Of a stretch of 64,000 nucleotides of DNA, positions 1 through 64,000 are shown piece by piece. The notes beneath the pieces are model-generated. The model was given only the letters and a program-made list of their open reading frames with translations, searched no databases and had not been told where the DNA came from. Origin of the DNA: Candidatus Wolfebacteria bacterium. Its GTDB lineage: Bacteria; Patescibacteriota; Minisyncoccia; Phycocordibacterales; EsbW-18. Positions within the stretch are counted from its first letter, which is position 1. The number at the start of each line of letters is the position of its first letter. The stretch spans positions 9,354 through 73,353 of the forward strand of contig JAKEFG010000015.1 in the NCBI GenBank assembly GCA_022616195.1. The letters run 5' to 3'. Both the position numbers and the translations under genes were made by a program.

Positions 1-8
1 GCTGGAGC

Positions 9-776
9 ATGGCGATGCTTATCATCATCTTTCCACTTTTTATTGTGCTCACTCGCATGGTGAACCAGAGTGTCCGACGGGAGCCTGCCAAAAAGGAGTT
101 GTGGATCAGACGCTGGCTTATCTACCTCACGCTTTTTATCGCAGGAGCGACGGTCGCTGTAGATCTTGTTGCTTTGGTAAACACCTTCCTTGGCGGGGAG
201 ATTACAGGGCGGTTTGCTGCCAAGGTGTTTGTGGTGTTTGTTGTTGCCCTCTCTGTGTTCGGCTACTATCTACTCTCCATTCGTGGTTATTGGGATACCC
301 GCGAGGCTACGTCAAAGCTCTTCGGGTGGGTTGTGGGGGTTGTTGCACTGGGTTCAATTATTGGAGGCTTCTTTATCATCGGTTCTCCCGCAACACAGCG
401 TGCGCTCCGTCTTGACCAGGAGCGCGTCTACAATCTCCAGAATATTCAGTGGCAGATTGTTGACTACTGGCAGAGCAAAGAAACGCTTCCGGCGGAACTC
501 GCATTGCTTGAGGATTCCATACGGGGATTCCGCGTGCCAGCTGACCCCGAGACAGGGGGACCGTATCGCTATGCGGTGACTGGCATGTATTCATTTGAGT
601 TGTGTGCGACATTTGTGCGCGCGAGTGCCGAAACACCCAAAGGAGTGCCGAGCACCCTACCGTACCGCGACGGAGGGCTGGACGAGAATTGGGAGCATGA
701 TGCGGGCGAGACATGCTTTACACGGACGATTGACCCGGAACTCTATCCACCTTATACCGAATCAGTAATCCGATAA
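9..776 (+). CDS. hypothetical multi-pass membrane protein; frame is open to the window edge, so the N-terminus may lie outside
   Basis: 255-aa ORF with at least four hydrophobic helices (IIIFPLFIVL, FIAGATVAVDLVALV, VFVVFVVALSVFGYYLL, GWVVGVVALGSIIGGFFII); no catalytic motif recognised. Confidence 0.5.
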   Translation: MAMLIIIFPLFIVLTRMVNQSVRREPAKKELWIRRWLIYLTLFIAGATVAVDLVALVNTFLGGEITGRFAAKVFVVFVVALSVFGYYLLSIRGYWDTREATSKLFGWVVGVVALGSIIGGFFIIGSPATQRALRLDQERVYNLQNIQWQIVDYWQSKETLPAELALLEDSIRGFRVPADPETGGPYRYAVTGMYSFELCATFVRASAETPKGVPSTLPYRDGGLDENWEHDAGETCFTRTIDPELYPPYTESVIR

Positions 777-857
777 CTAACGTACGATAAAAACATCGTC
801 CGCACTCATGCTACGTGAGGGCGGTTTGTTTCTGTGGTATAGTGTCATTCTACGGGG

Positions 858-3443
858 ATGGAACGCTATAACCACAAAGAAATAGAGAAGAGGTGGCAGA
901 AAAAGTGGAAAGAGCAAAAACTCTACGAAACGCCAGATACGGTGGAAGGGAAGGACAATTTTTACACGCTTGTGGAATTTCCGTATCCATCGGGTAATTT
1001 ACATGTTGGACATTGGTTTGCGTATATTGGTCCAGACATATTTGCACGCTTTATGCGTATGCAAGGAAAGAATGTACTTTTCCCGATCGGCTTTGATGCG
1101 TTTGGACTACCTGCTGAAAATGCTGCTATTAAGCGCGGTATTAATCCACGGGAGTGGACCTATTCGAACATCGCATACATGCGACAGCAGTTTGAAATGA
1201 TGGGAACCTCACTTGATTGGTCTCGAGAGATCATCTCGTGTGATCCCAGATATTATCGTTGGACACAGTGGCTCTTTCTGCAATTTTTCAAAAAAGGATT
1301 AGCATATCAAAAAGAAACGGAAGTGAACTGGTGTCCGTCGTGCAAGACGGTCTTGGCAAATGAGCAAGTGGTGACGGGTGTGTGTGAACGGTGTGGAACA
1401 GAAGTCGAAAAACGGCAGATGCTCCAATGGAATTTAAAAATCACCGACTATGCAGAGCGGCTCATTGATGATCTGGAAAAGCTCGATTGGCCAGAAGAAA
1501 TCAAACAAGCACAGCGGCATTGGATTGGTAGAAGTGAAGGTGCCCTCCTTACCTTTACTATCCAAGAACACAATGCGTCTGTAGAAATATTTACGACGCG
1601 TCCAGATACCTTGTTTGGTGCAACGTATCTGGTATTGGCTCCTGAACATACGCTCATTGAGTCCTTGAAAGATAAGATTACTAATTGGGATGAGGTGGAA
1701 GCGTATAGACAAACTGCACGGAAAAAAACAGATATTGAACGGACTGCTCTCGGAAAAGAAAAGACCGGAGTTGAGCTCCAGGGAATTACGGCACTCAATC
1801 CAGGCACGCAAGAGGAAATTTCCGTCTGGGTTGCTGATTATGTACTTTCTCACTATGGCACGGGCGCTATTATGGCGGTACCAGCACACGATGAGCGGGA
1901 TTTTGCGTTTGCACAGAAGTTTAACTTGGAAAAAGTTTGCGTTATCGAGCCGCGCTCTCTGGATGATTTTACCTTGCGCAAAATGCAGGGGGTGAGTGGG
2001 GAAGAAAAAATTACAGGTAGGGCTGTTGCATATTGGCCTGATGCCGGAGAGACACCGGAGCACGGTTTTAAGAGGGAGGTTGCCGCAATTCTTGCTGGAA
2101 AGTCCGTTTATGTCGGGGAAGGGACACTGGTGCACTCTGGAAAGTTTGATGGGATAACAACACAAGAGGCACGTGAGGCAATCACCAAAGCGGTTGGAGG
2201 CGAAATGAAAACAACCTACAAACTTCGCGACTGGACGGTGTCGCGACAGCGCTACTGGGGATGCCCGATTCCGGTCATTCACTGTGCAAAATGCGGTGTG
2301 GTACCCGTGCCGGAGCATGACCTACCGGTTGTGCTTCCCGAAATTGATGACTTCATACCGACAGGGAATGGTAAGTCGCCCTTAGCGAAAGTGGTGGATT
2401 GGGTGAATGTGAAATGCCCAGAATGTGGTGGAGATGCCGAGCGCGAGACCGACACCCTGGATACGTTTGTTGACTCGTCATGGTACTTTCTCCGCTACAC
2501 CGACCCGCACAACGACAAGGAGTTTGCATCGCGCGGGAAACAGGAGGCGTGGATGCCCGTTGGTTTCTATTCGGGTGGCGCGGAACACACGACCATGCAC
2601 CTTCTCTATTCCCGTTTCTTTCACAAGGTATTATTTGACCTCGGTTTGGTTGCCGACACGGAACCGTATGTTCGTAGAATGAATCGCGGACTCATCCTCG
2701 GTCCCGACGGCAACAAAATGAGCAAGTCAAAAGGAAACGTTATTGATCCCGATGATATGGTGGAGCGGCTCGGCGCGGATACCGTGCGGATGTATCTCGC
2801 GTTCATCGGTCCCTACAATGAAGTCGGCGCGTATCCGTGGAATCCGGACGGTGTTGTCGGTGTTCGACGGTTTCTTGAACGGGTGCATGTACTGGTTACA
2901 AAGATTGCAGAGGATAGGAAGAGACTGAAAGACGTCTCTGGCGGATCTGTTTTGATTCACAGAACTGTGAGGTTTGTAACTGAGGTTATCGGACGGCTCA
3001 AATTTAATACTGCCGTTGCACAACTCATGATTCAGTTTAATGGCGAGAATAGTGAACCTGATTGGCGAGGTAAACTTAATAACAAGGGAGAGTGGGAGAG
3101 TATGGAAGTAGACCTCATGGCCCTTAAGATGTTTTTAAAACTTCTTGCACCGTTCGCGCCGCACCTTGCGGAAGAATTGTGGTACCAACTGGGGAATACC
3201 ACCTCTGTCCATCTGGAGCCGTGGCCTGAGTACGACCCGACGCTCGTCGAGGAAGAACAGGTGACCATTGTGGTACAGGTGAACGGCAAGACGAGGGGAG
3301 AGTTCGAGGCAGCCCAAGATATTGATGAGACGGACGCGCGGGAGCGAGCACTTACTCTCCCGACGGTGGAAAAGTGGCTTGGGGGGAAGGAACCCAACAA
3401 AGTTGTCTATGTCCCCGGGCGGTTGGTAAATATCGTTGTCTAG
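858..3443 (+). CDS. leuS: leucyl-tRNA synthetase
   Basis: 861 aa; class I HIGH-type motif (PYPSGNLHVGHW), KMSKSKGNVIDP motif, CP1 editing region; ATG 14 nt downstream of TGgTATAGT extended -10 (835-843). Confidence 0.97.
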   Translation: MERYNHKEIEKRWQKKWKEQKLYETPDTVEGKDNFYTLVEFPYPSGNLHVGHWFAYIGPDIFARFMRMQGKNVLFPIGFDAFGLPAENAAIKRGINPREWTYSNIAYMRQQFEMMGTSLDWSREIISCDPRYYRWTQWLFLQFFKKGLAYQKETEVNWCPSCKTVLANEQVVTGVCERCGTEVEKRQMLQWNLKITDYAERLIDDLEKLDWPEEIKQAQRHWIGRSEGALLTFTIQEHNASVEIFTTRPDTLFGATYLVLAPEHTLIESLKDKITNWDEVEAYRQTARKKTDIERTALGKEKTGVELQGITALNPGTQEEISVWVADYVLSHYGTGAIMAVPAHDERDFAFAQKFNLEKVCVIEPRSLDDFTLRKMQGVSGEEKITGRAVAYWPDAGETPEHGFKREVAAILAGKSVYVGEGTLVHSGKFDGITTQEAREAITKAVGGEMKTTYKLRDWTVSRQRYWGCPIPVIHCAKCGVVPVPEHDLPVVLPEIDDFIPTGNGKSPLAKVVDWVNVKCPECGGDAERETDTLDTFVDSSWYFLRYTDPHNDKEFASRGKQEAWMPVGFYSGGAEHTTMHLLYSRFFHKVLFDLGLVADTEPYVRRMNRGLILGPDGNKMSKSKGNVIDPDDMVERLGADTVRMYLAFIGPYNEVGAYPWNPDGVVGVRRFLERVHVLVTKIAEDRKRLKDVSGGSVLIHRTVRFVTEVIGRLKFNTAVAQLMIQFNGENSEPDWRGKLNNKGEWESMEVDLMALKMFLKLLAPFAPHLAEELWYQLGNTTSVHLEPWPEYDPTLVEEEQVTIVVQVNGKTRGEFEAAQDIDETDARERALTLPTVEKWLGGKEPNKVVYVPGRLVNIVV

Positions 3444-3554
3444 AGGCGTTTCTGAGCTTGCCTTCTGCCATTTCTCAAGAAATGGTAGGGGGTTGACGGA
3501 GATAATGGTCGGTGCTAGAATGAGTGGCTGTGAGACAAGTACTACCTCTAAAAC

Positions 3555-3583
3555 TTGCACTTATTGCTCATTTGTGATATAGT
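3555..3583 (+). promoter_or_regulatory. sigma70-type promoter TTGCAC-17nt-TGaTATAGT; -10 ends 6 nt before ATG 3590 (leaderless mRNA implied); a second TTGACG-17-TAGAAT lies at ~3493-3521
   Basis: hexamers and spacing read directly from sequence. Confidence 0.5.
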
Positions 3584-3589
3584 GGTGCC

Positions 3590-4642
3590 ATGGCTACGAA
3601 AGCAAAATCGGAGAAAACGGTGAAATTGAACTTTGTCCCGAAACAGGTTGTCAAGCGCCTGCTTGCCGTGCTTCCTGATCGTGCTGTTGATGTCCTGACC
3701 CGTCGGTATGGACTCGGAAAGGACACCGGTCGTATGACGCTTGAAGCCATCGGTCAGATTTACGATATTACCCGAGAGCGCGTCAGACAGATCGAGAATT
3801 ACGCGCTCGGGGCCATCCGCAAGTCCGAAAGCTATGAGAAGGAAAGTAAGGCCATTGATGAGCTCGAGCGGCTCATCAACGCGATGGGGGTGGTTGTCCC
3901 GGAAGAATTTTTTCTCGATGAGGTTGCAAAGGACAAGAGCACCCAGAACTACATACACTTTCTGTTGGTGCTCGGTCACCCGTTCACTCGTTTCAAGGAA
4001 GACGAACATTTTACGCATCGCTGGCATATTGATGCAGATGTCGCCCGTGGTGTTGAGGAGGCGCTGAAGAACTTGTACGCGTCACTGCCGGACGAAGAGC
4101 TTCTGTCGGAGCCGGAGCTCATGACGAGATTTCTGTCACATCTCAAAGAGCTCGCGGACCAGTACCGCGACGAAGAAATTCTGAAACGCTGGCTTTCGCT
4201 CTCGAAGAAAATTGCCAAAAGCCCTCTGGGCGATTGGGGACGTGTTGAGTCAACTGCGGTGAGCCCCCGCGGCATTCGCGACTATGCGTATCTGGTGATT
4301 CTTCGGCACGGCTCACCGCTCCACTTCACCGAAGTGGCGAAACAAATCAGCAAGCTATTTGACCGGCGGGCACACACTGCAACCGCGCACAACGAGCTCA
4401 TAAAGGACCAACGGTTCGTGCTTGTCGGACGCGGGCTCTATGCACTCTCGGAGTGGGGATACATGCAAGGTGTCGTCAAAGACGTTATTGTCGAGATTCT
4501 CAAACAGCACGGTCCGCTGACCAAAGAGGAAATCATTGACCGGGTGCTCAAGGAACGCTACGTGAAGGGAAATACTATCGCGGTCAATCTGCAGGATCCG
4601 ATGTTTAAGAGGACAAAGGACGGGAAGTACGCGCTCGCGTAG
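3590..4642 (+). CDS. sigma-70 region-4-like HTH protein with ~280-aa uncharacterised C-terminal extension (not a complete sigma factor)
   Basis: N-terminal LLAVLPDRAVDVLTRRYGLG..TLEAIGQIYDITRERVRQIENYALGAIRK matches sigma70 region 4 / FliA-type HTH; regions 2 and 3 absent; remainder helical with no known motif. Confidence 0.8.
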   Translation: MATKAKSEKTVKLNFVPKQVVKRLLAVLPDRAVDVLTRRYGLGKDTGRMTLEAIGQIYDITRERVRQIENYALGAIRKSESYEKESKAIDELERLINAMGVVVPEEFFLDEVAKDKSTQNYIHFLLVLGHPFTRFKEDEHFTHRWHIDADVARGVEEALKNLYASLPDEELLSEPELMTRFLSHLKELADQYRDEEILKRWLSLSKKIAKSPLGDWGRVESTAVSPRGIRDYAYLVILRHGSPLHFTEVAKQISKLFDRRAHTATAHNELIKDQRFVLVGRGLYALSEWGYMQGVVKDVIVEILKQHGPLTKEEIIDRVLKERYVKGNTIAVNLQDPMFKRTKDGKYALA

Positions 4643-4784
4643 CAGCTCGGAACACTCTCCTTCAAAATTCCAGATGCCTGCATGCGCCGCTCTTGAGCGG
4701 CTGTTGGGCTCTGTTGTTAACAGAAACATACAGCTGGTATACATTCGCGGCAGAAACCAGTGGTGTGTTGGGAAGGAGGTTCAG

Positions 4785-5117
4785 ATGGAGAAAGAGGAAA
4801 TCCTACATCAAGCAAATGAGATCGTCGGCGAGCACGGTCTTGTCGCCGAGCTTCTTGAAGGGGTTCTATCTGTAGGTGTTGGTGGGGATGAGCGAACCTA
4901 CTTACCCGTGCTTTGTCTGCGGGGTTCGTTTCCAGGCGACGCTTCGAGAGATTTCTACCAAGCTCACGAACGAGTTACCTATCAACAGGGTGACATTCGA
5001 GCTTGCTCGTGCGTCCCAGTAACAGCGGAGTCACGTGTCTCGGGAAGTTATCGTACGGCGGCTTCCCCGTTTCTTTTCCTGCGAACCACTTACTACCCAC
5101 TACAAACTACGGACTGA
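4785..5117 (+). pseudogene. guaA: relic of GMP synthase C-terminal (dimerisation) domain; ATP-PPase and GATase domains absent
   Basis: GVLSVGVGGDERTYLPVLCLRGSFPGDASRDFYQAHERVTY aligns with GuaA C-terminal consensus ([39 protein letters not shown]); sequence after this diverges; strong SD AGGAGG 5 nt upstream and TGgTATACA -10 at ~4735-4743. Confidence 0.45.
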
Positions 5118-5134
5118 AGTGGTATCATGACAGC

Positions 5135-6430
5135 ATGGACATTCTCCGTGAACTTTTTACCGGTCCGGGTCTTAACCTCACTCTGAGCGGTCTGCGCCTG
5201 CTTGCGCTTGCCGCGCCGGTGTGGCTGCCGCTTGTGCTCGGTATCGGTTTTTGGAAGGTGTGGGTAGGGTATCGGCGAGCGGCGTTTATTAGTAGCATGG
5301 AGTGGGTATTTCTCGAGATTCTATTACCCCAGGAAATCACCCGCTCGCCGCTCGCCATGGAACTGGTGCTCAATACGTTCCAACAGAGCTTTGGCGAGGC
5401 GCATGCATATGAAAAGTACTGGAAAGGTGGGGTGCGTCCGTGGACGTCGCTTGAGCTTGTATCTGTTGAAGGATCCGTGCATTTCATCATCCGGATACAT
5501 AAGGGAAGCCGTGCACTCATCGAGTCACAGATTTACGCAGAATATCCCGATGTCGAGATACACGAGGTTCCTGACTATATCCACGGCATTGATTTCGACA
5601 ATGAACTCGTGCAGTTATGGGGCGCTGAGTTTGCGCTTACCAAAGCCGACCCGTATCCTATCAAAACCTACGTCGACTACGGTCTCGATCGCGATCCGAA
5701 AGAAGAGCAAAAGATAGATCCGATTGCGCCGGTCATTGAATGGCTCGGCTCGCTCGGTGCCGGCGAGCAGGCATGGATTCAAATACTCGTTCGTCAGCAT
5801 AAGGACGAAACGCCTAAAATGGTCGGACCGTTCCGAAAACTTGTTGAGTTCAAGGCAGACAAGAAAAAGCTCTCCGAAAAAATCAAGTTCTTCCCGACGA
5901 CTGATGCATGGAAGGATGCAGTAAAGAAAGAAATCGAGAAAGTCGTGAAGGAGCGGAAAATCCAGAGTAAGGATGAGGAAAGCGGTCCCGTGAAACTCAC
6001 GCGCATGGAAGAAGAGGTCATCACGGCGCTCGAGCGGAGCATCACCAAGGCGGCATTCGATGTTGGTATTCGCGGTATGTATGTCGCTGAAAAGGACAAG
6101 TTCAATCCGGCGAACATCGGCGGGCTCATCGGCTCGTTCAAGCAGTACAGCACGAATCACCTCAATGGCTTCAAGCCGGGTAAGACCACCGGCGTGAAAG
6201 CGCCCTGGCAGGACCCGTTCGGCACGCGGGTGCCGAGGCGCAAGCGCATCATGCTTGATGCCTACAAGCGCCGGAGTTATTTTCATTCGCCGTACAAGCG
6301 CAAGCCTTTCATTCTGAACACGGAAGAGCTCGCGACGATGTATCACTTCCCGGGACGCGTTTCTACGACGCCGACATTCAAGCGTCTTGAGGCACGAAAG
6401 GCGGAGCCACCAGCACACTTGCCGATGTAA
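5135..6430 (+). CDS. conserved hypothetical protein, N-terminal membrane anchor (LRLLALAAPVWLPLVLGIGFW), charged helical middle, C-terminal FILNTEELATMYHFPG motif
   Basis: long ORF with good coding character; start chosen at ATG 5135 because the upstream part of the ORF overlaps the guaA relic in another frame. Confidence 0.7.
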   Translation: MDILRELFTGPGLNLTLSGLRLLALAAPVWLPLVLGIGFWKVWVGYRRAAFISSMEWVFLEILLPQEITRSPLAMELVLNTFQQSFGEAHAYEKYWKGGVRPWTSLELVSVEGSVHFIIRIHKGSRALIESQIYAEYPDVEIHEVPDYIHGIDFDNELVQLWGAEFALTKADPYPIKTYVDYGLDRDPKEEQKIDPIAPVIEWLGSLGAGEQAWIQILVRQHKDETPKMVGPFRKLVEFKADKKKLSEKIKFFPTTDAWKDAVKKEIEKVVKERKIQSKDEESGPVKLTRMEEEVITALERSITKAAFDVGIRGMYVAEKDKFNPANIGGLIGSFKQYSTNHLNGFKPGKTTGVKAPWQDPFGTRVPRRKRIMLDAYKRRSYFHSPYKRKPFILNTEELATMYHFPGRVSTTPTFKRLEARKAEPPAHLPM

Positions 6431-6438
6431 TTCGACGT

Positions 6439-7407
6439 ATGACACGTCTTCTTGACTCGGTGAATACATTCCTGCCGCTTTCGTGTCTCACGGCGATTGC
6501 TGTTTTACTTGGGACAGCCTTGGTTCTTGTGGTGAGTCCGCCGCATGACTTTCCGAAAGGACAAGTAGTGGTGATCCCATATGGGGCAACACTCTCCGAG
6601 GTCGCTCGTGAGTTTGACTCACTTCAGTTGGTGAGATTTTCCACAGTGCTCAAATCGGTGATTCTGTTGCTCGGAGCATCTGAAACCATTCAGGCTGGTG
6701 ATTATATGTTTGCCGAACCGGTTGGTGTGATTACTTTGGGGCAGCGTATTGTGCGCGGAGACTTTGGATTGGATTACATCAAGGTACGTCTACCCGAGGG
6801 TGCTACACGGTATGTAATGGCAGATATTCTTACGGCAGCGCTACCGCACTTTGAGCGGGAACAATTTCTTGAGATAACAGAGGGATATGAAGGGTTTTTG
6901 TTTCCAGATACATACTTCTTTTCTCCTTCAGTAACTACCGAGGACGTTATGAACGCCCTGAGAGAGACTTTTGTTGAGAGGACAAGACCACTGAGAGATG
7001 AGGTGGCAGTGTCAGGGCATTCGTTTAGCGAGATTGTAACTATGGCATCGCTTGTAGAGCGTGAGGCACACGATCCGAGAGACCGGCGTCTTATCTCTGG
7101 AGTTTTGTGGAGACGTATTGCTATTGATATGCCGCTTCAGGTTGATGCGCCGTTCGTGGCACTCTTTGGTAAGGCATCTCATGAATTGACGCAAGACGAC
7201 CTTGCAACAACATCGCCGTACAACACGTATGTCCACAAGGGACTTCCACCAGAGCCTATTGGAAGCCCAGGACTTGATGCCATCCACGCCGCCCTTGACC
7301 CAACGGAATCGGACTACCTCTACTACCTTTCAGATACTAAAGGGGTGACCTATTACGCCGTCACATTTGAAGAGCACAAACGAAACAGAGAAATGTACCT
7401 CAACTAG
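6439..7407 (+). CDS. mltG: endolytic murein transglycosylase MltG/YceG
   Basis: N-terminal TM, YceG-like domain, C-terminal YNTYVHKGLPPEPIGSPG motif. Confidence 0.88.
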   Translation: MTRLLDSVNTFLPLSCLTAIAVLLGTALVLVVSPPHDFPKGQVVVIPYGATLSEVAREFDSLQLVRFSTVLKSVILLLGASETIQAGDYMFAEPVGVITLGQRIVRGDFGLDYIKVRLPEGATRYVMADILTAALPHFEREQFLEITEGYEGFLFPDTYFFSPSVTTEDVMNALRETFVERTRPLRDEVAVSGHSFSEIVTMASLVEREAHDPRDRRLISGVLWRRIAIDMPLQVDAPFVALFGKASHELTQDDLATTSPYNTYVHKGLPPEPIGSPGLDAIHAALDPTESDYLYYLSDTKGVTYYAVTFEEHKRNREMYLN

Positions 7408-7473
7408 GCCTTTATTGAGTAACCTTCGGTATGTTCGTACCCAGTGCTCTGCACATGATTTCCACAGAGCGGC

Positions 7474-7501
7474 TTGACTCTCAATTGCGAGGGAGTATAC
7501 T
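7474..7501 (+). promoter_or_regulatory. sigma70-type promoter TTGACT-16nt-TATACT upstream of the 23S-5S locus
   Basis: consensus-like hexamers. Confidence 0.5.
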
Positions 7502-7581
7502 TGGGGTATATATGAAAGCGACACAGAACTACATAGAGAGGCGGAGAACGTAGCTAGGCTATTTTGGTAGTGTGCCAAGTC

Positions 7582-7604
7582 TCCGCTCCGAGAGCGGATT
7601 TTTT
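7582..7604 (+). terminator. intrinsic-terminator-like hairpin (tccgctc-cga-gagcgga) followed by TTTTTT, ~75-95 nt downstream of the 7474 promoter
   Basis: 7-bp GC-rich stem plus T6 tract. Confidence 0.5.
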
Positions 7605-7614
7605 AGTTCTTGTT

Positions 7615-7650
7615 CCCGAGGTGCAACCTGTTCGCAGGTTGCACCTCGGG
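7615..7650 (+). other. perfect 16-bp stem hairpin with UUCG tetraloop (cccgaggtgcaacctg-ttcg-caggttgcacctcggg) in the 23S leader
   Basis: exact inverted repeat. Confidence 0.7.
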
Positions 7651-8330
7651 AGACGGAACGGAAAACACGATGGGCTGACTGGACGTTGACAAGCAAATAC
7701 ACGATAGAGAATCAAAGTCTCCGCTGACACGCGATGCGTACAGGCGGAGCAAGCAGGTAATTAAGTAAGGTATCAATGCTTGACATTGATACGCGGTTTT
7801 TAGATTTCCTAATAGGAGATCTGATAAGGGCGCACGGTGGATGCCTTGGCTCTAAACGGCGATGAAGGACGCGGCATGGCGGCGATATGCTTCGGGGAGG
7901 TGCCTAGCAACCTACGATCCGGAGATTTCCGAATGGGGAAACCCTGCGAGGTCAACCCTCGTGATCCTCTGATTCATCAGAGGAGGCACACCCGGGGAAG
8001 TGAAACATCTCAGTACCCGGAGGAACAGAGACTAATAAGTATTTCCTGAGTAGCGGCGAGCGAAATGGAAGAAGCCCAAACTCTGTGAAGCGAAAGCTAT
8101 GCAGAGGGTAGTAGGGTAACAACGTCATCTTTGATGAGGAGAGTTATAAAATGTTCTTCGTTAGCTGAATTCGTTGGAAAGCGAAGCCCGAGAGGGTAAT
8201 AGCCCCGTAATGCGAAAACGGAATGTCTCTCTTGTTGTTATTCCTGAGTACCCCGAGACATGAATAGCTCGGGGGAATCTGCCGGTACTAACCGGTAAGG
8301 CTAAATACGTTTAGAGACCGATAGTGAACC

Positions 8331-8361
<31 letters not shown>

Positions 8362-9636
8362 GGAGAGGGGGGTGAAATAGACCTGAAACCGTGCGTCTAC
8401 AAGGAGTCGAAGTGTCTTTTGGCACAACGGCGTGCCTATTGAAGAATGAGCCAACGAGTGTACGTGTACTGCTCGGCTAAGTCCTTTGTCGGACGAAGCC
8501 ACAGGGAAACCGAGTGTTAACAGCGCGAACTATAACTTTTTGCCGTGCGTGTGTTTCCTAGGACGCATGGTAAAGAGTTATCTGTAGTACATGTACGACC
8601 CGAAGCCGGGTGATCTACCCATGACCAGGGTGAACCTTACCGAAAGGTGGGGGGAGGCCCGAACCGATACGCGGTACAAAACGTTCGGATGAGTTGTGGG
8701 TCGGAGTGAAAAGCTAATCGAACCCGGTAATAGCTGGTTCTCTCCGAAATAGCTTTAGGGCTAGCGTTATGTGTTTCCCTCGGGGGTAGAGCACTGGAAG
8801 GAGTAGACAGGGCGAAAGCTCGCTTCTCCTATCAAACTCCGAATACCGAGGGTTAGAGCATAGCAGTTAGACTATGGGCGCTAAGGTCCATTGGTCAAAA
8901 GGGAAACAGCCCAGACCTCAAGCTAAGGTCCCTAAATCGACACTAAGTGCACGTAAGGAGGTGCAATTTCTCTGACACTGAGGAGGTTGGCTTAGAAGCA
9001 GCCATCCTTTAAAGAAAGCGTAACAGCTCACTCACTTAGAGATTGTGCGCCGCAAATAATCGGGGCTAAGTGTCGTACCGACGCTGAGGATTGTATCCCG
9101 TTTCGACGGGGTGCAGTGGTAGGAGAGCATTTCTATTGCTATGAAGCCCCTGTGTAAACCGGGGTGGAGCGATGGGAAGAGAGAATGTTGGCACAAGTAA
9201 CCGCAAGGCAGGTGCGATCCCTGCCCGCCGAAATCCCAAGGTTTCCTTGGCAATGTCAATCAGCCAAGGGTTAGTCGGTCCTAAGGAGATGGCGAAAGCC
9301 GTATCCGATGGACACACGGTTAATATTCCGTGACTTCCTGTTCATTCGATGGAGTAACGGAGGGTTGTACACGTTGCACATTATTGGATTTGTGTGCATG
9401 CTTTGAGGGAGTCAGTTAGGCAAATCCGGCTGACGCCACCCCGAGAAGTGTGCGGAATTCCGCTACGGCGGGAGAACAACGTGGAGCACGCTCCCGAGAA
9501 AAACTTCTAAGGTTCATGTCCAGGAAACCGTACCGCAAACCGACACAGGTGGGAAGGTCGAGAAGACCAAGGCGAACGGGTGAGAGATCCTCAAGGAACT
9601 CGGCAAAAAAGCGGCCGTAAGTTCGCAATAAGGCCT

Positions 9637-10028
9637 CCCAGCACTAGATTAAGTTCTTAAATGTAAACAGTAAGGAGAAAAAGCATGACAAATGAGCAGT
9701 ACCTAAAGGCAATCGGTGAAATGAAAAAAATAATACCGGCAGAAATTTTACCGGAGAGGATTGACACAAGCCGTAAATTCTCTGAAACTTCTGTAGAACA
9801 GAAGTTAAAACATTCTCTATATTTGTTAGAGAATGTCCCGACTTTTCTCGAGGTAGGAAAACGAGAAAAATCATCAAGACATTTAGCTTTTGCTCAGGCA
9901 ATCCTTTGGTCTTTGGACATGTTGGCAATCGACCAATTAATGGATTTCAACAGAAGATGATCATAATCGGGTGGTGATGATTATTTTTCACGCTCCCCGA
10001 ATTTTTAAGAATTTAATCTAGTGCTGGG
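9637..10028 (+). other. IVS-like insertion in a variable 23S helix (approx. E. coli helix 63 region), closed by a ~25-bp stem with one G-U; ~340 nt inserted
   Basis: cccagcactagattaagttcttaaa ... tttaagaatttaatctagtgctggg are reverse complements; flanking sequence continues into GACTGTTTACCAAAAACACAG (E. coli ~1770-1785). Confidence 0.65.
9685..9960 (+). CDS. 91-aa protein encoded inside the 23S IVS-like insertion (hypothetical, all-helical)
   Basis: ATG preceded by TAAGGAG 7 nt upstream; terminator-like hairpin plus T-run after the stop (~9955-9990). Confidence 0.55.
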   Translation: MTNEQYLKAIGEMKKIIPAEILPERIDTSRKFSETSVEQKLKHSLYLLENVPTFLEVGKREKSSRHLAFAQAILWSLDMLAIDQLMDFNRR

Positions 10029-10185
10029 CGCAGCGAAAGTATCCCTGGCGACTGTTTACCAAAAACACAGCTCCCTGCGAACTCGTAAGAGGATGTATAG
10101 GGGGTGACGCCTGACCAATGCCAGAAGGTCAAACGCGGAGGGTACATGTGACTTCGGTTATATGTGCTGGACTGCGTAAGCCCTG

Positions 10186-10224
<39 letters not shown>

Positions 10225-10883
10225 CAATTCCTTGTCTGGTAAGTTCAGACGTGCACGAATGGCGTAACGACTGGGGAACTGTCTCGAGGATTCGCCCGGT
10301 GAAAATGCAATGGGGGTGAAGATGCCCTCTACCTGCAGTTAGACGAAAAGACCCCAGGAGCTTTACTGTAACTTGATAGTGGGGGTACGTAGTATATGCG
10401 TAGCATAGGTGGGAGACGTTGAAGCGAAGGTCTCGGCTTTCGTAGAGTCGCCAGTGAAATACCACTCTTATATAGCGTGCTTTCTAACCTCGACGGCAAA
10501 AACGGCGGGGGACAGTATCTGGTAGGCAGTTTTAGTGGGGCGCTATCCTCCTAAAAAGTAACGGAGGAGCCTATTACGGTCAGCTAGGCGCGAATGGAAA
10601 CCGTGCCGATAGTGTAATGGCAGAAGCTGGCCTGACTGCAAGGGGTACATCCCGAGCAGGCGCGAAAGCGGAGCATAGTGAACCGAGAGTTCCCTTTAGA
10701 CGGGGCTCGAGATTAACGGATAAAAGTTACCCTGGGGATAACAGGCTGGTCCTGCCTAAGAGTCCATATCGACGGCAGGGTTCGGCACCTCGATGTCGGC
10801 TCACCGTATCCTGGCGCTGGAGAAGGTGCCAAGGGTTTGGCTGTTCGCCAATTAAAACGGTACGCGAGCTGGGTTCAGACCGT

Positions 10884-11360
10884 TCTGGGCATGAATCATA
10901 AGATATGAATCATGAATAGAGCAGTCTGAATCCGCTCATAACGACACAATCGTTTTTTCGTCTATGAAATAAGTCCCGATTTTGATGTATCAAAATCGAG
11001 GATCCCGACCAGAGCGTCGGGAATAGAATCAACCTAATCACGGCGGTCATGTGTAGTAATACGCATGTATCAAGCTGACCCCGATTTTGATGTATCAAAT
11101 CGAGGATCCCGACCAGAGCGTCGGGACTAATATCGGTGAATTTCTAGCTTCTAGGTAAGAAGAAGGAGGACACCGAGGGAATGGTTCGACTTTGCTCACC
11201 ACGAGCAAATAGAATTCGGCCCGTAGAGACTGAACGTCAGCGTTCCTTACTCATGTTTTGTGTTATACGCGACATGTGTTGGGAATATGCTACAGTCCGA
11301 TCCCGCCGGTAACGGCGGTGTGGCTAGACGCTAGGAGCTAGCGGCTAGTTGCTACAGTTG
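10884..11360 (+). mobile_element. ORF-less group-I-like intron inserted exactly after U2593 (E. coli numbering) of 23S
   Basis: exon reads GGGUUCAGACCGU | CGUGAGACAGG, matching E. coli G2581-U2593 | C2594-G2603; 5' exon ends in U and insert ends in G, as for group I introns; longest ORF <65 aa. Confidence 0.6.
10975..11126 (+). repeat. two direct copies (10975-11022 and 11080-11126) of a 48-bp element, each made of two hairpins (cgattttgat-gta-atcaaaatcg and tcccgac-cagagc-gtcggga), separated by 57 nt, inside the L2593 intron
   Basis: copies identical except one A in the A-run. Confidence 0.85.
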
Positions 11361-11423
11361 CGTGAGACAGGTTGGTCTCCTATCTACTGCAGGCGTTGAT
11401 TCTTGAGGGGAGCTGCTCCTAGT

Positions 11424-12251
11424 AAGTAATTGCTACTCTTCGGAGAGATCCGAAGTGACAATGTGGCTTATAACGGTGAAGCCTTCATATGATTACTGTC
11501 CGAGGATTGTGAATAGCTATTGGTCCAGCTATGGTATAATTCGCTTGCGGACCGTAATCCGCTGCAAGGTAATACCGTGGGAAGTCGATCTCAAACACAC
11601 ACAGCGTATATAGCGGGTTTTCTTGATGGTGACGGCAGTTTGATGCTGCAGATCAAAAAACGATCTGATACAAAACGAGGTATTCGTTTTATGGCAACAA
11701 TCTGTCTGTATCAAGATACTCGCCATGAGAGGCCGCTGTGCTGGATGCGTGAAGTTTTAGGCATTGGATATCTATCTCGACGCCGTGACGGCATTACAGA
11801 GTTACGTATCAATGGCTTTAGTCAGTGCAAAACAATTCTTGAACAACTAGTACCGTATATACGGTTTAAGAAGGTTCAAGTGAGTGCATTGCTCGAGGCA
11901 TGTACGGTACTGTGTACGACGCCGTTTTCAAAGCTCACGAAACAACAGCAGAAGTATTTGGTTGACCGTATTGTGATCATTCAACATGAAAACTATACAA
12001 CCAAGTCAAAAAAGCGTAGGGAAGAGCTGTATGCATGTTTGGATTTGACCCCGTAACGACTTGTTCATGTAGTTGCCACTACATGGCGGACTTGCTGATG
12101 TATTGAATCAGGAATGTATTCCTGACAATCTCAGTGGGTAACATGCCGCCACCCTCGTCCTCCATCTCATGGGGAACGGGTGAAGATATAGTCTATGCTC
12201 CTGGAAACAGGGGAGTAATCTTGTTTTTCAAAAGTGAAACAAGAGATACAT
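11424..12251 (+). mobile_element. 828-nt intron in the sarcin-ricin loop of 23S (after U2656), carrying a LAGLIDADG homing-endonuclease gene
   Basis: flanking exons join to GCUGCUCCUAGU|ACGAGAGGACCGGAGUGGAC, identical to the E. coli SRL sequence; 5' exon ends U and insert ends G. Confidence 0.75.
11520..12056 (+). CDS. single-motif LAGLIDADG homing endonuclease, I-CreI-like
   Basis: YIAGFLDGDGS motif; ~170 aa; GIGYLSRRRDG and LEQLVPYIRFKKVQVSALLEAC segments parallel I-CreI GVGYVRDRGS / FLTQLQPFLKLKQKQANLVLKII; ORF-track start is TTG 11520; in-frame GTG 11577 lies after a perfect TGgTATAAT (11531-11539). Confidence 0.85.
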   Translation: MVQLWYNSLADRNPLQGNTVGSRSQTHTAYIAGFLDGDGSLMLQIKKRSDTKRGIRFMATICLYQDTRHERPLCWMREVLGIGYLSRRRDGITELRINGFSQCKTILEQLVPYIRFKKVQVSALLEACTVLCTTPFSKLTKQQQKYLVDRIVIIQHENYTTKSKKRREELYACLDLTP

Positions 12252-12545
12252 GACGAGAGGACCGGAGTGGACTGACCGCTGGTGTACGAGCTGTCCTGCC
12301 AAGGGCATCGCTCGGTAGCTATGTCGGGACGGGATAACTTCTGAAAGCATCTAAGAAGGAAGCCCACCCCAAGATTAGGAATCATTAAGACCCGTGAGAG
12401 ATGATCACGTTGATAGGCACCAGGTGGAAGCACAGTAATGTGTTGAGCCGAGGTGTACTAATTCGTCGAGTATCTCCTATTAGGGAATCTGAAAATCGCT
12501 TAGTTCCTGCTTTTCTATCGTGTAGGCGACTGACTTTAAGTGTTG

Positions 12546-12656
12546 TGTGTTGGTGGTTCGACGCTGTGGAGACACCCGTTCTCATTCCGAACACGGCAGT
12601 TAAGCACAGTAGTGGCGATGGTACTCGCAAGGGGAGAGTAGCTAGCCGCCAACACA
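12546..12656 (+). rRNA. rrf: 5S ribosomal RNA
   Basis: CCGUUCUCAUUCCGAACACGG..GUAGUGGCGAUGGUACUCGCAAGGGGAGAGUAGCUAGCCGCC; ends pair as helix I. Confidence 0.85.
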
Positions 12657-12675
12657 CAGCACTTAACTTCTAAAA

Positions 12676-12703
12676 CCACCCGTGTGCGCACGGGCGTGTT
12701 TTG
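12676..12703 (+). terminator. hairpin cacccgtg-tgcg-cacgggcgtg followed by TTTTG, immediately after 5S
   Basis: GC-rich near-palindrome plus T-run. Confidence 0.55.
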
Positions 12704-12719
12704 CTACAATATAAGCACT

Positions 12720-13484
12720 ATGTCATGGGCAGGACGTCGCCGCGCACTTTACGTGAGTATCATAAGTGTCGTTGTCTTTGCGTTTTTCATCTGGGTTGGC
12801 TTTCGTATCTTCTATACTCCCCCGACGTGTTTTGATGGCAAGCGGAACGGTGTCGAGGAGGGGATTGATTGTGGCGGTGAGTGCGAACGTGTTTGTAGCT
12901 TTCAGGCGACACCGCCAATCGTATTGTGGAGTAGATTCTTCCAAATTGCACCTGGTGTCTACAACATTGTAGCACTTATTGAAAATCCAAATGTTGGCGT
13001 GGAGGCAAGAGACGTACCCTATGTATTCAAACTATATGATGCAAACGGGTTGTTGGTATACGAGCGTAAGGGGCAAATAACAATCCCCGCAGAGCACTCT
13101 TTTGTTGTTTTTGAAAGTGATATCATAGTTGGAGAGCGTATACCACAAAACAGCTTCTTTGAATTTACTGAGGTGCCGGACTGGCAGCGGCGTGAGAGGG
13201 AAGCCCCGACACTCCGTACAGGTGAACTGGTTTTAAGTAATGTATCAACCGCGCCGCGTCTTACCGCGATGCTCGAAAACACGATGTTTGCTGACGTAGA
13301 AAATATTGCTGTAGTTGCCGTGGTGTTTGACGAGAACGGGAATGCTCTTGCAACATCGCGCACAATTGTGGACCGCCTTGGAGGTGGCGAGCGGACAGCG
13401 CTTATCTTTACGTGGCAAACACCCTTTCCTGTGCCAGCTGCCAAGACAGTTCTCTATCCGGAGGTTCGGGAGAACGAGCGATGA
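12720..13484 (+). CDS. hypothetical N-terminally membrane-anchored protein (extracytoplasmic domain with a CGGECERVC cysteine cluster)
   Basis: ATG 12720 sits 9 nt after TGcTACAAT extended -10; the ORF-track GTG 12684 overlaps the 5S terminator. Confidence 0.7.
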   Translation: MSWAGRRRALYVSIISVVVFAFFIWVGFRIFYTPPTCFDGKRNGVEEGIDCGGECERVCSFQATPPIVLWSRFFQIAPGVYNIVALIENPNVGVEARDVPYVFKLYDANGLLVYERKGQITIPAEHSFVVFESDIIVGERIPQNSFFEFTEVPDWQRREREAPTLRTGELVLSNVSTAPRLTAMLENTMFADVENIAVVAVVFDENGNALATSRTIVDRLGGGERTALIFTWQTPFPVPAAKTVLYPEVRENER

Positions 13485-13579
13485 TAGCCCGACTTCACGG
13501 ACACATTGACCCCGTTAGAAATGTCACGTTAGTCCGGGTAAACACTGACGGAGTGCTCTTGTTTTATTGTAATTGATAT

Positions 13580-14713
13580 ATGAATTCTGCGTTTTCTCGC
13601 ATTTTTAACGGGGTTGATTGGGTTCTTTTTATTGCCACGCTGCCGCTCTGCGCTGCGGGTCTTGTTACAATACATTCGTTTGTCGGGACGGATACGTTTT
13701 TTACCCGTCAAGTGCTCTGGGTTCTTCTTGCTTTTGTGCTCTTCTTTGTGGCGAGTAGCATTGACTGGCGATTTCTCCGCAGGACAAATGTTGTTGTTGC
13801 ACTCTTTGTTGCGAGCATTGTTGCACTTCTTCTGCTTTTTTTGCTTGGCACGCGGACGTTGGGTGCAACATCTCGGTTTGATCTCGGACTTTTTTTCATT
13901 CAGCCGTCGGACCCGATAAAACTCGTACTTATCCTTGTGCTCGCAAAATATTTCTCACGCCGGCACGTTGAGATTGCTCACTATCGACATATTATTGTTT
14001 CCGGTTTCTATACGCTCATTCTCTTTCTGCTGTTATTCCTCCAGCCTGATTTTGGTTCGGCTGTCATTGTCTTCTTGGTGTGGTTTGGTATGGTGCTTGT
14101 CTCGGGTATTTCCAAGAAACACATTCTTCTCGTGTTTGTTACCGGTGCGTTCGTGTTTGGTGGGCTATGGGGCTTTGTGTTTCAGGATTACCAAAAAGAT
14201 CGCATTCGGACATTTCTCAATCCGCTCACGGATCTGCAGGGTGCTGGCTATAATGCTTTTCAGTCGACCATTGCCGTAGGTTCAGGACAGTTTCTCGGTA
14301 AGGGGGTCGGCTATGGCACGCAGTCGCGGCTTGAGTTTCTCCCAGAGTATGAGACGGACTTTATCTTTGCCGCATTCTCCGAGGAGTGGGGGTTTGTAGG
14401 CGTGGTCATTCTCTTTATGCTCTATGGGCTGGTGGTCTGGCGCATTGTCCGTGAGGCGGAGCATGGAGAAAGCAACTTTGAAACACTATTTGCACTCGGG
14501 CTCGCAATCCTTTTCGTGAGTCACTTTATAGTGCATGTTGGCATGAACATCGGACTACTCCCGGTGACCGGCATCACCATGCCCTTTATGAGTTACGGCG
14601 GCAGTCACCTGGCCATGGAGTTTGTAGGACTTGGCATCTTGATGGGCATGCGTGGGTATCGGCGTATCACGCAACCGCACAAACTGCGAGGCGAGTTTGT
14701 GGGTCCGCAGTAG
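13580..14713 (+). CDS. SEDS-family peptidoglycan polymerase (RodA/FtsW)
   Basis: 10-TM protein with GLLPVTGITMPFMSYGGSHL signature. Confidence 0.9.
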   Translation: MNSAFSRIFNGVDWVLFIATLPLCAAGLVTIHSFVGTDTFFTRQVLWVLLAFVLFFVASSIDWRFLRRTNVVVALFVASIVALLLLFLLGTRTLGATSRFDLGLFFIQPSDPIKLVLILVLAKYFSRRHVEIAHYRHIIVSGFYTLILFLLLFLQPDFGSAVIVFLVWFGMVLVSGISKKHILLVFVTGAFVFGGLWGFVFQDYQKDRIRTFLNPLTDLQGAGYNAFQSTIAVGSGQFLGKGVGYGTQSRLEFLPEYETDFIFAAFSEEWGFVGVVILFMLYGLVVWRIVREAEHGESNFETLFALGLAILFVSHFIVHVGMNIGLLPVTGITMPFMSYGGSHLAMEFVGLGILMGMRGYRRITQPHKLRGEFVGPQ

Positions 14714-14719
14714 CTCTAA

Positions 14720-15292
14720 CTATTCAGATACATCAACACCCTGGTCTGTGCGTGCCCGTATGACTTTACCGTGCTCTTCCATGATGACCTTTTTGATGTA
14801 GAGAGGGTCGGCGGCATCGCGAATGATGAAATCCTTTGCCTCACCGGCGGTGTGGATGTGTATGTCGCCGTATTTGAGGAATGTCGCGAGGACGCCGCTT
14901 ACCTCCACGGTTACATCCTGTATCTGCTCCAGGCGGAAGACAGAAATCTGTCGATTGAATGCTCCTCGCTGTTCCACGTCAAAAATGCGCTCGGTGGTGA
15001 GCACCCAGACATCTAGGTAGTAGTCGGTCCACTGAAAAAAGAAAACGACAAATAGAACAAGAAACCAGAGAAGGTAGAGAAATGTAAAAAACGCCCCACC
15101 GCCTGCCTGCGCAGACAGGCCGGTTTCAAGGAAACGCCCGTTGAGGAATTGCACAATCGGCGCCGTGAAGACAAGCGGGAGAAATATGAGAAACACCACT
15201 CCGGTAATGCGCGTATAAAAGACGAACATGTGCCGTCGCACCTCCGCGACGATATGTTCGTTTTCTCCGAGGTCTACGAGGTAGTCAGCCAT
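14720..15292 (-). CDS. membrane protein with bacterial PH domain (YdbS/YdbT-like, DUF304)
   Basis: two TM helices followed by a beta-rich ~90-aa module typical of bPH_2. Confidence 0.7.
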   Translation of the reverse strand: MADYLVDLGENEHIVAEVRRHMFVFYTRITGVVFLIFLPLVFTAPIVQFLNGRFLETGLSAQAGGGAFFTFLYLLWFLVLFVVFFFQWTDYYLDVWVLTTERIFDVEQRGAFNRQISVFRLEQIQDVTVEVSGVLATFLKYGDIHIHTAGEAKDFIIRDAADPLYIKKVIMEEHGKVIRARTDQGVDVSE

Positions 15293-15323
15293 GGTGGAGC
15301 TATTAGCAATTAGGTGCTAGGCA

Positions 15324-15542
15324 CTAGCTTATAGAGATAATAAGGAGGGCTTCGGTGATGAAGATGACAAGAGACACGCCGAAGTAAATAACCATAACGC
15401 GCCTGATGGCATGGCTCCCTTTCGTATAGGTGTGCCAGTGGTAGGAGAGTATCCAACTCACCACGAGCCACGCGCCAAAAACGATTGCGAGCACAATCCA
15501 AAGTGCGGTGGGAGATATGGCATATCCAATGAGCGTTTCCAT
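15324..15542 (-). CDS. small two-TM membrane protein (hypothetical)
   Basis: 72 aa, two hydrophobic helices, co-directional with neighbours; weak evidence. Confidence 0.4.
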   Translation of the reverse strand: METLIGYAISPTALWIVLAIVFGAWLVVSWILSYHWHTYTKGSHAIRRVMVIYFGVSLVIFITEALLIISIS

Positions 15543-15550
15543 GGGAAGTA

Positions 15551-17605
15551 TTATACCAACAGGTAGTCCAATGTCTTCCGGTCAACATTTGCCCCGGCCA
15601 CTCTAAACTTCACACGGTCCCCGAGCGTATAGGTTTTTTTGGTTTTCTCGCCCCTGATGCGGTAGTGCTTCTGGTCAAAGGCGTAGAAGTCGTTGGCAAG
15701 GTCGCGCATGCGGACGAGCCCTTCCGCGCCGCTTGTAAGCTCCTCCACGTAGATGCCCCACTCGGTAACGCCGGTGATAATACCCTCAAATATGTCACCG
15801 ACCCGTGCTGCCATGTACTCAACCTGTTTGTACTTAATGGACTCGCGCTCCGCTTTCTGCACCTCAATCTCTTTCTCCGAAAGCTCCTCTGCGACACTTT
15901 CGTAGTAAGCGAGCTCTGACGCCGGCACTTCTGCGCCGTGTAAGTGTTGCAACAGGAGGCGGTGTACGAGAAGATCCGGGTAGCGCCTGATGGGCGAGGT
16001 AAAATGCGTGTAGTGAGGGAACCCCAAACCGAAATGCCCGATGTTTTTTGTGGCGTAGGCGGCTTTTGCCATTGCACGGATGGCAGCTGTCTTGATGAGA
16101 TGTTCAATCGGCGTTCCCTCAATCTGTGCAAAGAGCGCGTTGATGTCTTTTGAGGAGATGTTCTTTTTTCGCTCGCCCCCGCCTGCCTTATGCGGCGAGC
16201 GGGCAGGGAAGCTGAAGCCGAGCCCGCGCACCAGGGCGGCAATTTCCGCAAGCTTTTCCTGGTCGGGGAGGTCATGGACGCGATAAATGAACCCTTTGTT
16301 GAGATTTTGCTTGCTGTGCGTGCGGTAGATGGTTTCAGCGACCTCCCGATTGGCAAGAAGCATCCACTCTTCAATGAGTTTGTGAGTGGCGAGCCGTTCC
16401 TTGCGGTAGATGCGAACAGGAGTTCCCTTCGCGTCAATCTCTACTTCTACCTCGTCCTGTTCAAAGTCAATCGCTCCTTTGGCGAAGCGACGTGTACGAA
16501 TATTCTCGGCAAGCGTGTTGAACACGGCGAGTTCACGTGCGAATTCACCACGCTGAGCATCAAGCACTTTTTGTGCCTCCTCGTAAGCAAAACGCCTGTC
16601 CGAGTTGATGATACCCTTACCGAACCAGCGCTCCTTGACGACACCCTCCTTGTCTATCAGGAATGTTGCCGAGAAGGTGAAACGCGGGACGCCAGGATTC
16701 AAACTGCACAGGTCGTTTGAGAGTTCTTCGGGGAGCATGGGTATTGTACGGTCGACAAGGTAGACCGAGAACCCCCGTTTTTCCGCCTCTTCATCAAGCG
16801 CGCTCCTGGTTTTCACATAGTGCGACACGTCGGCAATATGCACTCCCACCTCCCATAAGGTTTCGTTTCGTGCTCCGGATTTTGTGCTTCGGATTTCGCG
16901 AAGCGACAAGGCGTCATCAAAATCCTTCGCGTCATCCGGGTCTATAGTGCAGGTGGGGATTCCCCGAAAATCTCTTCGTTTGCCGGCACGGGTTTCGATA
17001 AATACTGGTTCGTTCGTTGGCGATAGCGAGGGGGGAAGGTCGGCAAGCTCATCCTTGCCTGCTTTCGCGATGCGCCCCGCTTCCGAGTCAACGGAGGATG
17101 GGAAACGAGTGTCTATATTGTAGGCAATGACGATGGAGGCAATTTCCACTTCGTGTTCCCCCTTTGCGCCGAGAATCTGCACAACCTTGCCGACGGGGGA
17201 CTTGGCCGGATCTTCCCAACGGACGAGCTCCACAACGATCTTTTGATTCGGTGAAAGACCGTCGGGGTTTTCGATCAGAATATCGGTATACATCTTGCTG
17301 TCGTCCGGGATGAGATACCAGATGTTCTTTTCCTGTTCTGCAATGCCGACGAAACGGGTCTTTGCGCGCCGTACAACACGGATCACTTCGCCGCGCGGCT
17401 CTCCGTCGCGGTGGCGGGGAAGCAGTGCCGCTTCCACCGTGTCGCCGTTGAGTGCTGTGTTCAAATGCTCTTGCTCCACGCGGACGTCTTCTTCAAAGTC
17501 GGGGTGTTGTATGAAACCAAGACCGCCGCGGGTGGTCGTAATCACTCCTTCAAAACGAAGTATTTTTTTTCTCTGTTTCTGTTTGGGACGTCTCCTTTGT
17601 GCCAT
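15551..17605 (-). CDS. rnr: ribonuclease R (RNB-family 3'-5' exoribonuclease with S1 domain)
   Basis: RNB catalytic region (IDPDDAKDFDDALS), C-terminal S1; start taken at MAQRRRPKQ (ATG 17605); the longer ORF-track start overlaps rpsP. Confidence 0.92.
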   Translation of the reverse strand: MAQRRRPKQKQRKKILRFEGVITTTRGGLGFIQHPDFEEDVRVEQEHLNTALNGDTVEAALLPRHRDGEPRGEVIRVVRRAKTRFVGIAEQEKNIWYLIPDDSKMYTDILIENPDGLSPNQKIVVELVRWEDPAKSPVGKVVQILGAKGEHEVEIASIVIAYNIDTRFPSSVDSEAGRIAKAGKDELADLPPSLSPTNEPVFIETRAGKRRDFRGIPTCTIDPDDAKDFDDALSLREIRSTKSGARNETLWEVGVHIADVSHYVKTRSALDEEAEKRGFSVYLVDRTIPMLPEELSNDLCSLNPGVPRFTFSATFLIDKEGVVKERWFGKGIINSDRRFAYEEAQKVLDAQRGEFARELAVFNTLAENIRTRRFAKGAIDFEQDEVEVEIDAKGTPVRIYRKERLATHKLIEEWMLLANREVAETIYRTHSKQNLNKGFIYRVHDLPDQEKLAEIAALVRGLGFSFPARSPHKAGGGERKKNISSKDINALFAQIEGTPIEHLIKTAAIRAMAKAAYATKNIGHFGLGFPHYTHFTSPIRRYPDLLVHRLLLQHLHGAEVPASELAYYESVAEELSEKEIEVQKAERESIKYKQVEYMAARVGDIFEGIITGVTEWGIYVEELTSGAEGLVRMRDLANDFYAFDQKHYRIRGEKTKKTYTLGDRVKFRVAGANVDRKTLDYLLV

Positions 17606-17627
17606 AACTCGGATTGTAGCAGACAGA

Positions 17628-17656
17628 TTGACGCAGGACACCTCTCCTGCTATTAT
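17628..17656 (+). promoter_or_regulatory. TTGACG-17nt-TATTAT promoter; -10 ends 10 nt before the rpsP ATG
   Basis: consensus-like hexamers in the 61-nt divergent rnr/rpsP intergenic region. Confidence 0.5.
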
Positions 17657-17666
17657 TACGCTTCGT

Positions 17667-18164
17667 ATGCTTAAGATACGTCTCAAACGAGTCGGACGGC
17701 GCAATGACCCGTCGTTTCGCATTGTGGTAACCGAAAGCGCCCGTGGCCCCAAGAGCGGGAATGTGGTTGAGCAGGTGGGGTTCTACAATCCCAAGACCAA
17801 GGAGCGCAGTGTTGACGGTGCGCGTGTTTCGTATTGGATGGAACGCGGGGCACAACCGTCGGACACGCTCTACAACATGTTGGTGGACGAGAAAGTTATT
17901 GGTGGCAAGAAGAAAAATGTTCTGCCGCGGAAGAGTCCTGTAGTCAAAGAGCAACCGACATCCGGTGACTCACAGCGCACGACAGAAGTAGCATCGGAAG
18001 GCCAGATGACAGAGACGGCAGGTGCAGGGGGGAGTAAAGGGGAAGAGACAAAACCTGCTAAGCCTGTCCCCACATCCGAAGAAGTTTCTGTGGAGAAAGT
18101 GGAGGCCTCTCCGAGCGAGGCCCCGCAAGAAGAAGTAAAGGAAACACTAGAATCTGAGGAGTAA
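17667..18164 (+). CDS. rpsP: 30S ribosomal protein S16 with low-complexity acidic C-terminal tail
   Basis: MLKIRLKRVGRRNDPSFRIVVTESARGPKSGNVVEQVGFYNP. Confidence 0.9.
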   Translation: MLKIRLKRVGRRNDPSFRIVVTESARGPKSGNVVEQVGFYNPKTKERSVDGARVSYWMERGAQPSDTLYNMLVDEKVIGGKKKNVLPRKSPVVKEQPTSGDSQRTTEVASEGQMTETAGAGGSKGEETKPAKPVPTSEEVSVEKVEASPSEAPQEEVKETLESEE

Positions 18165-18391
18165 GATTGTTGGTCGTAGCTCGTTGTGTTACTATGAAGC
18201 GGTACTGTACAGGTCGTACGGTAGTTAATTAGAAAGGTAGTATTTACCCGCCCACTAACTTTGCTGTTGCGTTTTGTTGCGACGTCGGCAGGAGGTGCGA
18301 GTGTTGGAGTGTAGCGCACGTTTACATTTGTGGTAGGGGGTCGGCAAACACACAGGCAATGACAGTAAAGTTAGTGGGCGGGCAGGCAACC

Positions 18392-18703
18392 ATGGCAAAG
18401 GAATTGGATCAGGACTTTCTGGAGTATGTTATCAAAGCGCTCGTTGACCACCCGGAGGCAGTTAAGGTAGGTCGAACGGTTGACGAAATGGGAGTTCTCC
18501 TCACACTCGATGTACATAAAGAGGACATGGGGAAGGTTATTGGTCGCCAAGGCAACACCGCCAAAGCGATTCGCACCCTCTTGCGGGTCGTGGGTATGAA
18601 GAACAACGCCCGAGTAAACTTGAAGGTGAACGAGCCGGAAGGGGGCACGATGAGTTCTGCCTCGGTAAGCGTTGATGATGCAATGAATGAGCTCAAAGCG
18701 TGA
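18392..18703 (+). CDS. KH-domain RNA-binding protein (KhpA/YlqC-like)
   Basis: GKVIGRQGNTAKAIRTLL (GxxG KH motif); conserved position between rpsP and trmD. Confidence 0.75.
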   Translation: MAKELDQDFLEYVIKALVDHPEAVKVGRTVDEMGVLLTLDVHKEDMGKVIGRQGNTAKAIRTLLRVVGMKNNARVNLKVNEPEGGTMSSASVSVDDAMNELKA

Positions 18704-18740
18704 AACAGTTTTTAGGCCTTAGGCTCTAGCAAACAACACA

Positions 18741-18768
18741 AAAATCCCGCATTGCGGGATTTTTGTGT
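18741..18768. terminator. bidirectional intrinsic terminator aaaatcccgc-att-gcgggatttt
   Basis: 10-bp stem flanked by A4 and T5 tracts. Confidence 0.6.
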
Positions 18769-18794
18769 GACTTTTACAATGACGGTACAATCAT

Positions 18795-19499
18795 ATGATT
18801 ACTTTCCATATCATCACCGTTTTCCCTGAAAGTATGGAGTCGTATCTCGCGACGTCCGTACTAGGGAGAGCTGTGAAAGAAGGACATATCGCCGTTCGTT
18901 TTTACAATCCTCGTGACTACACGGACGACTCGCATCAGACCGTTGACGACACTTCATACGGTGGGGGTGCGGGCATGGTCATGAAAGCACTTCCAATTGC
19001 AGAGGCGGTTGCCAAAGCACGTTCGGCTATTGGCGAAGGGAAGCGGATAAAGACGATACTTCTTTCTGCAAAGGGCGAGCAGTATATGCAACGGCACGCG
19101 GTCTTGTTTGCAAACAATTTTGATCACATTATTATCATTGCCGGACGATATGAAGGTATTGATGAACGGGTGATTTCAATGACCAGTGCAGAAGAACTTT
19201 CAGTCGGTCCGTACGTGCTGACTGACGGGGAGCTTCCCGCAATGACTCTTGTGTCGTCAGTGGCGCGCCTGCTCCCAGGTGTTATTTCGTTTGCCTCGCT
19301 TAGGGAAGAATCGCATTGGGACGAGCGGCTGAGGGACGAAGGGGCGGGGGCGCTTGAGTATCCGCACTACACTAAGCCGGAGGTCATTATCTATAAAGGA
19401 CATGAGTACCGTGTCCCAGAGGTTCTACTCTCGGGCAACCATAAGGAAATTGAAGTGTGGCGGAGCAAGCAAAGAAGAGGGGATTTGCCAAAAAGCTGA
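18795..19499 (+). CDS. trmD: tRNA (guanine37-N1)-methyltransferase
   Basis: SPOUT/TrmD motifs (ITVFPE, YGGGAGMVM, GRYEGIDERV); ATG 4 nt after TACAAT. Confidence 0.93.
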   Translation: MITFHIITVFPESMESYLATSVLGRAVKEGHIAVRFYNPRDYTDDSHQTVDDTSYGGGAGMVMKALPIAEAVAKARSAIGEGKRIKTILLSAKGEQYMQRHAVLFANNFDHIIIIAGRYEGIDERVISMTSAEELSVGPYVLTDGELPAMTLVSSVARLLPGVISFASLREESHWDERLRDEGAGALEYPHYTKPEVIIYKGHEYRVPEVLLSGNHKEIEVWRSKQRRGDLPKS

Positions 19500-19535
19500 T
19501 CGTGTGTCTTATCCACAGTTTATACACGCCGGTAA

Positions 19536-19564
19536 TTGACACCCAACGCACTTTCTATTAGAAT
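19536..19564 (+). promoter_or_regulatory. TTGACA-17nt-TAGAAT promoter, ~160-nt leader before rpoB
   Basis: perfect -35 and near-consensus -10. Confidence 0.55.
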
Positions 19565-19641
19565 GTCCCGGACGCTTTGGTGAGTGAGTTGTGGGGGGAA
19601 AGCGGCATTTTAATACCGTATATAAAAGGCATATTCGCATT

Positions 19642-19661
19642 TTGCTAGCGTTTTCTAGCAA
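19642..19661 (+). promoter_or_regulatory. perfect 7-bp inverted repeat TTGCTAG-cgtttt-CTAGCAA in the rpoB leader (possible operator or attenuator)
   Basis: exact palindrome; function unknown. Confidence 0.3.
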
Positions 19662-19725
19662 GTAGCTAGTTGTGCCGCACGTTCCTCTAATGAAGGGAGC
19701 GTGTGCTGTTTGTGTCTCCTTGTCT

Positions 19726-22700
19726 ATGCCTACAGAGCAAAAACACTTCGGAAAATACAAGAAGCCACTCGCACCGATGCCAAATCTTGTGGAGGAGCAA
19801 CTTCGCTCGTTCCGCAGCTTTCTTGCGAATGGGGTTACAGATATCTTCAAGGAGTTCTCACCACTCGCTGACTATTCAGGTAAGAAGTTTGAGTTGGCAT
19901 TCTCTGATATTACCATCGGCGAACCAAAATACGACGAAGAACACGCCAAAGAAAACAAGCGCACATATGAAGGGACCCTATCTGCGCAGGTGACACTCTT
20001 CAATAAAACACTTGGAACCAAAAAGGAACAGGAGATTTTCCTTGCCGATTTTCCGCTCATGACCGATCACGGGACGTTTATCTTTAACGGTGTCGAGCGG
20101 GTTATTGTACCCCAGCTCATTCGCTCATTTGGGGTTTTGTTTGGCTCACAAGATATAAAAGGACGCCAGTATTTTGGTGCAAAAATCATACCGTCACGCG
20201 GTGTTTGGATTGAGTTGGAGACGGATGCGCAGAATGTTATTTGGGTCCGTATTGACCGCAAGCGGAAATTCTCAGTCACGAGTCTACTGCGGGTGCTTGG
20301 TGCTAAGACGGACGCAAATATACGGGAACTCTTTAAAAAACACCCCGGAGCGAAGGAATACATCAATGCATCACTTGAGAAGGATGTAGCGACGAATCAA
20401 GACGAGTCGTTTGTTGAAATTCATCGCAAGCTTCGCGACGGTGATCTGGCGACGGTCGAGAACGCTCGTGAGTTAGTTAATTCAATCTTTAACGAAGATA
20501 GGTACGACCTCTCGGAAGTTGGACGATACCGTTTTAACCACCGATTTGGCAAGAGCACTGACCCTAAGGAATTGGGACGCCAGACAATTGACTTGGACGA
20601 TGTTACAACTATTGTCACACATATTATTGAGCTTAACAACACGCCGGGGGCGGTTGCAGACGATATTGATGACCTAGGCTCACGCCGTGTGCGCTATGTC
20701 GGCGAGATGCTTCAACACCGTCTTCGTGTCGGACTAACGCGCATGAAGCGGCAGACTCAGGACAGGATGTCTATTCTTGATGCAGAAACAACACTTCCTG
20801 TGCAGCTTGTCAATCCTCGTCCACTCACTGCTCAAATCAAGGAGTTTTTTAGTACCAACCAGCTTTCACAGTTTATGCAACAGGAGAATATCCTGCAGGA
20901 GATTGAACACCTCCGGACGTTTTCAGCGCTCGGTCCTGGCGGGCTCACGCGCGAGCGGGCTGGTTTTGAGGTTCGCGATGTACACCCATCACACTACGGG
21001 CGTCTCTGCCCAATCCACACACCTGAGGGTCCAAATATTGGTCTCATTCTTCACCTTGCAACATATGCACGCATTAATGATTTTGGCCTCATTGAAACTC
21101 CATATGCACGTGTTGCAGACGGTGTCATCACCGGCGAGGTGGTGTACTTGAATGCGCAGGACGAGGAACAATACCGCATTGCGCATGTGGCGACGCATTC
21201 CGATGAGACGGGAAACATTCTGGACGAAAAAGTAGAGGTTCGCTTCATGGGTAAGCCTGACTTGGTTGATCGAAGCCAGGTTGACTTCATTGACGTGGCA
21301 ACAAACCAAGCATATTCAATTGCAACATCACTCATTCCATTCTTGAATCACAATGATGCAAACCGTGCGCTTATGGGCTCCAACATGCAGAAGCAAGCGG
21401 TGCCGTGCATCAAGCCACAACCGCCATTGGTTGCGACTGGGATGGAGGCACAGGCAGCACGTGATTCTGGGCGAGTAGTACTTGCACGCGAGGCTGGCAC
21501 TGTTTCCTATGTTGACGCACGTATGGTGAGAGTGAAGGGTGAGAAAGGAAAAGATGAAGAATACCCCCTCGTCAATTTCTCTCGAACGAATAGTTTTACC
21601 GTGTTTCACCAGCGTCCGGCTGTGAGTGTCAATGATACGGTGAAGCGTGGTGATATGCTTGCTGATACTTCATCAACTACAGGCGGTCAACTCTCAATAG
21701 GGCAGAATGTGCTTGTCGCGTTTATGTCCTGGTCCGGCATGAACTTTGAAGATGCCATTGTGATTTCCGAGCGGCTGGTGAAGGACGATGTGTTTACATC
21801 AGTGCATACTGAAGAATTTCTCTGCAATGTTCGCGATACCAAACTTGGTCCGGAGGTGACGACGCACGATATCCCAAATGTTGGTGAGGCAAAACTCAAA
21901 AACCTTGATGAAGAGGGCATTATCCGTATTGGCTCGGAAGTCCGTCCGGGTGATATCCTGGTCGGCAAAGTAACACCTAAAGGTGAAACCCAGCTTACAC
22001 CTGAGGAGCGGCTCCTTCGTTCCATTTTTGGCGAGAAGGCAAAGGACGTGAAAGACACGTCGCTTCGGATGGAAGCAGGGAAGCGTGGCCGTGTTGTCGG
22101 TGTTAAGGTGTTCTCGCGCGAGCACGGTGATCAACTTGAGTCGGGCATCATCAAGAAAATCTTTATTGAGGTCGCGGAACTCCGTCGTGTGCAGGTTGGT
22201 GATAAACTCGCCGGTCGTCACGGCAACAAAGGCGTTATTGCTAAAGTGCTCGCAGCAGAAGATATGCCGTATATGGAGGACGGCACGCCGGTTGACCTTA
22301 TCGTGACACCTCTCGGTGTGCCCTCGCGCATGAACCTGGGACAAATTCTTGAAATCCACCTCGGTCTGGCCGCTCACACCCTGAACTATCAAGCGATTGT
22401 TCCGGCGTTTGCAGGTGCCACAGAATCGGAGATTAGAGATGAACTCAAGGCGGCGGGCTTTCCCGAAAGTGGCAAAGTGCCACTTCGTGATGGGCGTACC
22501 GGTAAGAAGTTTGATAAGGATATTGCGCTTGGGTATATGTATATGCTCAAACTTGAACATATGGTTGAGGATAAAATTCACATGCGTTCAATTGGTCCGT
22601 ATTCGCTCATTACCCAACAGCCCTTGGGCGGGCGGGCACAGCGTGGCGGCCAGCGGTTTGGCGAGATGGAGGTCTGGGCGCTCCTCGGGCACGGTGCGGC

Positions 22701-22872
22701 ATATACGTTGCGAGAGATGCTTACGATGAAGTCGGATGATATTCTCGGACGCTCGGCAATGTTTGATGCGATTGTAAAAGGTGAGCCGATTCGTCCCCCA
22801 AACATCCCAGCATCGTTTAATGTACTCGTGCACTATCTGCGCGGGTTATCGCTTGATATAGATTTTCGCTAA
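19726..22872 (+). CDS. rpoB: DNA-directed RNA polymerase subunit beta
   Basis: 1049 aa; rifampicin-cluster region (FFSTNQLSQFMQQENILQEIEHLRTFSALGPGGL), GNKGV, catalytic motifs. Confidence 0.97.
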   Translation: MPTEQKHFGKYKKPLAPMPNLVEEQLRSFRSFLANGVTDIFKEFSPLADYSGKKFELAFSDITIGEPKYDEEHAKENKRTYEGTLSAQVTLFNKTLGTKKEQEIFLADFPLMTDHGTFIFNGVERVIVPQLIRSFGVLFGSQDIKGRQYFGAKIIPSRGVWIELETDAQNVIWVRIDRKRKFSVTSLLRVLGAKTDANIRELFKKHPGAKEYINASLEKDVATNQDESFVEIHRKLRDGDLATVENARELVNSIFNEDRYDLSEVGRYRFNHRFGKSTDPKELGRQTIDLDDVTTIVTHIIELNNTPGAVADDIDDLGSRRVRYVGEMLQHRLRVGLTRMKRQTQDRMSILDAETTLPVQLVNPRPLTAQIKEFFSTNQLSQFMQQENILQEIEHLRTFSALGPGGLTRERAGFEVRDVHPSHYGRLCPIHTPEGPNIGLILHLATYARINDFGLIETPYARVADGVITGEVVYLNAQDEEQYRIAHVATHSDETGNILDEKVEVRFMGKPDLVDRSQVDFIDVATNQAYSIATSLIPFLNHNDANRALMGSNMQKQAVPCIKPQPPLVATGMEAQAARDSGRVVLAREAGTVSYVDARMVRVKGEKGKDEEYPLVNFSRTNSFTVFHQRPAVSVNDTVKRGDMLADTSSTTGGQLSIGQNVLVAFMSWSGMNFEDAIVISERLVKDDVFTSVHTEEFLCNVRDTKLGPEVTTHDIPNVGEAKLKNLDEEGIIRIGSEVRPGDILVGKVTPKGETQLTPEERLLRSIFGEKAKDVKDTSLRMEAGKRGRVVGVKVFSREHGDQLESGIIKKIFIEVAELRRVQVGDKLAGRHGNKGVIAKVLAAEDMPYMEDGTPVDLIVTPLGVPSRMNLGQILEIHLGLAAHTLNYQAIVPAFAGATESEIRDELKAAGFPESGKVPLRDGRTGKKFDKDIALGYMYMLKLEHMVEDKIHMRSIGPYSLITQQPLGGRAQRGGQRFGEMEVWALLGHGAAYTLREMLTMKSDDILGRSAMFDAIVKGEPIRPPNIPASFNVLVHYLRGLSLDIDFR

Positions 22873-22877
22873 CATAT

Positions 22878-25800
22878 ATGGAGAAGAAACGAGGAGATAT
22901 TCCACGAGAGTTCAACGAGATGTTCCTTCGGCTTGCGAGTCCGGAGCGGATCTTGGAGTGGTCATATGGCGAAGTGACCAAACCGGAAACAATCAACTAC
23001 CGTACGCAGCGAAGCGAAAAGAACGGACTCTTTGACGAAAAGATTTTTGGTCCCGAGAAGGACTTTGAGTGCTATTGCGGCAAGTACCGTGGCATTCGTT
23101 ATCGCGGTATTATTTGTGAGAAGTGCGGTGTTGAAGTAACACGTTCTATCGTCCGCCGCGAACGCATGGGACATATTGAGCTCGCAACACCCGTTGCACA
23201 CATTTGGTTTCTTCGGAACATCCCGTCGCGCATGGCGCTTCTTTTAGGTGTCTCGGCGCCGGACTTGGAGAAGGTAGTCTACTTCGCTGCGTATATCGTG
23301 ACGGCAATCTCTGAAGATGAGCGTGTCCGCCTTCTCAAGGACTTGGAATCTGAGTACAAGAGCAAGACAAAATCACTTCAGGACGCAAAATCAAAATCGG
23401 CCTTGAAGGAAGCATATCTCGGAGCGAAACGTGATATTCAGAGTATACGGGTTGGGAGTATTATTGATGACGCGACGTATGCGCGTTTCAGCATGAAGTA
23501 CGGCTCGCTTTTTGAGGCGGCGACTGGTGCAGAAGCTATTCACGCGATTTTCAATACCATTGATCTCAAGAAACTTGCTAAGGAAGTGGAGGCGGAACTT
23601 GCCGAGGGTAAGGCGGCAGACAGTAAAAAGCTTAAGAAACGGTTGTCACTCATTAACGCAATGATTCGCTCAAAGGTGCGTCCAGAGTGGATGTTTGTAA
23701 CCATACTCCCGGTCATCCCTGCGGCGATTCGTCCGATGGTGGCGCTTGAGGGCGGACGTCATGCGACGAGTGATTTAAACGACCTCTACCGACGCGTCAT
23801 CAATCGCAACAACCGCCTCAAAAAATTAGTGGACATTAAAGCGCCGGCGGTCATTTTACGGAATGAAAAGCGCATCTTGCAAGAGGCGGTAGACGCGCTA
23901 ATTGACAACTCAATGAGACAGGGGAGCTCGTATTCGGTGATGAGTCAGGCACAGCGCCGTCCTCTGAAATCGCTTGCAGACAATCTCTCCCGCAAGCAGG
24001 GTATTTTCAGACAGAACCTTCTTGGGAAACGCGTTGACTACTCAGGGCGTTCTGTCATCGTGGTCGGCCCTGAACTTCATCTCGACCAGTGTGGCCTGCC
24101 GAAACACATGGCGCTTGAGCTCTTCCGTCCGTTTGTCATCCAAAAACTTTTGGAACGTGAGTATGCATTTAACATTCGCGGTGCAGGACGTCTGATTGAT
24201 GAGAGAACTCCGGAAGTGTGGGAGATTCTTGAGGAAGTTATTACTGACAAGTACGTACTCTTGAACCGTGCACCGACTCTCCACCGGCTCGGCATTCAAG
24301 CATTCCGTCCCGTTCTCATCGAAGGCGAGGCGATTCAGATTCACCCGCTTGTTGTTCAGGCGTTCAATGCCGACTTTGACGGTGACCAGATGGCAGTACA
24401 TGTGCCGCTCTCTAAGGAAGCCCAGAAAGAGGCAGAGATGATTATGTCAGCAAGTCGGAATCTCCTTCGCCCCGGATCAGGCGCTCCGATTGTCTCCATA
24501 GCACACCAGGACATCATTCTTGGGTGTTATTGGATGACCAAGATCGTGGAGGGTGAGAAGGGTGAGGGGAAAGCGTTCGAGTCGCCGAACGCTGCCATCA
24601 CCGCGTTTAATTTTGACAACGTGTCGCTTCGAGCGAAGATTTTTGTCAAGCCGACAGGGAAAGAAAAATATTCACCTTTCGGGGGCAACCGGTTTGAAAC
24701 ATCGATTGGCCGACTCTTGTTCAACGGTGTCTTGCCTGATGACTATGCATTCATTAACGCCGAGATTACCAAGAAGGAAATGGGCAAAATTGTTGCAACA
24801 ATTATCGCTCGGTATGACCATGAGACGGTCACAGAGATTTTAGACAAAATAAAAGCGTTTGGTTTCCGATATACGACAGCATCGGGTATCACGTTCGGGT
24901 TGGGGGACATTCCAATTCCAAAGGCCAAAAAAGAACTTGTTGACAGGGCAATCGCTGCCTCAGGCGAGGTACACGCGCAGTATGAAGACGGGCTGTTGTC
25001 CGAGGACGAGCGATATCGGCAAAATATTGAGATTTGGCATGGGTTGCGTGCTGAGATGGAGCGTGCGGTTGATGACACGCTTGATGCGCAGAGCTCTATT
25101 AATGATATGTGGCGCTCGGGTGCCCGCGGCTCACTCTCACAAATCACCAATATGGCGGGAATGAAAGGCCTCATCGCTGGGCCGCAGGGACGCATTATTG
25201 AGTTTCCGATCCTCTCATCAAACAAAGAGGGACTTACACCGATCGAGTACTTTATTACAACCCACGGTTCTCGGAAGGGACTCGGTGATACCGCGCTCAA
25301 CACGTCACGATCAGGATATCTAACGCGTCGTCTCTTTGATGTTTCACAGGATGTGGTAATTACTGAAGAGGACTGTAAAACAAAAGGCGGTATTGTAATC
25401 AAGCATCAAAACCTTGGCGGCATTGAAGTACCACTCACCAAAGGTCTCGCTGGCAGATTTCTTGCAGATACAGTGAAGGATACAGACGGTACTATCTTGT
25501 TCAAACGAAACGACTACATGACGGAGGAGTACGCGGAAACCATTGCATCGGCAGGTATTGAGGAGGTCTTTGTACGCTCACCTATGACCTGCGAGTCAGT
25601 TGAGGGTATTTGCGTACGTTGCTATGGGCGTGATATGGGACGCAATGATCCTGTATCACTCGGCGAAGCGGTCGGAACGATTGCCGCGCAGTCTATTGGA
25701 GAGCCGGCAACTCAGCTCACCATGCGCACGTTTCATGCCGGGGGAACCGCGAGCGTCGGGGGTGACATTGTGCAAGGTCTTCCGCGCGTGGAAGAAATTT

Positions 25801-26546
25801 TCGAGTGCCGCCCGCCGAAGAACCCCGCAATCATTGCTGACGTTGCAGGGACGGTCACGGACATTATAGATACTGGGAAAGAGAAAATCATTACCGTTCT
25901 TTCAAATGCGACGGATATCAAGAAAAAGAAGGAGGGGAAGACTGAGGCAACCGAGTATGGCATACATCGCTATCGTATGTCGCTGGTAAAAAAGGGCGAC
26001 ACGGTGGAAAAGGGAGAATTGCTAACCGATGGGTCAGCGGACCTCCAGAAACTTTTCAAGCTTGCAGGCAAGGAGAAGACGCAGGAATACATCATTTCCG
26101 AAATCAGCAAAATCTATGAATTGCAGGGAGCATCGGTTGCTCGTCCGCATATTGAGGTTATCGTCCGACAGATGTTCTCTCGTTATAAAGTGACTCATTC
26201 CGGCGATACGGATTTCTCTGTAGGTGATGTTGTCGAACAAAGTGAACTTACTCGCGTGAATGAAGAAATAAACAATAAAGGTGGTACGGAGGCAAAAGCG
26301 CGCCAGCTTATCATGGGTATCGCGTCAGTGGCACTCTCACGACGAAGTTTTCTCTCGGCGGCATCGTTCCAGAACACAAACCGTGTTCTGATTGACGCGG
26401 CGCTTCGGGGGAGCTCTGATCCCATCAAAGGTCTCAAAGAGAACGTTATCGTCGGCCGTTTGATCCCTGCCGGAACCGGCTATGCGGGAAGTCCCAAGTG
26501 GGAGCTTGTGCACAATCTTCGAGACGAGGAGGATGTCGACGAGTAA
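22878..26546 (+). CDS. rpoC: DNA-directed RNA polymerase subunit beta'
   Basis: NADFDGD catalytic motif, zinc-binding CxxC pairs, bridge helix. Confidence 0.97.
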   Translation: MEKKRGDIPREFNEMFLRLASPERILEWSYGEVTKPETINYRTQRSEKNGLFDEKIFGPEKDFECYCGKYRGIRYRGIICEKCGVEVTRSIVRRERMGHIELATPVAHIWFLRNIPSRMALLLGVSAPDLEKVVYFAAYIVTAISEDERVRLLKDLESEYKSKTKSLQDAKSKSALKEAYLGAKRDIQSIRVGSIIDDATYARFSMKYGSLFEAATGAEAIHAIFNTIDLKKLAKEVEAELAEGKAADSKKLKKRLSLINAMIRSKVRPEWMFVTILPVIPAAIRPMVALEGGRHATSDLNDLYRRVINRNNRLKKLVDIKAPAVILRNEKRILQEAVDALIDNSMRQGSSYSVMSQAQRRPLKSLADNLSRKQGIFRQNLLGKRVDYSGRSVIVVGPELHLDQCGLPKHMALELFRPFVIQKLLEREYAFNIRGAGRLIDERTPEVWEILEEVITDKYVLLNRAPTLHRLGIQAFRPVLIEGEAIQIHPLVVQAFNADFDGDQMAVHVPLSKEAQKEAEMIMSASRNLLRPGSGAPIVSIAHQDIILGCYWMTKIVEGEKGEGKAFESPNAAITAFNFDNVSLRAKIFVKPTGKEKYSPFGGNRFETSIGRLLFNGVLPDDYAFINAEITKKEMGKIVATIIARYDHETVTEILDKIKAFGFRYTTASGITFGLGDIPIPKAKKELVDRAIAASGEVHAQYEDGLLSEDERYRQNIEIWHGLRAEMERAVDDTLDAQSSINDMWRSGARGSLSQITNMAGMKGLIAGPQGRIIEFPILSSNKEGLTPIEYFITTHGSRKGLGDTALNTSRSGYLTRRLFDVSQDVVITEEDCKTKGGIVIKHQNLGGIEVPLTKGLAGRFLADTVKDTDGTILFKRNDYMTEEYAETIASAGIEEVFVRSPMTCESVEGICVRCYGRDMGRNDPVSLGEAVGTIAAQSIGEPATQLTMRTFHAGGTASVGGDIVQGLPRVEEIFECRPPKNPAIIADVAGTVTDIIDTGKEKIITVLSNATDIKKKKEGKTEATEYGIHRYRMSLVKKGDTVEKGELLTDGSADLQKLFKLAGKEKTQEYIISEISKIYELQGASVARPHIEVIVRQMFSRYKVTHSGDTDFSVGDVVEQSELTRVNEEINNKGGTEAKARQLIMGIASVALSRRSFLSAASFQNTNRVLIDAALRGSSDPIKGLKENVIVGRLIPAGTGYAGSPKWELVHNLRDEEDVDE

Positions 26547-26614
26547 CGTTCCTTACAATACAACAGTTCTGAGACAGCGTTATGTGTGAAACACCGTAGA
26601 TCTGTGACTTGTCT

Positions 26615-28285
26615 ATGAGCACAACCGTAGAACAAATTAAAGAACGACTCTCTATTCAGGATGTAGTGGGGAGCTACGTCAAACTTGATCGTGCCGGGAA
26701 AAATCTAAAGGCGGCGTGTCCGTTTCACAACGAGAAGACCCCGTCCTTTTTTGTCTCTCCTGAGCGCGGTTCATACTACTGCTTTGGGTGCGGTGCTAAA
26801 GGCGATGTCTTCACGTTTGTTGAGGAGTTCGAGGGGACTGATTTTCAGGGGGCTCTCAAGCTGCTCGCGGAACGCGCCGGTGTCGAGATAACCTACGGTT
26901 GGTCCGGACGGGGAAATCATCGCGAGAAAGACCGGCTTCATGAGGCAATGGAGAGCGCGACTGAGTTCTTTGAAAAAAATCTGATAGAAAACACAGCGGC
27001 ACAAGCATACCTGTCGGAGCGCGGTGTAACCGAGAAGTCAATTACTGACTTTCGGTTGGGCTACGCACGAGACGAGTGGCGGAGACTCTACAGCAGGCTC
27101 TCACAAAAAGGATTTACTGACGGTGAACTCCTCACGGCAGGCCTCATTAAACGACGTGAGAACGGGGCAGGGTACTACGACACCTTTCGGGGACGGATTA
27201 TGTTTCCCATCAGCGACACCTCAGGGCGTCCCGTTGCGTTCTCTGGACGGGTGTTTCCACCAATCCCGGATGGAGAAGAGGCGGTTGGGGAACGGGCGGC
27301 AAAGTATGTTAATAACCCCGAGACGCCACTCTTTCACAAGTCACGGGTGCTCTACGGCTATGACCACGCTAAAAGTGCAATGCGAAAATATGATTTCTGT
27401 ATTGTTGTTGAGGGACAGACCGATGTTATCATGAGCCACCAAACAGAATTCAAGAACACGGTAGCGCCCCTGGGTACGGCACTAACCCGCGACCATCTGG
27501 AGAGCATCAGGCGTCTCTCCAACAACCTCATTCTTGCGCTTGATGCTGATACGGCGGGTACTGCCTCGGCGGGTCGCGGAGCGGAGCTCGCGCTCGCGAT
27601 GGGGTTTGACGTAAAGGTGGCAAAACTTCCGAAGGGGAGTGACCCCGCGGATGTTATTAAGGAAGACCCGGAATTGTGGCGGAGCGCTATCCGCGAAGCG
27701 ACCCACATAGTCGAGTTTCTGATGAGTGTTGTTGCCGAGTCCGCCAAGGATGTGCGTGCGTTTGCGCTTGCGGTGCGAAAGACGGTTCTCCCGTATATTG
27801 GGCGGATTGATAACAAGATTGACCAAGCACACTTCGTCAAGCTCGTCGCGGAAAAGCTTGGGGTGAGCGAGCGGAGCGTACAAACGGAGGTTGAAAAGCT
27901 CGCACGCGAAAACGTTTCAGAGACACCACACACGGCACCCGCTACGCCCGACGTGAAGCACAGTGACCGCGTGCGCAGACTACTGGTACTGCTTATATGG
28001 CAGAAGAGGCTTGACGTCCCGGAGCTCGACGTACCGAGCATTACCAAGCGGCTTCTTGAGTTTACGGGAGCGGACTCGCTTGAAACGCTCATGGCGCGCT
28101 ATGGAGAAGAGATTTTGTTCGCGGCAGATCTCGAGACCGAGTCGCCGGTGAAGGAAGTGGCGGAATTACTGAAACTTCTCGAGATAACACACCTTGAGGA
28201 CAAGCGCGAGAAAGCTCGGGACAAGGACATGAAAGAGTTTCAGGAACTCTCCAAGAAGAAAGACGAACTTAAGCGAAACGCGTAG
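26615..28285 (+). CDS. dnaG: DNA primase
   Basis: zinc ribbon (CPFHNEKTPSFFV..YYCFGCGAKGD), TOPRIM (VVEGQTDV..LALDADTAG); ORF-track start 26609 is TTG. Confidence 0.92.
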   Translation: MSTTVEQIKERLSIQDVVGSYVKLDRAGKNLKAACPFHNEKTPSFFVSPERGSYYCFGCGAKGDVFTFVEEFEGTDFQGALKLLAERAGVEITYGWSGRGNHREKDRLHEAMESATEFFEKNLIENTAAQAYLSERGVTEKSITDFRLGYARDEWRRLYSRLSQKGFTDGELLTAGLIKRRENGAGYYDTFRGRIMFPISDTSGRPVAFSGRVFPPIPDGEEAVGERAAKYVNNPETPLFHKSRVLYGYDHAKSAMRKYDFCIVVEGQTDVIMSHQTEFKNTVAPLGTALTRDHLESIRRLSNNLILALDADTAGTASAGRGAELALAMGFDVKVAKLPKGSDPADVIKEDPELWRSAIREATHIVEFLMSVVAESAKDVRAFALAVRKTVLPYIGRIDNKIDQAHFVKLVAEKLGVSERSVQTEVEKLARENVSETPHTAPATPDVKHSDRVRRLLVLLIWQKRLDVPELDVPSITKRLLEFTGADSLETLMARYGEEILFAADLETESPVKEVAELLKLLEITHLEDKREKARDKDMKEFQELSKKKDELKRNA

Positions 28286-28301
28286 TTTTTAGTTTGTATA
28301 C

Positions 28302-29579
28302 ATGGCGGTACATAAGAAAAAAAAGAATACGGGGACAGCAAAACGCACGGCGAGACGTGCGATATCGCGACGTGCCACAGGGTCGCGGAAGACCAAGGCA
28401 AAAGGCACACGTTCACGCGCTTCTGTGCGGAAAGGTCGTGTTCGCACACAACCGAAGGTGAAAACCGTCGTAGCAAAGAAGACGCCGGAGAAAGCGGCGA
28501 AGCAAACCAAGCGCGAGCGGGAGTTCTGGAAGCGTGCGGAGAAGCTCTTTGTCAAAGGACGCGAGCGCGGTTTTATTACCTATGACGAAATTCTTAAGGA
28601 GTTTCCGAGAGTTGAGGATGACGTGCTCTTTCTGGAACAACTCTACGATTCACTCGGTGCTGAAACTATTGACGTACTTGAAAGTGGGGGGCTTCTTGAT
28701 CTTGGTGACACGGGGCGGGAGAAAAATGTTTATGAGCGCGGGGCGAGCGGGTACGATTCCATACAAATGTACCTCCGCGAAATCGGTCAGTATGAGCTTA
28801 TTACTGCTTCCAAGGAGCGCGAACTTGCCAAGCGTATTGAAGAAGGGGATGAAGAAGCAAAAAACCTCCTCGCGCGTGCCAACCTGCGACTCGTTGTCTC
28901 CATTGCGAAGAAATATGCGAACCGAAGCCCGAACCTCACGCTTCTCGACCTCATCCAAGAAGGAAACATCGGCCTCTTCAAGGCAGTGGAGAAGTTTGAC
29001 TGGCGCAAAGGGTATAAGTTCTCGACGTATGCGACCTGGTGGATTCGTCAGGCAGTGACGCGCGCGATTGCCGACCAGTCACGGACTATCCGCATTCCGG
29101 TGCACATGGTGGAAACGATTGCCAAATACAAGCGCATCTCACGGCGTATGGCGCAGGACCTCGGGCGCGACCCCATGCCGGAGGAAATTGCGCTTGAGAT
29201 GGGGTTGGATGTTGAAAAAATCCACCACATTGAAAAAATAAACCAGAACGTCGTCCCGCTAGAAACGCCGGTGGGCAAAGACGAGGACGGGAGCTCCACA
29301 CTCGGTGACTTTATTGCCGACGATACCATAGAATCGCCGGATACCGACGCGTCGCGCCGTATTTTGACGACGCAGATTTCCGAAGTGCTGAATGAACTCT
29401 CGCCTAAGGAGCGAAAAATTCTTGAGATGCGCGCGGGGCTTATGGACGGCATCCCGCACACGCTTGAAGAAGTGGGGAAGGAGTTTGGTGTCACCCGCGA
29501 GCGCATCCGGCAGATTGAGGCGAAGGCACATGAAAAAATCCGCCAGCACCAACGGGCTTCAAAACTGAGGAATTATTAA
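28302..29579 (+). CDS. rpoD: RNA polymerase primary sigma factor (sigma-70) with lysine/arginine-rich N-terminal extension
   Basis: region 2.4 [27 protein letters not shown]; region 4 HTH ([23 protein letters not shown]). Confidence 0.95.
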
Positions 29580-29725
29580 CCGCTCGCGCGTTAGTGCAAT
29601 ATGCGGTTAGTAACCGAACACTCAACGGGTTGAGTGCTCTGGTATAAAAGCAACGAACCCCACCCGACCGCGGTGAGCCGAGTGGGGCTCGTGCGGGGGT
29701 GGGGCTGGGCGGCGTGTAGCCGCAG

Positions 29726-30088
29726 TCAGCGGTTCGGAGAAGGGGACTCCAGTGCCTTGAGTACCAGAATCCACCTTCCCATGGTGGTGTGGTGGGAGAA
29801 GGTGACATTCAGCACCCGCACGCGACTTCCGGGTTCCGGCCTGTAGCCGCTCACAGCGGTGAACAGGTCGCCGTCCGAGATACGCCGGACGATGACGAAC
29901 GAGAAACCAGTGCCCGGGATCTCGTCGCTGAACCCGACGACCTCGAAATCCTCTTGCCACTCGCTGTGGACTTCGGGTGCCGGAAGCCCCGCCTGCCCCG
30001 ACGCCTTGATGTCGTGCTCGACACGCACCAAGACGAGTATCATCAGGGCCGTCACCATCGCCTTGGCCAAAACGCTGAAGATTTTCAT
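29726..30088 (-). CDS. small secreted/anchored hypothetical protein (signal-peptide-like N-terminus)
   Basis: MKIFSVLAKAMVTALMILVLV; GGAGG 5 nt upstream of ATG; G+C-rich relative to neighbours. Confidence 0.6.
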   Translation of the reverse strand: MKIFSVLAKAMVTALMILVLVRVEHDIKASGQAGLPAPEVHSEWQEDFEVVGFSDEIPGTGFSFVIVRRISDGDLFTAVSGYRPEPGSRVRVLNVTFSHHTTMGRWILVLKALESPSPNR

Positions 30089-30254
30089 CTCTTCCTCCTT
30101 GTCGTTATAGTTCTCACTTCTGCTGTAGACGCACCAGTATGCACCTGCAGCAGAAGTGAAAGTATGCCACCAATCTTTTAAAGGACTTTGACGACATTAT
30201 AGCAGATAGAAATACTACCGTCAAGTTTTTTAGGATGTGCTAAAATAGCCTTTA

Positions 30255-31094
30255 ATGACAGTCCCAAAAACGTCCGGTGGAAAAAAGAAATACCCTATCA
30301 ATCATTGGAGTTATTCTTCGCTCATTGCGTACCTGCGCAATCCTTTGGCCTGGCACAAGCGTTATGTTGAGGGTGTGTATGACATCCCAGCAACACCCGC
30401 ATCGGTGGTCGGGCGCGCGGGGCATACGGCGCTCCAGCACTTCTACGGCGGACTCTCCAAGGAAGCGGCGGTTGACCTCGGATTGGAGTATCTTCGAAAT
30501 ATTCCTGACTTTGAGATTGAGTTCGGAAAGGCGACATCTTCCGGGGCGAAGAAGAAAAAGCGCGTCGTGATGGAGCGGGAGTATGTGCGGGCGATTTCTT
30601 TCTACCTCGCGCGTCCGCCGCGGCACAAGGTGCTTGGTGTTGAAGTAAAAGCGCTCGGACACGTTCCCGGTATTCCAGTTCCCGTGAAAGCGGTATCGGA
30701 CCTCGTGGTTGTGTCGCGTGTGGACCCCGAAGCGGTCGATATCGTTGACCACAAATTCGTTGATTTTTTTGGCAGAACTGAAACGGATAACCCCTTATTT
30801 ATGGTCCAGGCGCTCTTCAACTACTACACCGTGCTCGCCGAGTTTGAGAAGCCGGTGAGGCGCTTTCTTGTATATGAGTGCAAGAAAAAGAAAAACAGGG
30901 ACGGAAAGTCACAACTGCGGCGCCACTACATTGATTTCCGCAAATACGAAAAGGAGTTCGCCCTCTTTCATCGCCTGCTTGCCGACGCGACGGAGGATGT
31001 CCGCACGCGCAAGGTGTTTTTGCCCAACCCGTCTGATATGTTTGAAGGGAAAAACTCGCTTGATATTTATCGCTGGGAGCTTGCCGGCAAGTAA
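30255..31094 (+). CDS. PD-(D/E)XK nuclease superfamily protein (RecB/Cas4-like N-terminus, no Cys cluster)
   Basis: N-terminal WSYSSLIAYLRNPLAWHKRYVEG; D..(E/D)xK-like DLVVVSRVDPEAVDIVDHK. Confidence 0.7.
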   Translation: MTVPKTSGGKKKYPINHWSYSSLIAYLRNPLAWHKRYVEGVYDIPATPASVVGRAGHTALQHFYGGLSKEAAVDLGLEYLRNIPDFEIEFGKATSSGAKKKKRVVMEREYVRAISFYLARPPRHKVLGVEVKALGHVPGIPVPVKAVSDLVVVSRVDPEAVDIVDHKFVDFFGRTETDNPLFMVQALFNYYTVLAEFEKPVRRFLVYECKKKKNRDGKSQLRRHYIDFRKYEKEFALFHRLLADATEDVRTRKVFLPNPSDMFEGKNSLDIYRWELAGK

Positions 31095-31134
31095 CCGGGC
31101 GGGTAAGAATAGATCCTAAAAAACGTCTTCTTCT

Positions 31135-31644
31135 ATGAACCAAAACACCAACCCGGAGGAACTCTTTTTGAAGGCGTATGAGGGGTTTGGTGATTCGGTC
31201 TTTCGGCACTGCTATCTGCGCGTTTCGCCTCGCGAGGAAGCGGTGGATATTACCCAGGAGGCATTCATGAAGGTGTGGGACTATCTCCGCACCGGGCAAG
31301 AAGTTCACAACATGAAGGCGTTTGTGTTTAAGACAGTGAACAATCTCATCATTGACTGGTACCGGAAGAAAAAACCGGTGACGCTTGACGACGAAGAGGC
31401 GCTCCGTATTCCCGACACTCTACACGCTACAGATCCGGAACTCGCGGCGCTCGGCAGAGAAGCACTCACACTTCTTGCGCGCCTTGATGGAGAGTACCGA
31501 ACTGTGGTGGAACTCCGTATCATTGAAGGATTTGGTCCTAAGGAGATTGCCGAGATCTTGGGCGAGACCGAGAACGCGGTATCGGTGCGCATTCACCGCG
31601 GCATTGCAAAACTTCGTGAATTGTATGAAAGCTCACCGGAGTAA
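31135..31644 (+). CDS. ECF (group IV) sigma factor
   Basis: sigma70 region 2 (AFMKVWDYL..NNLIIDWYRKKK) and region 4 (EGFGPKEIAEILGETENAVSVRIHRGIAKLRE). Confidence 0.88.
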   Translation: MNQNTNPEELFLKAYEGFGDSVFRHCYLRVSPREEAVDITQEAFMKVWDYLRTGQEVHNMKAFVFKTVNNLIIDWYRKKKPVTLDDEEALRIPDTLHATDPELAALGREALTLLARLDGEYRTVVELRIIEGFGPKEIAEILGETENAVSVRIHRGIAKLRELYESSPE

Positions 31645-31648
31645 CGTC

Positions 31649-32848
31649 ATGGAAGAAGAATTTGCACAACTGAAGAGTCAACTTGAAACAATTCGTCTCT
31701 CTGCGGCGGAGCGTGAGCGCGTGCATGCGGTGCTTTCGGAATACGTCACGCACCGGCCTGTGTCGCGCGGCTCTGCGCCGGCGCCTGTGGGATACGCGTG
31801 GTTTGCCGTACACCGTTTTGTCGCGGTGGTTGCCGTAGCGCTTGTCGTAGTACTTTTTGGTGGAACGGTCTCATATGCCGCGGAGGGGGCGCTTCCCGGC
31901 GATGCGCTCTATGCGGTGAAAGTGGGCGTCAACGAGCCGCTTCGCGACACGTTCGCGCGCACGCCCGAACATAGAGCGACGCGGGAGGTTGATAAGGTGA
32001 ATCGTCGGCTTGCGGAAGCGGAGACGCTTGCCGCAGAAGGGCGTCTCAATGCGGCGCTCCGTGAGGATATCGAAACGCGTGTCACTGTGCATCTTGCCGC
32101 GGCGGAAGCACGCGTCGCGATGCTCAAAACCGACACGGATATCGCCGAAACGCTTGATGCGACGCTTGACGTGCACGACAGTATCCTCGCCTCGCTTGGG
32201 GAAGACGAGGTGGACGGCGAGGAAGTGGGCGTGCTTCTTGCGCGCGTGCGCACCGTGACGTCTCTACGGGCACACGAATACGGAAGGAGCGGGGGCGAGG
32301 AGCCGCAGGCACCAATGATGGCGCTCCAGACACCGTCTCCCTCTGCGGACGAAGAAGAACAACAAGCGGCGGCGGAAAGCGGCGCAGAGGCGGACCTTGC
32401 GGCAGAGATAACGGAGGTGGGGGCGGAGCTGGATACACTCCAGGAACGTGCTCTCTTAGGGCGTCCCAACGTGCGCATTTCGGTGCGCGAGGAGGCGGAG
32501 CGTCTTCTCAACGCGGCTGACAGAGCGCTTGCGGATGCCGACAAGGAACTTGCGAAAGGAGAATTTGAAACAGCGGAAGAAAAACTCACACTCGCGCGGC
32601 GCGCACTGCACCGCGCGACGATCGTGCTCAACGCCGCACTGCGGCTTCCGGAGAACATCAAACTTTTTCCCGTCCGGCTTCCGGAAAACGGTAGTGACGC
32701 TGACGCGCAAAATGGCGACGGCGACGTTGAGAGCGCGTCGGTGGGGAGTGACCGAGAGGGCAATGACGACGGTGAAGACAGAGAAGAATCACGGCGCGGC
32801 TCGTCACGCGAAGACGACGATGGACGGACGCGAAGGGGAGCAGGTTGA
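31649..32848 (+). CDS. putative anti-sigma factor (cytoplasmic N-term, one TM, DUF5667-like extracytoplasmic helical domain, highly acidic tail)
   Basis: starts 5 nt after the ECF stop; TM AWFAVHRFVAVVAVALVVVLFGG; Ala/Arg/Glu-rich coiled region; C-terminal DADAQNGDGDVESASVGSDREGNDDGEDREE. Confidence 0.7.
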   Translation: MEEEFAQLKSQLETIRLSAAERERVHAVLSEYVTHRPVSRGSAPAPVGYAWFAVHRFVAVVAVALVVVLFGGTVSYAAEGALPGDALYAVKVGVNEPLRDTFARTPEHRATREVDKVNRRLAEAETLAAEGRLNAALREDIETRVTVHLAAAEARVAMLKTDTDIAETLDATLDVHDSILASLGEDEVDGEEVGVLLARVRTVTSLRAHEYGRSGGEEPQAPMMALQTPSPSADEEEQQAAAESGAEADLAAEITEVGAELDTLQERALLGRPNVRISVREEAERLLNAADRALADADKELAKGEFETAEEKLTLARRALHRATIVLNAALRLPENIKLFPVRLPENGSDADAQNGDGDVESASVGSDREGNDDGEDREESRRGSSREDDDGRTRRGAG

Positions 32849-32878
32849 GAATATCCTGAAATTTTAGGATGCGGATGG

Positions 32879-34780
32879 TTACTTACTCGTGAACCGGTAC
32901 ACGCCGTCCCAACGCTCGGGGGGCTGCTGTTTGAATTCCCGCGCCCGCTCAAGAAGGAGCGCGGACGGACCGTCTGGTTCTGTAGCGAGCGCCTCGTTGA
33001 ATGCAGCGATTGCTCTGTCCCAGTCGCCCCGCTCGTACGCCGCCCGTCCGCGCTCATAGTGTTCAAAAAGTGTTTGGTGTGCGGGTGTCACGCCGCGCGC
33101 GATGAGCTCATAGAGGGCGCGCGGCTCGCTTTTGCCTTTGACCGCGACGCGGTCAAGGAGACGTGTGGGAAGGTCGGGTAGGGCGGCAATTGCGTCGCGG
33201 GTGTTTTCTCCAATAAGGATAGGGACGCCGTACGCTTTGGTGAGCCCCTCGAGGCGCGACGAGAAGTTCACTTCGTCGCCGACGATGGTGTAGTTGAAAC
33301 GTTTCGCGGAGCCCATGTTACCCACGACGACCTCGCCCGTCGAGATGCCGATGCCGATGCGGATTTCCGGCTTACCGTCTTTCTTCCATGTTTTGTTGAG
33401 CATATCAAGTATGGCAATCATGGCGAGCGCTCCGCGGCAGGCGTGCTCCGCGTGCGTGGGGTCGTCAATCGGTGCCCCCCAGAACGCCATAATCGCATCC
33501 CCGATGTATTTATCGACGAGTCCGCGATGTTCCAAAATAGTGTCCGTCATTGCCGAGAGATATTCGTTGAGGCGCTCCGTGAGTTCTTCGGGCGAGAGCG
33601 ACTCCGAGAGTGTGGTGAATCCGCGGATGTCGGAGAAGAGAATGGAGAGCGTTTTTCGTTTGCCCCCGAGCGAGAGCTTTGAAGGGTCGCGGACGAGTTC
33701 GTTCACAACCTCGGGTGCAAGGTAGTACTGGAACGTGGTGCGGATGAATTGTTTTTCGCGCGCCTCGGTTGCGTATTGGTACACGACGCCTCCCCCTGCG
33801 GCGAGGATGAACGCGAGCTCAAGATAGAGCACGGGAGTGACGAGATACACGCCGAAGAGCGCCGCCGCCACGAGGTAGATGAGGCCGACGCCGAGAGCGA
33901 ACAGAACGATGAGCGGCAGGGTTTTTCGGATGAATGCCGCGAGAAGCGTTGCGAGAAATGCGGCGAGGGCGATGCCAAGGACACCCCACGGGCGCGGCAA
34001 ATCGCGGAAGCGGCTCGGCGATTCAAGTGTCGCGAGCGCGTTCGCCTGAAACTCAACGCCCGGCATGAGCCCCACGGGCGTTTCAACGCTGTCTTTGAGG
34101 TCGGGCGCGGTGGCGCCGATGAGCACCGTTTTGTGAGCGAAAACGTCTTCGGGTACCGTACCCTCGAGCACGTCTATAAGCGAAATGGTCGGGAACGTTT
34201 CGGCAGGCCCCCGCCAATCAATTCGTGCGGTTTCGGGAATTACCGCAGTTTTTCCCGCAAGCGCTTCCGCGAAGCTCGGCCTACCGAGCGCCATGAGACG
34301 CACAGCGCCGTCCGCGTCGAGGGAGACATTCACCGCCCCGAGGGAAACGTTCTCTCCCGTGAGGGAAGGGAGCGGCCCGAAGCTGTTTCCGGTGCGCGGG
34401 TCTATAAAGAGTGGCAGGACGACGCGCCCCGGAAACGTCCGGAGCGCCTCCGCAAGCCGGTTATCGTCAAATGCGCCCACTCGCGACGGCTCCGCGAAAT
34501 TAACGTCAATGCCGACGACCTCGGCCCTACGGAGGCGCGCGATGGCGTCGGCAAACACGGCGCGCGGCCACGGCCACTGACCGACTGCGCGCAAACTTCT
34601 GTCGTCAATCGCGATAATGAGAATGTCTCGCGGCGGGTCTTTTCGTATAACAAACCGGTCAAGGATATTTTCCTCGGCGGTATCAAGCGCTCCGGAGAGG
34701 TAGAGCGCTCCGGCGAGAAGGGCGGCGATGAGCGCGACGAGCGCGAGACCGATGTGCCGACGGTGGAGAAAAACACCCAT
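32879..34780 (-). CDS. CHASE2 sensor - class III adenylate/guanylate cyclase (with C-terminal TPR-like segment)
   Basis: CHASE2 region (ILIIAIDDRSLRAVGQWPWPRAVFADAIARL), TM bundle, cyclase core LSILFSDIRGFTTLSE..KYIGDAIMAFWGAP..GISTGEVVVGNMGS. Confidence 0.88.
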   Translation of the reverse strand: MGVFLHRRHIGLALVALIAALLAGALYLSGALDTAEENILDRFVIRKDPPRDILIIAIDDRSLRAVGQWPWPRAVFADAIARLRRAEVVGIDVNFAEPSRVGAFDDNRLAEALRTFPGRVVLPLFIDPRTGNSFGPLPSLTGENVSLGAVNVSLDADGAVRLMALGRPSFAEALAGKTAVIPETARIDWRGPAETFPTISLIDVLEGTVPEDVFAHKTVLIGATAPDLKDSVETPVGLMPGVEFQANALATLESPSRFRDLPRPWGVLGIALAAFLATLLAAFIRKTLPLIVLFALGVGLIYLVAAALFGVYLVTPVLYLELAFILAAGGGVVYQYATEAREKQFIRTTFQYYLAPEVVNELVRDPSKLSLGGKRKTLSILFSDIRGFTTLSESLSPEELTERLNEYLSAMTDTILEHRGLVDKYIGDAIMAFWGAPIDDPTHAEHACRGALAMIAILDMLNKTWKKDGKPEIRIGIGISTGEVVVGNMGSAKRFNYTIVGDEVNFSSRLEGLTKAYGVPILIGENTRDAIAALPDLPTRLLDRVAVKGKSEPRALYELIARGVTPAHQTLFEHYERGRAAYERGDWDRAIAAFNEALATEPDGPSALLLERAREFKQQPPERWDGVYRFTSK

Positions 34781-34783
34781 GGT

Positions 34784-35860
34784 TTATTGTTGCCCTTGAG
34801 GATAGGCAACTGTGCCGGTGGGCTCACTGCCGTTTGCGCCTGCGGACTCTCTCTCGGGACTCGGCTCCGCGACGGAGAGGGCGTCGGAGAGCGTTGCGCG
34901 CACTCCCGCGGCGTTGACGACACTCACATCAAAGGTACCCGCGCTATTGAGGAGCCGTGCATCAAAGTAGAGCGTGCTGTCCTGCGGTATGAAAAATTCA
35001 GCGATACTTTGGGAACCCACAAAGACCTCTGTGACGTCGGTGAACCCCGAGCCGGTGAGGACAATATTGTCTTCTTCGCCCAACACCGCCGCCGAGGGGT
35101 TCACCTGGATGAGCGTGAGCGGAGGTGGCGGGGATATGTCGGGCTCCGCGGGCGGCATCGCGAACTCCGTGTCGATTTCTGCAGGCGGCTCCGCGAAGTC
35201 GGGGTTGTTGAACCCGAACCACTCGCTTGAAGTGTCTTCGGGCGAGAGCGGCTCTATGATGATGCCGTCCGTAAAGCTCACCGTCGCTTTTGAGCCCGCT
35301 TCAACGGTCTCAAGCGTGTTGGGAAGGCGCTCGCCGGTTTCGGGGTTCTTTTGTATGACATCCACACTATTCTCCGTTACCAGTATGCTCGTACTTGCGG
35401 CGCTCGCGTTCGTGCCGAATGAAGTGCCGCGCACCGCGGCAACCGCGTGCTGTGTTTCTATTTCGTAAAACTCCCCCTGTTCAAGCGATTTTTCAATGCG
35501 CGACCAGAGGTTTCCCGTATGGAGCGCGAGTGCGGTGCGCCCGGCGTCTCCCGCGGCGACGGTGAGCTCCGTGTTCTCGCCGACGACGGTGATGCTCGTA
35601 CCCGGCGCCTCAATCAAGGCGCGCCCCGTATCGTCGGTGCGTACAATCGCGCCGGGGAAGAGCTCCATGCTACTGGTGGCGGCAGTAAAACTTACACTCG
35701 ATGTTGCCCGGACAGAGAGCGCGGCGGAGAGTACGGTGAGGCGGGAGGGGAATGCCGCACCCTCGTTGGGTGTTTCCGCGTCACCGGATAAGAGAAGCCA
35801 CGCGCCACCCGCGACAAGAAGCACTACGAGGGCAAGAACGGTTTTTGCCCACAGTTTCAT
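34784..35860 (-). CDS. FecR-domain protein with signal peptide and C-terminal Ig-like region; forms an operon with the CHASE2 cyclase (4-nt gap)
   Basis: HAVAAVRGTSFGTNASAASTSILVTENSVDV resembles the FecR (PF04773) core; N-terminal MKLWAKTVLALVVLLVAGGAWLLLS. Confidence 0.75.
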   Translation of the reverse strand: MKLWAKTVLALVVLLVAGGAWLLLSGDAETPNEGAAFPSRLTVLSAALSVRATSSVSFTAATSSMELFPGAIVRTDDTGRALIEAPGTSITVVGENTELTVAAGDAGRTALALHTGNLWSRIEKSLEQGEFYEIETQHAVAAVRGTSFGTNASAASTSILVTENSVDVIQKNPETGERLPNTLETVEAGSKATVSFTDGIIIEPLSPEDTSSEWFGFNNPDFAEPPAEIDTEFAMPPAEPDISPPPPLTLIQVNPSAAVLGEEDNIVLTGSGFTDVTEVFVGSQSIAEFFIPQDSTLYFDARLLNSAGTFDVSVVNAAGVRATLSDALSVAEPSPERESAGANGSEPTGTVAYPQGQQ

Positions 35861-35918
35861 GAACCTATCCTACGCTTCTCGCGGGTGCGGAGCAAGGAAA
35901 GGTGAAAGACCTGTTATT

Positions 35919-36332
35919 TTATTGCCAGACCGCGAGAATGATGCCCATCACAAGCAGATTTACGAGGTCGTAGCCGATGTTGAGGAAGTAGAGTTTCCAC
36001 GGGCGCATCTCCCAGAGAACGGAGCCGAGCTTGGTGGTCACGAAGAAACCGAGCCAGACGAGAAAGCCGAGCGTGAGACCGCCGGTCACGCCCGCGACAC
36101 CGAGTGAAGAAATGAGGTAGGCGAGCGTGAACGCGGTGACGAGCGCGCCGATGAAGCCAATGATATACGACTTCATCATCCCCTTCTTTTTACCCGCATC
36201 CATCTGTAGAGGGGTGATACCCATAAGCGCCATCCACGGTTTGCCGAAGAGCGGACCGTACCAGAGGGAGCCAATGCCCATGGCGACGATGCCCGCAACA
36301 AGGACAGCAAGATAGTTGATATCTCCAAACAT
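35919..36332 (-). CDS. DUF1761-family membrane protein
   Basis: MFGDINYLAVLVAGIVAMGIGSLWYGPLFGKPW N-terminus, 4 TM. Confidence 0.65.
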   Translation of the reverse strand: MFGDINYLAVLVAGIVAMGIGSLWYGPLFGKPWMALMGITPLQMDAGKKKGMMKSYIIGFIGALVTAFTLAYLISSLGVAGVTGGLTLGFLVWLGFFVTTKLGSVLWEMRPWKLYFLNIGYDLVNLLVMGIILAVWQ

Positions 36333-36506
36333 ACTGTTGTGTGTAACGGTGAGCTAGTAATGGCGACACTCTCTACTCTACACCATCCGAGGGCACTTTC
36401 CACACATACGTTTTTTGGCTACAATAGAGCATATTCTGCGGCTGCCCTGTCCTGTTAGACGCGGATGCTGTCTAATGGGATCAACGACCCCGCACCAAAA
36501 TTTCGC

Positions 36507-36578
36507 TCCGCGGTAGCACAGCGGTAGTGCAGCTCCCTGTTAAGGAGTTGGTCGCAGGTTCGAATCCTGCCCGCGGAG
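36507..36578 (+). tRNA. tRNA-Asn (anticodon GTT), CCA not encoded
   Basis: 7-bp acceptor stem tccgcgg/ccgcgga, D stem gcac/gtgc, anticodon loop cuGUUaa, T arm gcagg-ttcgaat-cctgc. Confidence 0.85.
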
Positions 36579-37001
36579 CGAAGCATTGATGCGAAGTGGG
36601 AGGAGCAGCGAGCGTTCCAGCTTGCCCCGCCGGAGTTCTCACGAAGGAGGGCCCGCGGAGCCATTCGAGAAGTTCATGGCCCTGTGTCAGGCCCAGGGGC
36701 GGGCATTTTGTCTCTTTTCTCCAACAACAGAAGTCGAAGTCTGTGCATGCTGACCCGTGGTTTGTCGCACAAGCTAAAGTTGAAAATCTGATTTTGATAA
36801 CGGAGGAGGCGGTGAGTAGTCCCAAGAGAATCCCGCAAGTCTGTACAGCCGTCGGCGTAAAATCCCTCAGTATTCTCGGACTGATTCAGGAAGAAGGTTG
36901 GAGTTATTAGGGAGCCACGCAAAAATTATATAATTTTGGTATGATAAAAAAGCGAGTACGCCGGTTCGCCTAACAAAATCTTTAATAATAACTTTGAGCC
37001 T

Positions 37002-37388
37002 ATGGCAAAAGTAATCACAACCGAAGAATTGAAAAAGAAAATTGATGACCTGCTTGCCGGCAAGGCAGGGGGCGGAGATTTTTACCCCATTGATGCGCTC
37101 GCGCCGACAAGCTTTGCGGCGCGCCATATCCCCGGAGCAAAAAATGTTCCCAACGGTCTTCAATACGCGGAAAACTTTGAAAAGGTTGTAGGCGCGCCGA
37201 AGGACCTGCCTGCCGGCAGGCAGGCGCCTGAAATCATCGTCTATTGTTCGTCAAGCGGCTGTATGGCAAGCGTCCAGGCGGCTCATGCTCTTGAGGAAGC
37301 CGGATACACCAACGTTACCCACTACAAAGACGGCCTCGCCGGCTGGCAGAAAGCGGGATACGAATTTGAGGGAGAAGCGGCGGCATAG
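37002..37388 (+). CDS. single-domain rhodanese-like sulfurtransferase
   Basis: active-site loop YCSSSGCMAS; GWQKAG tail. Confidence 0.88.
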   Translation: MAKVITTEELKKKIDDLLAGKAGGGDFYPIDALAPTSFAARHIPGAKNVPNGLQYAENFEKVVGAPKDLPAGRQAPEIIVYCSSSGCMASVQAAHALEEAGYTNVTHYKDGLAGWQKAGYEFEGEAAA

Positions 37389-37512
37389 TCAGCCCTGCAA
37401 AAAATTTCAAAAATCATGAATCTTTTGCTCACCTCTAGCTCCTAACCTCCAGCGCCTACCACTGTCTGGTGTGGTATACTAAGATACGTTATTAGCCTTA
37501 AATGTACATAGT

Positions 37513-37974
37513 ATGAAAAATACAGTTATTTGGATTGTTGTCATACTCGTTATTGTTCTTGCCATCTTTTGGTTCATGAATCGCCCTGACGGCGAAGTAC
37601 CAACTGAAGAACAGGAGCAAGAACAAGAGGAGGAAGTGCAATCAGTCACCGTCTCTCTTAGTGAGCAAAATGACTCCGGCATGTCAGGGGTTGCTATACT
37701 TACTGAAGTAGAAGGAGGCACGCATGTTGCGCTTAATCTTACCGGGGCACCTGAAGGTGTAGCACAACCGGCACACATTCACACGGGTTCGTGTGCTGCT
37801 ATCGGAGAAGTAGTGTATCCGCTTGAATCCCCAGTCAATGGCGTTTCCGAAACACTGCTCAATACTTCACTGGACAGCTTGCTCATAAGCCAGCTTCCAC
37901 TTGCGCTCAATGTCCACAAATCTGCCGAAGAGGTAGATGTGTATGTTGCATGTGGGGACTTAGATTTAGGCTAA
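37513..37974 (+). CDS. membrane-anchored protein with CHRD-like domain (AHIHTGSC motif)
   Basis: N-terminal TM, acidic EQEQEQEEE linker, then HIH-containing beta domain; assignment tentative. Confidence 0.5.
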   Translation: MKNTVIWIVVILVIVLAIFWFMNRPDGEVPTEEQEQEQEEEVQSVTVSLSEQNDSGMSGVAILTEVEGGTHVALNLTGAPEGVAQPAHIHTGSCAAIGEVVYPLESPVNGVSETLLNTSLDSLLISQLPLALNVHKSAEEVDVYVACGDLDLG

Positions 37975-38003
37975 TAGATAAACTCCAAGACGGTTTGTCG
38001 TCA

Positions 38004-38040
38004 GAAAATCCCCGTCTGCGCCAGCGGGCGGGGATTTTCT
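38004..38040 (+). terminator. intrinsic terminator gaaaatcccc..ggggattttct
   Basis: GC-rich stem flanked by A/T runs, 30 nt after the stop. Confidence 0.55.
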
Positions 38041-38055
38041 CCCTAGTTGTATTAA

Positions 38056-38094
38056 AAATACATACCTGCCTGTCCGGCAGGCAGGTATGTATTT
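38056..38094 (+). terminator. second tandem hairpin with a 17-bp perfect stem (aaatacatacctgcctg-tccgg-caggcaggtatgtattt), followed by TCTTCTT
   Basis: exact inverted repeat; its core cctgcctg(t)ccggcaggcagg also occurs at 37205-37224 inside the rhodanese CDS. Confidence 0.6.
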
Positions 38095-38305
38095 CTTCTT
38101 GGGGGGTATATCCACACACTAGGTTTCCTGTGGTGTGAACACAAGCAAAGCTCGACAGGAAACATATTGACATCTGTTTGTTCCCGGGGTATCATCTTCC
38201 CAGACCATCCTTACGGGGTTAACCCCGCCGTGCTCGTCTCGGGCCGTGTGGGCCTCGGGATAATCGCACCTCACAACGGATTGTGAAACCAAGGAGGTTC
38301 TTCCG

Positions 38306-38827
38306 GTGAAGCACACGACTCTGATCGCACTCGCACTCCTCACCGTTCTCGCCGCTCCCCCCGCGTTCGCTCAGGAGGAGTCCATTCGCGTCGAGAGCAC
38401 CGTTCTCGTGGACGAGGGGGTTGTCCAGGACCTCCGCTCGCCCGAGGTCCGGCTGTACGTCGTCCGGGAGTGGGGAGATCTGTGGTGGATCCGGCTGGGA
38501 ACCTGCGAGCCACCGACATCGCCCACACTCGTGTTGCACTTCGAGCAAGGAGTCGGAACCCTCCAGGCGGTCCTGGCCGCCGAGGAAAGCTTCCTCTATG
38601 AGAGTACCGACGACCAGCCCAGTCGGGACTTCGCCGACCTCACGGAGGCCGCGGAGCACGGTTGCGAACCGCTCTCCCGCGAAGAATTCCTCGCGGAACT
38701 CCCGACGGAGCTCCGCGACCTCTTGGAGGGTACTTCCGCGGCCCCGGCCTACAACTACGAGATCGTGACGGTCGAGGAGGACGGCACCGTGCGGCTCTCT
38801 CGGAGTCCCGATCCTCCCACGCAGTGA
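38306..38827 (+). CDS. secreted hypothetical protein (cleavable signal peptide, acidic)
   Basis: MKHTTLIALALLTVLAAPPAFAQEE; GTG start 8 nt after AGGAGG; ~60% G+C. Confidence 0.6.
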   Translation: MKHTTLIALALLTVLAAPPAFAQEESIRVESTVLVDEGVVQDLRSPEVRLYVVREWGDLWWIRLGTCEPPTSPTLVLHFEQGVGTLQAVLAAEESFLYESTDDQPSRDFADLTEAAEHGCEPLSREEFLAELPTELRDLLEGTSAAPAYNYEIVTVEEDGTVRLSRSPDPPTQ

Positions 38828-38860
38828 GGCTCGGGGCGGCGACCCTGTGTTCTTTCGTTA

Positions 38861-38890
38861 CCCCGCGCTTCGGACACCGAAGCGCGGGGC
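38861..38890 (+). terminator. 13-bp perfect stem hairpin ccccgcgcttcgg-acac-ccgaagcgcgggg, T-run 8 nt further
   Basis: exact inverted repeat after the stop at 38827. Confidence 0.5.
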
Positions 38891-38986
38891 GAACTCGTTT
38901 TATCTGGTGTGAGTGTTCCTGCCTGCGGGGTCATTATTTTTCACTCAAGATAGACCAAAGAACCTTTTACTGGTTTAATTGGGTCT

Positions 38987-40210
38987 ATGTCTACACGGAA
39001 GAACATATTTCTTTGGGCTTTATACGACTTCGCAAACTCAGTAGTTTCAATTGTATTTTTTCTTTATTTCTCACAGTGGATTGTTATTGACCAAGGTGTT
39101 GCAGACATCTGGTTTAATCTTGTTTTTACCATAGCCGCAGTGCTTTTGTTACTCTCTGTTCCTACCACGGGGGCATTGTTAGATAAATACTGGAGACGTA
39201 TTACTGGTCTGCGCTATACCACGTTTGGTACCGTCATTTCGTATGGACTATGCGGTGTTCTCGCTATTTTGGGATACGGTGTTCCAGCCCTCATATTGTT
39301 TGGAGTCGGTTGGTATATCTATCTTCTTTCTTTCACGTTTTATACTCCTCTTCTCAATGACATAGCGTCCCCCGAAAGACGTGGCCGTGTTTCGGGTTAC
39401 GGTATAGCGGCGAATTACTTAGGACAAATAGCCGGCTTGATACTTGTTCTACCGTTTGCCACGGGGAGTGTTAACTTATTCGGGGGTTCTCTTAGGGCCG
39501 AGACGTTATTGCCTTCCGTGGTTGTATTTTTGTTGCTTGCTTTACCGATGCTTATTTTCTTTAAAGAACCACACAAAGAGCAAAAATCATTTTCGTTGTC
39601 AGTAGAAATCAAGCAATCATTGGTGAAGACCAAGGAACTTTTTATGGTCTCTGGCGTTCTCGCTTTTTTCCTAGCGTATTTTTTCTTTAACGACGCTATT
39701 TTGACCGCGGCTAACAACTTCTCCATTTTCCTTGAACAGGTGTGGAAGGTTCCTGATACTACCAAAACGTATATACTTCTCGGGATCCTAATTACTTCTG
39801 CGATTGGTGGGCTTGTATCTGGTCCGATTGCAGACAGATTTGGTCACAAAAAGACGCTTATTGTTATACTCTCTGGGTTGGTTGTCATTTTGCCGTTTAT
39901 TGCTTGGGTAAGTAACTTTACCCTGTTTGTCGTCGCCACTGCGCTAATGGGGCTGTGGTTTGGCTCAAACTGGACAGTGTCTCGTTCATTGATGAGTCAC
40001 CTTGCTCCGACAAGTGGGCACAACCTCACGTTTGGATATTTTGGTTTAGTAGAACGAGCATCGTCTTTAGTGGGCCCTGTCGTATGGGGACTCATAGCCA
40101 CAAATCTTGTGTCTATAGGGCCTACGAGGTATAGAATAGCAGCAACAATCGTAACGCTGTTCATTCTCTTGGGTCTGGTTGCGATGAGGAAGGTCCCTAA
40201 GGGAGCTTGA
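38987..40210 (+). CDS. MFS transporter, UMF1/Atg22-like family
   Basis: 12 TM; N-terminal LWALYDFANS motif characteristic of UMF1. Confidence 0.85.
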   Translation: MSTRKNIFLWALYDFANSVVSIVFFLYFSQWIVIDQGVADIWFNLVFTIAAVLLLLSVPTTGALLDKYWRRITGLRYTTFGTVISYGLCGVLAILGYGVPALILFGVGWYIYLLSFTFYTPLLNDIASPERRGRVSGYGIAANYLGQIAGLILVLPFATGSVNLFGGSLRAETLLPSVVVFLLLALPMLIFFKEPHKEQKSFSLSVEIKQSLVKTKELFMVSGVLAFFLAYFFFNDAILTAANNFSIFLEQVWKVPDTTKTYILLGILITSAIGGLVSGPIADRFGHKKTLIVILSGLVVILPFIAWVSNFTLFVVATALMGLWFGSNWTVSRSLMSHLAPTSGHNLTFGYFGLVERASSLVGPVVWGLIATNLVSIGPTRYRIAATIVTLFILLGLVAMRKVPKGA

Positions 40211-40285
40211 ACTTTTCACAATCTCGTGGTAGAATGAACCTAACCGAGAAAGAACCCTTGTTTTGGTCCTTTTGAAGGTATTGTA

Positions 40286-41533
40286 ATGCAGACATCGAGA
40301 ACTCACAGAGGAAAACGCCCGGGTCGGGAAGGGCGTCCTTTTCACCACGGGCGGAGGGGACAACCCTCGCGCGCGCCCTTTCGCGCGCGCGGTCAGGGCG
40401 GACAGCGAGGGCGAAAGCGCTTTTTATCAGAGCGGATTGACGTCTCCCGCTACATCAACAAGGCGGTCATTACCGAGGCGGTGGAGCACTTTGTTCCCGA
40501 GCACCGGTTTGCCGACTTTGCCATTGACGCGCGCCTCAAAGCGGCTATTGCTAAAAAGGGCTACACGGAGCCGACCCCCATCCAAGACCGCACTATTTCG
40601 CACATTCTCCGCAGGGAAGACGTGGTGGGGATTGCCAACACCGGCACGGGGAAAACCGCGGCGTTCCTCGTTCCCTTGATTGACAAGATATTGAAACACA
40701 AAGACGAGCGAGTACTCGTTATGGTGCCGACGCGCGAGCTTGCCCAGCAGATTGAAGGGGAACTTCGCGGCTTTGCGGCGGGGCTCTCCGTTCACGGCGT
40801 GGTCTGCGTCGGGGGCGTCGGCATCGGCGCACAGATGGCAGGGCTTCGCCGGAGACCGCACTTCGTCATCGGGACGCCGGGACGGCTCAAGGATCTTCTG
40901 GAACGCAAGGCGCTCTCGCTTGCCGATTTCCGGACCGCTGTCTTGGACGAGGCGGACCGCATGCTTGATATGGGATTTGTGCATGATATGCGCAAAATCC
41001 TCTCGCTCCTCCCGTCGCCGCGCCACACGCTCTTCTTTGCCGCGACGTTTTCGCGCGAGATTGAAAAGCTGGTGGGGGAGTTTCTGCGCACGCCCGTGCG
41101 CGTGAGCGTCAAGACACAGGAAACCGCCGCATCCATTGAGCAGGACGTGGTACGCATACCGCCCGGAAAGCAGAAGCTGGACGTACTCTATGACCTTTTG
41201 ATACAACCCGCCTTCAACAAAGTGCTTGTCTTCGGACGCACCAAGTGGGGCGTTGAAAAGCTTGCTAAAGCACTTGTGGCTAAGGGGATACGCGCGGAGT
41301 CCATTCATGGCAACAAGACACAGGGCAGGCGCCAGCGGGCGCTTGACCTCTTTAAGCGCGACCACGTGCAGGTCTTGGTGGCAACCGATGTCGCGGCGCG
41401 CGGGCTTGATATCGTGGGCGTGTCGCACGTCATCAACTTTGACCTGCCCGCGTCGCACGAGGACTATATTCACCGTGTCGGCAGAACGGGACGCGCCGGG
41501 AAACGCGGCACAGCACTCACATTCATTGACTAA
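40286..41533 (+). CDS. DEAD-box ATP-dependent RNA helicase with ~45-aa Arg/Gly-rich N-terminal extension
   Basis: Q motif, GTGKT (motif I), DEAD, SAT-like FAATFS, HRVGRTGRAG (motif VI). Confidence 0.93.
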   Translation: MQTSRTHRGKRPGREGRPFHHGRRGQPSRAPFRARGQGGQRGRKRFLSERIDVSRYINKAVITEAVEHFVPEHRFADFAIDARLKAAIAKKGYTEPTPIQDRTISHILRREDVVGIANTGTGKTAAFLVPLIDKILKHKDERVLVMVPTRELAQQIEGELRGFAAGLSVHGVVCVGGVGIGAQMAGLRRRPHFVIGTPGRLKDLLERKALSLADFRTAVLDEADRMLDMGFVHDMRKILSLLPSPRHTLFFAATFSREIEKLVGEFLRTPVRVSVKTQETAASIEQDVVRIPPGKQKLDVLYDLLIQPAFNKVLVFGRTKWGVEKLAKALVAKGIRAESIHGNKTQGRRQRALDLFKRDHVQVLVATDVAARGLDIVGVSHVINFDLPASHEDYIHRVGRTGRAGKRGTALTFID

Positions 41534-41708
41534 CGTGCGCGGCGGAATGTCGTTGTTCTGCATTTTCTCGGAGTGCTGGCCGGTAACCCCTTCAGGAGAA
41601 ACGGCGGTGATGCCAAGTGGGCATCACAAAGAACTCTTGTTTTTGAACGGTATGATATACTGGACTGGTATCGGTCGGTATTACTACACTAACTACACAT
41701 ACTATATT

Positions 41709-41900
41709 ATGATGAAGCTAACGTGCAAAGACCTTAACCCCAACTCAACGTGTCATTATGAGGCGCACGGGGAGACCGCCAAGGAAGTCGCGGAGAATAT
41801 GATGGCGCATGCTACGGCAGAGCACGCCGCAGATTTGGAGAAGATGGGTATGTCGGATGAAGAGATGATGCAGCTGCTTGAGTCAAAGGCGCATGAGTAA
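41709..41900 (+). CDS. DUF1059-family small protein
   Basis: MKLTCKDLNPNSTCHYEAHGETAKEVAENMMAHATAEH fits the Cx(n)CxF..GETEEEV..HA..H pattern. Confidence 0.55.
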   Translation: MMKLTCKDLNPNSTCHYEAHGETAKEVAENMMAHATAEHAADLEKMGMSDEEMMQLLESKAHE

Positions 41901-41965
41901 CATTTGCGCTTCCGTGTTACGGAGGTGGTTTGGGAAATTGTCAGTGTAAAATACTTTAGGGAAGT

Positions 41966-42337
41966 ATGAATGAACACAACGCTTCAGATATGAAACAAGA
42001 GGAGTCCCCGCAAGGAGCCGCTCCTCAGCAGAACACGGGTGGAAACAGAACACTTATGAGTGTTCTGGCCTACATCGGACCGCTTGTTATTATTTCGTAT
42101 CTGTTCGCGAAGGATAATCCGTTTGTAAAATTTCACATCAAGCAGGGGCTGGTACTCTTCGTCATTGAAATTGTCGCGTGGTTTCTCGGTATGATGGTGT
42201 GGGTGCTCTGGCCGCTCGTCAACATCGTGAATCTCATCACCCTCATACTTTCCATTGTCGGCATTGTGAACGTGGTGAAAGGGAGAGAGAAAATGCTCCC
42301 GCTCGTGGGTTCGCTCGCCAAGCACTTCCCGATATAA
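41966..42337 (+). CDS. DUF4870-family membrane protein
   Basis: LAYIGPLVIISYLFAKDNPFVKFHIKQGLVL motif, 2-3 TM. Confidence 0.6.
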   Translation: MNEHNASDMKQEESPQGAAPQQNTGGNRTLMSVLAYIGPLVIISYLFAKDNPFVKFHIKQGLVLFVIEIVAWFLGMMVWVLWPLVNIVNLITLILSIVGIVNVVKGREKMLPLVGSLAKHFPI

Positions 42338-42349
42338 TCCGCCTACGGC

Positions 42350-42898
42350 ATGAGCTTGCCCACGCGAGAGGACGCGGAGAAGCTTCTTGATGCGCATGTT
42401 GCCGATGCGTACCAACGGTACCACGCGCGAATGGTTGCCGTTGCCATGGAGGGCTACGCAGGACTCTACAACGAGGACGCGGAGTTGTGGTATCTCACGG
42501 GGCTCTTGCACGACATTGATTTTGAGAAGCACCCGAATGAACATCCGGCGCGGGCGCTCGCATGGTTTCACGAGTGGGGATATCCCGATAGTGTGATACA
42601 CGCGGTAGAGGCGCACGCGCACGGGTACAACAATTTCACAACACTACCAGAGACGAAGCTTGCCGCGGCGCTTCTCGCATGCGACGAAATTAGCGGCATT
42701 TTCTACGCGTACCAAAAACTGAATCCCGTCCCGTTCGGTACTATGAAGGTTTCGTCAATCAAAAAGCGGCTGAACGAGAAATCATTTGCCGCCAAAATTG
42801 AACGGGGGAGTATCTACCTTGGCTGTGAAAAACTCGGCGTTGACCTTGATACGCACATCGGTAACCTCATTCGATTTTTCTCCGCGCTCGACGCATAA
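42350..42898 (+). CDS. HD-domain phosphohydrolase
   Basis: H..HD motif (LLHDIDFEKHPNEH), further His residues; ATG 12 nt after TATAAT. Confidence 0.8.
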   Translation: MSLPTREDAEKLLDAHVADAYQRYHARMVAVAMEGYAGLYNEDAELWYLTGLLHDIDFEKHPNEHPARALAWFHEWGYPDSVIHAVEAHAHGYNNFTTLPETKLAAALLACDEISGIFYAYQKLNPVPFGTMKVSSIKKRLNEKSFAAKIERGSIYLGCEKLGVDLDTHIGNLIRFFSALDA

Positions 42899-42904
42899 CG
42901 CACC

Positions 42905-43792
42905 ATGCTTGCTGTCTTAAGAGTTGTTGTCCTCGCGGTCATATTCATTGCGTTCGGCGCGTGGTACGCGTACGATGTGCCCGCGCCGCCGGAACCTGCC
43001 GCGTTTCGGGAGGTGTCTACTGCGGATGTTGCGGTTGACACGATTGTGCCCGATGGCGCGCCCGCAGCGCCCGCTTCTGCTCGACAAGCCGAGCGGCGAC
43101 CGTCAGGATGGTCGCTCCTCTACGACTCGGCGCTCTCCGCCGACGCTATTGTGGCGCTCACCAACGCGGAGCGTCGTGCGACGGGGCTCGCCGCGCTCAC
43201 CCCAAACAGCGCGCTCGCGCAGGCGGCACTTGCCAAGGCAGAGGACATTCTCGCGCGCGGCTATTTTGAGCACATCGCGCCCGACGGCACCCGCCCGGCC
43301 GACCTCGCCCTCCGCGCGGGATATCCGTACATCCTTATCGGTGAGAACCTCGCGCTCGGCGAGTTCAAGAGCAGTGAAGAGGTGGTCGCAGGCTGGATGG
43401 AAAGCACGGAGCACCGCGAGAACATTCTCCACGAGCGGTATCGTGATATTGGCGTCGCGCTTCTTGAGGGAGAATTTGAAGGCGAGGAGCTTTTTGTTGC
43501 GGTACAGGAGTTTGGTATGCCCCGCTCTGCGTGTCCCGAGCTCCCGACGACGCTCGGCAATATTCTTGCAGCGTATGAGGTGGAGCTTGACGCACTCCGT
43601 TTGCGACTCAACGACGAGTATGCGGCACTTGACGCGACCGAGAAAAAATACGGCGGAGCGTACGGAGAACGCGTTGACGCGTACAACGCCGCGGTGGAAG
43701 CGTTCAACTGGCTTCTGATGACGGTGAAAGATCGTACCGTGGAGTACAATGACCAAGTCCGTGCGTTCAACGTGTGTGTTGAGGGGATATAA
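42905..43792 (+). CDS. CAP/SCP/PR1-like (YkwD) domain protein, membrane-anchored
   Basis: N-terminal TM; LTNAERRATGLAALTPNSALAQAALAKAEDILARGYFEHIAPDG..GENLALGEFKSSEEVVAGWMESTEHRENIL. Confidence 0.8.
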   Translation: MLAVLRVVVLAVIFIAFGAWYAYDVPAPPEPAAFREVSTADVAVDTIVPDGAPAAPASARQAERRPSGWSLLYDSALSADAIVALTNAERRATGLAALTPNSALAQAALAKAEDILARGYFEHIAPDGTRPADLALRAGYPYILIGENLALGEFKSSEEVVAGWMESTEHRENILHERYRDIGVALLEGEFEGEELFVAVQEFGMPRSACPELPTTLGNILAAYEVELDALRLRLNDEYAALDATEKKYGGAYGERVDAYNAAVEAFNWLLMTVKDRTVEYNDQVRAFNVCVEGI

Positions 43793-43838
43793 CAGGAGAG
43801 GATTGTGTGTTATAGTCACGTTTGTAAAAGAACCTGCT

Positions 43839-44711
43839 ATGCGTAAGCTGTCTCAAGATACACAATTTGCCGTTCTCGGAGCGGTCATTGTGCTTGGCGC
43901 GCTCGGGTATGTCATCTACGACCTCTCCGCGGACCGGACGGCGCTCCAGAGCCGCGCTCGAGAACTTGAAGGGAAACTTGCCGAAACGGAGGAGATGCTC
44001 GCAGAGTCGGAAGAGGAGGGGAGACAACTCGCCGAGGCACTTGAAGCGGAGCAGGAACGCCTGCGCGATTTGGGCGAACAGGTGGAAGAAATTACCGGCA
44101 CGGTGGGGAACTTGGAAAAACTTGCCGAGCTTGCTCCGGAACTTCTGCAGAAATATTCCAAAGTGTATTTTTTGAACGAGCATTTCGCGCCGGAACGGCT
44201 TACGGACATTGACGCCGAGTTTCTTTACGACGAGAGCCGGGAGGAACAGGTGGACAGACGCGTCTGGCCGTTCCTTGAGGACTTGCTTGAGGACGCGCGA
44301 CGCGACGGCGTGGAACTCTACGTTGTTTCCGGCTATCGCTCATTCGGCACGCAGGCGGCGGTAAAGTCAAACTATGTCGTGCAGTACGGAAGCGGCGCAA
44401 ATACGTTCTCGGCGGAGCAGGGGTACTCGGAACACCAACTCGGTACCACGGCGGACTTCATTACCACAGGCATCGGCGGAACGCTTTCGGGTTTTGAGAA
44501 CACGGAAGCGTACGACTGGCTTCTGGAGAACGCACACAAGCATGGTTTTACGCTCTCGTACCCCGAGGGGAATGCTTTCTATATCTTTGAACCGTGGCAC
44601 TGGCGTTTTGTCGGACGCGACCTCGCGCGCGACTTGGACCGCAAAAATCTTCACTTCTACGACCTGCCGCAGACGGAGATAGACACGTATCTTTTGGAGA
44701 TTTTCGATTAA
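43839..44711 (+). CDS. M15-family D-Ala-D-Ala carboxypeptidase (VanY-like), membrane-anchored with coiled-coil linker
   Basis: SGYRSFGTQ and SEHQLGTTADF zinc-binding motifs. Confidence 0.8.
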   Translation: MRKLSQDTQFAVLGAVIVLGALGYVIYDLSADRTALQSRARELEGKLAETEEMLAESEEEGRQLAEALEAEQERLRDLGEQVEEITGTVGNLEKLAELAPELLQKYSKVYFLNEHFAPERLTDIDAEFLYDESREEQVDRRVWPFLEDLLEDARRDGVELYVVSGYRSFGTQAAVKSNYVVQYGSGANTFSAEQGYSEHQLGTTADFITTGIGGTLSGFENTEAYDWLLENAHKHGFTLSYPEGNAFYIFEPWHWRFVGRDLARDLDRKNLHFYDLPQTEIDTYLLEIFD

Positions 44712-44725
44712 CGCGAGAAGCCACA

Positions 44726-45175
44726 ATGACTGGCGCGTTTACTCTCAAGAGCCCCGCGTTTGCCCACAACGGTGTGATTCCCGCGAAGTACACCTGCGAC
44801 GGAGAAGATGTGAGCCCACCGCTTGCGTGGGAGAATATTCCGGAGGGGATACGGTTTTTGGTGCTTATCATGGACGACCCCGACGCGCCGCGCGGCACAT
44901 GGGTTCACTGGATTGTATTCAACATTCCGCCCGACACAGCCCGTATTGAAGAGGGGAAGGAGCCGGAAGGGGTTTCAGGGAACAACAGCTGGCTCACGTT
45001 GGGGTATGGCGGCCCGTGCCCGCCCGAGGGTGTACATCGCTACTTCTTTAAGCTCTACGCGCTTGACACCATGCTTGACTTGTCCGAGGGGGCGACAAAG
45101 GCGGAGGTTGAAGCGGCAATGACAGGACACATACTCGCAGAAACGACGCTCATAGGATTGTACGAGCGGAGCTAG
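44726..45175 (+). CDS. YbhB/YbcL-family PEBP (Raf-kinase-inhibitor-like) protein
   Basis: DDPDAPRGTWVHW and GPCPPEGVHRYFF motifs. Confidence 0.85.
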   Translation: MTGAFTLKSPAFAHNGVIPAKYTCDGEDVSPPLAWENIPEGIRFLVLIMDDPDAPRGTWVHWIVFNIPPDTARIEEGKEPEGVSGNNSWLTLGYGGPCPPEGVHRYFFKLYALDTMLDLSEGATKAEVEAAMTGHILAETTLIGLYERS

Positions 45176-45232
45176 TTTCTGCGAGAAATTCGAAGCACGA
45201 AATCCGAAGCTCGAAACAAATCATAAATTCCA

Positions 45233-45517
45233 ATGTCTAAAACAGTGAGGGTGAAGGTGACGCCGGGAGCGAAGAAAGAGTTGGTTGAAAAGGTGTCGGA
45301 TGATATGTTTCGTGTCGCGGTGCGTGAGGAGGCGGAGCGGAATCAGGCGAACATCCGAGTGCAGGAACTTCTTGCGCGGCAGTTTGCGGTATCGGTGCAA
45401 AACGTTAGAATAGTGGCGGGGCATCATTCCCGAACGAAACGGTTTGAAATCAATGTGGAGTCAGTACCATCTCTAAGAGTTTATGATAAACACAAACATC
45501 AAAGCGACCAACATTGA
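45233..45517 (+). CDS. DUF167 (YggU-like) protein
   Basis: VKVTPGAKKE..ANIRVQELLARQF..V.IV.GHHSRTKRFEI. Confidence 0.7.
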   Translation: MSKTVRVKVTPGAKKELVEKVSDDMFRVAVREEAERNQANIRVQELLARQFAVSVQNVRIVAGHHSRTKRFEINVESVPSLRVYDKHKHQSDQH

Positions 45518-45875
45518 GCTTACGCCCGCAATCAGGGCGTATGTGGAGGAGAAGGTGGTGATGCTTGGAAAGCTTATTGACCCGAATGATACGATTGCGC
45601 GCGCGGACGTTGAGGTCGGACAAACGACGAAACATCACCAGTCGGGCGACATTTTTCGCGCGGAAATAAATCTTCACATCGCGGGGGCGGATTTGCGCAC
45701 CGAGTCAGAGCGGGAAGATCTCTACGCGGCAATAGATGAAGCAAAGGATGAGCTCATGCGCCAGCTACGAAAGGAAAAGACGAAGCGCACCGATCTCGTG
45801 CGCAGAGGCGGACTCGCATTGAAACGCATGCTTCACCGATTTAGCCGTTCTAACGAAGCTGAAGACAATGTCTAA
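45483..45875 (+). CDS. hpf: ribosome hibernation promoting factor / RaiA family
   Basis: MINTNIKATNIELTPAIRAYVEEKVVMLGK. Confidence 0.85.
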   Translation: MINTNIKATNIELTPAIRAYVEEKVVMLGKLIDPNDTIARADVEVGQTTKHHQSGDIFRAEINLHIAGADLRTESEREDLYAAIDEAKDELMRQLRKEKTKRTDLVRRGGLALKRMLHRFSRSNEAEDNV

Positions 45876-46500
45876 GACCATACAACTACTTGTGTCGCTT
45901 GCAGGCGCCGTTGTGGTGCTTGCGGTGATACTTGGATTCCTGCATTATCTACAACGCGCCGACACGTCGCCGGCGGTTGACACTGATACACGTATGGAAA
46001 ACGATGTACAAGCACAACTTCCTCGCGCCGTGCTGAAGACGAGCAAGGGAACGATTGAACTGGAATTGTTTGAAGGGGAAGCACCCGAGACGGTCGGCAA
46101 CTTCATCGCGCTTGCCGAGGACGGTTTTTATGACGGGACGAGATTTCACCGCGTGATACCAAACTTTATGATTCAAGGGGGCGACCCGCTTTCCAAAGAT
46201 GACGACCAGAAAGAACTGTGGGGAACGGGTGGGCCGGGGTACATGTTTTCCGACGAGTTTACGGAGGAACTCTCTAACGTGCGCGGGACGATTGCCATGG
46301 CGAATGCGGGACCTGACACCAACGGGAGCCAGTTTTTCATCAACATTGTCGACAACACGTTCTTAGATGGCAAGCACGCGGTATTCGGGCGCGTCGTCGA
46401 CGGAATGGAGATCGTGGATGCAATTGTAGGTGTACCGACCGAGGGGCCTGACCGCCCCGTTGACGACATCGTGCTTGAGAAAGTGACTATTGAGAGGTAG
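45868..46500 (+). CDS. cyclophilin-type peptidyl-prolyl cis-trans isomerase, N-terminally anchored
   Basis: FHRVIPNFMIQGGDP..GTIAMANAGPDTNGSQFFI..HAVFGRVVDGMEIV. Confidence 0.9.
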   Translation: MSKTIQLLVSLAGAVVVLAVILGFLHYLQRADTSPAVDTDTRMENDVQAQLPRAVLKTSKGTIELELFEGEAPETVGNFIALAEDGFYDGTRFHRVIPNFMIQGGDPLSKDDDQKELWGTGGPGYMFSDEFTEELSNVRGTIAMANAGPDTNGSQFFINIVDNTFLDGKHAVFGRVVDGMEIVDAIVGVPTEGPDRPVDDIVLEKVTIER

Positions 46501-47371
46501 GTTCGTTTCGCCGAAGGAAGCTCTCGTAGTCCATTTCATGTTTCCCTTCGGGGATGACTTTCTTGATGGTGAGCTTGCCGTCACGATAGTTTGCGTCGGT
46601 GATTTTAACGCGTACTTTTTTGCCGTTCTTCTCGGCAAAAAAGTACGCCTTGGGCCATGCATCATATGCCTGTATTGTGAGAAAGTTTTGATACGGGTTG
46701 TCGTTGAGGTCAATGTGTGCATCTTCTTTTTTAATAAGTTTGCAATATGTTGCTTCGTTGTGGTCTTGCTGCACCGCCGCAATTTCACCCGCAACCCATC
46801 TGGGTATGGTGTCGGCAAGCAGTTTGCCCCCGGTGTGAGCCAGTATTTTTGCTAATGTACTGGCCCGCAACGGCCACTCCTCATTTTTAATTTTTACTTT
46901 TTCATTTTGTACGACTGGCCCATGGTCCATCTCCTCGTCGATTTGCATGATGGTAACACCGACGTTACGGTCGTCACTGAGAATCTGTGTCTCCACAGGT
47001 GACGGTCCGCGGTATTTCGGCAGAAGCGATGGGTGTACATTCAAAACACCGTGTTTCGGGACGTCAGTGACCGTCCGTGGAATGATTTTGCCGTAGGCGG
47101 CAACGATAAACAACTCTAAGTCATACGTCTTAAGTTTTGAGAGAAAGCCAGGGTCGTTCAGTTTTTTGGGTTGAAGTGTGGAAATGCCGTGTATGTCTGC
47201 CCACACTTTGACCGGTGGCGGGGTAAGCTTCAAGCCGCGCCCTTTCGACCTGTCGGGCGCGGTTACAATGATGGCGGGTAGCAAGCCTGCACGCTCAAGT
47301 TCGTCAAGAACGATGACGGCAAACTCCGGCGTTCCAAAAAATGCAAAGGGGATGTTTTCTGAAGCTTTCAT
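46487..47371 (-). CDS. fmt: methionyl-tRNA formyltransferase
   Basis: FFGTPEFA, SLLPKYRGPSP, formyl-transferase fold; start at MKASEN. Confidence 0.9.
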   Translation of the reverse strand: MKASENIPFAFFGTPEFAVIVLDELERAGLLPAIIVTAPDRSKGRGLKLTPPPVKVWADIHGISTLQPKKLNDPGFLSKLKTYDLELFIVAAYGKIIPRTVTDVPKHGVLNVHPSLLPKYRGPSPVETQILSDDRNVGVTIMQIDEEMDHGPVVQNEKVKIKNEEWPLRASTLAKILAHTGGKLLADTIPRWVAGEIAAVQQDHNEATYCKLIKKEDAHIDLNDNPYQNFLTIQAYDAWPKAYFFAEKNGKKVRVKITDANYRDGKLTIKKVIPEGKHEMDYESFLRRNEPTSQ

Positions 47372-47443
47372 GATACATTCGGTTGTCTGAAACATTCTAA
47401 TATTCTATAGAATATTAGAATGTTTCAGCGTGGTTACGATGTC

Positions 47444-47965
47444 TTATGTCTCTGTTTTTTCAGAAAGTTTATAAACATCTTTTGCCTTATCGGTGTAGAG
47501 GACGCCGTTGAGGTGATCTATCTCATGCTGGAAGATTTGCGCGAGAAGCCCCGCTCCTTTGAGCGTGAAGGGCTTACCTGTCGCGTCGTATGCCTCAAGG
47601 GTTGCCTCAAGGGCCCGCTCCACCCTCCCCTGAAGCCCCTCAACGGAAAGACACCCTTCTTCAACCCACGCCGTTTCCTTCGAAGTATTAGTTAGTCGGG
47701 GATTGATAAAGACCAAGTCGGGATGCTTCTCGACTATCTCTCCTTTGTTGTCTCGCCGTGCGAAGAGCGTACCTGATACGATGAACATCCGGAGTGACTC
47801 TCCGATTTGCGGAGCGGCGAGCGCAACGCCGTGATGCTCACGAGCAAGCACTTTGGACATTTGTTCGGCAAGCGCCGAGATTCGCTCTCCACCAAGTTCA
47901 CCGGTCTCAATTTCGGCGGCTCTTTTCCGAAGAACCGGGTTATCTTTCTGGATAATGTCAGTCAT
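47444..47965 (-). CDS. def: peptide deformylase
   Basis: GVALAAPQIG, EGCLS, QHEIDHL motifs; start at MTDIIQ. Confidence 0.9.
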   Translation of the reverse strand: MTDIIQKDNPVLRKRAAEIETGELGGERISALAEQMSKVLAREHHGVALAAPQIGESLRMFIVSGTLFARRDNKGEIVEKHPDLVFINPRLTNTSKETAWVEEGCLSVEGLQGRVERALEATLEAYDATGKPFTLKGAGLLAQIFQHEIDHLNGVLYTDKAKDVYKLSEKTET

Positions 47966-47990
47966 GGGGAAAGTATACAAAGTACACGAG

Positions 47991-48033
47991 CTTAAAACAA
48001 AAAGCCCGCGCCGTGGAAGGGTCCAGCGCGGGG
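47991..48033 (-). terminator. minus-strand intrinsic-terminator-like element (GC hairpin cccgcgc..gcgcggg then CTTTTTGTTTTAAG on the minus strand), ~30 nt upstream of the def start codon
   Basis: read from sequence; possible attenuator. Confidence 0.45.
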
Positions 48034-48118
48034 GGGGAGGGCTCAGACCCCGGGCGGTGTGCGCCATCGCCAGTTGCGGAGTCTGAACCAGCTCACATTT
48101 TAAATCCGCTATTTTTAT

Positions 48119-48145
48119 TTGTCAACACACTCGTTGTGGTATAAC
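48119..48145 (+). promoter_or_regulatory. TTGTCA-15nt-TGgTATAAC promoter; -10 ends 6 nt before the mnmA ATG (leaderless)
   Basis: extended -10 with TG. Confidence 0.5.
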
Positions 48146-48151
48146 AAACCA

Positions 48152-49240
48152 ATGGGAAAGGGGCAAAAAAGGATTTTCGTTGCCATGAGCGGAGGGGTTG
48201 ATTCTTCAGTTGCGGCAGCTTTGCTCAAAGAATCCGGGCATGAGGTAACCGGAGTGTTCATCAAGGGCTGGTATCCGGAGTGGCTCCCGTGCAATTGGCG
48301 CGAAGAGCGCCGTGACGCGATGCGGGTTGCAACACGGCTCAGCATCCCGTTTGAGACGTTTGACTGCGAGGACGCGTACAAAAAGAATGTTGCCGATTAC
48401 ATGATTGCCGAATACCAAACAGGGCGGACGCCTAATCCCGATGTTGTATGCAACAAAACCATCAAGTTCGGCGCATTTTTCGACGAAGCCCTGCGGTGCG
48501 GTGCCAACATGATTGCCACAGGGCATTATGCCCGACTTCGTCAGGCAAAATCAAAAAATAAAAATCAAAAAGTAAAAATCGAACTGTTGACTGGGGTGGA
48601 CGAGAACAAAGACCAGAGTTATTTTCTCTGGGCGCTCTCACAGAAGGTTCTGGGACGGACGTTTTTCCCGGTGGGTGATTACACGAAGCCGGAGGTGCGG
48701 ACAATTGCAAGACGGTTCGGACTTCCAACTGCGGAGAAGAAAGAAAGCCAGGGGCTTTGTTTCCTTGGTCATGTGGATGTGCACGAGTTTCTCGGTCACT
48801 ATACAACGATTGTACAGGGTGATGTTCTGGATACATCGGGCCGCGTTATTGGGAAGCACAAAGGAGCGATTGTGTACACACTTGGACAACGCCACGGATT
48901 TACGATTACTTCGCAGCGTTCCGACGAAGGCAAGCATTACGTTGTGGCGAAGGACATGAGGCGCAACACAATAACCGTATCGGAACGTTTACAGGAAGAA
49001 CACGCGGTTTCCGAGGTAGCGCTTGCGGAAGCGAACTGGATTGGCGCGGAGCCGCGCGTGGGCATGTCGTATATGGCGCGCTTTCGGTACCGGCAGAAGC
49101 TCCAAAGGTGCACGATTATCGAGGCGGCTGCCGCAGGTGCGCGCATTCGTTTTGACACGGTACAGACGGCAGTGTCGCCCGGTCAATCATTGGTACTTTA
49201 TGACGGCGAGGTGTGCCTTGGCGGCGGGGTCATTGTCTAG
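48152..49240 (+). CDS. mnmA: tRNA-specific 2-thiouridylase
   Basis: PP-loop SGGVDSS, catalytic Cys pattern, C-terminal barrel; contains a low-complexity KSKNKNQKVK insert. Confidence 0.92.
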   Translation: MGKGQKRIFVAMSGGVDSSVAAALLKESGHEVTGVFIKGWYPEWLPCNWREERRDAMRVATRLSIPFETFDCEDAYKKNVADYMIAEYQTGRTPNPDVVCNKTIKFGAFFDEALRCGANMIATGHYARLRQAKSKNKNQKVKIELLTGVDENKDQSYFLWALSQKVLGRTFFPVGDYTKPEVRTIARRFGLPTAEKKESQGLCFLGHVDVHEFLGHYTTIVQGDVLDTSGRVIGKHKGAIVYTLGQRHGFTITSQRSDEGKHYVVAKDMRRNTITVSERLQEEHAVSEVALAEANWIGAEPRVGMSYMARFRYRQKLQRCTIIEAAAAGARIRFDTVQTAVSPGQSLVLYDGEVCLGGGVIV

Positions 49241-49331
49241 TGAGTAGTGTGTAGCGGAGACGTTTGTTTTTTGCTATACTACACACTACTTACTACCTGC
49301 CTGCGCAGGCTGGTTTACCACACACTAAAAC

Positions 49332-49793
49332 ATGACCGTGAAACAGATCATCATTCTTATTATTGTCGTCATTCTGCTCGGTCTTGTTGTGTGGGGCGGA
49401 TTTGTCTTTGTCGACAGAAACTCGCTGGTTACTGATGAGTTTACAGCTCCGACAACGACGGACCGCAATCTTGACGGCGACGACACGCGGCAGGAAAAAC
49501 TCACCATCACGCACGAGTACTCGGGGGGCGTACATCACTATGCCGGGGTGGTGACGGTACCCACGCCATGCCACGCGCTCACCACTGATGCCACGGTTGC
49601 CGAATCGTTCCCGGAGCAAATCCGCATAGTGCTGACAACCACGGCTCCGGCACCGGACACTGTCTGCATACAGGTGCTTGACCAGGAATCGTTTGAAGTG
49701 ACGGCGCGGGCAAGTGCGGGCGCGCTCCTCGTCGGCGTGACGCTTGACGGCATTTCGCTACCGTTTGAGATTTTTGAGGAAGCGAAGGGATAA
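49332..49793 (+). CDS. hypothetical N-terminally anchored protein
   Basis: 153 aa, one TM then a Thr-rich extracytoplasmic domain. Confidence 0.55.
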   Translation: MTVKQIIILIIVVILLGLVVWGGFVFVDRNSLVTDEFTAPTTTDRNLDGDDTRQEKLTITHEYSGGVHHYAGVVTVPTPCHALTTDATVAESFPEQIRIVLTTTAPAPDTVCIQVLDQESFEVTARASAGALLVGVTLDGISLPFEIFEEAKG

Positions 49794-49804
49794 CGATACG
49801 CACA

Positions 49805-50644
49805 ATGGTACTTGTCACTAAGGCAAACGGAGAGGAGGAGCTGTTTCAACCCGATAAGTTAAGGCGTTCGCTTGAACGTGCCGGTGCCCACGCGGAAACG
49901 GTTGCGCGAATCGTGACGCGCGTTGAAGGCGAACTGCGCGACGGCATGACTACGGCGGAAATTTACCGACACGCCTTTGAGCTGCTCAAACGTGAAGAAG
50001 ATAAACCTATTGCCGCGCGGTACTCACTCCGGCGCGCCATCATGGAACTTGGCCCCTCGGGGTTTCCGTTTGAGTCGTTTCTTGCTGAGCTGTTCCGTCA
50101 AGAGGGATACCGCGCCACGACGAACGTGTATCTCTCTGGAAAATGCACCGAACATGAGATTGATGTGCTTGCGGAAAATGACGCGAGGGTTGTTGCGGTA
50201 GAAGCGAAATTTCACAACGAATCAGGATACAAGACCGACCTGAAGGGTGTACTCTATGTCAACGCGCGTGCGGGAGACCTTAAAGAAACACATTTTGACG
50301 GCAAGGAGACTTCCGGCAAGGAGGGGGCGGTGTGGCTTATCACCAATACGAAGTTTACCCACAACGCGATTCGCTACGCAGAATGTGCAGGGCTTACTAT
50401 TATCGGGTGGACCTATCCACACCACGGCAACCTGCACGACCTCATAGACGCGTCGGGACTGCACCCAGTTTCCTGTCTCACGACGCTCTCCCAGGCACAG
50501 AAAAATCTCCTGCTTGAGCGGCGTATCGTGCTCTGCCGATTTCTCATGGAGCATCCGGAGACTCTTCAAGAAATCGGGCTCTCCGCCGCCAAAACCGACA
50601 CCGTTATTCAAGAAGCCCGCGGGTTGTGCGCTCCTCGAAGGTGA
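49805..50644 (+). CDS. ATP-cone domain fused to a restriction-endonuclease-like (Mrr/PD-(D/E)XK) domain
   Basis: N-terminal VTKANGEEELFQPDKLRRSLERAG..ETVARIV..DGMTTAEIY (ATP-cone); then IDVLAENDARVVAVEAKF (D..ExK). Confidence 0.7.
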   Translation: MVLVTKANGEEELFQPDKLRRSLERAGAHAETVARIVTRVEGELRDGMTTAEIYRHAFELLKREEDKPIAARYSLRRAIMELGPSGFPFESFLAELFRQEGYRATTNVYLSGKCTEHEIDVLAENDARVVAVEAKFHNESGYKTDLKGVLYVNARAGDLKETHFDGKETSGKEGAVWLITNTKFTHNAIRYAECAGLTIIGWTYPHHGNLHDLIDASGLHPVSCLTTLSQAQKNLLLERRIVLCRFLMEHPETLQEIGLSAAKTDTVIQEARGLCAPRR

Positions 50645-50658
50645 GGTAGAATCAGGGT

Positions 50659-51312
50659 ATGAACAACAAACACCGGGGAGAGCGGACATCGTCCAACAAT
50701 CAGCCGTATCGGGACAACAACCGGAACAATGTGTCGGCGCCAACACTCTTTCCGAAACCGAATATGCAAAACGGATCATCGCGCGCCACGTGGCGTATAG
50801 TCATTGGAACACTTATTGGTCTCATAGTCGGGTTTGTTGCCGGAGCGCTCATATTCCGAGGTGTCACATCCGTGACCGATACGACGGACACAGACAACAT
50901 AGATGGGGATGGAAACGAAGCCTCGGGGAGTGTGGTTGTGACACCACAGACAGGTGGGGATGCCGATCCAAGCGGGAGAGTCATTCTTCCGGAGAGCGGG
51001 GCGACCAGTGCGGATGTGGTGCTCGTTAAGGACCAACCTGCGGGGGAATCGGTATTTCTTTCCCGTGTGGGGCTTTCGGTGCCGGGTTGGGTAGCTATTC
51101 AGGAAGACAGTGACGGAGAGCCGGGCAACATTCTCGGTGCTCAGCGTTTTGACGCCGGGGTATACCAAGGGACGGTAAAATTGCTACGTCAGACGGAGGT
51201 GGGGGAGCGGTACCATGCAACGCTGTGGCGGGACAACGGCGACAAACTCTTCAATTTTGAAACGGACACATTACTCACGAGTGCAGAGACGATGATGTTT
51301 GAAGTGTACTAA
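50659..51312 (+). CDS. hypothetical membrane-anchored protein (disordered N-term, one TM, beta-rich C-domain)
   Basis: 217-aa ORF, TM WRIVIGTLIGLIVGFVAGALIF. Confidence 0.55.
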   Translation: MNNKHRGERTSSNNQPYRDNNRNNVSAPTLFPKPNMQNGSSRATWRIVIGTLIGLIVGFVAGALIFRGVTSVTDTTDTDNIDGDGNEASGSVVVTPQTGGDADPSGRVILPESGATSADVVLVKDQPAGESVFLSRVGLSVPGWVAIQEDSDGEPGNILGAQRFDAGVYQGTVKLLRQTEVGERYHATLWRDNGDKLFNFETDTLLTSAETMMFEVY

Positions 51313-51317
51313 GGTCA

Positions 51318-51608
51318 GTGAATAGTTTGTCGTCGGTGATGAGTAGCGTGGCAGGAAATATGCAGAAACTGAATGTACAAGGAATCGGCGTGGCGCTCGG
51401 CATCACGTGGGCGCTCGGGTGCTTACTCATCGGACTCTCGGCGCTTGCGTTTGGCTACGGTGCAGAATTTGTTGCGGCGGTCGGTACGTTTTATATCGGC
51501 TACGCGCCGACACTTCTCGGCGTACTCATCGGCACGGTCTGGGGATTTGTGGATGCGTATATCGGCGGTGTCATTTTTGTGTGGCTGTATAATAAATTTA
51601 CGAAATAA
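51318..51608 (+). CDS. small 3-TM membrane protein (hypothetical)
   Basis: ORF-track start is GTG 51318; in-frame ATG at 51339. Confidence 0.5.
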   Translation: MNSLSSVMSSVAGNMQKLNVQGIGVALGITWALGCLLIGLSALAFGYGAEFVAAVGTFYIGYAPTLLGVLIGTVWGFVDAYIGGVIFVWLYNKFTK

Positions 51609-52073
51609 ATGGAGGCTCTCGGCACATTTGATATATCCGTAGTTGTACAGTTTCTTATCGCGCTTCTCTTGGGCGCGCTCTTGGGGACGGAGCGGACGCT
51701 TGCCCACAAGAAAGCGGGCATGCGTACCTACGGGCTGGTGTCTATGGGCTCGTGCCTTTTTGTAGTGACCTCGCTTATTTTCTTTGTAACGTTTGGCGCG
51801 GCGGCAATGCCGGAGCTGATGCGGGTGATTGCGGGTATCATCACCGGAGTCGGGTTTCTTGGGACCGGAGTAATTATCTTTAAGGACACGGAGCTTACCG
51901 GTGGGCTCACGACCGCGGCGGGACTCTGGGTTGCCGCTGGCATCGGCGTTGCGGTGGGGTTCAAACTCTATGCCGTCGCGGCGCTTGCAACGGTACTCAC
52001 ACTTCTCACCTTCACTATCTTTTGGTATTTGGAAAATCGGGTGAAGGACATTACGAACGGGCACGAGGGCTAG
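51609..52073 (+). CDS. MgtC/SapB-family membrane protein
   Basis: LGALLGTERTLAHKKAGMRTYGLVSMGSCLF motif. Confidence 0.85.
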   Translation: MEALGTFDISVVVQFLIALLLGALLGTERTLAHKKAGMRTYGLVSMGSCLFVVTSLIFFVTFGAAAMPELMRVIAGIITGVGFLGTGVIIFKDTELTGGLTTAAGLWVAAGIGVAVGFKLYAVAALATVLTLLTFTIFWYLENRVKDITNGHEG

Positions 52074-52075
52074 GA

Positions 52076-52108
52076 AAGATTTGCCATAGGCAATCTTTGA
52101 TTTTTTCT
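52076..52108 (+). terminator. intrinsic terminator aaagatttgcc-ata-ggcaatcttt + TTTTTTCTC
   Basis: 10-bp stem and T6 immediately after the MgtC stop. Confidence 0.6.
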
Positions 52109-52178
52109 CTTCTACCTGCTATATTGGAACCTGGAGTTAGGCGGTCTTTCCACACAACCAACTTCTATGGAGGCAGGT

Positions 52179-52649
52179 ATGCGAGTACTCAAACTGCACC
52201 CGGCCTCTAGAGAGGCGCTCAGGATTCTGCGCCGGCAGGAGGGGGGTATTTCGACCATACATCTTCACACCGCGCTTCTGCGGAGGAGATTCATCCCTCT
52301 CCATTTCATACAGCAGCGCAGTCTGCTAGAGAGGGCAGATTTCATTAGAGTCAAGGCTGCTCAAATCTCTGACAGAGATGTCGATGGTGGTCGCGGTGAC
52401 GTAGGCACCGCGCGTGACGAACGGGAGGTGCTCTTTCCCGGAGGGCGGCTTCTGCAGCTGTCGGGGGAAGTACCCAGGGGGCTCCGACTGCCGCCGGGAA
52501 CATCGGAGCCGCTCCTTCCGCTCGAGCCACCTAAGGGAGCAAGAGTCCGCTCTTCTCGCGAGGCGCTTCGACCGGTAGCGGTACGGGGGAGGCGGCCGCG
52601 GGGAATAGCGAAGCTTCTCCGCGAGTTGGAAGCAAAAAAAGGGGAGTGA
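52179..52649 (+). CDS. questionable Arg-rich hypothetical ORF within a G+C-rich segment, bracketed by a TGcTATATT -10 (52117-52125), a GGAGG site and a downstream terminator-like hairpin (~52659-52700)
   Basis: 156-aa ORF, very basic, no recognisable domain; could instead be non-coding. Confidence 0.3.
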   Translation: MRVLKLHPASREALRILRRQEGGISTIHLHTALLRRRFIPLHFIQQRSLLERADFIRVKAAQISDRDVDGGRGDVGTARDEREVLFPGGRLLQLSGEVPRGLRLPPGTSEPLLPLEPPKGARVRSSREALRPVAVRGRRPRGIAKLLRELEAKKGE

Positions 52650-52719
52650 CGCGTGAACGGTCGCCGGCAGTTCTACTGCATTTCGGCGACCCTCTTTTTC
52701 TTTGTGCTATACTGGCGCG

Positions 52720-53571
52720 ATGGCTGACTACGGTTACTACAAACGCACCAGGGGGCTTTTTGACCCTCTTCGGCATGGCTTAGGTCACGCGTTGCCCAAG
52801 GAGCCCTTCAGACTCTCACGCTCAAAAATTGACCTTTTTTGGGAGTGCCCGCGCTGTTTTTATCTTGATAGGCGGCTTGGCGTGCCGCGCCCGTCACTGC
52901 CCGGCTTTACCCTGAACATTGCCGTTGACCACTTGCTGAAAAAAGAGTTTGATACGCATCGGGCGAAGGGGGACCCGCACCCCTTGATGACCGAGTACAA
53001 GATTGACGCGGTGCCGTTCGCGCACAAAAAACTGGACGTCTGGCGCAACAATTTCAAGGGGGTTGAGCGTTTGCACACGCCGACCAATTTTCTGGTCTTC
53101 GGCGCTATTGACGATGTGTGGGTCAATCCAAAAGGAGAGCTCCACGTTGTTGATTATAAAGCCACCAGCAAGGCGGAGAAACCGGACCTTGAGGGATTCT
53201 GGCAGCAGGTATACAAGCGGCAGATGGAAGTGTACCAGTGGCTCATGCGCGGCAACGGTTTTGAGGTGTCTGACACGGGCTACTTTGTGTATGTCAACGG
53301 GCGCAAGGACGCAGAGGCGTTTGACGGTAAGCTTGAGTTTGACGTGGACATCATTCCGTACACAGGCGACGACGGTTGGGTGGAGCGAACACTTCTAGAT
53401 GCTCAAAAAGCACTTGAGGCGGATGTGATTCCGGAGGCAGGCCAACACTGCGAGTACTGTCCGTATCGACAGTATGCGGGTGAATCAATCAGGGAGACAC
53501 TCGCTGTCCATACGAGAGGAGAAAAACAACATAAACAAAAAAAGGGGGGACAGAAAGAAACACCATTTTGA
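52720..53571 (+). CDS. Cas4-like PD-(D/E)XK nuclease with four-cysteine cluster (DUF83/AddB-type)
   Basis: N-terminal FWECPRCFYLDRRLGV, central DDVWVNPKGELHVVDYKATS (D..DYK), C-terminal CEYCPY; ATG 6 nt after TGcTATACT. Confidence 0.75.
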   Translation: MADYGYYKRTRGLFDPLRHGLGHALPKEPFRLSRSKIDLFWECPRCFYLDRRLGVPRPSLPGFTLNIAVDHLLKKEFDTHRAKGDPHPLMTEYKIDAVPFAHKKLDVWRNNFKGVERLHTPTNFLVFGAIDDVWVNPKGELHVVDYKATSKAEKPDLEGFWQQVYKRQMEVYQWLMRGNGFEVSDTGYFVYVNGRKDAEAFDGKLEFDVDIIPYTGDDGWVERTLLDAQKALEADVIPEAGQHCEYCPYRQYAGESIRETLAVHTRGEKQHKQKKGGQKETPF

Positions 53572-53576
53572 GTATT

Positions 53577-53837
53577 ATGAAGAATCAAAACTTTAAAGAA
53601 AGGGTGTTGAAGGTCGTGGCGCGGATTAAGCGAGGGAAGGTTCTCACATACAAACAAGTGGCGACGCGTGCTGGGAACCCGAGGGCGGCGCGCGTAGTGG
53701 GGAATATTATGAAGCAAAACTATGACCCGAAGATACCGTGCCACCGGGTGATACGGAGTGATGGGGCTATGGGTGGCTACAACCGCGGTGGTGCAACCAA
53801 GAAACGGGCGCTTCTTAAAAAAGAAGGTGCGGCTTAA
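53577..53837 (+). CDS. MGMT-family (O6-alkylguanine-DNA alkyltransferase DNA-binding/active-site domain) protein
   Basis: LTYKQVATRAGNPRAARVVGNIM..IPCHRVIRSDGAMGGY (PCHRV active-site motif); ORF-track start 53568 is TTG. Confidence 0.8.
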   Translation: MKNQNFKERVLKVVARIKRGKVLTYKQVATRAGNPRAARVVGNIMKQNYDPKIPCHRVIRSDGAMGGYNRGGATKKRALLKKEGAA

Positions 53838-53842
53838 GAACA

Positions 53843-54385
53843 CTGGACACGGAGGTTAAGCAGGCAACACTTTTTATTCTCTGTGGTGAGGCGTTCTCTG
53901 GGAAATCAACGCTTGCCAAACGCGCTGCGGAACGTTACAATGCCGAGGTAATCGGTCGGGACAGAATCTATTTTGCACTTGACGATATTCTCGTTCTTGA
54001 GGATACGCCGGAGGATGACGATGATGCACTGTGGAACAATCTCTGGCCGATAGCCGTGCAGGGTGCTCGAAACCAGCTCTTGCTTGGTAAATCGGTAGTG
54101 TTTGATGATAACTGTCTTCACCTACACCAACGGGACGAGCTTCGTGCTGTTGCAGAAAAAAGTGATGCAAAGAGCGTACTTATCTACCTTGATATACCAG
54201 ATAAGGTTCTCAAAGAACGGAAAGAGAAGAATAAGATAACCAAAGAACGACATGATGTACCGTCTGCATGGCTTAAAGAAGATGAGAAGGTATTTGAGCG
54301 CCCGACTGCTACAGAACGTCCGATTATTTATACTCCAGATACCGACCTAGAGGGATGGTTTAAGAAAATAGATGAGATTTTCTAA
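53843..54385 (+). CDS. P-loop NTPase, AAA_33/polynucleotide-kinase-like; start codon uncertain (no in-frame ATG/GTG/TTG before the Walker A)
   Basis: frame open from 53819; LFILCGEAFSGKSTLAK Walker A; GGAGG at ~53851-53855; possible CTG 53843 or ATT 53876 start. Confidence 0.55.
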   Translation: MDTEVKQATLFILCGEAFSGKSTLAKRAAERYNAEVIGRDRIYFALDDILVLEDTPEDDDDALWNNLWPIAVQGARNQLLLGKSVVFDDNCLHLHQRDELRAVAEKSDAKSVLIYLDIPDKVLKERKEKNKITKERHDVPSAWLKEDEKVFERPTATERPIIYTPDTDLEGWFKKIDEIF

Positions 54386-54476
54386 TACACCCGCGGACAC
54401 CCAGGGTTATTTTAACCACAGTGTTATTTGCTATACTGTTTTATGCGGCTAGTGCCTAGTCGCTAGACGTTACATC

Positions 54477-55100
54477 ATGGTCATTCAATACCACGGATTG
54501 GAGTCGTTCAAAGTACAATTCGGCGACACCACGCTTGCGTTTAACCCTGTTTCTAAAAAGTCCGCGCACAGGTCAACGAGTTTTGGCGCCGACATCGCGC
54601 TCGTGTCGCTTAATCATCCGGACATGAACGGCGTGGAAACCGCCGCACGCGGCGACAAGAACCCGTTTGTCGTTTCCGGACCCGGTGAGTATGAGATCAG
54701 TGGCGTCGCCGTGCGCGGCCTCCCGTCGACGTCACACTACGGCGGCAGTAATGGTATCAATACGATATACCTCGTGACCCTTGAAGGAATGTATCTCTGC
54801 TTTCTTGGGACACTCGGCGAGGGGGAGCTTCCGAGCGCTATTCAAGAAGAACTCGATGAGATTGATATTCTCTTCATCCCGGTCGGCGGCAGTGGGGTCC
54901 TTGATGCAAAGGCGGCGCATAAGCTCTCCACCAAACTGGAGCCACACATTGTTGTTCCGATGCACTATACCGACACTTCGCTCAAGCAGTTTCTGAGAGA
55001 AGAAGGAGAAAGCAACGGCACTCCGGTTGACAAACTGACGCTCAAACAAAAAGACCTCGTTGGAAAAGAGGGAGAAATTATTGTTCTTAAGACACTGTAG
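54477..55100 (+). CDS. MBL-fold metal-dependent hydrolase (UPF0173-like)
   Basis: HxHxD-like LNHPDMNG, further His/Asp ligands. Confidence 0.8.
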   Translation: MVIQYHGLESFKVQFGDTTLAFNPVSKKSAHRSTSFGADIALVSLNHPDMNGVETAARGDKNPFVVSGPGEYEISGVAVRGLPSTSHYGGSNGINTIYLVTLEGMYLCFLGTLGEGELPSAIQEELDEIDILFIPVGGSGVLDAKAAHKLSTKLEPHIVVPMHYTDTSLKQFLREEGESNGTPVDKLTLKQKDLVGKEGEIIVLKTL

Positions 55101-55504
55101 TGTTTGAGTTCATACACAAATTGCAGAACAGGCCGGAATCGACCCGTCGACATTTTGCTTTTGTTGCCTCGCTTCTGATAACGCTTGCTATCGTGGGCGT
55201 GTGGCTCACAACGATTCCAAGCCGTACCTCATTGGAACGACGTGTCCGCGTGGAAAATACCGACGTGACCCCACTTCGCTCGCTTACTGATAGTTTCTCT
55301 GGGCTGTTCTCAAACGTGCCAGAGCACGTGAAAAACTTCACCGGTATGTTTACACAACCCGCACCCGTGGCAACCAGTACGGGCGCAGGCCTCGCGAAGC
55401 CGCCTGCGGGGTTGCCGGGACAAAATGACTCAAGTACTACTACGGATACACAGGACACGGCGACGCTCGTGGAACCGGATTTACCAAGAGAAACAGGCAA
55501 CTAA
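55100..55504 (+). CDS. hypothetical membrane-anchored protein; GTG start overlaps the upstream stop (taGTG)
   Basis: 134 aa, one TM, Thr/Pro-rich tail. Confidence 0.5.
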   Translation: MFEFIHKLQNRPESTRRHFAFVASLLITLAIVGVWLTTIPSRTSLERRVRVENTDVTPLRSLTDSFSGLFSNVPEHVKNFTGMFTQPAPVATSTGAGLAKPPAGLPGQNDSSTTTDTQDTATLVEPDLPRETGN

Positions 55505-55595
55505 TCATATGTGAGAATCCACCCGTAATCCCCATGCTTCGGGCTGTTTTTGACTGGAAACAATCCCTAAAATGTGCTATACTTAATACACGAAT

Positions 55596-58070
55596 ATGGC
55601 TACGAATAAGGACAAAATCACTACACACGAGGAGGACGCGCGAGGGAAAACCGGGAATGTTGTCGTTCGTAGCGTCTCGGCGGAAATGAAGGAGTCGTAT
55701 CTTGACTATGCGATGTCGGTTATCACCGCGCGCGCTCTTCCGGATGTTCGGGATGGACTCAAGCCCGTGCACCGGCGCGTGCTCTATGCGATGCATGGCA
55801 TGCGGCTTACTGCCTCCGCAAAGACCCGCAAGTCGGCGGCGGTGGTGGGTGAGGTGCTCGGTAAGTACCACCCACATGGTGATATCGCGGTGTATGATTC
55901 GCTCACCAAGCTCGCGCAGGATTTTTCCACGCGCTATCCGCTCATTGTCGGGCAAGGAAACTTTGGTTCCATTGATGGAGACAATCCTGCAGCGATGCGC
56001 TACACCGAAGTAAAAATGAGTAAAATTGCCGGCGAGCTCCTCCGCGACATTGAGAAGGAGACGGTTGACTGGCGCCCCAACTATGACGGCACGCATCAAG
56101 AGCCAATCGTGCTTCCTGCAGCAGTACCAAATTTGCTCTTGAACGGTACGCTGGGTATTGCAGTTGGTATGGCGACTAACATTCCGCCGCATAACCTCCG
56201 TGAGGTCGCGAATGCCACAATACACCTCGTTGAACATCCCGACGCAACAACGGAAGATTTGCTCTCGCATATCACTGGGCCCGATTTTCCAACGGGGGGT
56301 ATTGCCTACAACAAGAAAGACATCCAGCATGTGTATGCGAATGGCAAGGGCGGCGTCGTGGTGCGCGGCCGTGCCGAGGTGACCGAAGACGCAAAAGGGA
56401 ACGCACAGATTGTTATTTCCTCTATTCCGTTTCGGGTCAATAAATCAGATCTTGTGGTGAAAATCGCCGACTTGGCGCGCGAAAAGAAGATTGACGGCAT
56501 CAAAGATCTTCGCGACGAGTCAACCAGCGAAGTCCGAATTGTCATTGAGCTGAAGGGGAATGCGCATCCGCAAAAGGTGCTGAACTATCTCTACAAACAC
56601 ACACAACTTGAGGACACATTCCACTACAACATGGTGGCACTTGTCGACGGCGTGCCGCAGACGCTATCGCTCAAGGGTATTCTTGAGGAATTTGCAGTGC
56701 ATCGCGCTGAAGTAGTTCGTCGACGGACTCGCTTTGATCTCACCAAGGCTGAAGACCGCGGGCACATTCTCTTAGGGCTTAAGAAAGCTCTTGATCATAT
56801 TGATGCCATCATTGCACTTATCAAAAAAGCAAAGGACGTGCCCACAGCACATCGGGGACTTATGGCTGGATTTGCACTCTCCGAACGCCAGGCCACTGCA
56901 ATTCTTGAAATGAAGCTGCAGAAACTTGCTGGGCTGGAACGCAAAAAAGTTGAAGATGAGCTGGCTGAGGTGCAAAAACTCATTGCCGAGCTGTCGGATA
57001 TCTTGAAAAGCCCGAAGAAAATTCTCAAGATAATTACCGACGAACTGCACCGTGTTGCCGAAGAATACGGCGACGACCGTCGGACTACCATTGTCACCGG
57101 CGGTGTGCAGGAGCTTTTTACTGAAGATCTCATTCCTGACGAAGAGAGTATGTTGGTTCTGACGGCGGGGGGGTATCTCAAACGTACCAATCCAGGCGAG
57201 TATCGCAGGCAGCGTCGAGGTGGAGTGGGAGTTGTTGACATCAGTACTAAGGAAGAGGACTTCGTAACCACATTTCTTACTGCAAGTACGCACAGTGATC
57301 TGCTGTTTTTTACGGATCGTGGAAAGGTGTATCAGATAAAAATGTACGATATTCCAGAAGGCAAGCGGGCGACGCGCGGCAAGTCAGTCATGAATTTCCT
57401 GTCGCTCTCGAGTGACGAACGAGTTACCTCAGTACTCGCACAGCCTAAGGAGGTAAAAGGAAATGGGGGATCACTCATGATGGTTACCAAGCATGGTGTT
57501 ATCAAGAAGGTAACCGCGGCGGCGTTTACAGATGTGCGTCGGAGCGGTCTCATTGCCCTCACGCTAAGGGGTGACGATCAGCTTGTGTCGGCTGGTTTTG
57601 TAAAGCGTGACGATCACGTTGTTGTTACCACAAAACAGGGAAAGGCAATTCGGTTTAAGGAGTCAGACACCCGAACCATGGGCCGAGCCGCGTCAGGCGT
57701 GCGTGCAATCAAACTCACCAAGGGCGACGAGGTGGTTTCGGCTGACGTTCTCTCGTTAGGGGGCAACAAGCCGGAGCTTCTTGTGGTCATGGCAAAGGGA
57801 TATGGAAAGAAAACCCCGCTCAAGGAATACAAGGTGCAGAAACGCGGCGGCGCTGGTATCAAGGCAGCAAATGTGACTAACAAAACCGGAGAGCTTGTTT
57901 CGGTGCGGATAGTTGCTGCGGATGACAGCGAGATTGTCGCAATGTCCAAACACAGTCAAGTAGTGCGCACGGGGCTCAAGGAAATACCCTCTCTCGGGCG
58001 CGCGACGCAGGGTGTGCGCATTATGAAACTGCGCGACGGAGACAGCATCGCATCGGTGACCTGTGTGTAG
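55596..58070 (+). CDS. gyrA: DNA gyrase subunit A
   Basis: active-site region AAMRYTE, QRDR-like segment, C-terminal beta-pinwheel repeats; ATG 12 nt after TGcTATACT. Confidence 0.97.
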
Positions 58071-58149
58071 TTCTCTCAATTGTAGGCGCGGCTTGGTTGC
58101 AATATTATGCACTTCGTAATTTACAATCTGTACTTCATAATTCAAGCCG

Positions 58150-58689
58150 ATGGCGTTTTCAGATCCACAGCGAAATATTGAACAACTCGGACTTTCGGAG
58201 GGTATGCGGGTGGCTGATTTTGGTGCGGGGTCGGGATTCTACACAGTTGCTGCGTCGGGGAAGGTCGGAATGGACGGACGAGTGTATGCAATTGATATTC
58301 AATCCGGGCTTCTCGGCCGCATACAGGACACTGTACACGGCGTACAAACGAGTAACATTGAGGTATTACAGGGGGATCTTGAGCACGAGGGCGGATCAAA
58401 ACTCAGGGACGGGACCGCTGATGTGGTGCTTGCTGCCAACATACTCTTCCAGGTGACTCGCAAGGAAGTCTTTCTTAAAGAAGCGTGGCGTGTTCTGAAA
58501 TCAGGCGGTCGGCTCCTACTGGTTGATTGGAGGGGTGCGTTTGGTGGTGTTGGTCCGCGTCAACGCGATGTGGTGGCAGAAACAGCCGCTGAGCAACTGC
58601 TCAGGAATGCTGGATTTAGTATAGAAAGACGTATTCAAGCGGGGGAACACCATTATGGGATAGTCGCGCGCAGGCCAAAAGGTGCATAA
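58150..58689 (+). CDS. class I SAM-dependent methyltransferase
   Basis: VADFGAGSGFY (motif I), acidic motif II, LKSGGRLLLVDW. Confidence 0.85.
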   Translation: MAFSDPQRNIEQLGLSEGMRVADFGAGSGFYTVAASGKVGMDGRVYAIDIQSGLLGRIQDTVHGVQTSNIEVLQGDLEHEGGSKLRDGTADVVLAANILFQVTRKEVFLKEAWRVLKSGGRLLLVDWRGAFGGVGPRQRDVVAETAAEQLLRNAGFSIERRIQAGEHHYGIVARRPKGA

Positions 58690-58702
58690 TGCATAATGAG
58701 AT

Positions 58703-59986
58703 ATGAATTTTAAAGCTATTATATTGGGATTGTTTGTCTTTTTTCTCATTGCAGGTGCTATTGCATTTGCAACGTTTCGTGGCGGGCGTGGCGACGCGAC
58801 ACCCATCAGTCCAGTGATGCTTTGGGGTACGCTCTCAGCACGTGAAGTGAATGCTCTCATTCAGCACATACAGATTGAATTGGACACGGACTTTCCCGTG
58901 GTGTATCGCGAGATATCCCCGGATAATTTTGATCGTGAACTCGTTGAGGCGCTCGCCTCCGGGCGCGGCCCCGACATGATTTTTCTTCCACAAGATCTTA
59001 TCATGCGACATCGCGATAAACTCTACGCTATTCCATTTGAATCGTTTTCCGAGCGCGACTTTCTGGACAGGTTCATAGAGGAAGGGGAGCTCTATCTCTC
59101 ATCTTCAGGGAGCTTGGCGTTGCCCTTCGCTGTTGACCCTCTCGTGCTCTATTGGAATCGGACGTTGTTTGCAAACGCGGGTATTGCGGAGCCGCCGCGT
59201 TTCTGGGACGAAATGCTGGTTCTTGTAAGTCGACTTACTGAGCGCGATGAGCGTGGTAATATTACGCGGAGTGCGATTGCACTTGGGGAGTTCGGGAATG
59301 TTACGCATGCAAAAGAGATTATCTCTGCACTCATCATGCAATCCGGGAATCCGATTGTCTCTGGTACGAGTGATGCACCAAACGTTGTTCTCACTGAGCG
59401 TCTCTTGGCTCCGGAGCCGCCGACTGCGGCGGCGCTCCGCTTCTACACAGAATTTGCGAATCCGGTGAAGCCGACGTACTCGTGGAATCGCTCGCTCCCG
59501 CCGTCACAATCGGCGTTCCTCGCCGGGGATACGGCACTCTACATCGGGTTTGCGAGCGAATTGTTTGAGTTGCGTGAGAAAAACCCCAATCTGAACTTTG
59601 ACGTTGCTGCCCTGCCGCAGATTCGTGGTGCTACGGCAGAGAAAACCTTCGGTGCGATGCACGGCGCCGCGATTCTCAAGAGCTCCCCGAACACCACGAG
59701 TGGCTTTCAAGTCTTGAGCATTCTCACTGGCCAAGACGTGCTCAAGGCATGGGAGGGTGAAACGGGACTCCCGCCGGTACGGCGGGATCTTCTCTCGGTG
59801 CCGCAGACAGACGCGTTTCGCTCGGTTTTCTACAACTCGGCGCTCACTGCGGACGCATTTCTTGACCCCAGTCCTTCCGCGACGGGCATCATTTTCCGTG
59901 ATATGGTGGAGAATATAACGTCGGGTAGGGCAGACGTGAGTAATGTGGTGCAAGATGCGTCGGCCCGCCTTGAACAGCTGTTTTAA
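58703..59986 (+). CDS. membrane-anchored extracellular solute-binding-protein-like (SBP family 1) protein
   Basis: VLYWNRTLFANAGIAEPPRFWDEM resembles the MalE-type LYYNKDLF..PPKTWDEL signature; no permease or ATPase genes adjacent. Confidence 0.6.
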   Translation: MNFKAIILGLFVFFLIAGAIAFATFRGGRGDATPISPVMLWGTLSAREVNALIQHIQIELDTDFPVVYREISPDNFDRELVEALASGRGPDMIFLPQDLIMRHRDKLYAIPFESFSERDFLDRFIEEGELYLSSSGSLALPFAVDPLVLYWNRTLFANAGIAEPPRFWDEMLVLVSRLTERDERGNITRSAIALGEFGNVTHAKEIISALIMQSGNPIVSGTSDAPNVVLTERLLAPEPPTAAALRFYTEFANPVKPTYSWNRSLPPSQSAFLAGDTALYIGFASELFELREKNPNLNFDVAALPQIRGATAEKTFGAMHGAAILKSSPNTTSGFQVLSILTGQDVLKAWEGETGLPPVRRDLLSVPQTDAFRSVFYNSALTADAFLDPSPSATGIIFRDMVENITSGRADVSNVVQDASARLEQLF

Positions 59987-59991
59987 CGACT

Positions 59992-60447
59992 ATGTATTCT
60001 CTCCGGCGGAGCGCAGGTTCCACAATTATCACCGGCTTGATGCTCGTGACCTTGGTAGGGCTTTTTGCCGGTCCGGTTGTATATGCACAGGATGAAGACC
60101 CGAGCCGATTTTTTGGTTTGGTGCCTTGTACCGGCGTTGCTCCTGACCCAGACCGGGTTGGGCCGCCCGCACCGAACGAACACCCATGCACCTTTACCGA
60201 TCTGGTAGCGGCAGCACAAAAGGTTATTGACTGGCTACTCTATGCCGCGGTCTTTTTTGCGGCTACTCTCTTCAGCTGGGCGGGCTTTCTCTATGTAACG
60301 TCGGCAGGGGAAACGGGGAAGGTGAGTCGGGCGCACGGCATATTCAAAAATGTCCTCATTGGGTTTATTATAGCGTTAGCGGCATGGCTCATCGTGCACA
60401 CCATTACCACGGCGCTTCTTAGGGATCAGTCGCTTCCGCTATTGTAA
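59992..60447 (+). CDS. pilin-like small membrane protein, paralog 1 (signal peptide + two hydrophobic helices)
   Basis: MYSLRRSAGSTIITGLMLVTLVGLFAGPVVYAQDE; C-terminal LLYAAVFFAATLFSWAGFLYVTSAGETGKVSRAHGIFKNVLIGFIIALAAWLI. Confidence 0.7.
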   Translation: MYSLRRSAGSTIITGLMLVTLVGLFAGPVVYAQDEDPSRFFGLVPCTGVAPDPDRVGPPAPNEHPCTFTDLVAAAQKVIDWLLYAAVFFAATLFSWAGFLYVTSAGETGKVSRAHGIFKNVLIGFIIALAAWLIVHTITTALLRDQSLPLL

Positions 60448-60453
60448 ACATAC

Positions 60454-60870
60454 ATGACAGAGAATTGTAGAAAACTTTTTTGGGCACTTGTGCTTTTTGT
60501 TATTGCTTGGACGCCTCGTCTTGTGTCTGCTCAACGGGGAGGGGGAGGAAATACTCCTCCTCCGCCCGGGGGCGGGGGGAACGCGCCTCCTCCGCCGGCT
60601 CCTACTGCCGTCAAGCTCACGAACCCGCTCAAAGCAGAGAGCCTCGCTGGCTTTATAGAACAGGTGCTCATTATTGTCCGCGACATCGGCTTCCTGGTGG
60701 CGGTGTTCTTTATTGTCTATGCCGGATTTCTCTTTGTGACGGCGCGCGGTGACGAGACGCAGCTCACCAAGGCAAAGGGCGCGTTTCTCTGGGCGGTTGT
60801 TGGTACAGCCGTGCTTCTTGGTGCCTGGATATTTGCGAAAGCAATCCAAGGCACCGTTAACGCATTGTAG
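60454..60870 (+). CDS. pilin-like small membrane protein, paralog 2 (contains a GGGGN-PPPP tandem repeat)
   Basis: signal peptide ..LVSAQRG; FLVAVFFIVYAGFLFVTARGDETQLTKAKGAFLWAVVGTAVLLGAWIF. Confidence 0.7.
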   Translation: MTENCRKLFWALVLFVIAWTPRLVSAQRGGGGNTPPPPGGGGNAPPPPAPTAVKLTNPLKAESLAGFIEQVLIIVRDIGFLVAVFFIVYAGFLFVTARGDETQLTKAKGAFLWAVVGTAVLLGAWIFAKAIQGTVNAL

Positions 60871-60883
60871 GGTATACTGTTCT

Positions 60884-61249
60884 ATGAGAACGATGAGAAA
60901 GGTTACAGAGAAGATACTGCAGCTCACTGTACTTGGTTTTGGTGCCATGCCTCTTGTGGTGTCGGCAGAGACATTAGAGAGTCTCATCAGAACAAAACTT
61001 CTGATTTTGGTGAACCCCATTATCCTGGTGGTGAGCGGACTAGCACTAGTTTTCTTTTTCTGGGGGATTGCAAAGTTGATACTTTCCGCCGGTGATGAAA
61101 AGGGGCGCGAGGAGGGTAAGAAGGTGATGCTCTGGGGCATCATCGCTCTTTTCGTTCTGTTTTCTGTCTGGGGTATAGTACAGTTGTTACAACGAAGTCT
61201 GTTTGATGGAGTATTGCCCCCACCTGCGCCGTTCTCATCGGACTCATGA
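60884..61249 (+). CDS. pilin-like small membrane protein, paralog 3
   Basis: signal peptide ..AMPLVVSAE; LALVFFFWGIAKLILSAGDEKGREEGKKVMLWGIIALFVLFSVWGIV; ATG 5 nt after TATACT. Confidence 0.7.
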   Translation: MRTMRKVTEKILQLTVLGFGAMPLVVSAETLESLIRTKLLILVNPIILVVSGLALVFFFWGIAKLILSAGDEKGREEGKKVMLWGIIALFVLFSVWGIVQLLQRSLFDGVLPPPAPFSSDS

Positions 61250-61324
61250 GTTATTTTATATCTCCAGTATTTTGTTTCGATGATGTTGGTTGATTACTAT
61301 AATAATAAGCGATATGTTACGTGT

Positions 61325-61738
61325 ATGGCATCTCACTATAAAAGCGGAGTAGCAATAGTCAGCGCACTCGTGTTATTCGCGGTCATGGTGCCGCGGGTTG
61401 TTTTTGGGCAAACCATAACAGGGATACTTGATACAGCGGGTGGTATTGTCGGTCGGCTGATACCGATAGTCGCCGGGGTTGCTCTACTCGTTTTCTTTTG
61501 GGGACTTGTCAGGTTTATTGCGAGCGCGGGAAGCGAAGACGGGCGAAAGGCGGGAAAACAAATAATGCTCTGGGGCATCATCGCGCTCTTTGTCATGATA
61601 GCGATTTGGGGCATCGTTGCATTTATAAGGGTCTCTCTTGGTGTCAATCAGGAGGATAATCCGAACGCTCCCTGCCTCAGAGGTCTTCCTGGGTGTCCTA
61701 GTTCTGGGGGTTCCAGTGGCGGCACTCAGTCAGTGTAA
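61325..61738 (+). CDS. pilin-like small membrane protein, paralog 4
   Basis: VALLVFFWGLVRFIASAGSEDGRKAGKQIMLWGIIALFVMIAIWGIV; Gly/Ser-rich tail. Confidence 0.7.
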   Translation: MASHYKSGVAIVSALVLFAVMVPRVVFGQTITGILDTAGGIVGRLIPIVAGVALLVFFWGLVRFIASAGSEDGRKAGKQIMLWGIIALFVMIAIWGIVAFIRVSLGVNQEDNPNAPCLRGLPGCPSSGGSSGGTQSV

Positions 61739-61882
61739 AGGAAGAGTTCAGTGGATTCCGACTAATCCACAGCATCTTGATAGTATTGTATGATCCTGTG
61801 CTATCCTTAAACGTGTAGTCGGCACGCCGCATCGCTGGCGTCATTAATCAAAATAGTAGTAAGTTTCTATAATATAAATAGT

Positions 61883-62242
61883 ATGAAAACGTTTCAGAAA
61901 GTTCTTATTCTCACGGGCGCGGCGCTTCTGCCGGTCGCAACGGTGCATGCCCAACTCGGGAACATTGAAGATATCGTTGATGGTATTGGTCGGATTGTCA
62001 GCCTTTTGACACCGATTGTCGTCGGTATCGCGCTTCTCGCGTTCTTTTGGGGTCTTGCGAAGTTCATCTTCAGCGCTGGTGATGAAGAGGCGCGCAAGGC
62101 GGGCAAACAAATCATGATTTATGGTATTATCGCTCTCTTTATCATGATTTCCATCTGGGGCATCGTCCGCTTCATCGGTGACGCGTTGGATATTGATCCT
62201 GAAAGAAACCCCGGGGCAGTTCCCGGCGTTCCCATTCCCTAG
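61883..62242 (+). CDS. pilin-like small membrane protein, paralog 5
   Basis: signal peptide ..LPVATVHAQ; IALLAFFWGLAKFIFSAGDEEARKAGKQIMIYGIIALFIMISIWGIV; ATG 9 nt after consensus TATAAT. Confidence 0.7.
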   Translation: MKTFQKVLILTGAALLPVATVHAQLGNIEDIVDGIGRIVSLLTPIVVGIALLAFFWGLAKFIFSAGDEEARKAGKQIMIYGIIALFIMISIWGIVRFIGDALDIDPERNPGAVPGVPIP

Positions 62243-62306
62243 TTTTCGTCCTACACTACACCTTTCGAGCCGACACGGGTAGGTGTTGGTTTGTACCACA
62301 ACTTCC

Positions 62307-62603
62307 ATGCCCACCACCTCTATTGAAGTATTGGTCCCGAAGGTGTACGACACGATAGTCGTGCCGATATTCTGGGTGCTCTTTAGTGTCGCCTTCATTG
62401 TCTTTTTCTGGGGCGTGGTTGAATTTATTCGGGATGCGGGGAGCGAAGATGGTAGGAAGAAAGGACGCCAACACATGCTCTGGGGCATCATCGGGATTCT
62501 CATAATGTCCTCGGTATTCGGTATCACTAGGGTACTGATTGATACCGTCGGCTTGAGCGGCGACAAAGGAGGCGTTACGGGTCCGCCCGTGCTTCAGCCG
62601 TAG
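62307..62603 (+). CDS. pilin-like small membrane protein, paralog 6 (no obvious signal peptide)
   Basis: VAFIVFFWGVVEFIRDAGSEDGRKKGRQHMLWGIIGILIMSSVFGIT; ORF-track start 62283 is GTG. Confidence 0.65.
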   Translation: MPTTSIEVLVPKVYDTIVVPIFWVLFSVAFIVFFWGVVEFIRDAGSEDGRKKGRQHMLWGIIGILIMSSVFGITRVLIDTVGLSGDKGGVTGPPVLQP

Positions 62604-62615
62604 TAAAAAACCTTA

Positions 62616-62642
62616 GCCGCCCCCGCGCTTCGCGGGGGTGGC
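62616..62642 (-). terminator. GC-rich hairpin (gccgcccccgcg-ctt-cgcgggggtggc) with T-tract on the minus strand; terminates the convergent minus-strand gene
   Basis: 12-bp stem; minus strand reads ..AAGGTTTTTTACTAC after it. Confidence 0.55.
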
Positions 62643-62728
62643 CTTGTGTACAAAAGAAAAGACGAGGCCGTGTGCACGAGTTTAAGCCGTGCGCGTGCCT
62701 CATCCGTGCCCGCTGGAGCGGGTGTCAG

Positions 62729-64000
62729 CTAGGAATCCCAGGCGGAGTAAACCTCCACCATTGACGTCGGTGAGACGCCGACGAACTGCAGGGTCTCCAG
62801 GTACTCCTCGGGACCGAGCACCTTTGCCTCGCGAAGGTTGATGTGCTCGTCCTGTGGCGAACATTCTCCGAGTACCCGTCCGTTGACGAACACGACAATC
62901 GTCCCCGAAAGCACGTGCCATCCGAAATCGGTTCCGCCAACCGCCGAGTAGAGCGGTGACATCTCGTCCGTCTTAAGCAACTTCACCTCGGTCGGCTTGG
63001 TCGCTGTGAGGACGGTGAATTGAGATGCGGGACCCCGACTCCCTTCGCTCAGCGCCGCCTGTGTTGCGGCTGGCGGAGGCTCTGCCTCACGCTCGGCCAC
63101 CCACTCCCACGCGGGCACGAGATACTCGTCGTATACCCAGCGAGCGGTAGGTGTGAGAGCGACCGCGGTGATGACCGCAACGACTCCCACCGCCAAGGTG
63201 CGCTTCCACCCCGCGAGGGTGGTAACGACGACGAGCGCGAGCGCGAGCGCCACGAGGTACTCCGGGTGCTCCACGAACGGCACCAGGAGGAGTACCAAGA
63301 CGGCGAACGCGAGTTGTCCGACGCGCCGCTTGATGAGTGCCTTCCGCGCTTGCCAACTCCTCTCATCTTCCTTTTCCTGGAGGAGTTCAGCGACTTCCTC
63401 CATGAGCCGGTTGATGGGGAAGGCAAGAGCGTAGACGAGTGTCAGCAGTCCTGCGGTGATGGCGAAGAACGCGAGTGCGACCCATCGGTACTGCTCCAAT
63501 CCGAGGAAGATGGTAGAACCCGCGAAAGCTACCGCGAGTACCACGGGCACGGCGAGGAGCACTAGGTACTGCACGCCGAGGCGCTTCGCCTGTTTCCAGG
63601 CGTTGCTTTCGTATACCCTTCTCCAACCGTCGGCGATTGCGCTCGCGGAGCGAGCGAGCACCCCCGAGCGGTCAAGCATGTCGAGGTAGAGCCGAATCGT
63701 CTCGTCACCCTCGTTCTCGAACGAGTTCCAGAAGGCGATGAAGTTCTCCTCCGCCCTGCGTCCGGGGACGATGACATCCTTGACCGGAGTCTCGGATATC
63801 TTCCTACCCTTTTTGCGCGCCCTGCCGGCGCGCCCGCGGGGCTCCTCGTTGTCCCACTCCTCGATGACTTTCGAGAGGGCGGGGACGCCGCCGATCTCGT
63901 TGCGGCAGGCGGCGAGGGTGTTCCCGAGTATTCGTTCGAACCGAGCCCGGTCCCAGCCGTCCATCGCGGCGTAGATCTGCTCCACCTTGCGGCGTGCGGC
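62729..64000 (-). CDS. hypothetical polytopic membrane protein, 5' end beyond window; G+C-rich
   Basis: frame open to the window edge; several TM helices (VQYLVLLAVPVVLAVAFAG, LAFAVLVLLLVPFV, VVAVITAVALTP); no known motif. Confidence 0.6.
   Translation of the reverse strand, partial: AARRKVEQIYAAMDGWDRARFERILGNTLAACRNEIGGVPALSKVIEEWDNEEPRGRAGRARKKGRKISETPVKDVIVPGRRAEENFIAFWNSFENEGDETIRLYLDMLDRSGVLARSASAIADGWRRVYESNAWKQAKRLGVQYLVLLAVPVVLAVAFAGSTIFLGLEQYRWVALAFFAITAGLLTLVYALAFPINRLMEEVAELLQEKEDERSWQARKALIKRRVGQLAFAVLVLLLVPFVEHPEYLVALALALVVVTTLAGWKRTLAVGVVAVITAVALTPTARWVYDEYLVPAWEWVAEREAEPPPAATQAALSEGSRGPASQFTVLTATKPTEVKLLKTDEMSPLYSAVGGTDFGWHVLSGTIVVFVNGRVLGECSPQDEHINLREAKVLGPEEYLETLQFVGVSPTSMVEVYSAWDS

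Follow-up and report, generated by a model that had tools for sequence, protein, structure and literature searches.

[quoted passage not shown] LAGLIDADG_1 genes were reported at positions 1917, 1931, 1952, 2593, 2604 and 2657, the last of which is 23IS14, where CPR 23S genes often carry a group I/LAGLIDADG_1 insertion, and no known bacterium had previously been seen to carry the group I introns of 23IS9-11, 13 and 14 (PMC11270868). Related proteins were found at different sites, suggesting ectopic transposition, and one enzyme, I-ShaI from site 23IS7, was tested (PMC11270868). The supplement of that paper contains nothing on 23IS14, and no other report emerged when the literature was searched for the sarcin-ricin loop (SRL) together with group I introns.

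Another described system is the Cr.LSU intron of the Chlamydomonas reinhardtii chloroplast 23S gene with its endonuclease I-CreI, together with the enzymes I-CvuI and I-MsoI. The features shared between these systems and the intron described here include the protein fold (TM 0.80-0.82), the active-site residues, a homodimer-type single-motif LAGLIDADG protein, a subgroup IA-type intron and a location in 23S domain V/VI. In contrast to Cr.LSU/I-CreI, the insertion site lies 63 nt downstream (U2656/A2657, not U2593/C2594), so that the DNA target is different, the protein is only 28% identical, and the intron resides in a bacterium, not in an organelle. The earlier bacterial 23S group I introns (in Thermotoga, Coxiella, Simkania and cyanobacteria, at L1917, L1931, L1951 and L2593) include none in the sarcin-ricin loop. 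An earlier note on the DNA analyzed here had called an SRL insertion site unusual, which is correct outside the CPR and incorrect within the CPR, where the site is a frequent one (PMC11270868).

The intron is located in a 64,000-nucleotide stretch of a Candidatus Wolfebacteria contig (hereafter the window). Judged from its sequence, it is a member of the published class 23IS14, which its insertion at 2656/2657 matches. The insertion point, a group-I-like RNA, a single-domain LAGLIDADG_1 ORF, a probable CPR/Patescibacteria host and co-occurrence with other domain V introns, e.g. at 2593, are all shared with that class, and no essential difference was found; the main text of PMC11270868 is without a helix map, the ORF-in-P6 arrangement and the start codon. 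The following features of the 23S locus were identified.

7814-12482, + strand: 23S rRNA gene including all inserts (start at 7814 by the Rfam LSU model; BLASTN reaches Ec2884 at 12462)
10884-11360, + strand: second group I intron, without an ORF, inserted at L2593 after U2593, with a final G
11361-11423, + strand: exon between the two introns, 63 nt, Ec2594-2656, ending in GCUCCUAGU, the 5' half of helix 95/SRL
11424-12252, + strand: predicted group I intron, subgroup IA-like, between U2656 and A2657
11577-12056, + strand: predicted homing endonuclease gene in the P6 loop, 159 aa, GTG start, TAA stop at 12054-56
12253-12482, + strand: 3' exon from A2657 onward, starting with ACGAGAGGACCGG and comprising the remainder of the SRL and the 3' end of the 23S gene

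With a probability of about 0.9, positions 11424-12252 would constitute a mobile group I intron of the subgroup IA type that interrupts the bulged-G motif of the SRL between U2656 and A2657. The boundaries were placed by BLASTN comparison of the E. coli 23S sequence (taken from locus L001) with the window, which gave three collinear blocks at the 3' end of the 23S gene: Ec1770-2593 at 10048-10883, Ec2594-2657 at 11361-11424 and Ec2657-2884 at 12253-12462. With splice sites marked by slashes, the window reads ...GCTCCTAGT(11423)/AAGTAATT...ACATG(12252)/ACGAGAGGACCGG, and the longer reading across both sites is GCTCCTAGT(11423)/AAGTAATTGCTACT...GAGATACATG(12252)/ACGAGAGGACCGGAGTG. In the E. coli copy, T2656, A2657 and A2660 sit within CCTAGTACGAGAGGACCGG, which places the insert between U2656 and A2657, inside the sarcin-ricin loop. 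Joining of the exons around this 829-nt insert restores CCUAGU/ACGAGAGGACCGG, so that the junction after U2656 claimed in the earlier note was borne out by both the sequence and the E. coli comparison. One base at the boundary is ambiguous (A11424 or A12253), and the ambiguity was resolved by the group I rule of a U before the intron and a G at its end, and also by the intron of a relative, L070, which begins with G (CCTAGT/gaag...). U11423 and G12252 are the U and G that the note had expected at the end of the 5' exon and of the insert, respectively; the span it gave, 11424-12251, has the right start and stops one base short of the true end. A terminal G precedes ACGAGAGG in all relatives examined. 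The ligated exon junction is predicted to be GCUCCUAGU-ACGAGAGGACC, i.e. CCUAGU-ACGAGAGG.

Rfam models were rejected as a means of placing the intron boundaries, since the group I match was sub-threshold and the LSU model produced a forced full-length alignment (7814-10965) that falsely ends at 10965. The true 3' end of the 23S gene lies near 12482, and a 5S gene was detected by Rfam at 12549-12654. No 16S rRNA gene adjoins the 23S-5S pair (window positions 1-7813 and 12655-14713). A YceG/MltG-like gene is located upstream of the 23S gene (6439-7407) and an FtsW/RodA-family gene downstream (13580-14713); an FtsW/RodA-family gene is likewise found downstream of the 23S-5S genes in locus L007. 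A near-perfect hairpin of about 35 bp, located at 7596-7668 between yceG and the 5' end of the 23S gene, surfaced only as spurious microRNA-family matches; it may serve as a terminator or as a stem for rRNA processing. The same 23S gene contains a third insert, at 9637-10028 between Ec1704 and Ec1770, with 25-nt inverted-repeat arms that are 96% complementary. This insert encloses a 91-aa ORF (9685-9960) with a good ribosome-binding site and no Pfam match, and it resembles an intervening sequence of the RNase III type that carries a passenger gene.

The earlier note had proposed that the insert in the SRL is a group I intron, and this proposal was supported by core helices with covariation, by the U·G wobble at the 5' splice site and by the terminal G. 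The check that it had suggested, the Rfam group I model (RF00028), was not passed: the score was only 21.3 bits, where the gathering score is 50 (E 0.009, search space 1.4 kb), and the alignment was convincing only at the S element GAAGAUAUAGUCU and at P9. A helix map was drawn from six ORF-less introns aligned with the window intron and from an alignment of 41 ORF-trimmed introns. The ORF-less relatives indicate a ribozyme of 296-354 nt. In the alignment of 41 introns, 96.3% of 2173 pair cells were standard pairs, compared with 34-48% when the partners were slid by 1-3 columns as a control; compensatory changes were present in 27 of the 53 pairs, and none of 500 shuffles attained any of the pairing measures. 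The compensatory changes were located in P2, P3, P5, P8, P9.0 and P9, and P4, P6 and P7 were invariant. The core P3-P8 was recovered with its P3/P7 pseudoknot and with the P, Q, R and S elements. The predicted elements are as follows, all on the + strand.

11420-11435, +: P1 hairpin, exon UAGU plus intron AA (11420-11425) paired with the internal guide UUGCUA (11430-11435), L1 being GUAA
11438-11455, +: P2 hairpin CUUCGGA-GAGA-UCCGAAG with a GNRA loop, compensatory changes in 7 of 7 pairs
11463-11467, +: P3 5' strand GUGGC, pairing with GCCGC at 12145-12149, 3 of 5 pairs covarying
11473-11478, +: P4 5' strand ACGGUG within the P element AAUAACGGUGAAG, pairing with UACCGU at 11573-11578, invariant
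11481-11570, +: P5, GCCUU (11481-85) paired with AAGGU (11566-70), enclosing an 80-nt extension (11486-11565)
11579-11586, +: P6/P6a 5' strands GGG-AA-GUC, pairing with GAC-CCC at 12047-12052, kept in the ORF-less introns of 296-354 nt
12058-12061, +: P7 5' strand GACU, in the R element CGUAACGACU, pairing with AGUC at 12190-12193, invariant in 41 of 41
12062-12144, +: P7.1 and P7.2, two hairpins predicted between P7 and the P3 3' strand by minimum free energy only
12150-12182, +: P8 hairpin CACCC...GGGUG, 4 of 5 pairs covarying
12183-12193, +: J8/7 (AAGAUAU, 12183-89) and P7 3' strand, together the S element AAGAUAUAGUC, invariant
12195-12252 region, +: P9.0, AUG (12195-97) paired with CAU (12249-51), covarying and holding the terminal G12252
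12198-12213, +: P9 hairpin with a GAAA loop, covarying
12219-12244, +: P9.1, an extra hairpin present in the window intron only

The wobble at the 5' splice site is formed by U11423 and G11432, and U·G occupies this position in 40 of the 41 aligned introns, whose P1 extensions covary. P1 uses just four exon bases, and no convincing P10 was found. The P4 3' strand (11573-11578) belongs to the Q element AAUACCGUGGGAAG, and the P5 extension contains both TTG 11520 and the box TGGTATAAT at 11532-11540. The P7 5' strand and the P3 3' strand are separated by 83 nt, in which the two hairpins come from energy prediction only; the placement of the P3 3' strand has covariation support. Helices at this position are a hallmark of subgroup IA. 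During splicing, the pre-rRNA would fold, guanosine bound in P7 would attack after U2656, and the terminal G12252 would then enter the same P7 site for exon ligation. Ligation would rebuild AGUACGAGAGGACC, which is needed by the ribosome for elongation-factor GTPase activation.

The open frame within the intron (11520-12056) comprises 178 aa when read from TTG 11520, which the earlier note had taken as the first in-frame start while hinting at an internal one. Most of the top 120 homologues (of 2513) were 159-160 aa long, covering 89% of the 178-aa frame, and 35 of 45 related introns had no in-frame start upstream of the conserved GTG. These homologue lengths and missing upstream starts ruled out TTG 11520 and assigned the gene to 11577-12056 (159 aa), so that it was the internal start, GTG 11577, that was upheld. 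The sole Shine-Dalgarno-like sequence before the GTG is AAGG (11566-69), located eight bases upstream in the P5 3' strand. The GTG itself overlaps the junction of the P4 3' strand and P6, and the last codons, UUG ACC CCG UAA, overlap P6a, P6 and J6/7. Because the ORF-less introns keep exactly these sequences, the two ends of the gene are part of the ribozyme core, and with the Shine-Dalgarno-like sequence, start and stop all located in core helices, translation and folding may compete.

Both sequence and structural comparisons were consistent with the view of the earlier note that the protein is a single-motif LAGLIDADG protein paralleling I-CreI over its full length. The 159-aa protein consists of a single Pfam LAGLIDADG_1 domain (PF00961, 40.1 bits against a cutoff of 23.1), and its PDB sequence matches were I-CvuI (9e-15), I-MsoI (about 1e-12) and I-CreI (about 1e-9). 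The identity to I-CreI was 28% in an alignment over 151 residues. In this alignment, D19, Q46 and K98, which are invariant in 25 family members, stand opposite D20, Q47 and K98 of I-CreI, the catalytic Asp of the motif and the active-site Gln and Lys. The AlphaFold model (pLDDT 89.9) was superimposed by Foldseek on I-CvuI, I-CreI and I-MsoI over 150-157 columns, and the alpha-beta-beta-alpha-beta-beta-alpha core with C-terminal helices was present. The modeled protein has the I-CvuI/I-CreI/I-MsoI fold and an intact active site.

The protein translated from GTG 11577 would dimerize and cut intron-less SRL DNA around CTAGT/ACGAGAGGACCG, with the 4-nt 3' overhangs expected of an I-CreI-type enzyme, and repair from an intron-bearing copy would spread the intron. 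The predicted 60-bp spliced target is CGTTGATTCTTGAGGGGAGCTGCTCCTAGT/ACGAGAGGACCGGAGTGGACTGACCGCTGG. Among the intron-bearing alleles the exon sequence was conserved from -5 to +12, CTAGT/ACGAGAGGACCG, and variable farther upstream. A scan of the spliced target for two-fold symmetry gave the best center at Ec2657/2658, with 5/9 positions, barely above other centers; the I-CreI site scores 7, and the low value is odd for a homodimer.

Database searching gave 2513 relatives of the ORF protein at E <= 1e-5. The best 120 of these 2513 were 60-69% identical, and the named ones were Nomurabacteria or Patescibacteria. In seven of seven genomic contexts of three homologues, the 23S sequence resumed at Ec2657 directly after the intron, and locus L006 carries the SRL intron as the only intron in that region. 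One genome per GTDB species was also scanned with the pattern ATAGTC-N(18-48)-GACGAGAGGAC, which was too loose to serve as a species census, since about half of the 120 stretches listed were chance matches in protein-coding DNA. The true 23S matches placed the same intron in at least about 60 species-representative genomes, in line with the suggestion of the earlier note that homologous insertions be sought in other CPR 23S genes. Hosts among the matches listed included many Paceibacteria/Parcubacteria lineages, Daviesbacteria and MAGs labeled Saccharibacteria. Gammaproteobacteria/Pseudomonadales labels on a few contigs were distrusted, the identity to E. coli 23S domains IV-V being about 70-72%. 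The 23S sequence closest to that of the window among the fetched loci was L027, at 88% over domains IV-V.

Intron lengths among the matches listed ranged from 296 to 1064 nt and formed ORF-less (296-354 nt), intermediate (421-636 nt) and full (about 760-890 nt) groups. A homing cycle, in which an element is gained, decays and is lost, would be expected to produce this range of full, decaying and ORF-less copies at a single site across many Patescibacteria. A divergent sub-lineage of SRL introns (L025, L062, L086, L099 and L120) has a different P9 sequence, and its nucleases scored 88-127 bits against the window protein, compared with 150-232 bits in the main group. Many intron-bearing MAGs, among them L020, L027, L039 and L065, are labeled 'Candidatus Saccharibacteria'. 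Saccharibacteria were reported to be almost free of rRNA introns (PMC11270868), a conflict that indicates either unreliable labels or an intron more widespread than reported.

Three other explanations were weighed. The insert might be an intervening sequence or expansion segment that stays in the mature rRNA or is removed by RNase III with the flanking pieces left unjoined, so that the 23S rRNA is in fragments; the intervening-sequence-like insert at 9637-10028 in the same gene, with its 25-nt inverted-repeat arms, and the sub-threshold Rfam group I score speak for it. No long inverted repeats flank 11424-12252, however, and the complete, strongly covarying group I core has a P1 and a P9.0 that define both splice sites. 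Furthermore, the bulged-G motif of the SRL is universally conserved, and it would be lost if the chain were broken, or an 829-nt insertion kept, between U2656 and A2657, which makes this explanation extremely improbable. Alternatively, the ribozyme may splice and the protein may no longer be a homing endonuclease, the gene being in decay or encoding a maturase and the intron being an immobile resident. Frequent loss of the gene, as seen in the intermediate-length and ORF-less versions, and the weak two-fold symmetry of the predicted target are compatible with this explanation. The window gene, on the other hand, is full length at the modal 159 aa of the family, its structural model is confident, and homologues of just 62-69% identity share the active-site D, Q and K together with 56 further columns that never vary; the I-CreI lineage is not known to have maturase activity. 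We therefore consider an immobile intron very unlikely, and a splicing intron with a homing endonuclease is the preferred reading.

The remaining explanation concerns the expression of the gene, which might be transcribed from its own internal extended -10 promoter rather than from the precursor or the excised intron. The earlier note had hinted at such a promoter on the basis of a perfect extended -10 box at 11531-11539. The box, TGGTATAAT, is indeed present as a perfect TGnTATAAT, one base further on at 11532-11540 and 36 nt upstream of the GTG, and 17 of 32 ORF-containing introns have TAnAAT 34-38 nt ahead of the GTG (the extended form in 10 of 32). The other 15 ORF-containing introns are without the motif, while it is present in three of eight ORF-less introns (the extended form in two of eight). 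The box is base-paired in the predicted fold of the P5 extension, a promoter scan of 11400-12300 gave no -35/-10 promoter and left TGGTATAAT without a -35 partner, and the intron already lies within a highly transcribed rRNA operon. An internal promoter is unlikely on these grounds, and the hint was not sustained; a promoter role for TGGTATAAT is not supported, and the box behaves like a partly conserved RNA element, so far as its distribution and predicted fold can tell.

The relationship of the SRL intron to the introns at L2593, the I-CreI site, was also analyzed. The earlier note had stated that L2593 is occupied in this gene by a different, ORF-less intron, and a group I intron without an ORF was confirmed there (10884-11360). 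Within this L2593 intron a segment of about 56 nt is duplicated (10975-11030 and 11080-11134, at a spacing of 104-105 nt), and the apparent guide GCGGU (about 11043-47) lies between the two copies; a guide at this position would be separated from the 5' splice site by roughly 160 nt. When the ORFs of 69 oriented 23S loci were searched with the window protein, the scores by insertion site were as follows.

L2656 (same site): 150-232 bits (divergent sub-lineage 88-127)
L2593: 54-65 bits
near 2533: 30-46 bits
L1917: 41-44 bits
L1931, L1951 and L2604: 22 bits or less

The nearest relatives outside the protein's own family were thus the L2593 enzymes, and its three best structural relatives are likewise encoded in L2593 introns. 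Locus L048 carries an endonuclease-bearing L2593 intron that reads AAUACCGAGGGAAGUC[ORF]UUGACCCCGUAGAGACU, with the same ORF-in-L6 layout, its stop codon placed in J6/7 and an identical C-terminal LTP, which points to whole introns, rather than just their genes, being related. Two motifs of the core, ACCGNGGGAA and CCCYGUARNGACU, were rejected as a marker of L2593 kinship, since introns at L1951 and at sites near 2500 have them too, and their presence at other CPR sites means that the direction and mode of movement are matters we can only infer. The idea raised in the earlier note, of relocation between introns or independent invasions, was borne out in part, in that the protein scores and the L048 layout support kinship with L2593. 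A tentative and rather doubtful proposal with two linked parts is that the SRL intron is an offshoot of the L2593 lineage that moved as a whole unit 63 nt downstream, with its guide and nuclease re-specified, and that its translation and folding are mutually exclusive. If the second part is true, the signals in P5, P4/P6 and J6/7 would constitute a built-in homing/splicing switch.

In conclusion, the finding is correct and ordinary for CPR/Patescibacteria, and it concerns an already-described class, to which this study adds a helix-level map, a corrected gene start and gene ends embedded in the ribozyme core. Introns of this type cause standard rRNA annotation to shorten the 23S gene, and automatic annotation would call the nuclease a free-standing gene. 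The predicted target sequence of the nuclease is conserved in E. coli 23S and is generally regarded as universally conserved; a nuclease that would recognize such a sequence could interest meganuclease engineers. For a working ribosome, the SRL intron must be removed precisely, and its presence shows the tolerance of CPR bacteria for mobile elements in essential rRNA sites.

Follow-up and report, generated by a model that had tools for sequence, protein, structure and literature searches.

Four adjacent genes between positions 31135 and 35860 of a 64,000-nucleotide stretch from Candidatus Wolfebacteria, within the Parcubacteria group (hereafter the window, meaning the whole stretch that was analysed), raise the question of whether they are an envelope-sensing island acquired from elsewhere or modules that are ordinary in their lineage. 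A first-pass annotation had proposed the former: a G+C-rich, horizontally acquired unit, uncommon for a reduced genome, in which an ECF sigma factor and an anti-sigma-like protein converge on a FecR-domain protein and a CHASE2 nucleotide cyclase. Analyses of domains and folds support its functional reading of the four genes. As to their origin, we consider it probable that the locus contains two separate envelope-signalling modules typical of the Parcubacteria group (Patescibacteria), placed tail to tail by local gene order, and that the pair constitutes neither one functional nor one mobile unit.

ORF calls and Pfam searches agreed with the coordinates and domains previously assigned to the four ORFs, and also with the tight spacing described within both gene pairs. 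On the plus strand, the gene for the ECF-type sigma factor (31135–31644, 169 aa) is followed after 4 nt by that for a DUF5667 membrane protein and putative anti-sigma factor (31649–32848, 399 aa). On the minus strand, a membrane-anchored surface FecR-domain protein (34784–35860, 358 aa) is encoded by the first gene of an operon and is separated by 3 nt from a predicted sensor adenylate cyclase with CHASE2, class III cyclase and TPR domains (32879–34780, 633 aa). The two pairs converge, as had been noticed, with 30 nt between their stop codons (32849–32878), and we found no terminator-like hairpin in this gap. On its right, the G+C-rich stretch ends at a tRNA-Asn gene (GTT; 36507–36579, plus strand), detected with ARAGORN and Rfam. 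The gene order from DUF1761 to rpoD was identical in an independent Logan assembly (L001).

The four genes had been credited with GGAGG-type ribosome-binding sites, but GGAGG was found upstream of none of them, and GGAG only upstream of the anti-sigma-like gene, at −11. The FecR gene is preceded by a −10-like TAGGAT at −12 from its ATG, a pattern typical of the apparently leaderless genes of this genome; TANNNT boxes were located 4–13 nt before the start of 14 out of 38 genes, against a background of 8.8%. The 10-mer AGCGTAGGAT that precedes the FecR ATG (35867–35876, minus strand) is identical in a close relative (L082, to which the fragment L166 is about 95% identical). As judged from these sequences, the AGCGTAGGAT/TAGGAT box probably serves as promoter for a FecR-cyclase transcript that is leaderless or has a very short leader.

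The cyclase protein matches Pfam CHASE2 (PF05226; 160.9 bits, residues 20–276) and Guanylate_cyc (PF00211; 82.2 bits, with a cut-off of 21.9 bits), with the cyclase domain at 376–552 and a C-terminal TPR at 573–610. Hydropathy analysis revealed hydrophobic segments at 8–35 (TM1) and 263–334, the latter of which probably forms three transmembrane (TM) helices; CHASE2 sits between the N-terminal TM helix and this TM-helix cluster, i.e. it is extracytoplasmic, and W69, P70 and R73 of its QWPWPR motif are invariant among orthologues. Degeneration of the catalytic domain had been named as an argument against function, and we found instead that the full set D384/K424/D428/T498/N505/R509 is kept: in 25 orthologues, the metal-binding residues D384 and D428 and the transition-state residues N505 and R509 are invariant, as is the substrate-specifying K424, and the second substrate-specifying position, 498, is occupied by Thr (21/25) or Ser (4/25). 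The best PDB sequence matches were a bacteriophytochrome-adenylate cyclase fusion (6fht), CyaB (3r5g) and 2w01, an 'adenylate cyclase' entry that we take to be a guanylate cyclase, with E-values for 3r5g, 2w01 and 1wc0 ranging from 2e-33 to 8e-27. K424 and T498 align with the Lys and Thr of CyaB 3r5g, and 2w01 has Glu and Gly at these positions; with its catalytic residues intact, the enzyme is thus predicted from the Lys/Thr pair to be a class IIIb adenylate cyclase specific for ATP, and its product would be cAMP. In a comparison of the catalytic domain only, that of Pseudomonas aeruginosa CyaB (3r5g, class IIIb; E 2.1e-33) is among the best solved-structure matches and has identical FSDIRGFT, DK(Y/F)(I/V)GD and YTI(V/I)G.EVN..SRLE motifs, containing the two metal Asp, the Lys, the Thr, the Asn and the Arg. 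Presumably, CyaB differs outside this domain in having a MASE2 membrane sensor, with neither a FecR partner nor a TPR.

The AlphaFold2 model of the FecR protein (mean pLDDT 82), together with hydropathy, indicates an N-terminal TM helix (2–25) and an all-beta FecR domain (39–204; Pfam PF04773, 45.8 bits), followed by a Pro-rich linker and a C-terminal Ig-like domain of the IPT/TIG type (249–331), with a weak Pfam TIG match. Organisms of this lineage are not known to have an outer membrane. In Foldseek searches, the FecR fold best matched the putative anti-sigma factor BDI_1681 (4m0n) and the C-terminal cell-surface signalling domain of PupR (6ovk_R), at E about 3e-7 and with an rmsd of 2.7 Å over about 140 columns. 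The superposition on the PupR domain and the nearby ECF sigma gene are reminiscent of the FecI-FecR-FecA and PupI-PupR systems; however, a FecR/PupR-type anti-sigma regulator was rejected because the TM helix is at residues 2–25 and no cytoplasmic, anti-sigma domain precedes it. The corresponding operon type was likewise rejected, because the FecR gene is paired and co-transcribed with the cyclase gene, and the sigma factor is encoded on the opposite strand with a DUF5667 protein as its own partner; besides, no TonB-dependent receptor or transducer was found among the window ORFs. The partnership with the cyclase is constant, with FecR directly upstream and on the same strand in all nine related loci that include upstream sequence (L082, L083, L084, L085, L002, L004, L019, L027 and L045). 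This bears out the earlier remark that FecR-domain proteins are genomic partners of CHASE2 proteins, as also documented elsewhere (PMC9239204, PMC5192318).

The sigma factor matches Pfam Sigma70_r2, Sigma70_r4_2 and Sigma70_ECF, with no match for r3 or r1, and NCBIfam TIGR02937 (sigma70-ECF) at 79.9 bits versus a cut-off of 42.9 bits; it did not reach any equivalog-level NCBIfam family. With sigma-2 and sigma-4 regions only, in 169 aa, it fits an ECF (group 4) sigma factor. Its neighbour scores 26.4 bits with Pfam DUF5667, just below the 27-bit cut-off, and all 38 homologues found, itself aside, are DUF5667 proteins. As the first-pass annotation had deduced, hydropathy and an AlphaFold2 model (mean pLDDT 79.4) show a single TM helix (about 50–78), here preceded by two short cytoplasmic helices (2–35) and followed by an all-helical ectodomain (88–332) and a disordered D/E/R-rich tail (353–399). 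No recognised anti-sigma domain (zf-HC2, RskA, class I or II ASD) was detected in it with Pfam or NCBIfam, nor any PDB fold match at E < 0.5; DUF5667 is an uncharacterised helical domain, and our literature search gave no paper on it. ECF sigma factors can be paired with single-pass anti-sigma factors, as in SigW-RsiW, and some anti-sigma domains are of the short class II type, as in CnrY. The pair described here resembles those of the SigW-RsiW type in its sigma factor with only sigma-2 and sigma-4, in its translationally coupled single-pass partner with a short, helical, N-terminal cytoplasmic segment, and in that the pairing recurs in relatives; it differs in that the partner matches no recognised anti-sigma family and has a DUF5667 ectodomain. 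An ECF sigma gene lies upstream of the DUF5667 homologue in three relatives, where the two genes overlap (L167), are adjacent (L166) or have one gene between them (L168). We thus infer that the DUF5667 protein is most likely the anti-sigma factor of the neighbouring ECF sigma.

Sequence comparisons retrieved at least 119 clusters, besides the source protein, of full-length cyclase orthologues with 43–73% identity, and those named to a lineage are all from Parcubacteria, Paceibacterota, Minisyncoccia or Uhrbacteria; the module is therefore not uncommon for a reduced genome, contrary to what had been supposed. Genome matches outside Patescibacteria showed 31–42% identity in the best segment, with E-values weaker than those of the Patescibacteria matches. 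The nearest lineage-named homologues are all Patescibacteria, an outcome that the first-pass annotation had itself named beforehand as refuting horizontal acquisition, and this refutes an import from outside the lineage. The four genes do not travel as one island either: at 12 other related cyclase loci, eleven of them labelled Patescibacteria, no ECF or DUF5667 gene was found in the available flanking sequence, which extends up to 10 kb on either side, and two relatives (L167 and L168) contain the ECF-DUF5667 pair without cyclase or FecR. In L083 and L085, the FecR-cyclase pair is surrounded by genes for ribosomal proteins and for translation factors or tRNA synthetases. The two pairs are juxtaposed in only one close relative (L082/L166), where they are also convergent neighbours, with a Na+/H+ exchanger gene between them.

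There is, nevertheless, a compositional anomaly in the block from the anti-sigma-like gene to FecR (31649–35860), which is real but moderate. As had been noticed by eye, the block is richer in G+C than leuS (49.1%) and rpoB (50.0%); computed over its length, it reaches 61.0%, compared with 52.1% in the remainder of the window, of which it is the top 4.2-kb stretch. The ECF sigma gene, which had been included in the G+C-rich island, does not belong there, with background levels of both G+C (52.4%) and GC3 (0.60). Nor is the block compositionally unique, since other window genes are as G+C-rich or richer: four window ORFs exceed it in GC3 (0.75–0.80), and the DEAD-box helicase matches it (GC3 0.704). 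The G+C excess of the DUF5667 gene is due wholly to amino-acid composition, and that of FecR and cyclase partly to amino-acid composition and partly to a moderately raised GC3. The high G+C of the block is not the sign of a recent import from a foreign source.

As for an older event, we regard it as possible, if somewhat doubtful, that the block, perhaps including DUF1761, is a lateral segment from a Patescibacteria donor of higher G+C, acquired beside tRNA-Asn by the common ancestor shared with the L082/L166 organism and since partly adapted. Apart from the G+C excess itself, this would be in line with the dinucleotide signature of the block, whose distance delta* (109–117 × 10−3 versus a window mean of 55 ± 21) exceeds the mean by about 2.7 SD and is matched only by the rRNA region, and with codon usage, for which cyclase, FecR and anti-sigma-like gene rank third to fifth most deviant among the 16 window genes of 350–860 codons. 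The relative has the same excess, with a G+C of 0.60 for the L082 operon versus 0.49 for its flanks (38–54% beyond tRNA-Asn) and of 0.56–0.60 throughout L166. At eight other Patescibacteria-labelled loci (L002, L003, L004, L019, L027, L064, L083 and L085), the G+C of the cyclase or operon is within about 2 points of that of the flanks; since most other Patescibacteria orthologues resemble their flanks in this way, the family as such does not account for the excess. The position of the block also fits, because its adjacency to tRNA-Asn is conserved in L082, where the tRNA (4458–4530) adjoins FecR, and because synteny with L086 and L093, which have the order rpoD / PD-(D/E)XK / DsbA / exonuclease / hisS, breaks after the PD-(D/E)XK gene, exactly at the block start. 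The L082/L166 organism, the only close relative, carries the block at this tRNA-Asn site too, and in more distant rpoD-anchored loci, different genes follow the PD-(D/E)XK gene. At four-fold sites, cyclase (0.405) and FecR (0.470) have diverged less from L082 than has the CHRD gene on their flank (0.621, from only 58 sites). Against such a transfer, no integrase or transposase Pfam match was found among the ORFs scanned (26.6–41.5 kb), nor any att-like repeat, either tRNA-derived or another convincing direct repeat, and it is on the 5′ and not the 3′ side of the tRNA that the block is located. Moreover, the promoter region of FecR is conserved and conforms to the leaderless type native to this genome, which, with the lack of mobility genes and att repeats, also speaks against the acquisition proposed by the first-pass annotation. 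The GC3 z-scores are only +1.3 for cyclase and +1.1 for FecR, and are average for the anti-sigma-like (+0.2) and ECF (+0.1) genes, although the compositional step falls inside this coupled pair; besides, a core gene, that of the DEAD-box helicase, is equally G+C-rich. Finally, no donor is identifiable: after the 73% relative, and leaving aside the L166 fragment, the next nearest cyclases are about 51–52% identical, and those with a lineage name are all Patescibacteria.

It is improbable, in turn, that the two modules form one circuit, in which the ECF sigma would drive FecR-cyclase expression, or cAMP or the TPR would feed sigma release, and whose tail-to-tail arrangement would be kept for a functional reason. 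The convergent adjacency is indeed kept in L082/L166 despite a synonymous divergence of roughly 0.6–0.8 substitutions per site (corrected values), and outlasts the gain or loss of the intervening exchanger gene, and both modules sense the envelope; however, shared gene order in one close relative is expected by descent alone, and each module occurs without the other in the 12 cyclase loci and the two ECF-DUF5667 loci mentioned above. In addition, we found no motif of the AAC-N16-19-CGT type upstream of FecR or DUF1761, and the TAGGAT box of FecR is housekeeping-like. A role for the cyclase in supplying the nucleotide of a Pycsar-like defence against phages, suggested by the match of PADLOC PycC profiles to its cyclase domain (best, 105 bits), is close to refuted and, in our view, highly improbable, because these matches do not extend beyond the catalytic fold common to class III cyclases, no adjacent gene for a cNMP-binding or TM/TIR effector exists in the window or in relatives, the Lys/Thr pair would specify a purine (ATP) and not a pyrimidine, and the enzyme has an extracytoplasmic CHASE2 sensor and, as its constant partner, a surface protein with a FecR domain.

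We propose that the two separate modules would operate as follows. The first would be the two-gene FecR-cyclase operon, probably expressed from the TAGGAT −10 box as a leaderless mRNA. Its FecR-domain protein may act as an extracytoplasmic co-sensor that binds a ligand or a surface outside the cell and then acts on the CHASE2 ectodomain, with which it would interact; CHASE2, in turn, would gate the activity of the dimeric cyclase across the membrane, turning cAMP up or down. The cAMP effector would be encoded outside the window, in which, as the first-pass annotation had pointed out, no ORF has a cNMP-binding, CRP or GAF match; no phosphodiesterase was found among the window ORFs either. In the second module, the ECF sigma is translationally coupled to the single-pass DUF5667 protein, whose short N-terminal helices most likely sequester the sigma until an extracytoplasmic cue frees it.

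The first module has counterparts in several systems. In Campylobacterota, CHASE2 cyclases cluster with genes for FecR-domain proteins, TPR proteins and cAMP phosphodiesterases (PMC9239204), and share with the module described here the link of a CHASE2 class III cyclase to an extracytoplasmic FecR protein and a TPR module; here, however, the cyclase itself carries the TPR at its C-terminus, as a fusion, and there is no adjacent phosphodiesterase gene, and the FecR protein, described there as outer-membrane, has one N-terminal TM anchor and an Ig-like domain. Likewise, CyaD1, CyaD2 and CyaK from Sinorhizobium meliloti, which act with the CRP-like Clr (PMC5498481, PMC13001267), combine a CHASE2 ectodomain with a class III cyclase and receive their signal through an accessory envelope protein, although here this partner is a FecR-domain protein and the window contains no CRP or cNMP-binding protein. 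CHASE2 appears to be an inhibitory gate, because S. meliloti with a plasmid carrying CyaD1 minus its CHASE2 domain produces cAMP constitutively (PMC5498481). The 'BiofilmReg' operon of Burkholderia, encoding a response regulator, a LysM+FecR protein and a CHASE2 histidine kinase (PMC5192318), also pairs FecR with a CHASE2 sensor in one operon, but there the output is a histidine kinase plus response regulator, and not a cyclase, and the FecR protein carries LysM in place of the Ig-like domain found here. In cultured Saccharibacteria, the single-copy core genes include one for an adenylate cyclase (PMC9040727). In all, our results indicate that the module formed by the cyclase pair is common in these tiny-genome Patescibacteria and typical of their lineage, and not a clearly imported, unusual island.

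The ORF list and domain scans recovered the four genes that the first-pass annotation had described. On the plus strand, an ECF-type sigma factor of 169 aa (31135-31644; Sigma70_r2 and Sigma70_r4_2, NCBIfam ECF superfamily 79.9 bits, cut-off 42.9) is followed, 4 nt after its stop, by the ORF of a 399-aa protein (31649-32848) whose sole family match is to DUF5667, at 26.4 bits (cut-off 27). On the minus strand, the gene for a 358-aa FecR-domain protein (35860-34784) is separated by 3 nt from that for a 633-aa protein (34780-32879) containing CHASE2 (160.9 bits), a class III cyclase domain (82.2 bits) and a C-terminal TPR. The convergent stop codons of the DUF5667 and cyclase genes lie 30 nt apart, with no terminator-like hairpin between them. 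Logan assembly L001, which is independent, shows an identical gene order from the DUF1761 gene to rpoD, excluding an assembly artefact at the junction with the core genes. The functional annotation was good and the observation largely correct, and the locus is an ordinary one: a further case of the known FecR-CHASE2 pairing, beside a further ECF sigma factor with a membrane partner.

The cyclase retains all of its catalytic residues. The motifs FSDIRGFT, DKYIGDA and YTIVGDEVNFSSRLE hold the two Asp residues that bind metal, the Asn and Arg of the transition state and, at the two specificity positions, the substrate Lys and a Thr, leaving no sign of the degenerate domain against which the first-pass annotation had cautioned. 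Across 25 orthologues, D384, K424, D428, N505 and R509 never vary, and residue 498 is a Thr in 21 of them and a Ser in the other four. The best sequence matches among solved structures are a bacteriophytochrome-adenylate cyclase fusion (6fht), Pseudomonas aeruginosa CyaB (3r5g) and an entry named adenylate cyclase (2w01); the specificity positions are Lys and Thr in CyaB, as here, whereas 2w01 has Glu and Gly. Because the catalytic set is conserved and the Lys/Thr pair is that of CyaB, the cyclase domain is intact and predicted to be ATP-specific (class IIIb). Hydropathy indicates a hydrophobic segment at residues 8-35 and a hydrophobic block at 263-334, and CHASE2, placed between them, therefore faces outwards. 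PADLOC matches to PycC reflect the shared fold alone and come without an effector gene, so we rejected a Pycsar anti-phage system.

The cyclase matches, residue for residue, an NCBI protein labelled Candidatus Wolfebacteria bacterium, of the Parcubacteria group of Patescibacteria. Its best 120 protein clusters comprise the source protein and 119 full-length orthologues of 591-662 aa with 43-73% identity, and all the lineage-named ones among these 119 are assigned to Parcubacteria, Paceibacterota, Minisyncoccia or Uhrbacteria. Among the matches listed in a species-genome scan, which under-samples Patescibacteria given how widespread cyclase motifs are and is not usable for counts, non-Patescibacteria cyclases show 31-42% identity in the best segment, with E-values weaker than those of the Patescibacteria matches. 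All nine related cyclase loci with upstream sequence (L082, L083, L084, L085, L002, L004, L019, L027 and L045) have a FecR-domain gene immediately before the cyclase gene and on its strand; in L083 and L085 the pair is surrounded by ribosomal-protein and translation-factor or tRNA-synthetase genes. This orthologue spread and constant FecR partner indicate that the module is common and typical of the lineage. The idea that it would be uncommon in a reduced genome thus fails, with at least 119 full-length orthologues of which all those named by lineage are Patescibacteria. Our literature searches on cyclases and cAMP in Patescibacteria yielded only a passing mention of adenylate cyclase, as a single-copy core gene of cultured Saccharibacteria (PMC9040727), which fits such a spread, and, in the literature searched, we found no paper describing a CHASE2 adenylate cyclase with a FecR partner in the Parcubacteria group. 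This combination, an intact CHASE2 adenylate cyclase constantly paired with a FecR-domain protein, is found widely among genomes of the Parcubacteria group.

An alignment of 11 database homologues went into the structure modelling. The model of the FecR-domain protein (mean pLDDT 82) consists of a transmembrane helix (residues 2-25) followed by an all-beta domain (39-204) and an Ig-like sandwich (249-331), these two joined by a disordered Pro-rich linker. The beta domain superposes with the cell-surface signalling domain of PupR (6ovk_R) and with BDI_1681 (4m0n) at an rmsd of 2.7 Å. Lacking a cytoplasmic part, the protein cannot be a FecR-type anti-sigma factor; classical FecIR cell-surface signalling was rejected on this ground and because the gene is co-transcribed with the cyclase.

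The model of the DUF5667 protein has two short N-terminal helices, one transmembrane helix, a long helical ectodomain (residues 88-332) and a disordered tail rich in D, E and R, and so agrees with the single-pass, anti-sigma-like protein with a helical extracytoplasmic region and an acidic tail first pictured from sequence. We found no match to an anti-sigma domain family in Pfam or NCBIfam, nor any PDB fold below an E-value of 0.5; it is thus the genomic context that suggests an anti-sigma role. The protein has 38 homologues besides itself, every one a DUF5667 protein of similar length, and a literature search on DUF5667 returned no paper. An ECF sigma gene lies upstream of the DUF5667 gene in three related loci (L166, L167 and L168), and L167 and L168 contain neither a cyclase nor a FecR gene. 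In a more distant relative (L093, 18291-19698), genes for a free-standing GAF protein of 165 aa and a DUF5667 protein of 270 aa are located ca. 7 kb downstream of rpoD and the PD-(D/E)XK gene, near a tRNA-Asn gene, and the cyclase is absent there. The window also encodes a 350-aa protein (3590-4642) with a sigma-70 region 4 and a HARE-HTH domain.

Conversely, no ECF sigma or DUF5667 homologue occurs near the cyclase in 12 other related loci (11 labelled Patescibacteria), within the available sequence of up to 10 kb on either side. The exception is one close relative, pieced together from two contigs (L082 and L166) that are ca. 95% identical in their overlap. On L082, a CHRD-like gene and five further genes precede tRNA-Asn, after which come a small ORF, FecR, the cyclase (73% identical to that of the window) and a Na+/H+ exchanger gene, and L166 continues from the 3' end of the cyclase through the exchanger to a convergent DUF5667 gene and the end of an ECF sigma gene. 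The exchanger gene (L082, 7981-9003; L166, 1394-2569) does not occur in the window, which implies the gain or loss of one gene within an otherwise conserved arrangement. Being common to both, the tail-to-tail arrangement beside tRNA-Asn predates the split of the two lineages; four-fold-site differences from L082 are 0.405 in the cyclase and 0.470 in FecR, or ca. 0.6-0.8 substitutions per site after correction. A single relative sharing this gene order is what descent alone would produce, and the simplest view of the ECF/DUF5667 pair is that of a separate sigma/anti-sigma switch.

Computed base composition bears out only part of the G+C-rich island proposed in the first-pass annotation. The block from 31649 to 35860 has 61.0% G+C against 52.1% in the remaining window (leuS, 49.1%; rpoB, 50.0%; rpoC, 50.5%). 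It is the richest 4.2-kb block of the window, and its dinucleotide signature distance (109-117 × 10−3; window mean 55, SD 21) is equalled only by the rRNA region, so the anomaly is real. It is, however, weaker than first appears. At 52.4% G+C, the ECF sigma gene matches the background, and the DUF5667 gene has an average GC3 (0.613, z +0.2), its 61.8% G+C stemming from a protein sequence rich in Ala, Glu, Leu and Arg. The GC3 excess of the cyclase (0.708, z +1.3) and FecR (0.691, z +1.1) is moderate, level with that of a core DEAD-box helicase (0.704) and exceeded by four window ORFs (0.75-0.80), and in codon-usage deviance the cyclase, FecR and DUF5667 genes rank third to fifth among 16 genes of 350-860 codons. 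A block nine points richer in G+C need not, in such a genome, signify foreign DNA. A 173-aa ORF at 38306-38827 (plus strand) is a better foreign-DNA candidate: it has the highest G+C of the window (65.9%; GC3 0.805), a full AAGGAGG site ahead of a GTG start and an N-terminus that by eye resembles a signal peptide, and it matches no Pfam or NCBIfam family.

The GGAGG-type sites attributed to the genes of the block precede none of the four, and GGAG occurs only upstream of the DUF5667 gene, at -11; the AGGAGG sites nearby are those of two different small ORFs of high G+C (29726-30088 and 38306-38827). Over 38 genes of the window, Shine-Dalgarno-like motifs precede five (8.7% at random positions) and TANNNT boxes lie 4-13 nt before the start of 14 (8.8% at random positions), supporting the view that core genes are leaderless. 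Shine-Dalgarno sites are thus nearly lacking and TANNNT boxes enriched, which fits a genome in which many mRNAs are leaderless or have very short leaders. FecR follows the native pattern, with TAGGAT at -12 inside the 10-mer AGCGTAGGAT, which also precedes its ATG in L082. An ECF-type promoter (AAC-N16-19-CGT) was not found upstream of FecR, the DUF1761 gene or the sigma gene in the window; the single match lies upstream of FecR in L083.

An older transfer of the block between Patescibacteria is conceivable, though we consider it unlikely. In its favour, the close relative shares the G+C excess (operon 0.60 and flanks 0.49 in L082; 0.56-0.60 in L166), whereas most other orthologues match their own flanks, to within about 2 points in eight Patescibacteria-labelled loci (L002, L003, L004, L019, L027, L064, L083 and L085), so the excess is not a property of the family itself. 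The deviant dinucleotide signature points the same way, as does the order rpoD, PD-(D/E)XK, DsbA, exonuclease and hisS, found in L086 and L093, which stops at the block start. Likewise, the cyclase and FecR have diverged less from L082 at synonymous sites than the flanking CHRD gene has (0.621, from only 58 sites). A metagenome scan anchored on rpoD gave no relative above 72% RpoD identity. Targeted integration at the tRNA was rejected, since neither a tRNA-Asn direct repeat nor an att-like repeat was found across 29-38 kb and the block lies 5' of the tRNA. The distribution of homologues refutes an origin outside Patescibacteria, and the native style of the putative FecR promoter also counts against one. 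The notion of a horizontally acquired, unusual cNMP island is therefore mostly unsupported: its nearest homologues named to a lineage are in Patescibacteria, and we found neither mobility genes among the ORFs scanned from 26.6 to 41.5 kb nor an att repeat.

A self-contained G+C-rich cassette (29653-30224, minus strand) between rpoD and the PD-(D/E)XK gene has a near-consensus promoter (TTGACG-17-TATAAT), an AGGAGG site, a hairpin with 20-nt arms (30114-30159), a terminator with a 17-bp stem and a 120-aa ORF (30088-29726; GC3 0.80) with an N-terminal hydrophobic segment and no family match; it looks like an insertion, because the spacing between the two genes is only about 25-60 nt in L086, L092, L093 and L101. 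Between tRNA-Asn and FecR, the DUF1761 membrane-protein gene (35919-36332, minus strand; GC3 0.746) has the most deviant codon usage of the window, and this slot is variable, since L082 carries there an unrelated 120-aa ORF without a family match. The ~420 nt downstream of tRNA-Asn (36580-37000), G+C-rich by eye in their first part and not conserved in L082, hold no convincing ORF or Rfam match. In the rRNA region (7814-12654), the 23S match spans 3152 nt against a model of 2925 positions, so the gene carries insertions, and a LAGLIDADG endonuclease ORF (11520-12056) lies in the 1.6 kb that separate the end of the 23S (10965) from the 5S rRNA (12549-12654). Two small T4SS-pilin-like genes (59992-60447 and 61280-61738) are found near the window end.

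The topology, folds, catalytic residues and constant operon structure of the FecR-cyclase pair, demonstrated here, can be read as a signalling route. The membrane-anchored FecR-domain protein, with its beta and Ig-like domains outside, would be a co-sensor acting on the CHASE2 ectodomain, and CHASE2 would gate a dimeric cyclase and so set the cAMP level. Comparable systems support this reading: CHASE2 cyclases of Campylobacterota cluster with FecR-domain, TPR and phosphodiesterase genes (PMC9239204), and in Sinorhizobium meliloti an external protein signal, passed on by an envelope protein, elicits a response from CHASE2 cyclases, while a plasmid with CyaD1 devoid of its CHASE2 domain gives constitutive cAMP (PMC5498481, PMC13001267). 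As first noted, the window has no obvious cNMP effector: a Pfam scan of its ORFs revealed no gene for a cNMP-binding, CRP, GAF or phosphodiesterase protein, nor do the flanks of L082, L083 and L085 show one in their Pfam listings. As no CRP or cNMP-binding protein accompanies the operon, a non-canonical effector, recruited for example by the fused TPR, could be proposed. The full scenario, in which the operon is a conserved Parcubacteria-group cAMP pathway sensing surface or host contact through such an effector, and was laterally exchanged between Patescibacteria here as a compositionally distinct cassette, seems to us improbable.

Parcubacteria-group bacteria have tiny genomes with very few regulators and are thought to live attached to other cells. 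For such organisms, the FecR-CHASE2 cyclase offers a concrete candidate route for signalling from the outside in, and the main value of this locus is that it points to a widespread, unstudied CHASE2-cAMP module in Patescibacteria.

Follow-up and report, generated by a model that had tools for sequence, protein, structure and literature searches.

An AF1548-family protein of Candidatus Wolfebacteria joins an ATP-cone to a PD-(D/E)XK nuclease and is encoded in a conserved housekeeping block

The closest described relative of the protein considered here is AF1548 of Archaeoglobus fulgidus, for which structural genomics provided a crystal structure in 2004 under the label 'protein of unknown function' (PDB 1Y88). 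The crystallised chain comprises 199 residues and is without the ATP-cone, and the arrangement of cone and nuclease is found in no solved structure. In its native form the A. fulgidus protein has 265 aa (P0121, 99% identical) and is composed of ATP-cone, Mrr_cat and AF1548-like_C; hence the cone-nuclease 'fusion' is how the family as a whole is built, and not an unusual arrangement. The Pfam family PF22357 (AF1548-like_C) takes its name from this protein. Other ATP-cones have different partners. Those of ribonucleotide reductases (NrdA, NrdD and the NrdB of Leeuwenhoekiella) regulate the reductase, whereas the AF1548-type cone is joined to a nuclease. In NrdR, a family separate from the AF1548 type, the cone is paired with a zinc ribbon and there is no DNA cutting; the NrdR cone acts by oligomerisation switching (bioRxiv 10.1101/2025.03.28.645925). 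Our survey of the searchable literature found neither a published description of an ATP-cone/nuclease protein or of the function of AF1548, nor biochemical data for any member of the AF1548 family; apart from one metagenomics paper, the texts that matched the name AF1548 contained GenBank accessions unrelated to the protein.

The window analysed here is a stretch of 64,000 nucleotides from a Candidatus Wolfebacteria bacterium (assembly GCA_022616195.1, contig JAKEFG010000015.1, positions 9,354 to 73,353 of the forward strand). It contains an orthologue of AF1548. The ORF call confirmed the position given in the preliminary description, and the frame opens with ATG and specifies a product of 279 aa. 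In a phmmer search of PDB sequences this protein has a single strong match, 1Y88 ('hypothetical protein AF1548', E 1e-30, aa 92-273), and the nuclease and C-terminal domains of the two proteins are homologous over their full length. By itself the gene is unremarkable among the members of a catalogued family: the protein is in NCBI, where a MAG entry with the title 'restriction endonuclease [Candidatus Wolfebacteria bacterium]' is 100% identical, the architecture is in the Pfam tables, and the nuclease half is the part crystallised in 2004. An NCBIfam search of the 279-aa protein returned nothing meaningful. The gene and its parts are as follows.

49805..50644, + strand: whole gene of the AF1548 family, ATP-cone / PD-(D/E)XK (Mrr_cat) / HhH-like, 279 aa (ORF list, Pfam, PDB 1Y88)
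49808..50044, + strand: ATP-cone domain, aa 2-80, with a beta-hairpin lid (E3-5, E11-13) and four helices
within 49808..50044, + strand: predicted inner-site contacts of the ATP-cone, V4, K6, E12, F14, K18, L19, T50 and I53
50048..50074, + strand: family-specific linker motif LGPSGFPFE, aa 82-90, its last residue being the catalytic E90
50060..50419, + strand: PD-(D/E)XK nuclease core, aa 86-205
50072-50074, 50162-50164, 50201-50203 and 50207-50209, + strand: catalytic residues E90, D120, E133 and K135, respectively, read from the ORF
50477..50629, + strand: C-terminal helical HhH-like domain, aa ~225-275, probably for non-specific binding of the DNA backbone

An ATP-cone at the N-terminus and an Mrr-type nuclease behind it had been proposed earlier, and Pfam recovers both above their gathering scores (PF03477 on aa 4-78, 40.6 bits vs 25.8; PF04471 on aa 86-198, 34 bits vs 21). 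The D120, E133 and K135 of the nuclease can be read directly, since residues 119-136 of the protein (IDVLAENDARVVAVEAKF) span all three, and the catalytic set is intact. AF1548-like_C (PF22357) scores 21.1 bits, slightly below its cut-off of 23.9, and the same region aligns to the solved structure. This third, HhH-like domain had been missed in the preliminary description.

An AlphaFold2 model based on a 35-sequence alignment has a mean pLDDT of 95 and a pTM of 0.89. The fold tests found the beta-hairpin lid above a four-helix bundle that is expected of an ATP-cone, as well as the alpha-beta-beta-beta-alpha-beta core of the restriction-endonuclease-like fold. In a comparison with solved structures, the core of the model resembles endonucleases of restriction and repair (AspBHI 10.6, NucS 10.2, FokI 9.8, Can2 9.4 and MspJI 9.1), its C-terminal helices resemble HhH modules (Pol X 7.4, NusA 7.4 and the N-terminal domain of RAD51D 7.3), and the closest match of the cone is NrdR. 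Card1 and Cdn1 are also among the structural matches.

The nucleotide contacts of E. coli NrdR comprise K53 and E59 of the lid, K65 of helix 1, the pocket residues V51, F61, L66 and I108, the rim residues S54 and S105, and Y131, which together with R72 serves as gatekeeper of the outer site (bioRxiv 10.1101/2025.03.28.645925). We aligned the profile of the family cone to E. coli NrdR with hhalign (E 7.5e-6), using an E. coli sequence whose numbering fits every residue quoted in that study. The segment of lid and helix 1 is gap-free, and V4, K6, E12, F14, K18, L19, R25, T50 and I53 fall on NrdR V51, K53, E59, F61, K65, L66, R72, S105 and I108, respectively. Because the inner contacts are matched in this way, the inner adenine-nucleotide site is intact. 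Conservation within the family is consistent with this: K6 and K18 are invariant and E12, F14 and T50 are at least 90% conserved (n = 35). The suggestion that the nuclease senses nucleotides therefore gains support from the conserved ligand contacts of the inner site, as far as sequence can tell. The position of NrdR Tyr131, on the other hand, is occupied by the variable R77 and is unmatched in the cone, so that no inference is drawn about discrimination between ATP and dATP. Residue spacing had led to the guess that Y73 corresponds to this gatekeeper; the guess is ruled out by hhalign, which places Y73 opposite F127. When the profile of the cone region was searched against PDB sequences, most matches were designed helical-repeat proteins, and the only cones recovered were those of NrdD (E ~1e-3).

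Residue conservation was examined in 35 aligned sequences, 17 of them patescibacterial and 18 archaeal. E90, D120, E133 and K135 are invariant in 35/35, in Archaea and Patescibacteria alike. Y73, G83, G86 and F89 are likewise invariant within the family-specific linker A-R-Y-x-L-[KR] ... LGPSGFPFE, where L82 and P84 are nearly so, and further invariant positions are E118, H137, Y151, R155, D158, N181, T182, W202, P205 and P221. Distant bacterial members all keep D120, E133 and K135, and E90 is replaced by N in one of them. The conservation of the catalytic set, including in these distant members, favours a live nuclease over a decayed DNA-binding scaffold, and an intact PD-(D/E)XK nuclease gated by an adenine nucleotide is a plausible reading of the residues.

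The family is large. A word-indexed search yielded more than 5,500 relatives, the best 120 of which are all from Patescibacteria/Paceibacteria, are 267-305 aa long and have the same domains. An exhaustive HMMER scan, run over 1.84 billion cluster representatives, gave 438 clusters with E<=1e-30 and 853 with E<=1e-10; among the best 150, nearly all are 265-300 aa and are matched over their full length in a single stretch. At 50% identity the AF1548 family thus amounts to ~440 clusters, from Paceibacteria and many Archaea. Archaeal members occur in Archaeoglobi, Korarchaeota, Bathyarchaeia, Aenigmarchaeota, Nanoarchaeota and Altiarchaeales, with the three-domain architecture of ATP-cone, Mrr_cat and AF1548-like_C shared by more than 100 relatives. 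Planctomycetota and Cyclobacteriaceae contribute sporadic bacterial members.

For the gene neighbourhood we fetched 51 related loci from the species representatives of GTDB; these belong essentially all to Paceibacteria MAGs (42-60% identity). The features around the gene in the window are these.

48119..49240, + strand: mnmA (tRNA 2-thiouridylase), the upstream neighbour (Pfam; 45/51 loci)
49332..49793, + strand: small, lineage-specific membrane-anchored ORF between mnmA and the gene, with equivalent ORFs in 5 loci
50659..52073, + strand: three downstream membrane-protein genes, DUF7282 (50659-51312), a 96 aa protein (51318-51608) and MgtC (51609-52073) (Pfam)
52081-52093: terminator-like hairpin after MgtC, of a kind whose count is not above shuffles
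52702..53837, + strand: PDDEXK_1 (Cas4/RecB-like) nuclease gene (52702-53571) and 89-aa MGMT DNA_binding_1 gene (53568-53837) (Pfam)

Directly upstream and on the same strand, mnmA is present in 45 of the 51 loci, and its junction with the gene is at most 51 nt or overlapping in 27 of the 36 loci where it could be measured. Clustering of the flanking ORFs from all 51 loci reveals a collinear block, which runs from leuS through a sigma70_r4/HARE-HTH protein, an unknown membrane protein, YceG/MltG and mnmA to the gene, and continues with DUF7282 or MgtC, PDDEXK_1 (Cas4/RecB-like), MGMT DNA_binding_1, UDG (family 4 or UNG), PepF and alaS. The position after the gene is taken by DUF7282 in 11/51 loci and by MgtC in 17/51; PDDEXK_1 lies downstream in 31/51 and MGMT DNA_binding_1 in 23/51, often with UDG genes next. 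The window follows this order from mnmA through the small membrane ORF, the gene, DUF7282, the 96 aa ORF, MgtC and PDDEXK_1 to MGMT, and its upstream part is rearranged, with fmt and def before mnmA and leuS at 858-3443. A scan for promoters and terminators gave counts no higher than those in shuffled sequence, and the operon boundaries are therefore only suggestive.

The gene also diverges together with its neighbour. Mean pairwise identity is 0.507 for the AF1548-family protein and 0.504 for MnmA, and the two distance matrices are correlated (Pearson 0.69; Mantel 0/2000 permutations). Its composition is native, with a GC of 0.548 and a GC3 of 0.589 like those of the flanks. This pattern marks the gene in Paceibacteria as a core gene passed on by vertical descent, and not as one that belongs to a defence island.

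Contexts in other lineages are mostly metabolic or housekeeping among the Archaea. In Ferroglobus the gene stands between CorA and DUF389 with overlapping junctions; in Geoglobus it follows AA_permease/Usp, with TiaS within a few kb; and in A. fulgidus its start is overlapped by MscS, with a Tpt1-like PTS_2-RNA gene within a few kb. An Archaeoglobi-like MAG has a divergent pair of N6_N4_Mtase and RE_MjaI upstream, AA_permease/Usp downstream, and MscS and DUF432 nearby. Some neighbours in this MAG are common to the other loci, indicating that the Archaeoglobi contexts are partly one shared synteny, and the membrane-transport link that CorA, MscS and AA_permease/Usp seemed to offer was set aside as partly just that. 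A link to Mg2+ via CorA and MgtC would be speculation. In Bathyarchaeia the overlap is with the end of an AMP-phosphorylase-like gene, which itself comes after an IF-2B family gene, and three loci of Aenigmarchaeota type have DJ-1/PfpI, Glu_synthase-like, Pyr_redox_2 and alaS in common. Among the bacteria, the Cyclobacteriaceae member is accompanied by metal and cytochrome genes, and an identical protein is found on two planctomycetotal contigs whose downstream flanks differ, one of them with a SNF2/NOV_C helicase. No neighbour is conserved across phyla among the Paceibacteria loci and the other archaeal and bacterial contexts examined; hence the protein most likely acts alone, as the term 'stand-alone' in the preliminary description implied. 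For the same reason, both the association with mnmA and the repair-flavoured genes further on might reflect nothing more than a gene order passed down by descent.

Taken together, we picture a cytoplasmic three-domain DNA endonuclease that is switched by its cone, has a role in DNA maintenance or turnover and works alone, a picture to which we give slightly better than even credence. The enzyme is predicted to be a Mg2+-dependent DNA endonuclease that would hold DNA non-specifically through its HhH tail. Occupancy of the cone by an adenine nucleotide (ATP, possibly dATP) may turn the nuclease on or off, most probably through a changed oligomeric state, by analogy with the cone in ribonucleotide reductases and NrdR. 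Such a nuclease would need no dedicated partner. Two features of the cone count against the picture, the unmatched Tyr131 of the outer site and the absence, from patescibacterial cones, of the Arg that archaeal members keep in the K-R-D-G motif. The context suggests DNA maintenance, acting on repair or recombination intermediates, or else a turnover of nucleic acids tied to the status of the nucleotide pool or energy supply. This biological role is the weakest step of the picture, and it is the repair-flavoured neighbours and the retention in minimal genomes that seem to point to DNA maintenance or turnover. A more far-reaching version is that the AF1548 family represents the first class of nucleases controlled by an ATP-cone, housekeeping DNA endonucleases licensed or blocked by ATP/dATP via oligomerisation, and is core in minimal Patescibacteria/DPANN genomes as it couples DNA repair or turnover to nucleotide supply; we advance it tentatively, as a possibility clearly short of an even chance.

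The nucleotide-sensing defence nuclease of the preliminary description survives in part: its domains, the catalytic set, the idea of nucleotide sensing and the stand-alone character are retained, while a role in defence or surveillance is not supported in this lineage, given the mnmA-linked housekeeping block in 45/51 loci, the co-divergence with mnmA, the native GC and GC3, and the lack of a PADLOC family beyond a weak domain-level match, of relatives in viral contigs and of a phage family. The neighbourhood had been singled out beforehand as evidence that could count against the proposal. What it contains is a conserved block and no defence island, and with genes of a DNA-repair flavour downstream it does not speak against a nuclease. 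The only methyltransferase remarked upon earlier (58150-58689), which had been described as of a different class, is indeed a generic class I SAM methyltransferase and not a DNA methyltransferase.

Defence by a stand-alone nuclease of the Type IV-restriction or abortive-infection type, in which the cone would sense an infection-induced change in ATP/dATP and free a non-specific Mrr-like nuclease, is an unlikely reading of the gene. The Mrr_cat domain would suit it, as would the fold and the sensor-plus-nuclease logic shared with the cyclic-oligonucleotide-activated Can2, Card1, Cdn1 and NucC. Moreover, the sporadic planctomycetotal members with their variable flanks and SNF2/NOV_C neighbour, and the restriction-modification pair adjoining one Archaeoglobi-like member, would fit defence in some lineages. 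A weak match in PADLOC-DB v2, at domain level and to the ZorD Mrr-like nuclease (E 1.6e-4, 17.6 bits), also leans towards defence, but that database has no full-length match. A scan of 2.9 million viral contigs turned up no relative, and similarity to PHROG families is weak and at domain level only. The collinear housekeeping gene order of 45/51 Paceibacteria loci, the divergence at the same rate as mnmA, the native composition and the mostly metabolic or housekeeping contexts in Archaea argue in the same direction, and the protein has no modified-DNA reader domain of the Mrr_N type. It follows that proteins made of an Mrr-like nuclease and a sensor are not to be filed automatically as defence genes.

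It is quite improbable that the enzyme serves instead in nucleic-acid salvage, feeding the nucleotide pools from imported or surplus DNA/RNA in organisms unable to make nucleotides de novo, with the cone as an off-switch when ATP/dATP is plentiful. The cone is a classic sensor of dNTP pools, family members are enriched among Patescibacteria and DPANN archaea with reduced genomes, and the Bathyarchaeia gene overlaps an AMP-phosphorylase-like gene that comes after one of the ribose-1,5-bisphosphate isomerase (IF-2B) family, all of which would agree with salvage. Yet the adjacency to AMP phosphorylase is absent from nine other archaeal and bacterial genome contexts, and the salvage link through AMP phosphorylase and R15P isomerase was rejected for this want of recurrence. 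Furthermore, the nucleotide-prototrophic Archaeoglobi keep the gene too, an endonuclease alone yields no mononucleotides, and no transporter or nucleotidase is conserved as a partner.

Some PD-(D/E)XK enzymes cleave RNA, and mnmA, which in 45/51 loci lies directly upstream on the same strand and in 27/36 meets the gene at a short or overlapping junction, might suggest an RNA-processing nuclease working with tRNA modification. Two archaeal loci also have tRNA-related genes within a few kb (TiaS in Geoglobus and the Tpt1-like PTS_2-RNA gene in A. fulgidus). We consider this very doubtful, as the linkage to mnmA is confined to Paceibacteria, the C-terminal domain resembles HhH modules that bind the DNA backbone, and the core has its nearest structural relatives among DNA endonucleases. 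Scarcely credible is a non-catalytic, nucleotide-sensing DNA-binding regulator with the nuclease fold as scaffold, which would share the NrdR design of ATP-cone plus DNA-binding module and has in its favour a cone nearest to that of NrdR among solved structures, but in which the invariance of E90/D120/E133/K135 across the bacterial-archaeal divergence is unlike a decayed active site, and for which no locus examined has recurrent linkage to RNR genes.

Returning to the cone-switched DNA endonuclease, the AF1548 family is functionally unstudied although Archaea and the ultra-small Patescibacteria have it in common, and in the lineage studied here it is a syntenic core gene whose rate of evolution is as low as that of mnmA. 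The classic ATP/dATP sensor and an intact nuclease are combined in one protein, and the family is a reasonable target for experiments. Should cutting be gated by the cone, a well-studied allosteric module would gain a new output, and there would be a simple, testable case of control by the nucleotide pool over DNA processing in nucleotide-scavenging organisms. The reach of the ATP-cone would then extend from dNTP synthesis (RNR, NrdR) to the breakdown or processing of DNA.

Among known systems, the modification-dependent Type IV enzymes Mrr, MspJI and AspBHI possess a reader of modified bases, whereas the Wolfebacteria protein is without Mrr_N or an SRA-like domain and has the ATP-cone as its N-terminus; these enzymes also show the patchiness of island-borne genes, in contrast to the core-gene synteny and vertical descent found here. 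Assignment to Mrr-like Type IV restriction was accordingly rejected, as Pfam gives no Mrr_N/SRA match and the genomics is not of the defence type. The name Hjc (archaeal Holliday junction resolvase), which is used in some JGI annotations, was also rejected, the profile scoring 12.2 bits vs a cut-off of 21.1. The CRISPR type III effectors that combine CARF with PD-(D/E)XK (Can2, Card1, Cdn1 and VC1899) and the CBASS nuclease NucC are ligand-activated nucleases, and the likeness is an analogy of logic and not one of membership: the sensor of Can2 and Card1 is CARF or SAVED and its ligand a second messenger, while the sensor here is an ATP-cone and the ligand presumably a housekeeping nucleotide. 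No cyclase or CRISPR neighbour occurs at the window locus or among the clustered flanks of related loci, and a CARF/SAVED effector was excluded on these two grounds, sensor and linkage. Repair nucleases of the NucS/EndoMS and XPF/Mus81/Hef types are counted among the closest known systems. With respect to AF1548 itself, the archaeal protein has a K-R-D-G motif in its cone where the Wolfebacteria protein has K-A-N-G, in keeping with the wider family, in which archaeal members retain the Arg of this motif and patescibacterial cones are without it.

The run of leuS, a sigma-like gene, a membrane-protein gene, the MltG gene and mnmA is unbroken in most of the Paceibacteria loci surveyed around relatives of the target, the window's AF1548-family gene. 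In the window the block from leuS to mnmA is broken: leuS (858-3443) is 45 kb away on the upstream side, and mnmA is preceded by fmt and def (46487-48067, opposite strand). Between mnmA and the target lies one further ORF:

49332-49793: small membrane-anchored ORF, 153 aa

A Pfam search with this ORF gave no match. It is a lineage-specific insertion between mnmA and the target, because ORFs at the same position in five Paceibacteria loci (L002, L008, L020, L027 and L050) share its VP(T/S)PCH motif.

The following features lie downstream of the target:

50659-52073: DUF7282 and MgtC genes adjoining the target
52073-52702: 630-nt stretch between the MgtC and PDDEXK_1 genes
52081-52093: terminator-like hairpin at the start of this stretch
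52097-52125: promoter-like site at the start of this stretch
52702-53837: PDDEXK_1 (Cas4/RecB-like) gene, 289 aa, and MGMT DNA_binding_1 gene, 89 aa

The sole ORF in the 630-nt stretch is Arg-rich (160 aa) and had no match in a Pfam search, and searches of the stretch for Rfam families and tRNA found none. The two genes that follow are joined by a 4-nt overlap, and the 89-aa product consists of the MGMT DNA_binding_1 domain only, with the PCHRV motif kept. Downstream of the target relatives, PDDEXK_1 was found in 31 of the 51 Paceibacteria loci and MGMT DNA_binding_1 in 23 of the 51, often with a UDG gene next after the pair. The pair may represent a conserved small repair cluster.

Membrane-protein genes adjoin AF1548-family genes in unrelated lineages, namely in the window and in two further loci:

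Ferroglobus locus L052, 5958-8721: CorA and DUF389 genes adjoining the family member, with overlapping junctions
A. fulgidus locus L056, 5193-6035: MscS gene adjoining the family member

Two of these neighbours, CorA and MgtC, are Mg2+-related. The recurrence may reflect chance or shared synteny.

In one Bathyarchaeia genome (L058, 3463-6873), the gene order is IF-2B (ribose-1,5-bisphosphate isomerase family), AMP-phosphorylase-like gene and family member, the last overlapping the end of the second; this AMP-phosphorylase-like adjacency was seen in none of the other loci. The IF-2B and AMP-phosphorylase-like genes represent two reactions in the AMP/nucleoside salvage pathway of archaea. In Planctomycetota, an identical 280-aa family member occurs on two contigs (L066, 7001-11978; L067, 7001-8637) with different downstream genes, a 1194-aa SNF2/ResIII/NOV_C helicase on one and unrelated genes on the other, which suggests that it sits in a variable region.

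Elsewhere in the window, we observed an rRNA region and a sensor gene:

7814-12654: rRNA region
7814-10965: 23S rRNA
11520-12056: LAGLIDADG_1 homing-endonuclease-like ORF, 178 aa
12549-12654: 5S rRNA
32879-34780, minus strand: CHASE2, adenylate/guanylate cyclase and TPR protein, 633 aa

The 23S rRNA exceeds the Rfam model length by about 230 nt, and the 1.6-kb spacer 5' of the 5S rRNA, which contains the LAGLIDADG_1 ORF, is unusually long. The 633-aa protein is a membrane-sensor cyclase within a reduced genome.

Native A. fulgidus AF1548 (265 aa) possesses an ATP-cone, and the first 35 nt of its gene are shared with the MscS gene upstream. In contrast, the ATP-cone is absent from the crystal structure of AF1548 (PDB 1Y88), because the deposited chain of 199 residues begins downstream of the native N-terminus.

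Follow-up and report, generated by a model that had tools for sequence, protein, structure and literature searches.

What do six small, adjacent genes in the genome of a Candidatus Wolfebacteria bacterium encode: alternative versions of one pilin, or the different parts of one structure? The genes lie in a stretch of 64,000 nucleotides (GCA_022616195.1, contig JAKEFG010000015.1), which we call the window. An initial annotation made from the sequence alone described them as consecutive, same-strand, pilin-like paralogs. We found the six ORFs at 59992-62603 on the + strand, as described, with products of 106-151 aa. They belong to a conserved block with tight, operon-like packing, in which a methyltransferase and a membrane-anchored MalE-like binding protein precede pilins of types A, B, C, D, D, and E. 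The features are as follows.

58150..58689, + strand: class I SAM-dependent methyltransferase, first gene of the conserved block (Pfam Methyltransf_11/31/25).
58703..59986, + strand: MalE-like solute-binding protein of family 1, anchored in the membrane at its N terminus (Pfam SBP_bac_1, 1.8e-14).
59992..60447, + strand: copy 1, type A; 151 aa; PF18895 at 32.9 bits; predicted signal peptide, two-cysteine N-terminal segment, and hairpin.
60454..60870, + strand: copy 2, type B; 138 aa; PF18895 at 39.3 bits; linker with GGGGN(T/A)PPPP twice, and an NPL motif.
60884..61249, + strand: copy 3, type C; 121 aa; PF18895 at 44.6 bits.
61325..61738, + strand: copy 4, type D, the first D copy; 137 aa; PF18895 at 33.9 bits.
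61751..61794, + strand: promoter/operator-like region before copy 5, from a consensus scan and comparison with related arrays.
61883..62242, + strand: copy 5, type D, the second D copy; 119 aa; PF18895 at 45.3 bits.
62283..62603, + strand: copy 6, type E; 106 aa from a GTG; PF18895 at 28.8 bits; no signal peptide.
62616..62642, no strand assigned: terminator-like 12-bp hairpin, rich in G+C, lying between the array and the gene that converges on it.

In agreement with the initial annotation, hydropathy analysis found in all six copies a pair of strongly hydrophobic 19-aa segments with a short charged loop between them. Its count of five signal peptides also held. Read from the sequence, the N termini of copies 1-5 have an n-region, an h-region, and an AxA-type pattern, with predicted cleavage at VYA/Q, VSA/Q, VSA/E, VFG/Q, and VHA/Q, respectively. 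Copy 6 has no such pattern, and the 40 nt between it and the copy 5 stop leave no space for a signal peptide. Alternative ATG starts would give 152 aa for copy 4 (61280) and 98 aa for copy 6 (62307). The conserved core quoted for every copy (FFWG..SAGDEE..GKQIM.WGIIALF) was found in copies 3-6, whose hairpins are 42-71% identical among themselves, but not in copies 1 and 2, whose hairpins share 15-27% identity with those of copies 3-6. Likewise, a mature N-terminal segment of 35-50 aa is present in copies 1 and 2, but the stretch before helix 1 is only ~15-20 aa in copies 3-5. Pairwise identity among the six copies is 15-52%; copies 4 and 5 are 52% identical overall and 71% in the hairpin. The tandem duplication reported for copy 2 exists at the protein level (GGGGNTPPPP/GGGGNAPPPP, residues 29-48, nt 60538-60597), but at the DNA level the units match at 22/30 positions and went unreported by Tandem Repeats Finder. 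An AlphaFold2 model of copy 5 (pLDDT 83) has helices at residues 25-63 and 68-101.

By their profile scores, the six genes belong to the VirB2-like T4SS pilin-like family of Patescibacteria (CPR), PF18895 (T4SS_pilin). We took a protein as a member if its full-length score reached the curated gathering score of 26.6 bits. All six copies scored above it (28.8-45.3 bits), and precomputed matches on an identical Logan contig concur for five of the six. The VirB2/TrbC-type call of the initial annotation was thus right, and it is stronger than topology alone could make it because all six copies pass this threshold. All six also matched NF045849, a Mycoplasma ICE pilin-like family, with E values of 1.7e-7 to 4.6e-3 and scores of 16.6-30.8 bits, below the curated cut-off of 40. 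A Pfam search gave no PF04956 (TrbC) match at E<=1 for any of the six window proteins; an orthologous gene in one related locus (L003) matched it weakly. A D-type profile found the pKM101 pilus subunit TraM (8cw4) as a weak match (E 0.021), and a profile covering all five types matched no solved pilin. In Foldseek, the Aeropyrum pernix Ced subunit 8dfu ranked fifth, with a TM-score of 0.62 on the target and a nonsignificant E value of 1.7; fold searches fail to separate families of two-helix hairpins, a common shape. The family is very large: at E<=1e-3 it has 14,265 cluster representatives (50% identity). It includes proteins in which two or three hairpin modules are naturally fused in one chain (four to six helices), the inner modules lacking signal peptides.

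Arrays of this kind are already known. The window adds one more case of a feature already in the literature and is not a new type of system, contrary to the novelty that was first implied. NCBI records for copy 4 (MCI0619846.1) and copy 5 (MCI0619847.1) are titled "pilin [Candidatus Wolfebacteria bacterium]," and pilin-like tandem arrays have been published (PMC10633639, PMC12102498, and PMC12857230). The survey by Quinonero-Coronel et al. (2025; PMC12102498) defines "VirB2 arrays" as at least two pilin genes, in tandem or one non-pilin gene apart, in a Patescibacteria genome. It reports 441 arrays of 2-11 PF18895/PF04956 genes in 383 Patescibacteria assemblies, commonest in Microgenomatia and Saccharimonadia, with a mean identity between array members of 25% (maximum 54%); of 1,948 assemblies, 1,135 have a pilin gene close to virB4. 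With six adjacent genes from a Ca. Wolfebacteria source, the window falls under this definition, and its range of identity matches the low values of the survey. Its sections consulted here describe neither a fixed type order nor an internal promoter, and they describe no link to a binding protein (no match to "SBP" or "solute-binding"); the accessions of the window proteins are absent from the supplementary table. What is new here, from 80 related loci, is the linkage to the methyltransferase and binding-protein genes, the five ordered types, and the D-type promoter.

The array of Southlakia epibionticum ML1, another Patescibacterium, offers a functional comparison. Each pilin of SEML1_0014-0019 was scored essential, the array is needed for epibiotic growth, and the genes adjoin those for VirB6, PrgI, and VirB4 (Wang et al. 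2023; PMC10633639). As in the window, there are six same-strand tandem PF18895 genes (~100-185 aa in Southlakia) with divergent sequences and a shared hairpin; the last Southlakia gene is set off by a larger gap (84 nt), and two of the Southlakia pilins also match PF04956 TrbC weakly. However, the Southlakia array forms one cluster with the VirB6, PrgI, and VirB4 genes, from which it is divergently oriented, whereas the window array is detached from T4SS genes and lies 3' of the methyltransferase and MalE-like genes; the Southlakia cluster has no binding-protein gene. The window falls in class Paceibacteria and Southlakia in Saccharimonadia, and essentiality was measured in Southlakia.

Other known systems share the topology. 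The VirB2/TrbC pilins (PF04956; T-pilus VirB2, pKM101 TraM, and F TraA) are likewise small, with a signal peptide and two helices around a polar loop, but those systems use one major pilin plus VirB5, whereas the window has several differentiated paralogs, a monoderm host, and no adjacent virB operon. The archaeal Ced DNA-import pilus combines a VirB2-like hairpin with a single-membrane organism, and its machine is MPF-FATA-related; however, there is zero sequence similarity to it, the fold match is not significant, and Ced imports DNA. Mbov_0395/MMCAP2_0565 of Mycoplasma ICEs (NF045849) are also small two-helix proteins of a monoderm T4SS, but they are single genes on mobile elements and the window array is chromosomal. 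Reviews treat a pilus as a possibility, none having been observed so far for a PF18895 protein.

The initial annotation had proposed comparing paralog order in related genomes, and we did so in 80 related loci from Paceibacteria-type assemblies, collected by a genome-collection scan with the binding protein as query. The type order A-B-C-D-E was colinear in 74/74 loci, the window reading ABCDDE. Orthologs of one type share ~39-43% identity, versus 25-33% across types, and each type keeps its own N-terminal motifs across genomes. Wherever present, type A comes first and carries a conserved GLVPCxGxxC motif, between whose cysteines window copy 1 has a 29-residue insert. Type B is essentially single (76 members in 75 loci). 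Type E occurs once per locus in 70 loci, is terminal in 64 of them, and has a consensus without a signal peptide. Type D is present twice in the window and up to five times in other loci. Judged by these comparisons, the copies diverged long ago and have stayed distinct, and the array is composed of five ancient types. The fixed order argues for differentiated subunits, and the earlier suggestion that the exposed part is diversifying does not hold in view of the order, the motifs, and the within-type identities.

We then asked which of these genes are likely to be transcribed on their own. The gaps before copies 1, 2, and 3 are 5, 6, and 13 nt, which indicates cotranscription; within the array, a large gap occurs only before copy 5 (144 nt). 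In the related loci, intergenic gaps are 5-18 nt throughout except before type D, where the median is 79 nt. The hexamers that the initial annotation took for individual -10 elements exist (TATACT at 60873, TATAAT at 61298 and 61868), but a consensus scan found no -35/-10 pair immediately 5' of any copy except for one site at 61766-61794, before copy 5. Among orthologs, fewer than half of the genes have such a hexamer near the start codon (4-46%, depending on the type), and we did not count the hexamers as conserved promoters. The promoter-like site before copy 5 reads TCCACA-17-TATGAT. It overlaps an ATCCACA box (61765-61771) and a 7-bp inverted repeat, GTGGATT (61751-61757)/AATCCAC (61764-61770); the region between copies 4 and 5 has no significant overall RNA structure (z -0.5). 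In 39 related arrays we found the arrangement TATCCACA-N7-cTTGTg-~16 nt-TGnTACAnT, ~69 nt 5' of the D-type ATG. The TATCCACA box is invariant at this position, and elsewhere in the loci the 8-mer occurs at chance frequency. Thus, among the array genes, a predicted promoter of its own that is conserved is confined to the D-type gene. In sum, the gene set, hairpins, signal peptides, and VirB2/TrbC-type assignment of the initial annotation stood, and its uniform core, per-gene promoters, ongoing diversification, and novelty did not.

The array is probably the Paceibacteria-type version of a Patescibacterium pilin array, a set of differentiated VirB2-like subunits for what is likely a pilus or stalk built by a T4SS encoded elsewhere. 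Types A-D would be inserted through Sec and then cleaved by signal peptidase I, and type E would enter the membrane without a leader; all would form N-out/C-out hairpins whose K/R-containing loop faces the cytoplasm. The types would be nonredundant subunits of a single envelope structure. Evidence for nonredundancy comes from the type order, the single-copy B and E genes, and the higher identity within than between types. The major subunit, abundant and transcribed separately, would be type D, for which copy 5 is the candidate in the window; types A, B, C, and E may be minor subunits or ones for initiation, the tip, or the base. Assembly would most likely be by an MPF-FATA-like T4SS (VirB4, VirB6, and PrgI) of the kind that most Patescibacteria encode elsewhere, near dnaA in Paceibacteria, and the structure may serve host-cell contact or exchange. 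The six-helix fusions are no less consistent with a complex embedded in the membrane than with an extruded filament.

If a T4SS assembles this structure, its genes were not recognized at the locus. As first annotated, the window has no VirB4/VirD4-type ATPase. We recognized no VirB4, VirD4, VirB6, or PrgI gene in its 64 kb with Pfam scans that took in ORFs of at least 400 aa and free of overlap with longer annotated genes; ORF 5003-6430 had no family match and ORF 31385-32848 only a subthreshold match to DUF5667. An 18.4-kb Logan contig found through copy 5 runs 3.5 kb past the array and has no T4SS genes there; look-ups with the 137-aa form of copy 4 and with the downstream 418-aa protein gave no exact record. 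In the 80 related loci, none of the four genes was recognized up to 10 kb from the array when all ORFs were clustered and the largest unclassified ones scanned with Pfam. The large unclassified ORFs, among them the sole one with a Walker A motif (710 aa, in L047), were ruled out as VirB4 by Pfam.

Could the block then work without a T4SS? It may be a self-contained apparatus, a hetero-oligomeric hairpin complex that holds or serves the MalE-like protein with no need for VirB4, for example in uptake or in adhesion to host glycans. We consider this unlikely, though several observations point to it. The binding-protein gene (E 1e-7 to 1e-10 against maltodextrin-binding proteins in the PDB) stops 5 nt 5' of pilin gene 1 and has no permease or ATPase gene near it. 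The pilin array follows it in 76/76 related loci that have downstream DNA, and a homologue of the methyltransferase, which has only generic matches in NCBIfam, directly precedes it in 73/75. Insertions occur between gyrA and the methyltransferase (610-6560 nt apart) and the genes 3' of the array vary. The fused proteins with four to six helices also fit such a complex, and in a published table VirB4 is absent from three of the six traceable array-bearing genomes. However, those six are metagenome assemblies, possibly incomplete, and the overall prevalence of VirB4 is 80%. Adjacency alone is weak evidence because gene order is well conserved across the whole region (51/52 loci have gyrA within 10 kb). 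Furthermore, PF18895 genes lie within T4SS clusters in other classes, and the Southlakia cluster does without a binding protein.

A more specific form of this idea joins three proposals: that the Paceibacteria methyltransferase/MalE-like/pilin (A)BCDE block is an envelope apparatus freed from VirB4; that its five VirB2-like hairpins form, at fixed stoichiometry, a membrane or surface structure presenting or serving the orphan binding protein; and that a DnaA-box-like operator turns on the major subunit, which would couple host interaction to replication state. The fixed stoichiometry is suggested by the natural two- and three-module fusions. Taken jointly, the three proposals are improbable.

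Another possibility is that the copies are versions of a single pilin that can stand in for one another, by which the cell varies its exposed surface for host range or evasion. This has been proposed for multicopy VirB2 in Bartonella and Anaplasma and is raised in PMC12102498. The low identity between copies, the multiplication of type D, and the variable low-complexity repeat in the copy 2 linker would all be expected of such a cassette. However, all 74 loci keep the type order, there is essentially one B and one E gene per locus, and the genes are packed at 5-18 nt. Moreover, the N-terminal motifs of the types are kept even though the neighboring binding protein has diverged to 38% identity across related genomes, and each of the six Southlakia genes is essential. 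These comparative results favor a multisubunit structure over a variation cassette, which we regard as quite unlikely. That the copies are unrelated small membrane proteins (holins, bacteriocin immunity proteins, or T4P pilins) mimicking VirB2 topology is scarcely credible: two-helix hairpins are common and fold searches cannot discriminate among them, but all six copies pass the PF18895 cut-off, no holin (the alternative first raised) or N_methyl family matched any of them at E<=1 in Pfam, the prepilin motif (G, then F/M xxxE) is absent from the first 40-45 residues of every copy, the surroundings are housekeeping chromosomal genes and not phage genes, and a phage origin is rejected because a scan of 2.9 million IMG/VR viral contigs gave zero relatives.

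In the sole species of Patescibacteria tested, the T4SS-like system and its several "pilins" are essential. The window locus leaves this general picture unchanged, but the comparative results supply testable handles: five conserved, ordered, and apparently noninterchangeable types, and a predicted D-type promoter with its invariant box. In the large clade examined here, the array accompanies a binding-protein gene and not virB4. The D-type protein is singled out as the first target for localization and structural work.

Downstream, a minus-strand gene runs from 62729 to beyond 64000 in a stretch with 60% G+C and encodes a multihelix membrane protein of 418 aa, consistent with its initial description. 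We place it outside the module because its homologues are limited to a few close relatives. The terminator-like hairpin between it and the array has -28.1 kcal/mol (z -4.1) on the + strand; on the - strand, which has a T-run after the hairpin, the values are -25.7 kcal/mol (z -3.6).

The initial annotation described six consecutive small genes on one strand, and this array was borne out as plus-strand ORFs at 59992-62603. They are listed below with their paralog types, and a hairpin follows them.

Within 59992-62603, plus strand: copy 1, 151 aa, type A
Within 59992-62603, plus strand: copy 2, 138 aa, type B
Within 59992-62603, plus strand: copy 3, 121 aa, type C
Within 59992-62603, plus strand: copy 4, 137 aa, type D
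Within 59992-62603, plus strand: copy 5, 119 aa, type D
Within 59992-62603, plus strand: copy 6, 106 aa, type E
62616-62642: G+C-rich 12-bp hairpin between the array and the convergent downstream gene (-28 kcal/mol, z -4.1)

All six proteins have two strongly hydrophobic segments with a short charged loop between them, and the signal peptides claimed for five of the six were read as n/h/AxA starts in copies 1 to 5. Copy 6 has no possible signal peptide because only 40 nt separate its start from the stop of copy 5. However, the conserved core that had been assigned to the whole array fits copies 3 to 6 and not copies 1 and 2: pairwise identity is 35-52% among copies 3 to 6, 26% between copies 1 and 2, and 15-25% between these two groups. 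The internal GGGGN(T/A)PPPP duplication of copy 2 is genuine in the protein; it is identical at 22 of 30 positions in the DNA and is absent from DNA-level Tandem Repeats Finder output.

The assignment to a pilin-like family was correct, and public databases already have it. At NCBI, copy 4 is entered as MCI0619846.1 and copy 5 has a 100% identical entry, MCI0619847.1; the two are titled "pilin [Candidatus Wolfebacteria bacterium]" and share a 75-kb contig. All six copies also match the Mycoplasma ICE pilin-like family NF045849 below threshold. The alternative that these are holins or prepilins was checked: the array proteins matched no family of either kind, and the viral contigs scanned held no relatives of them. 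At E<=1e-3, a profile of the copy-5 type found representatives of 14,265 clusters; thus, the family is very large. The basis for reading its members here as putative T4SS pilins is their family membership, together with what is seen in other classes of Patescibacteria. Fused single chains with two or three hairpin modules occur naturally in the family, their inner modules without signal peptides, as would be expected if the subunits assemble next to one another. Examples with Gly/Pro-rich linkers are P0123 (353 aa), P0124 (333 aa), and P0127 (227 aa). About one-third of the best family matches are such multi-module polypeptides with a signal peptide in the first module only, some of which may be gene-calling artefacts.

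Pilin arrays as such are already published. Southlakia SEML1_0014-0019 are six PF18895 (T4SS_pilin) genes, each scored essential, that adjoin VirB6-like, PrgI, and VirB4 genes (Wang et al., PMC10633639). Quinonero-Coronel et al. 2025 (PMC12102498) used PF18895 and PF04956 (TrbC) to screen 3,035 genomes of Patescibacteria; the survey gives 441 arrays in 383 assemblies, with 2-11 pilin genes per array, an identity inside arrays of 25% on average and 54% at most, and a pilin gene close to virB4 in 1,135 of 1,948 assemblies. The window array is thus another member of a described kind. What we add is a fixed five-type architecture, linkage to methyltransferase and binding-protein genes, and a conserved promoter of the D-type gene.

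Two genes lie immediately upstream of the array.

58150-58689: small class I methyltransferase gene, directly upstream of the binding-protein gene and array
58703-59986: gene of a MalE-like solute-binding protein (family 1), ending 5 nt before copy 1

The encoded binding protein is anchored in the membrane by its N-terminus, and there is no permease or ATPase gene near its gene. Using this protein as the query, we scanned one genome per species and obtained 80 loci (38-51% identity) in Paceibacteria-type assemblies, labeled Adler-, Taylor-, and Nomurabacteria, Paceibacterota, and others; several third-party assemblies bear the label "Saccharibacteria." A same-strand PF18895-like array starts within about 100 nt of the binding-protein gene in 76/76 loci with downstream DNA, and the methyltransferase gene is directly upstream in 73/75. 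Complete arrays mostly have 4-7 genes (maximum, 10). Inserted genes place gyrA anywhere between 610 and 6560 nt from the binding-protein gene, and the genes downstream of the array differ from locus to locus. With these variable flanks, the methyltransferase-binding protein-pilin block is the conserved unit. However, regional gene order is fairly stable, with gyrA within 10 kb in 51/52 loci, and the linkage of the first two genes to pilins is suggestive rather than proven. In the main text of PMC12102498 we found no mention of a solute-binding protein.

We then clustered 388 array proteins by normalized BLAST score, with thresholds set after inspection, into five types.

Type A (window copy 1): 26-37 related loci, always first; GLVPCxGxxC motif
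Type B (copy 2): 76 members in 75 loci; NPL motif
Type C (copy 3): 50 members, spread over 40 loci; mostly third from the end
Type D (copies 4 and 5): usually the penultimate gene, multiplied in some loci; has a promoter of its own
Type E (copy 6): one copy each in 70 loci, last in 64; consensus without signal peptide

Where two or more genes of a locus could be typed, the order A<=B<=C<=D<=E held in 74/74 loci, with BCDE as the most frequent pattern and ABCDDE in the window. Window copies are 39-43% identical to same-type orthologues, and identity between types is 25-33%. Thus, the differences between copies are older than the clade and have been maintained. The proposal that the exposed part is still diversifying, or that the array is a cassette of interchangeable variants, does not fit this pattern. 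Maintained distinct types agree with the individual essentiality of the six Southlakia genes.

Individual promoters had also been claimed. The -10-like hexamers exist, but most orthologous starts lack similar ones nearby, and a promoter for each gene is therefore unsupported. Gaps within arrays have medians of 5-18 nt, except before the D-type gene (median, 79 nt; 144 nt in the window). There, in 39 loci, about 69 nt before the ATG, we found TATCCACA, 7 nt, a -35-like cTTGTg, about 16 nt, and an extended -10-like TGnTACAnT. The box is invariant and found only before the next-to-last pilin gene (L043 12075 and L054 11983, for example). ATCCACA occurs 44 times on the plus strand of these intergenic stretches against <1 expected, and outside these stretches the 8-mer is no more frequent in the loci than chance predicts. 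In the window, the promoter-like site is at 61766-61794, before copy 5, with AATCCACA at 61764-61771 and an inverted partner at 61751-61757. The box agrees with TTATCCACA, the classical consensus of DnaA boxes, at 8-9 of its 9 positions and may be called DnaA-box-like by sequence.

Finally, we asked whether a T4SS accompanies the array. As had been noted, VirB4 and VirD4 family matches were absent from the Pfam-scanned window ORFs (>=400 aa, without overlap by a longer annotated gene), and no VirB4-like protein was recognized within 10 kb of the arrays of the related loci. Paceibacteria virB4 tends to be near dnaA and dnaN, and virB4 is present in 2,417 of 3,035 genomes (PMC12102498). Its Table S1 lists VirB4 for three of six traceable array-bearing genomes (those of L026, L036, L038, L039, L057, and L071) and not for GW2011_GWC2_48_17 and two Taylorbacteria assemblies (0.85-1.03 Mb), a count too small to decide since all six are metagenome assemblies. 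With this count, the block could conceivably function independently of a T4SS.

The window is otherwise ordinary chromosome (leuS, 23S and 5S rRNA, ftsW, RNase R, rpoB, rpoC, dnaG, rpoD, gyrA, and others), with no 16S gene in its 64 kb. ORF 31385-32848 has DUF5667, below threshold, as its sole Pfam match. ORF 5003-6430, between a Sigma70_r4/HARE-HTH gene and yceG, encodes a conserved protein whose N-terminal part has membrane helices; its length is about 430 aa, or 475 aa if the first start codon is used. It has no match in the Pfam and NCBIfam sets searched, and its L003 orthologue has a precomputed PF26449 (DUF8128) match. The 23S rRNA match (region 7814-12654) spans 3152 nt against 2925 in the model, so this rRNA has insertions. 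A LAGLIDADG homing-endonuclease ORF (11520-12056) lies inside the 1.6-kb 23S-5S interval. G+C content reaches about 61% in the stretch 32001-36000, compared with about 51% in its surroundings, and this stretch may be a horizontal acquisition.

32879-34780, minus strand: CHASE2-adenylate/guanylate cyclase-TPR protein, within the 61% G+C stretch
34784-35860, minus strand: FecR-domain protein, within the 61% G+C stretch
62729-64000 (L001 10847-13643 region), minus strand: multi-helix membrane protein after the array, 60% G+C

The last of these is about 492-500 aa at full length and has homologues in a few close relatives only. Beyond it, a Logan contig carries a 123-aa ORF and then, at the contig end, a faint LAGLIDADG_3 ORF.
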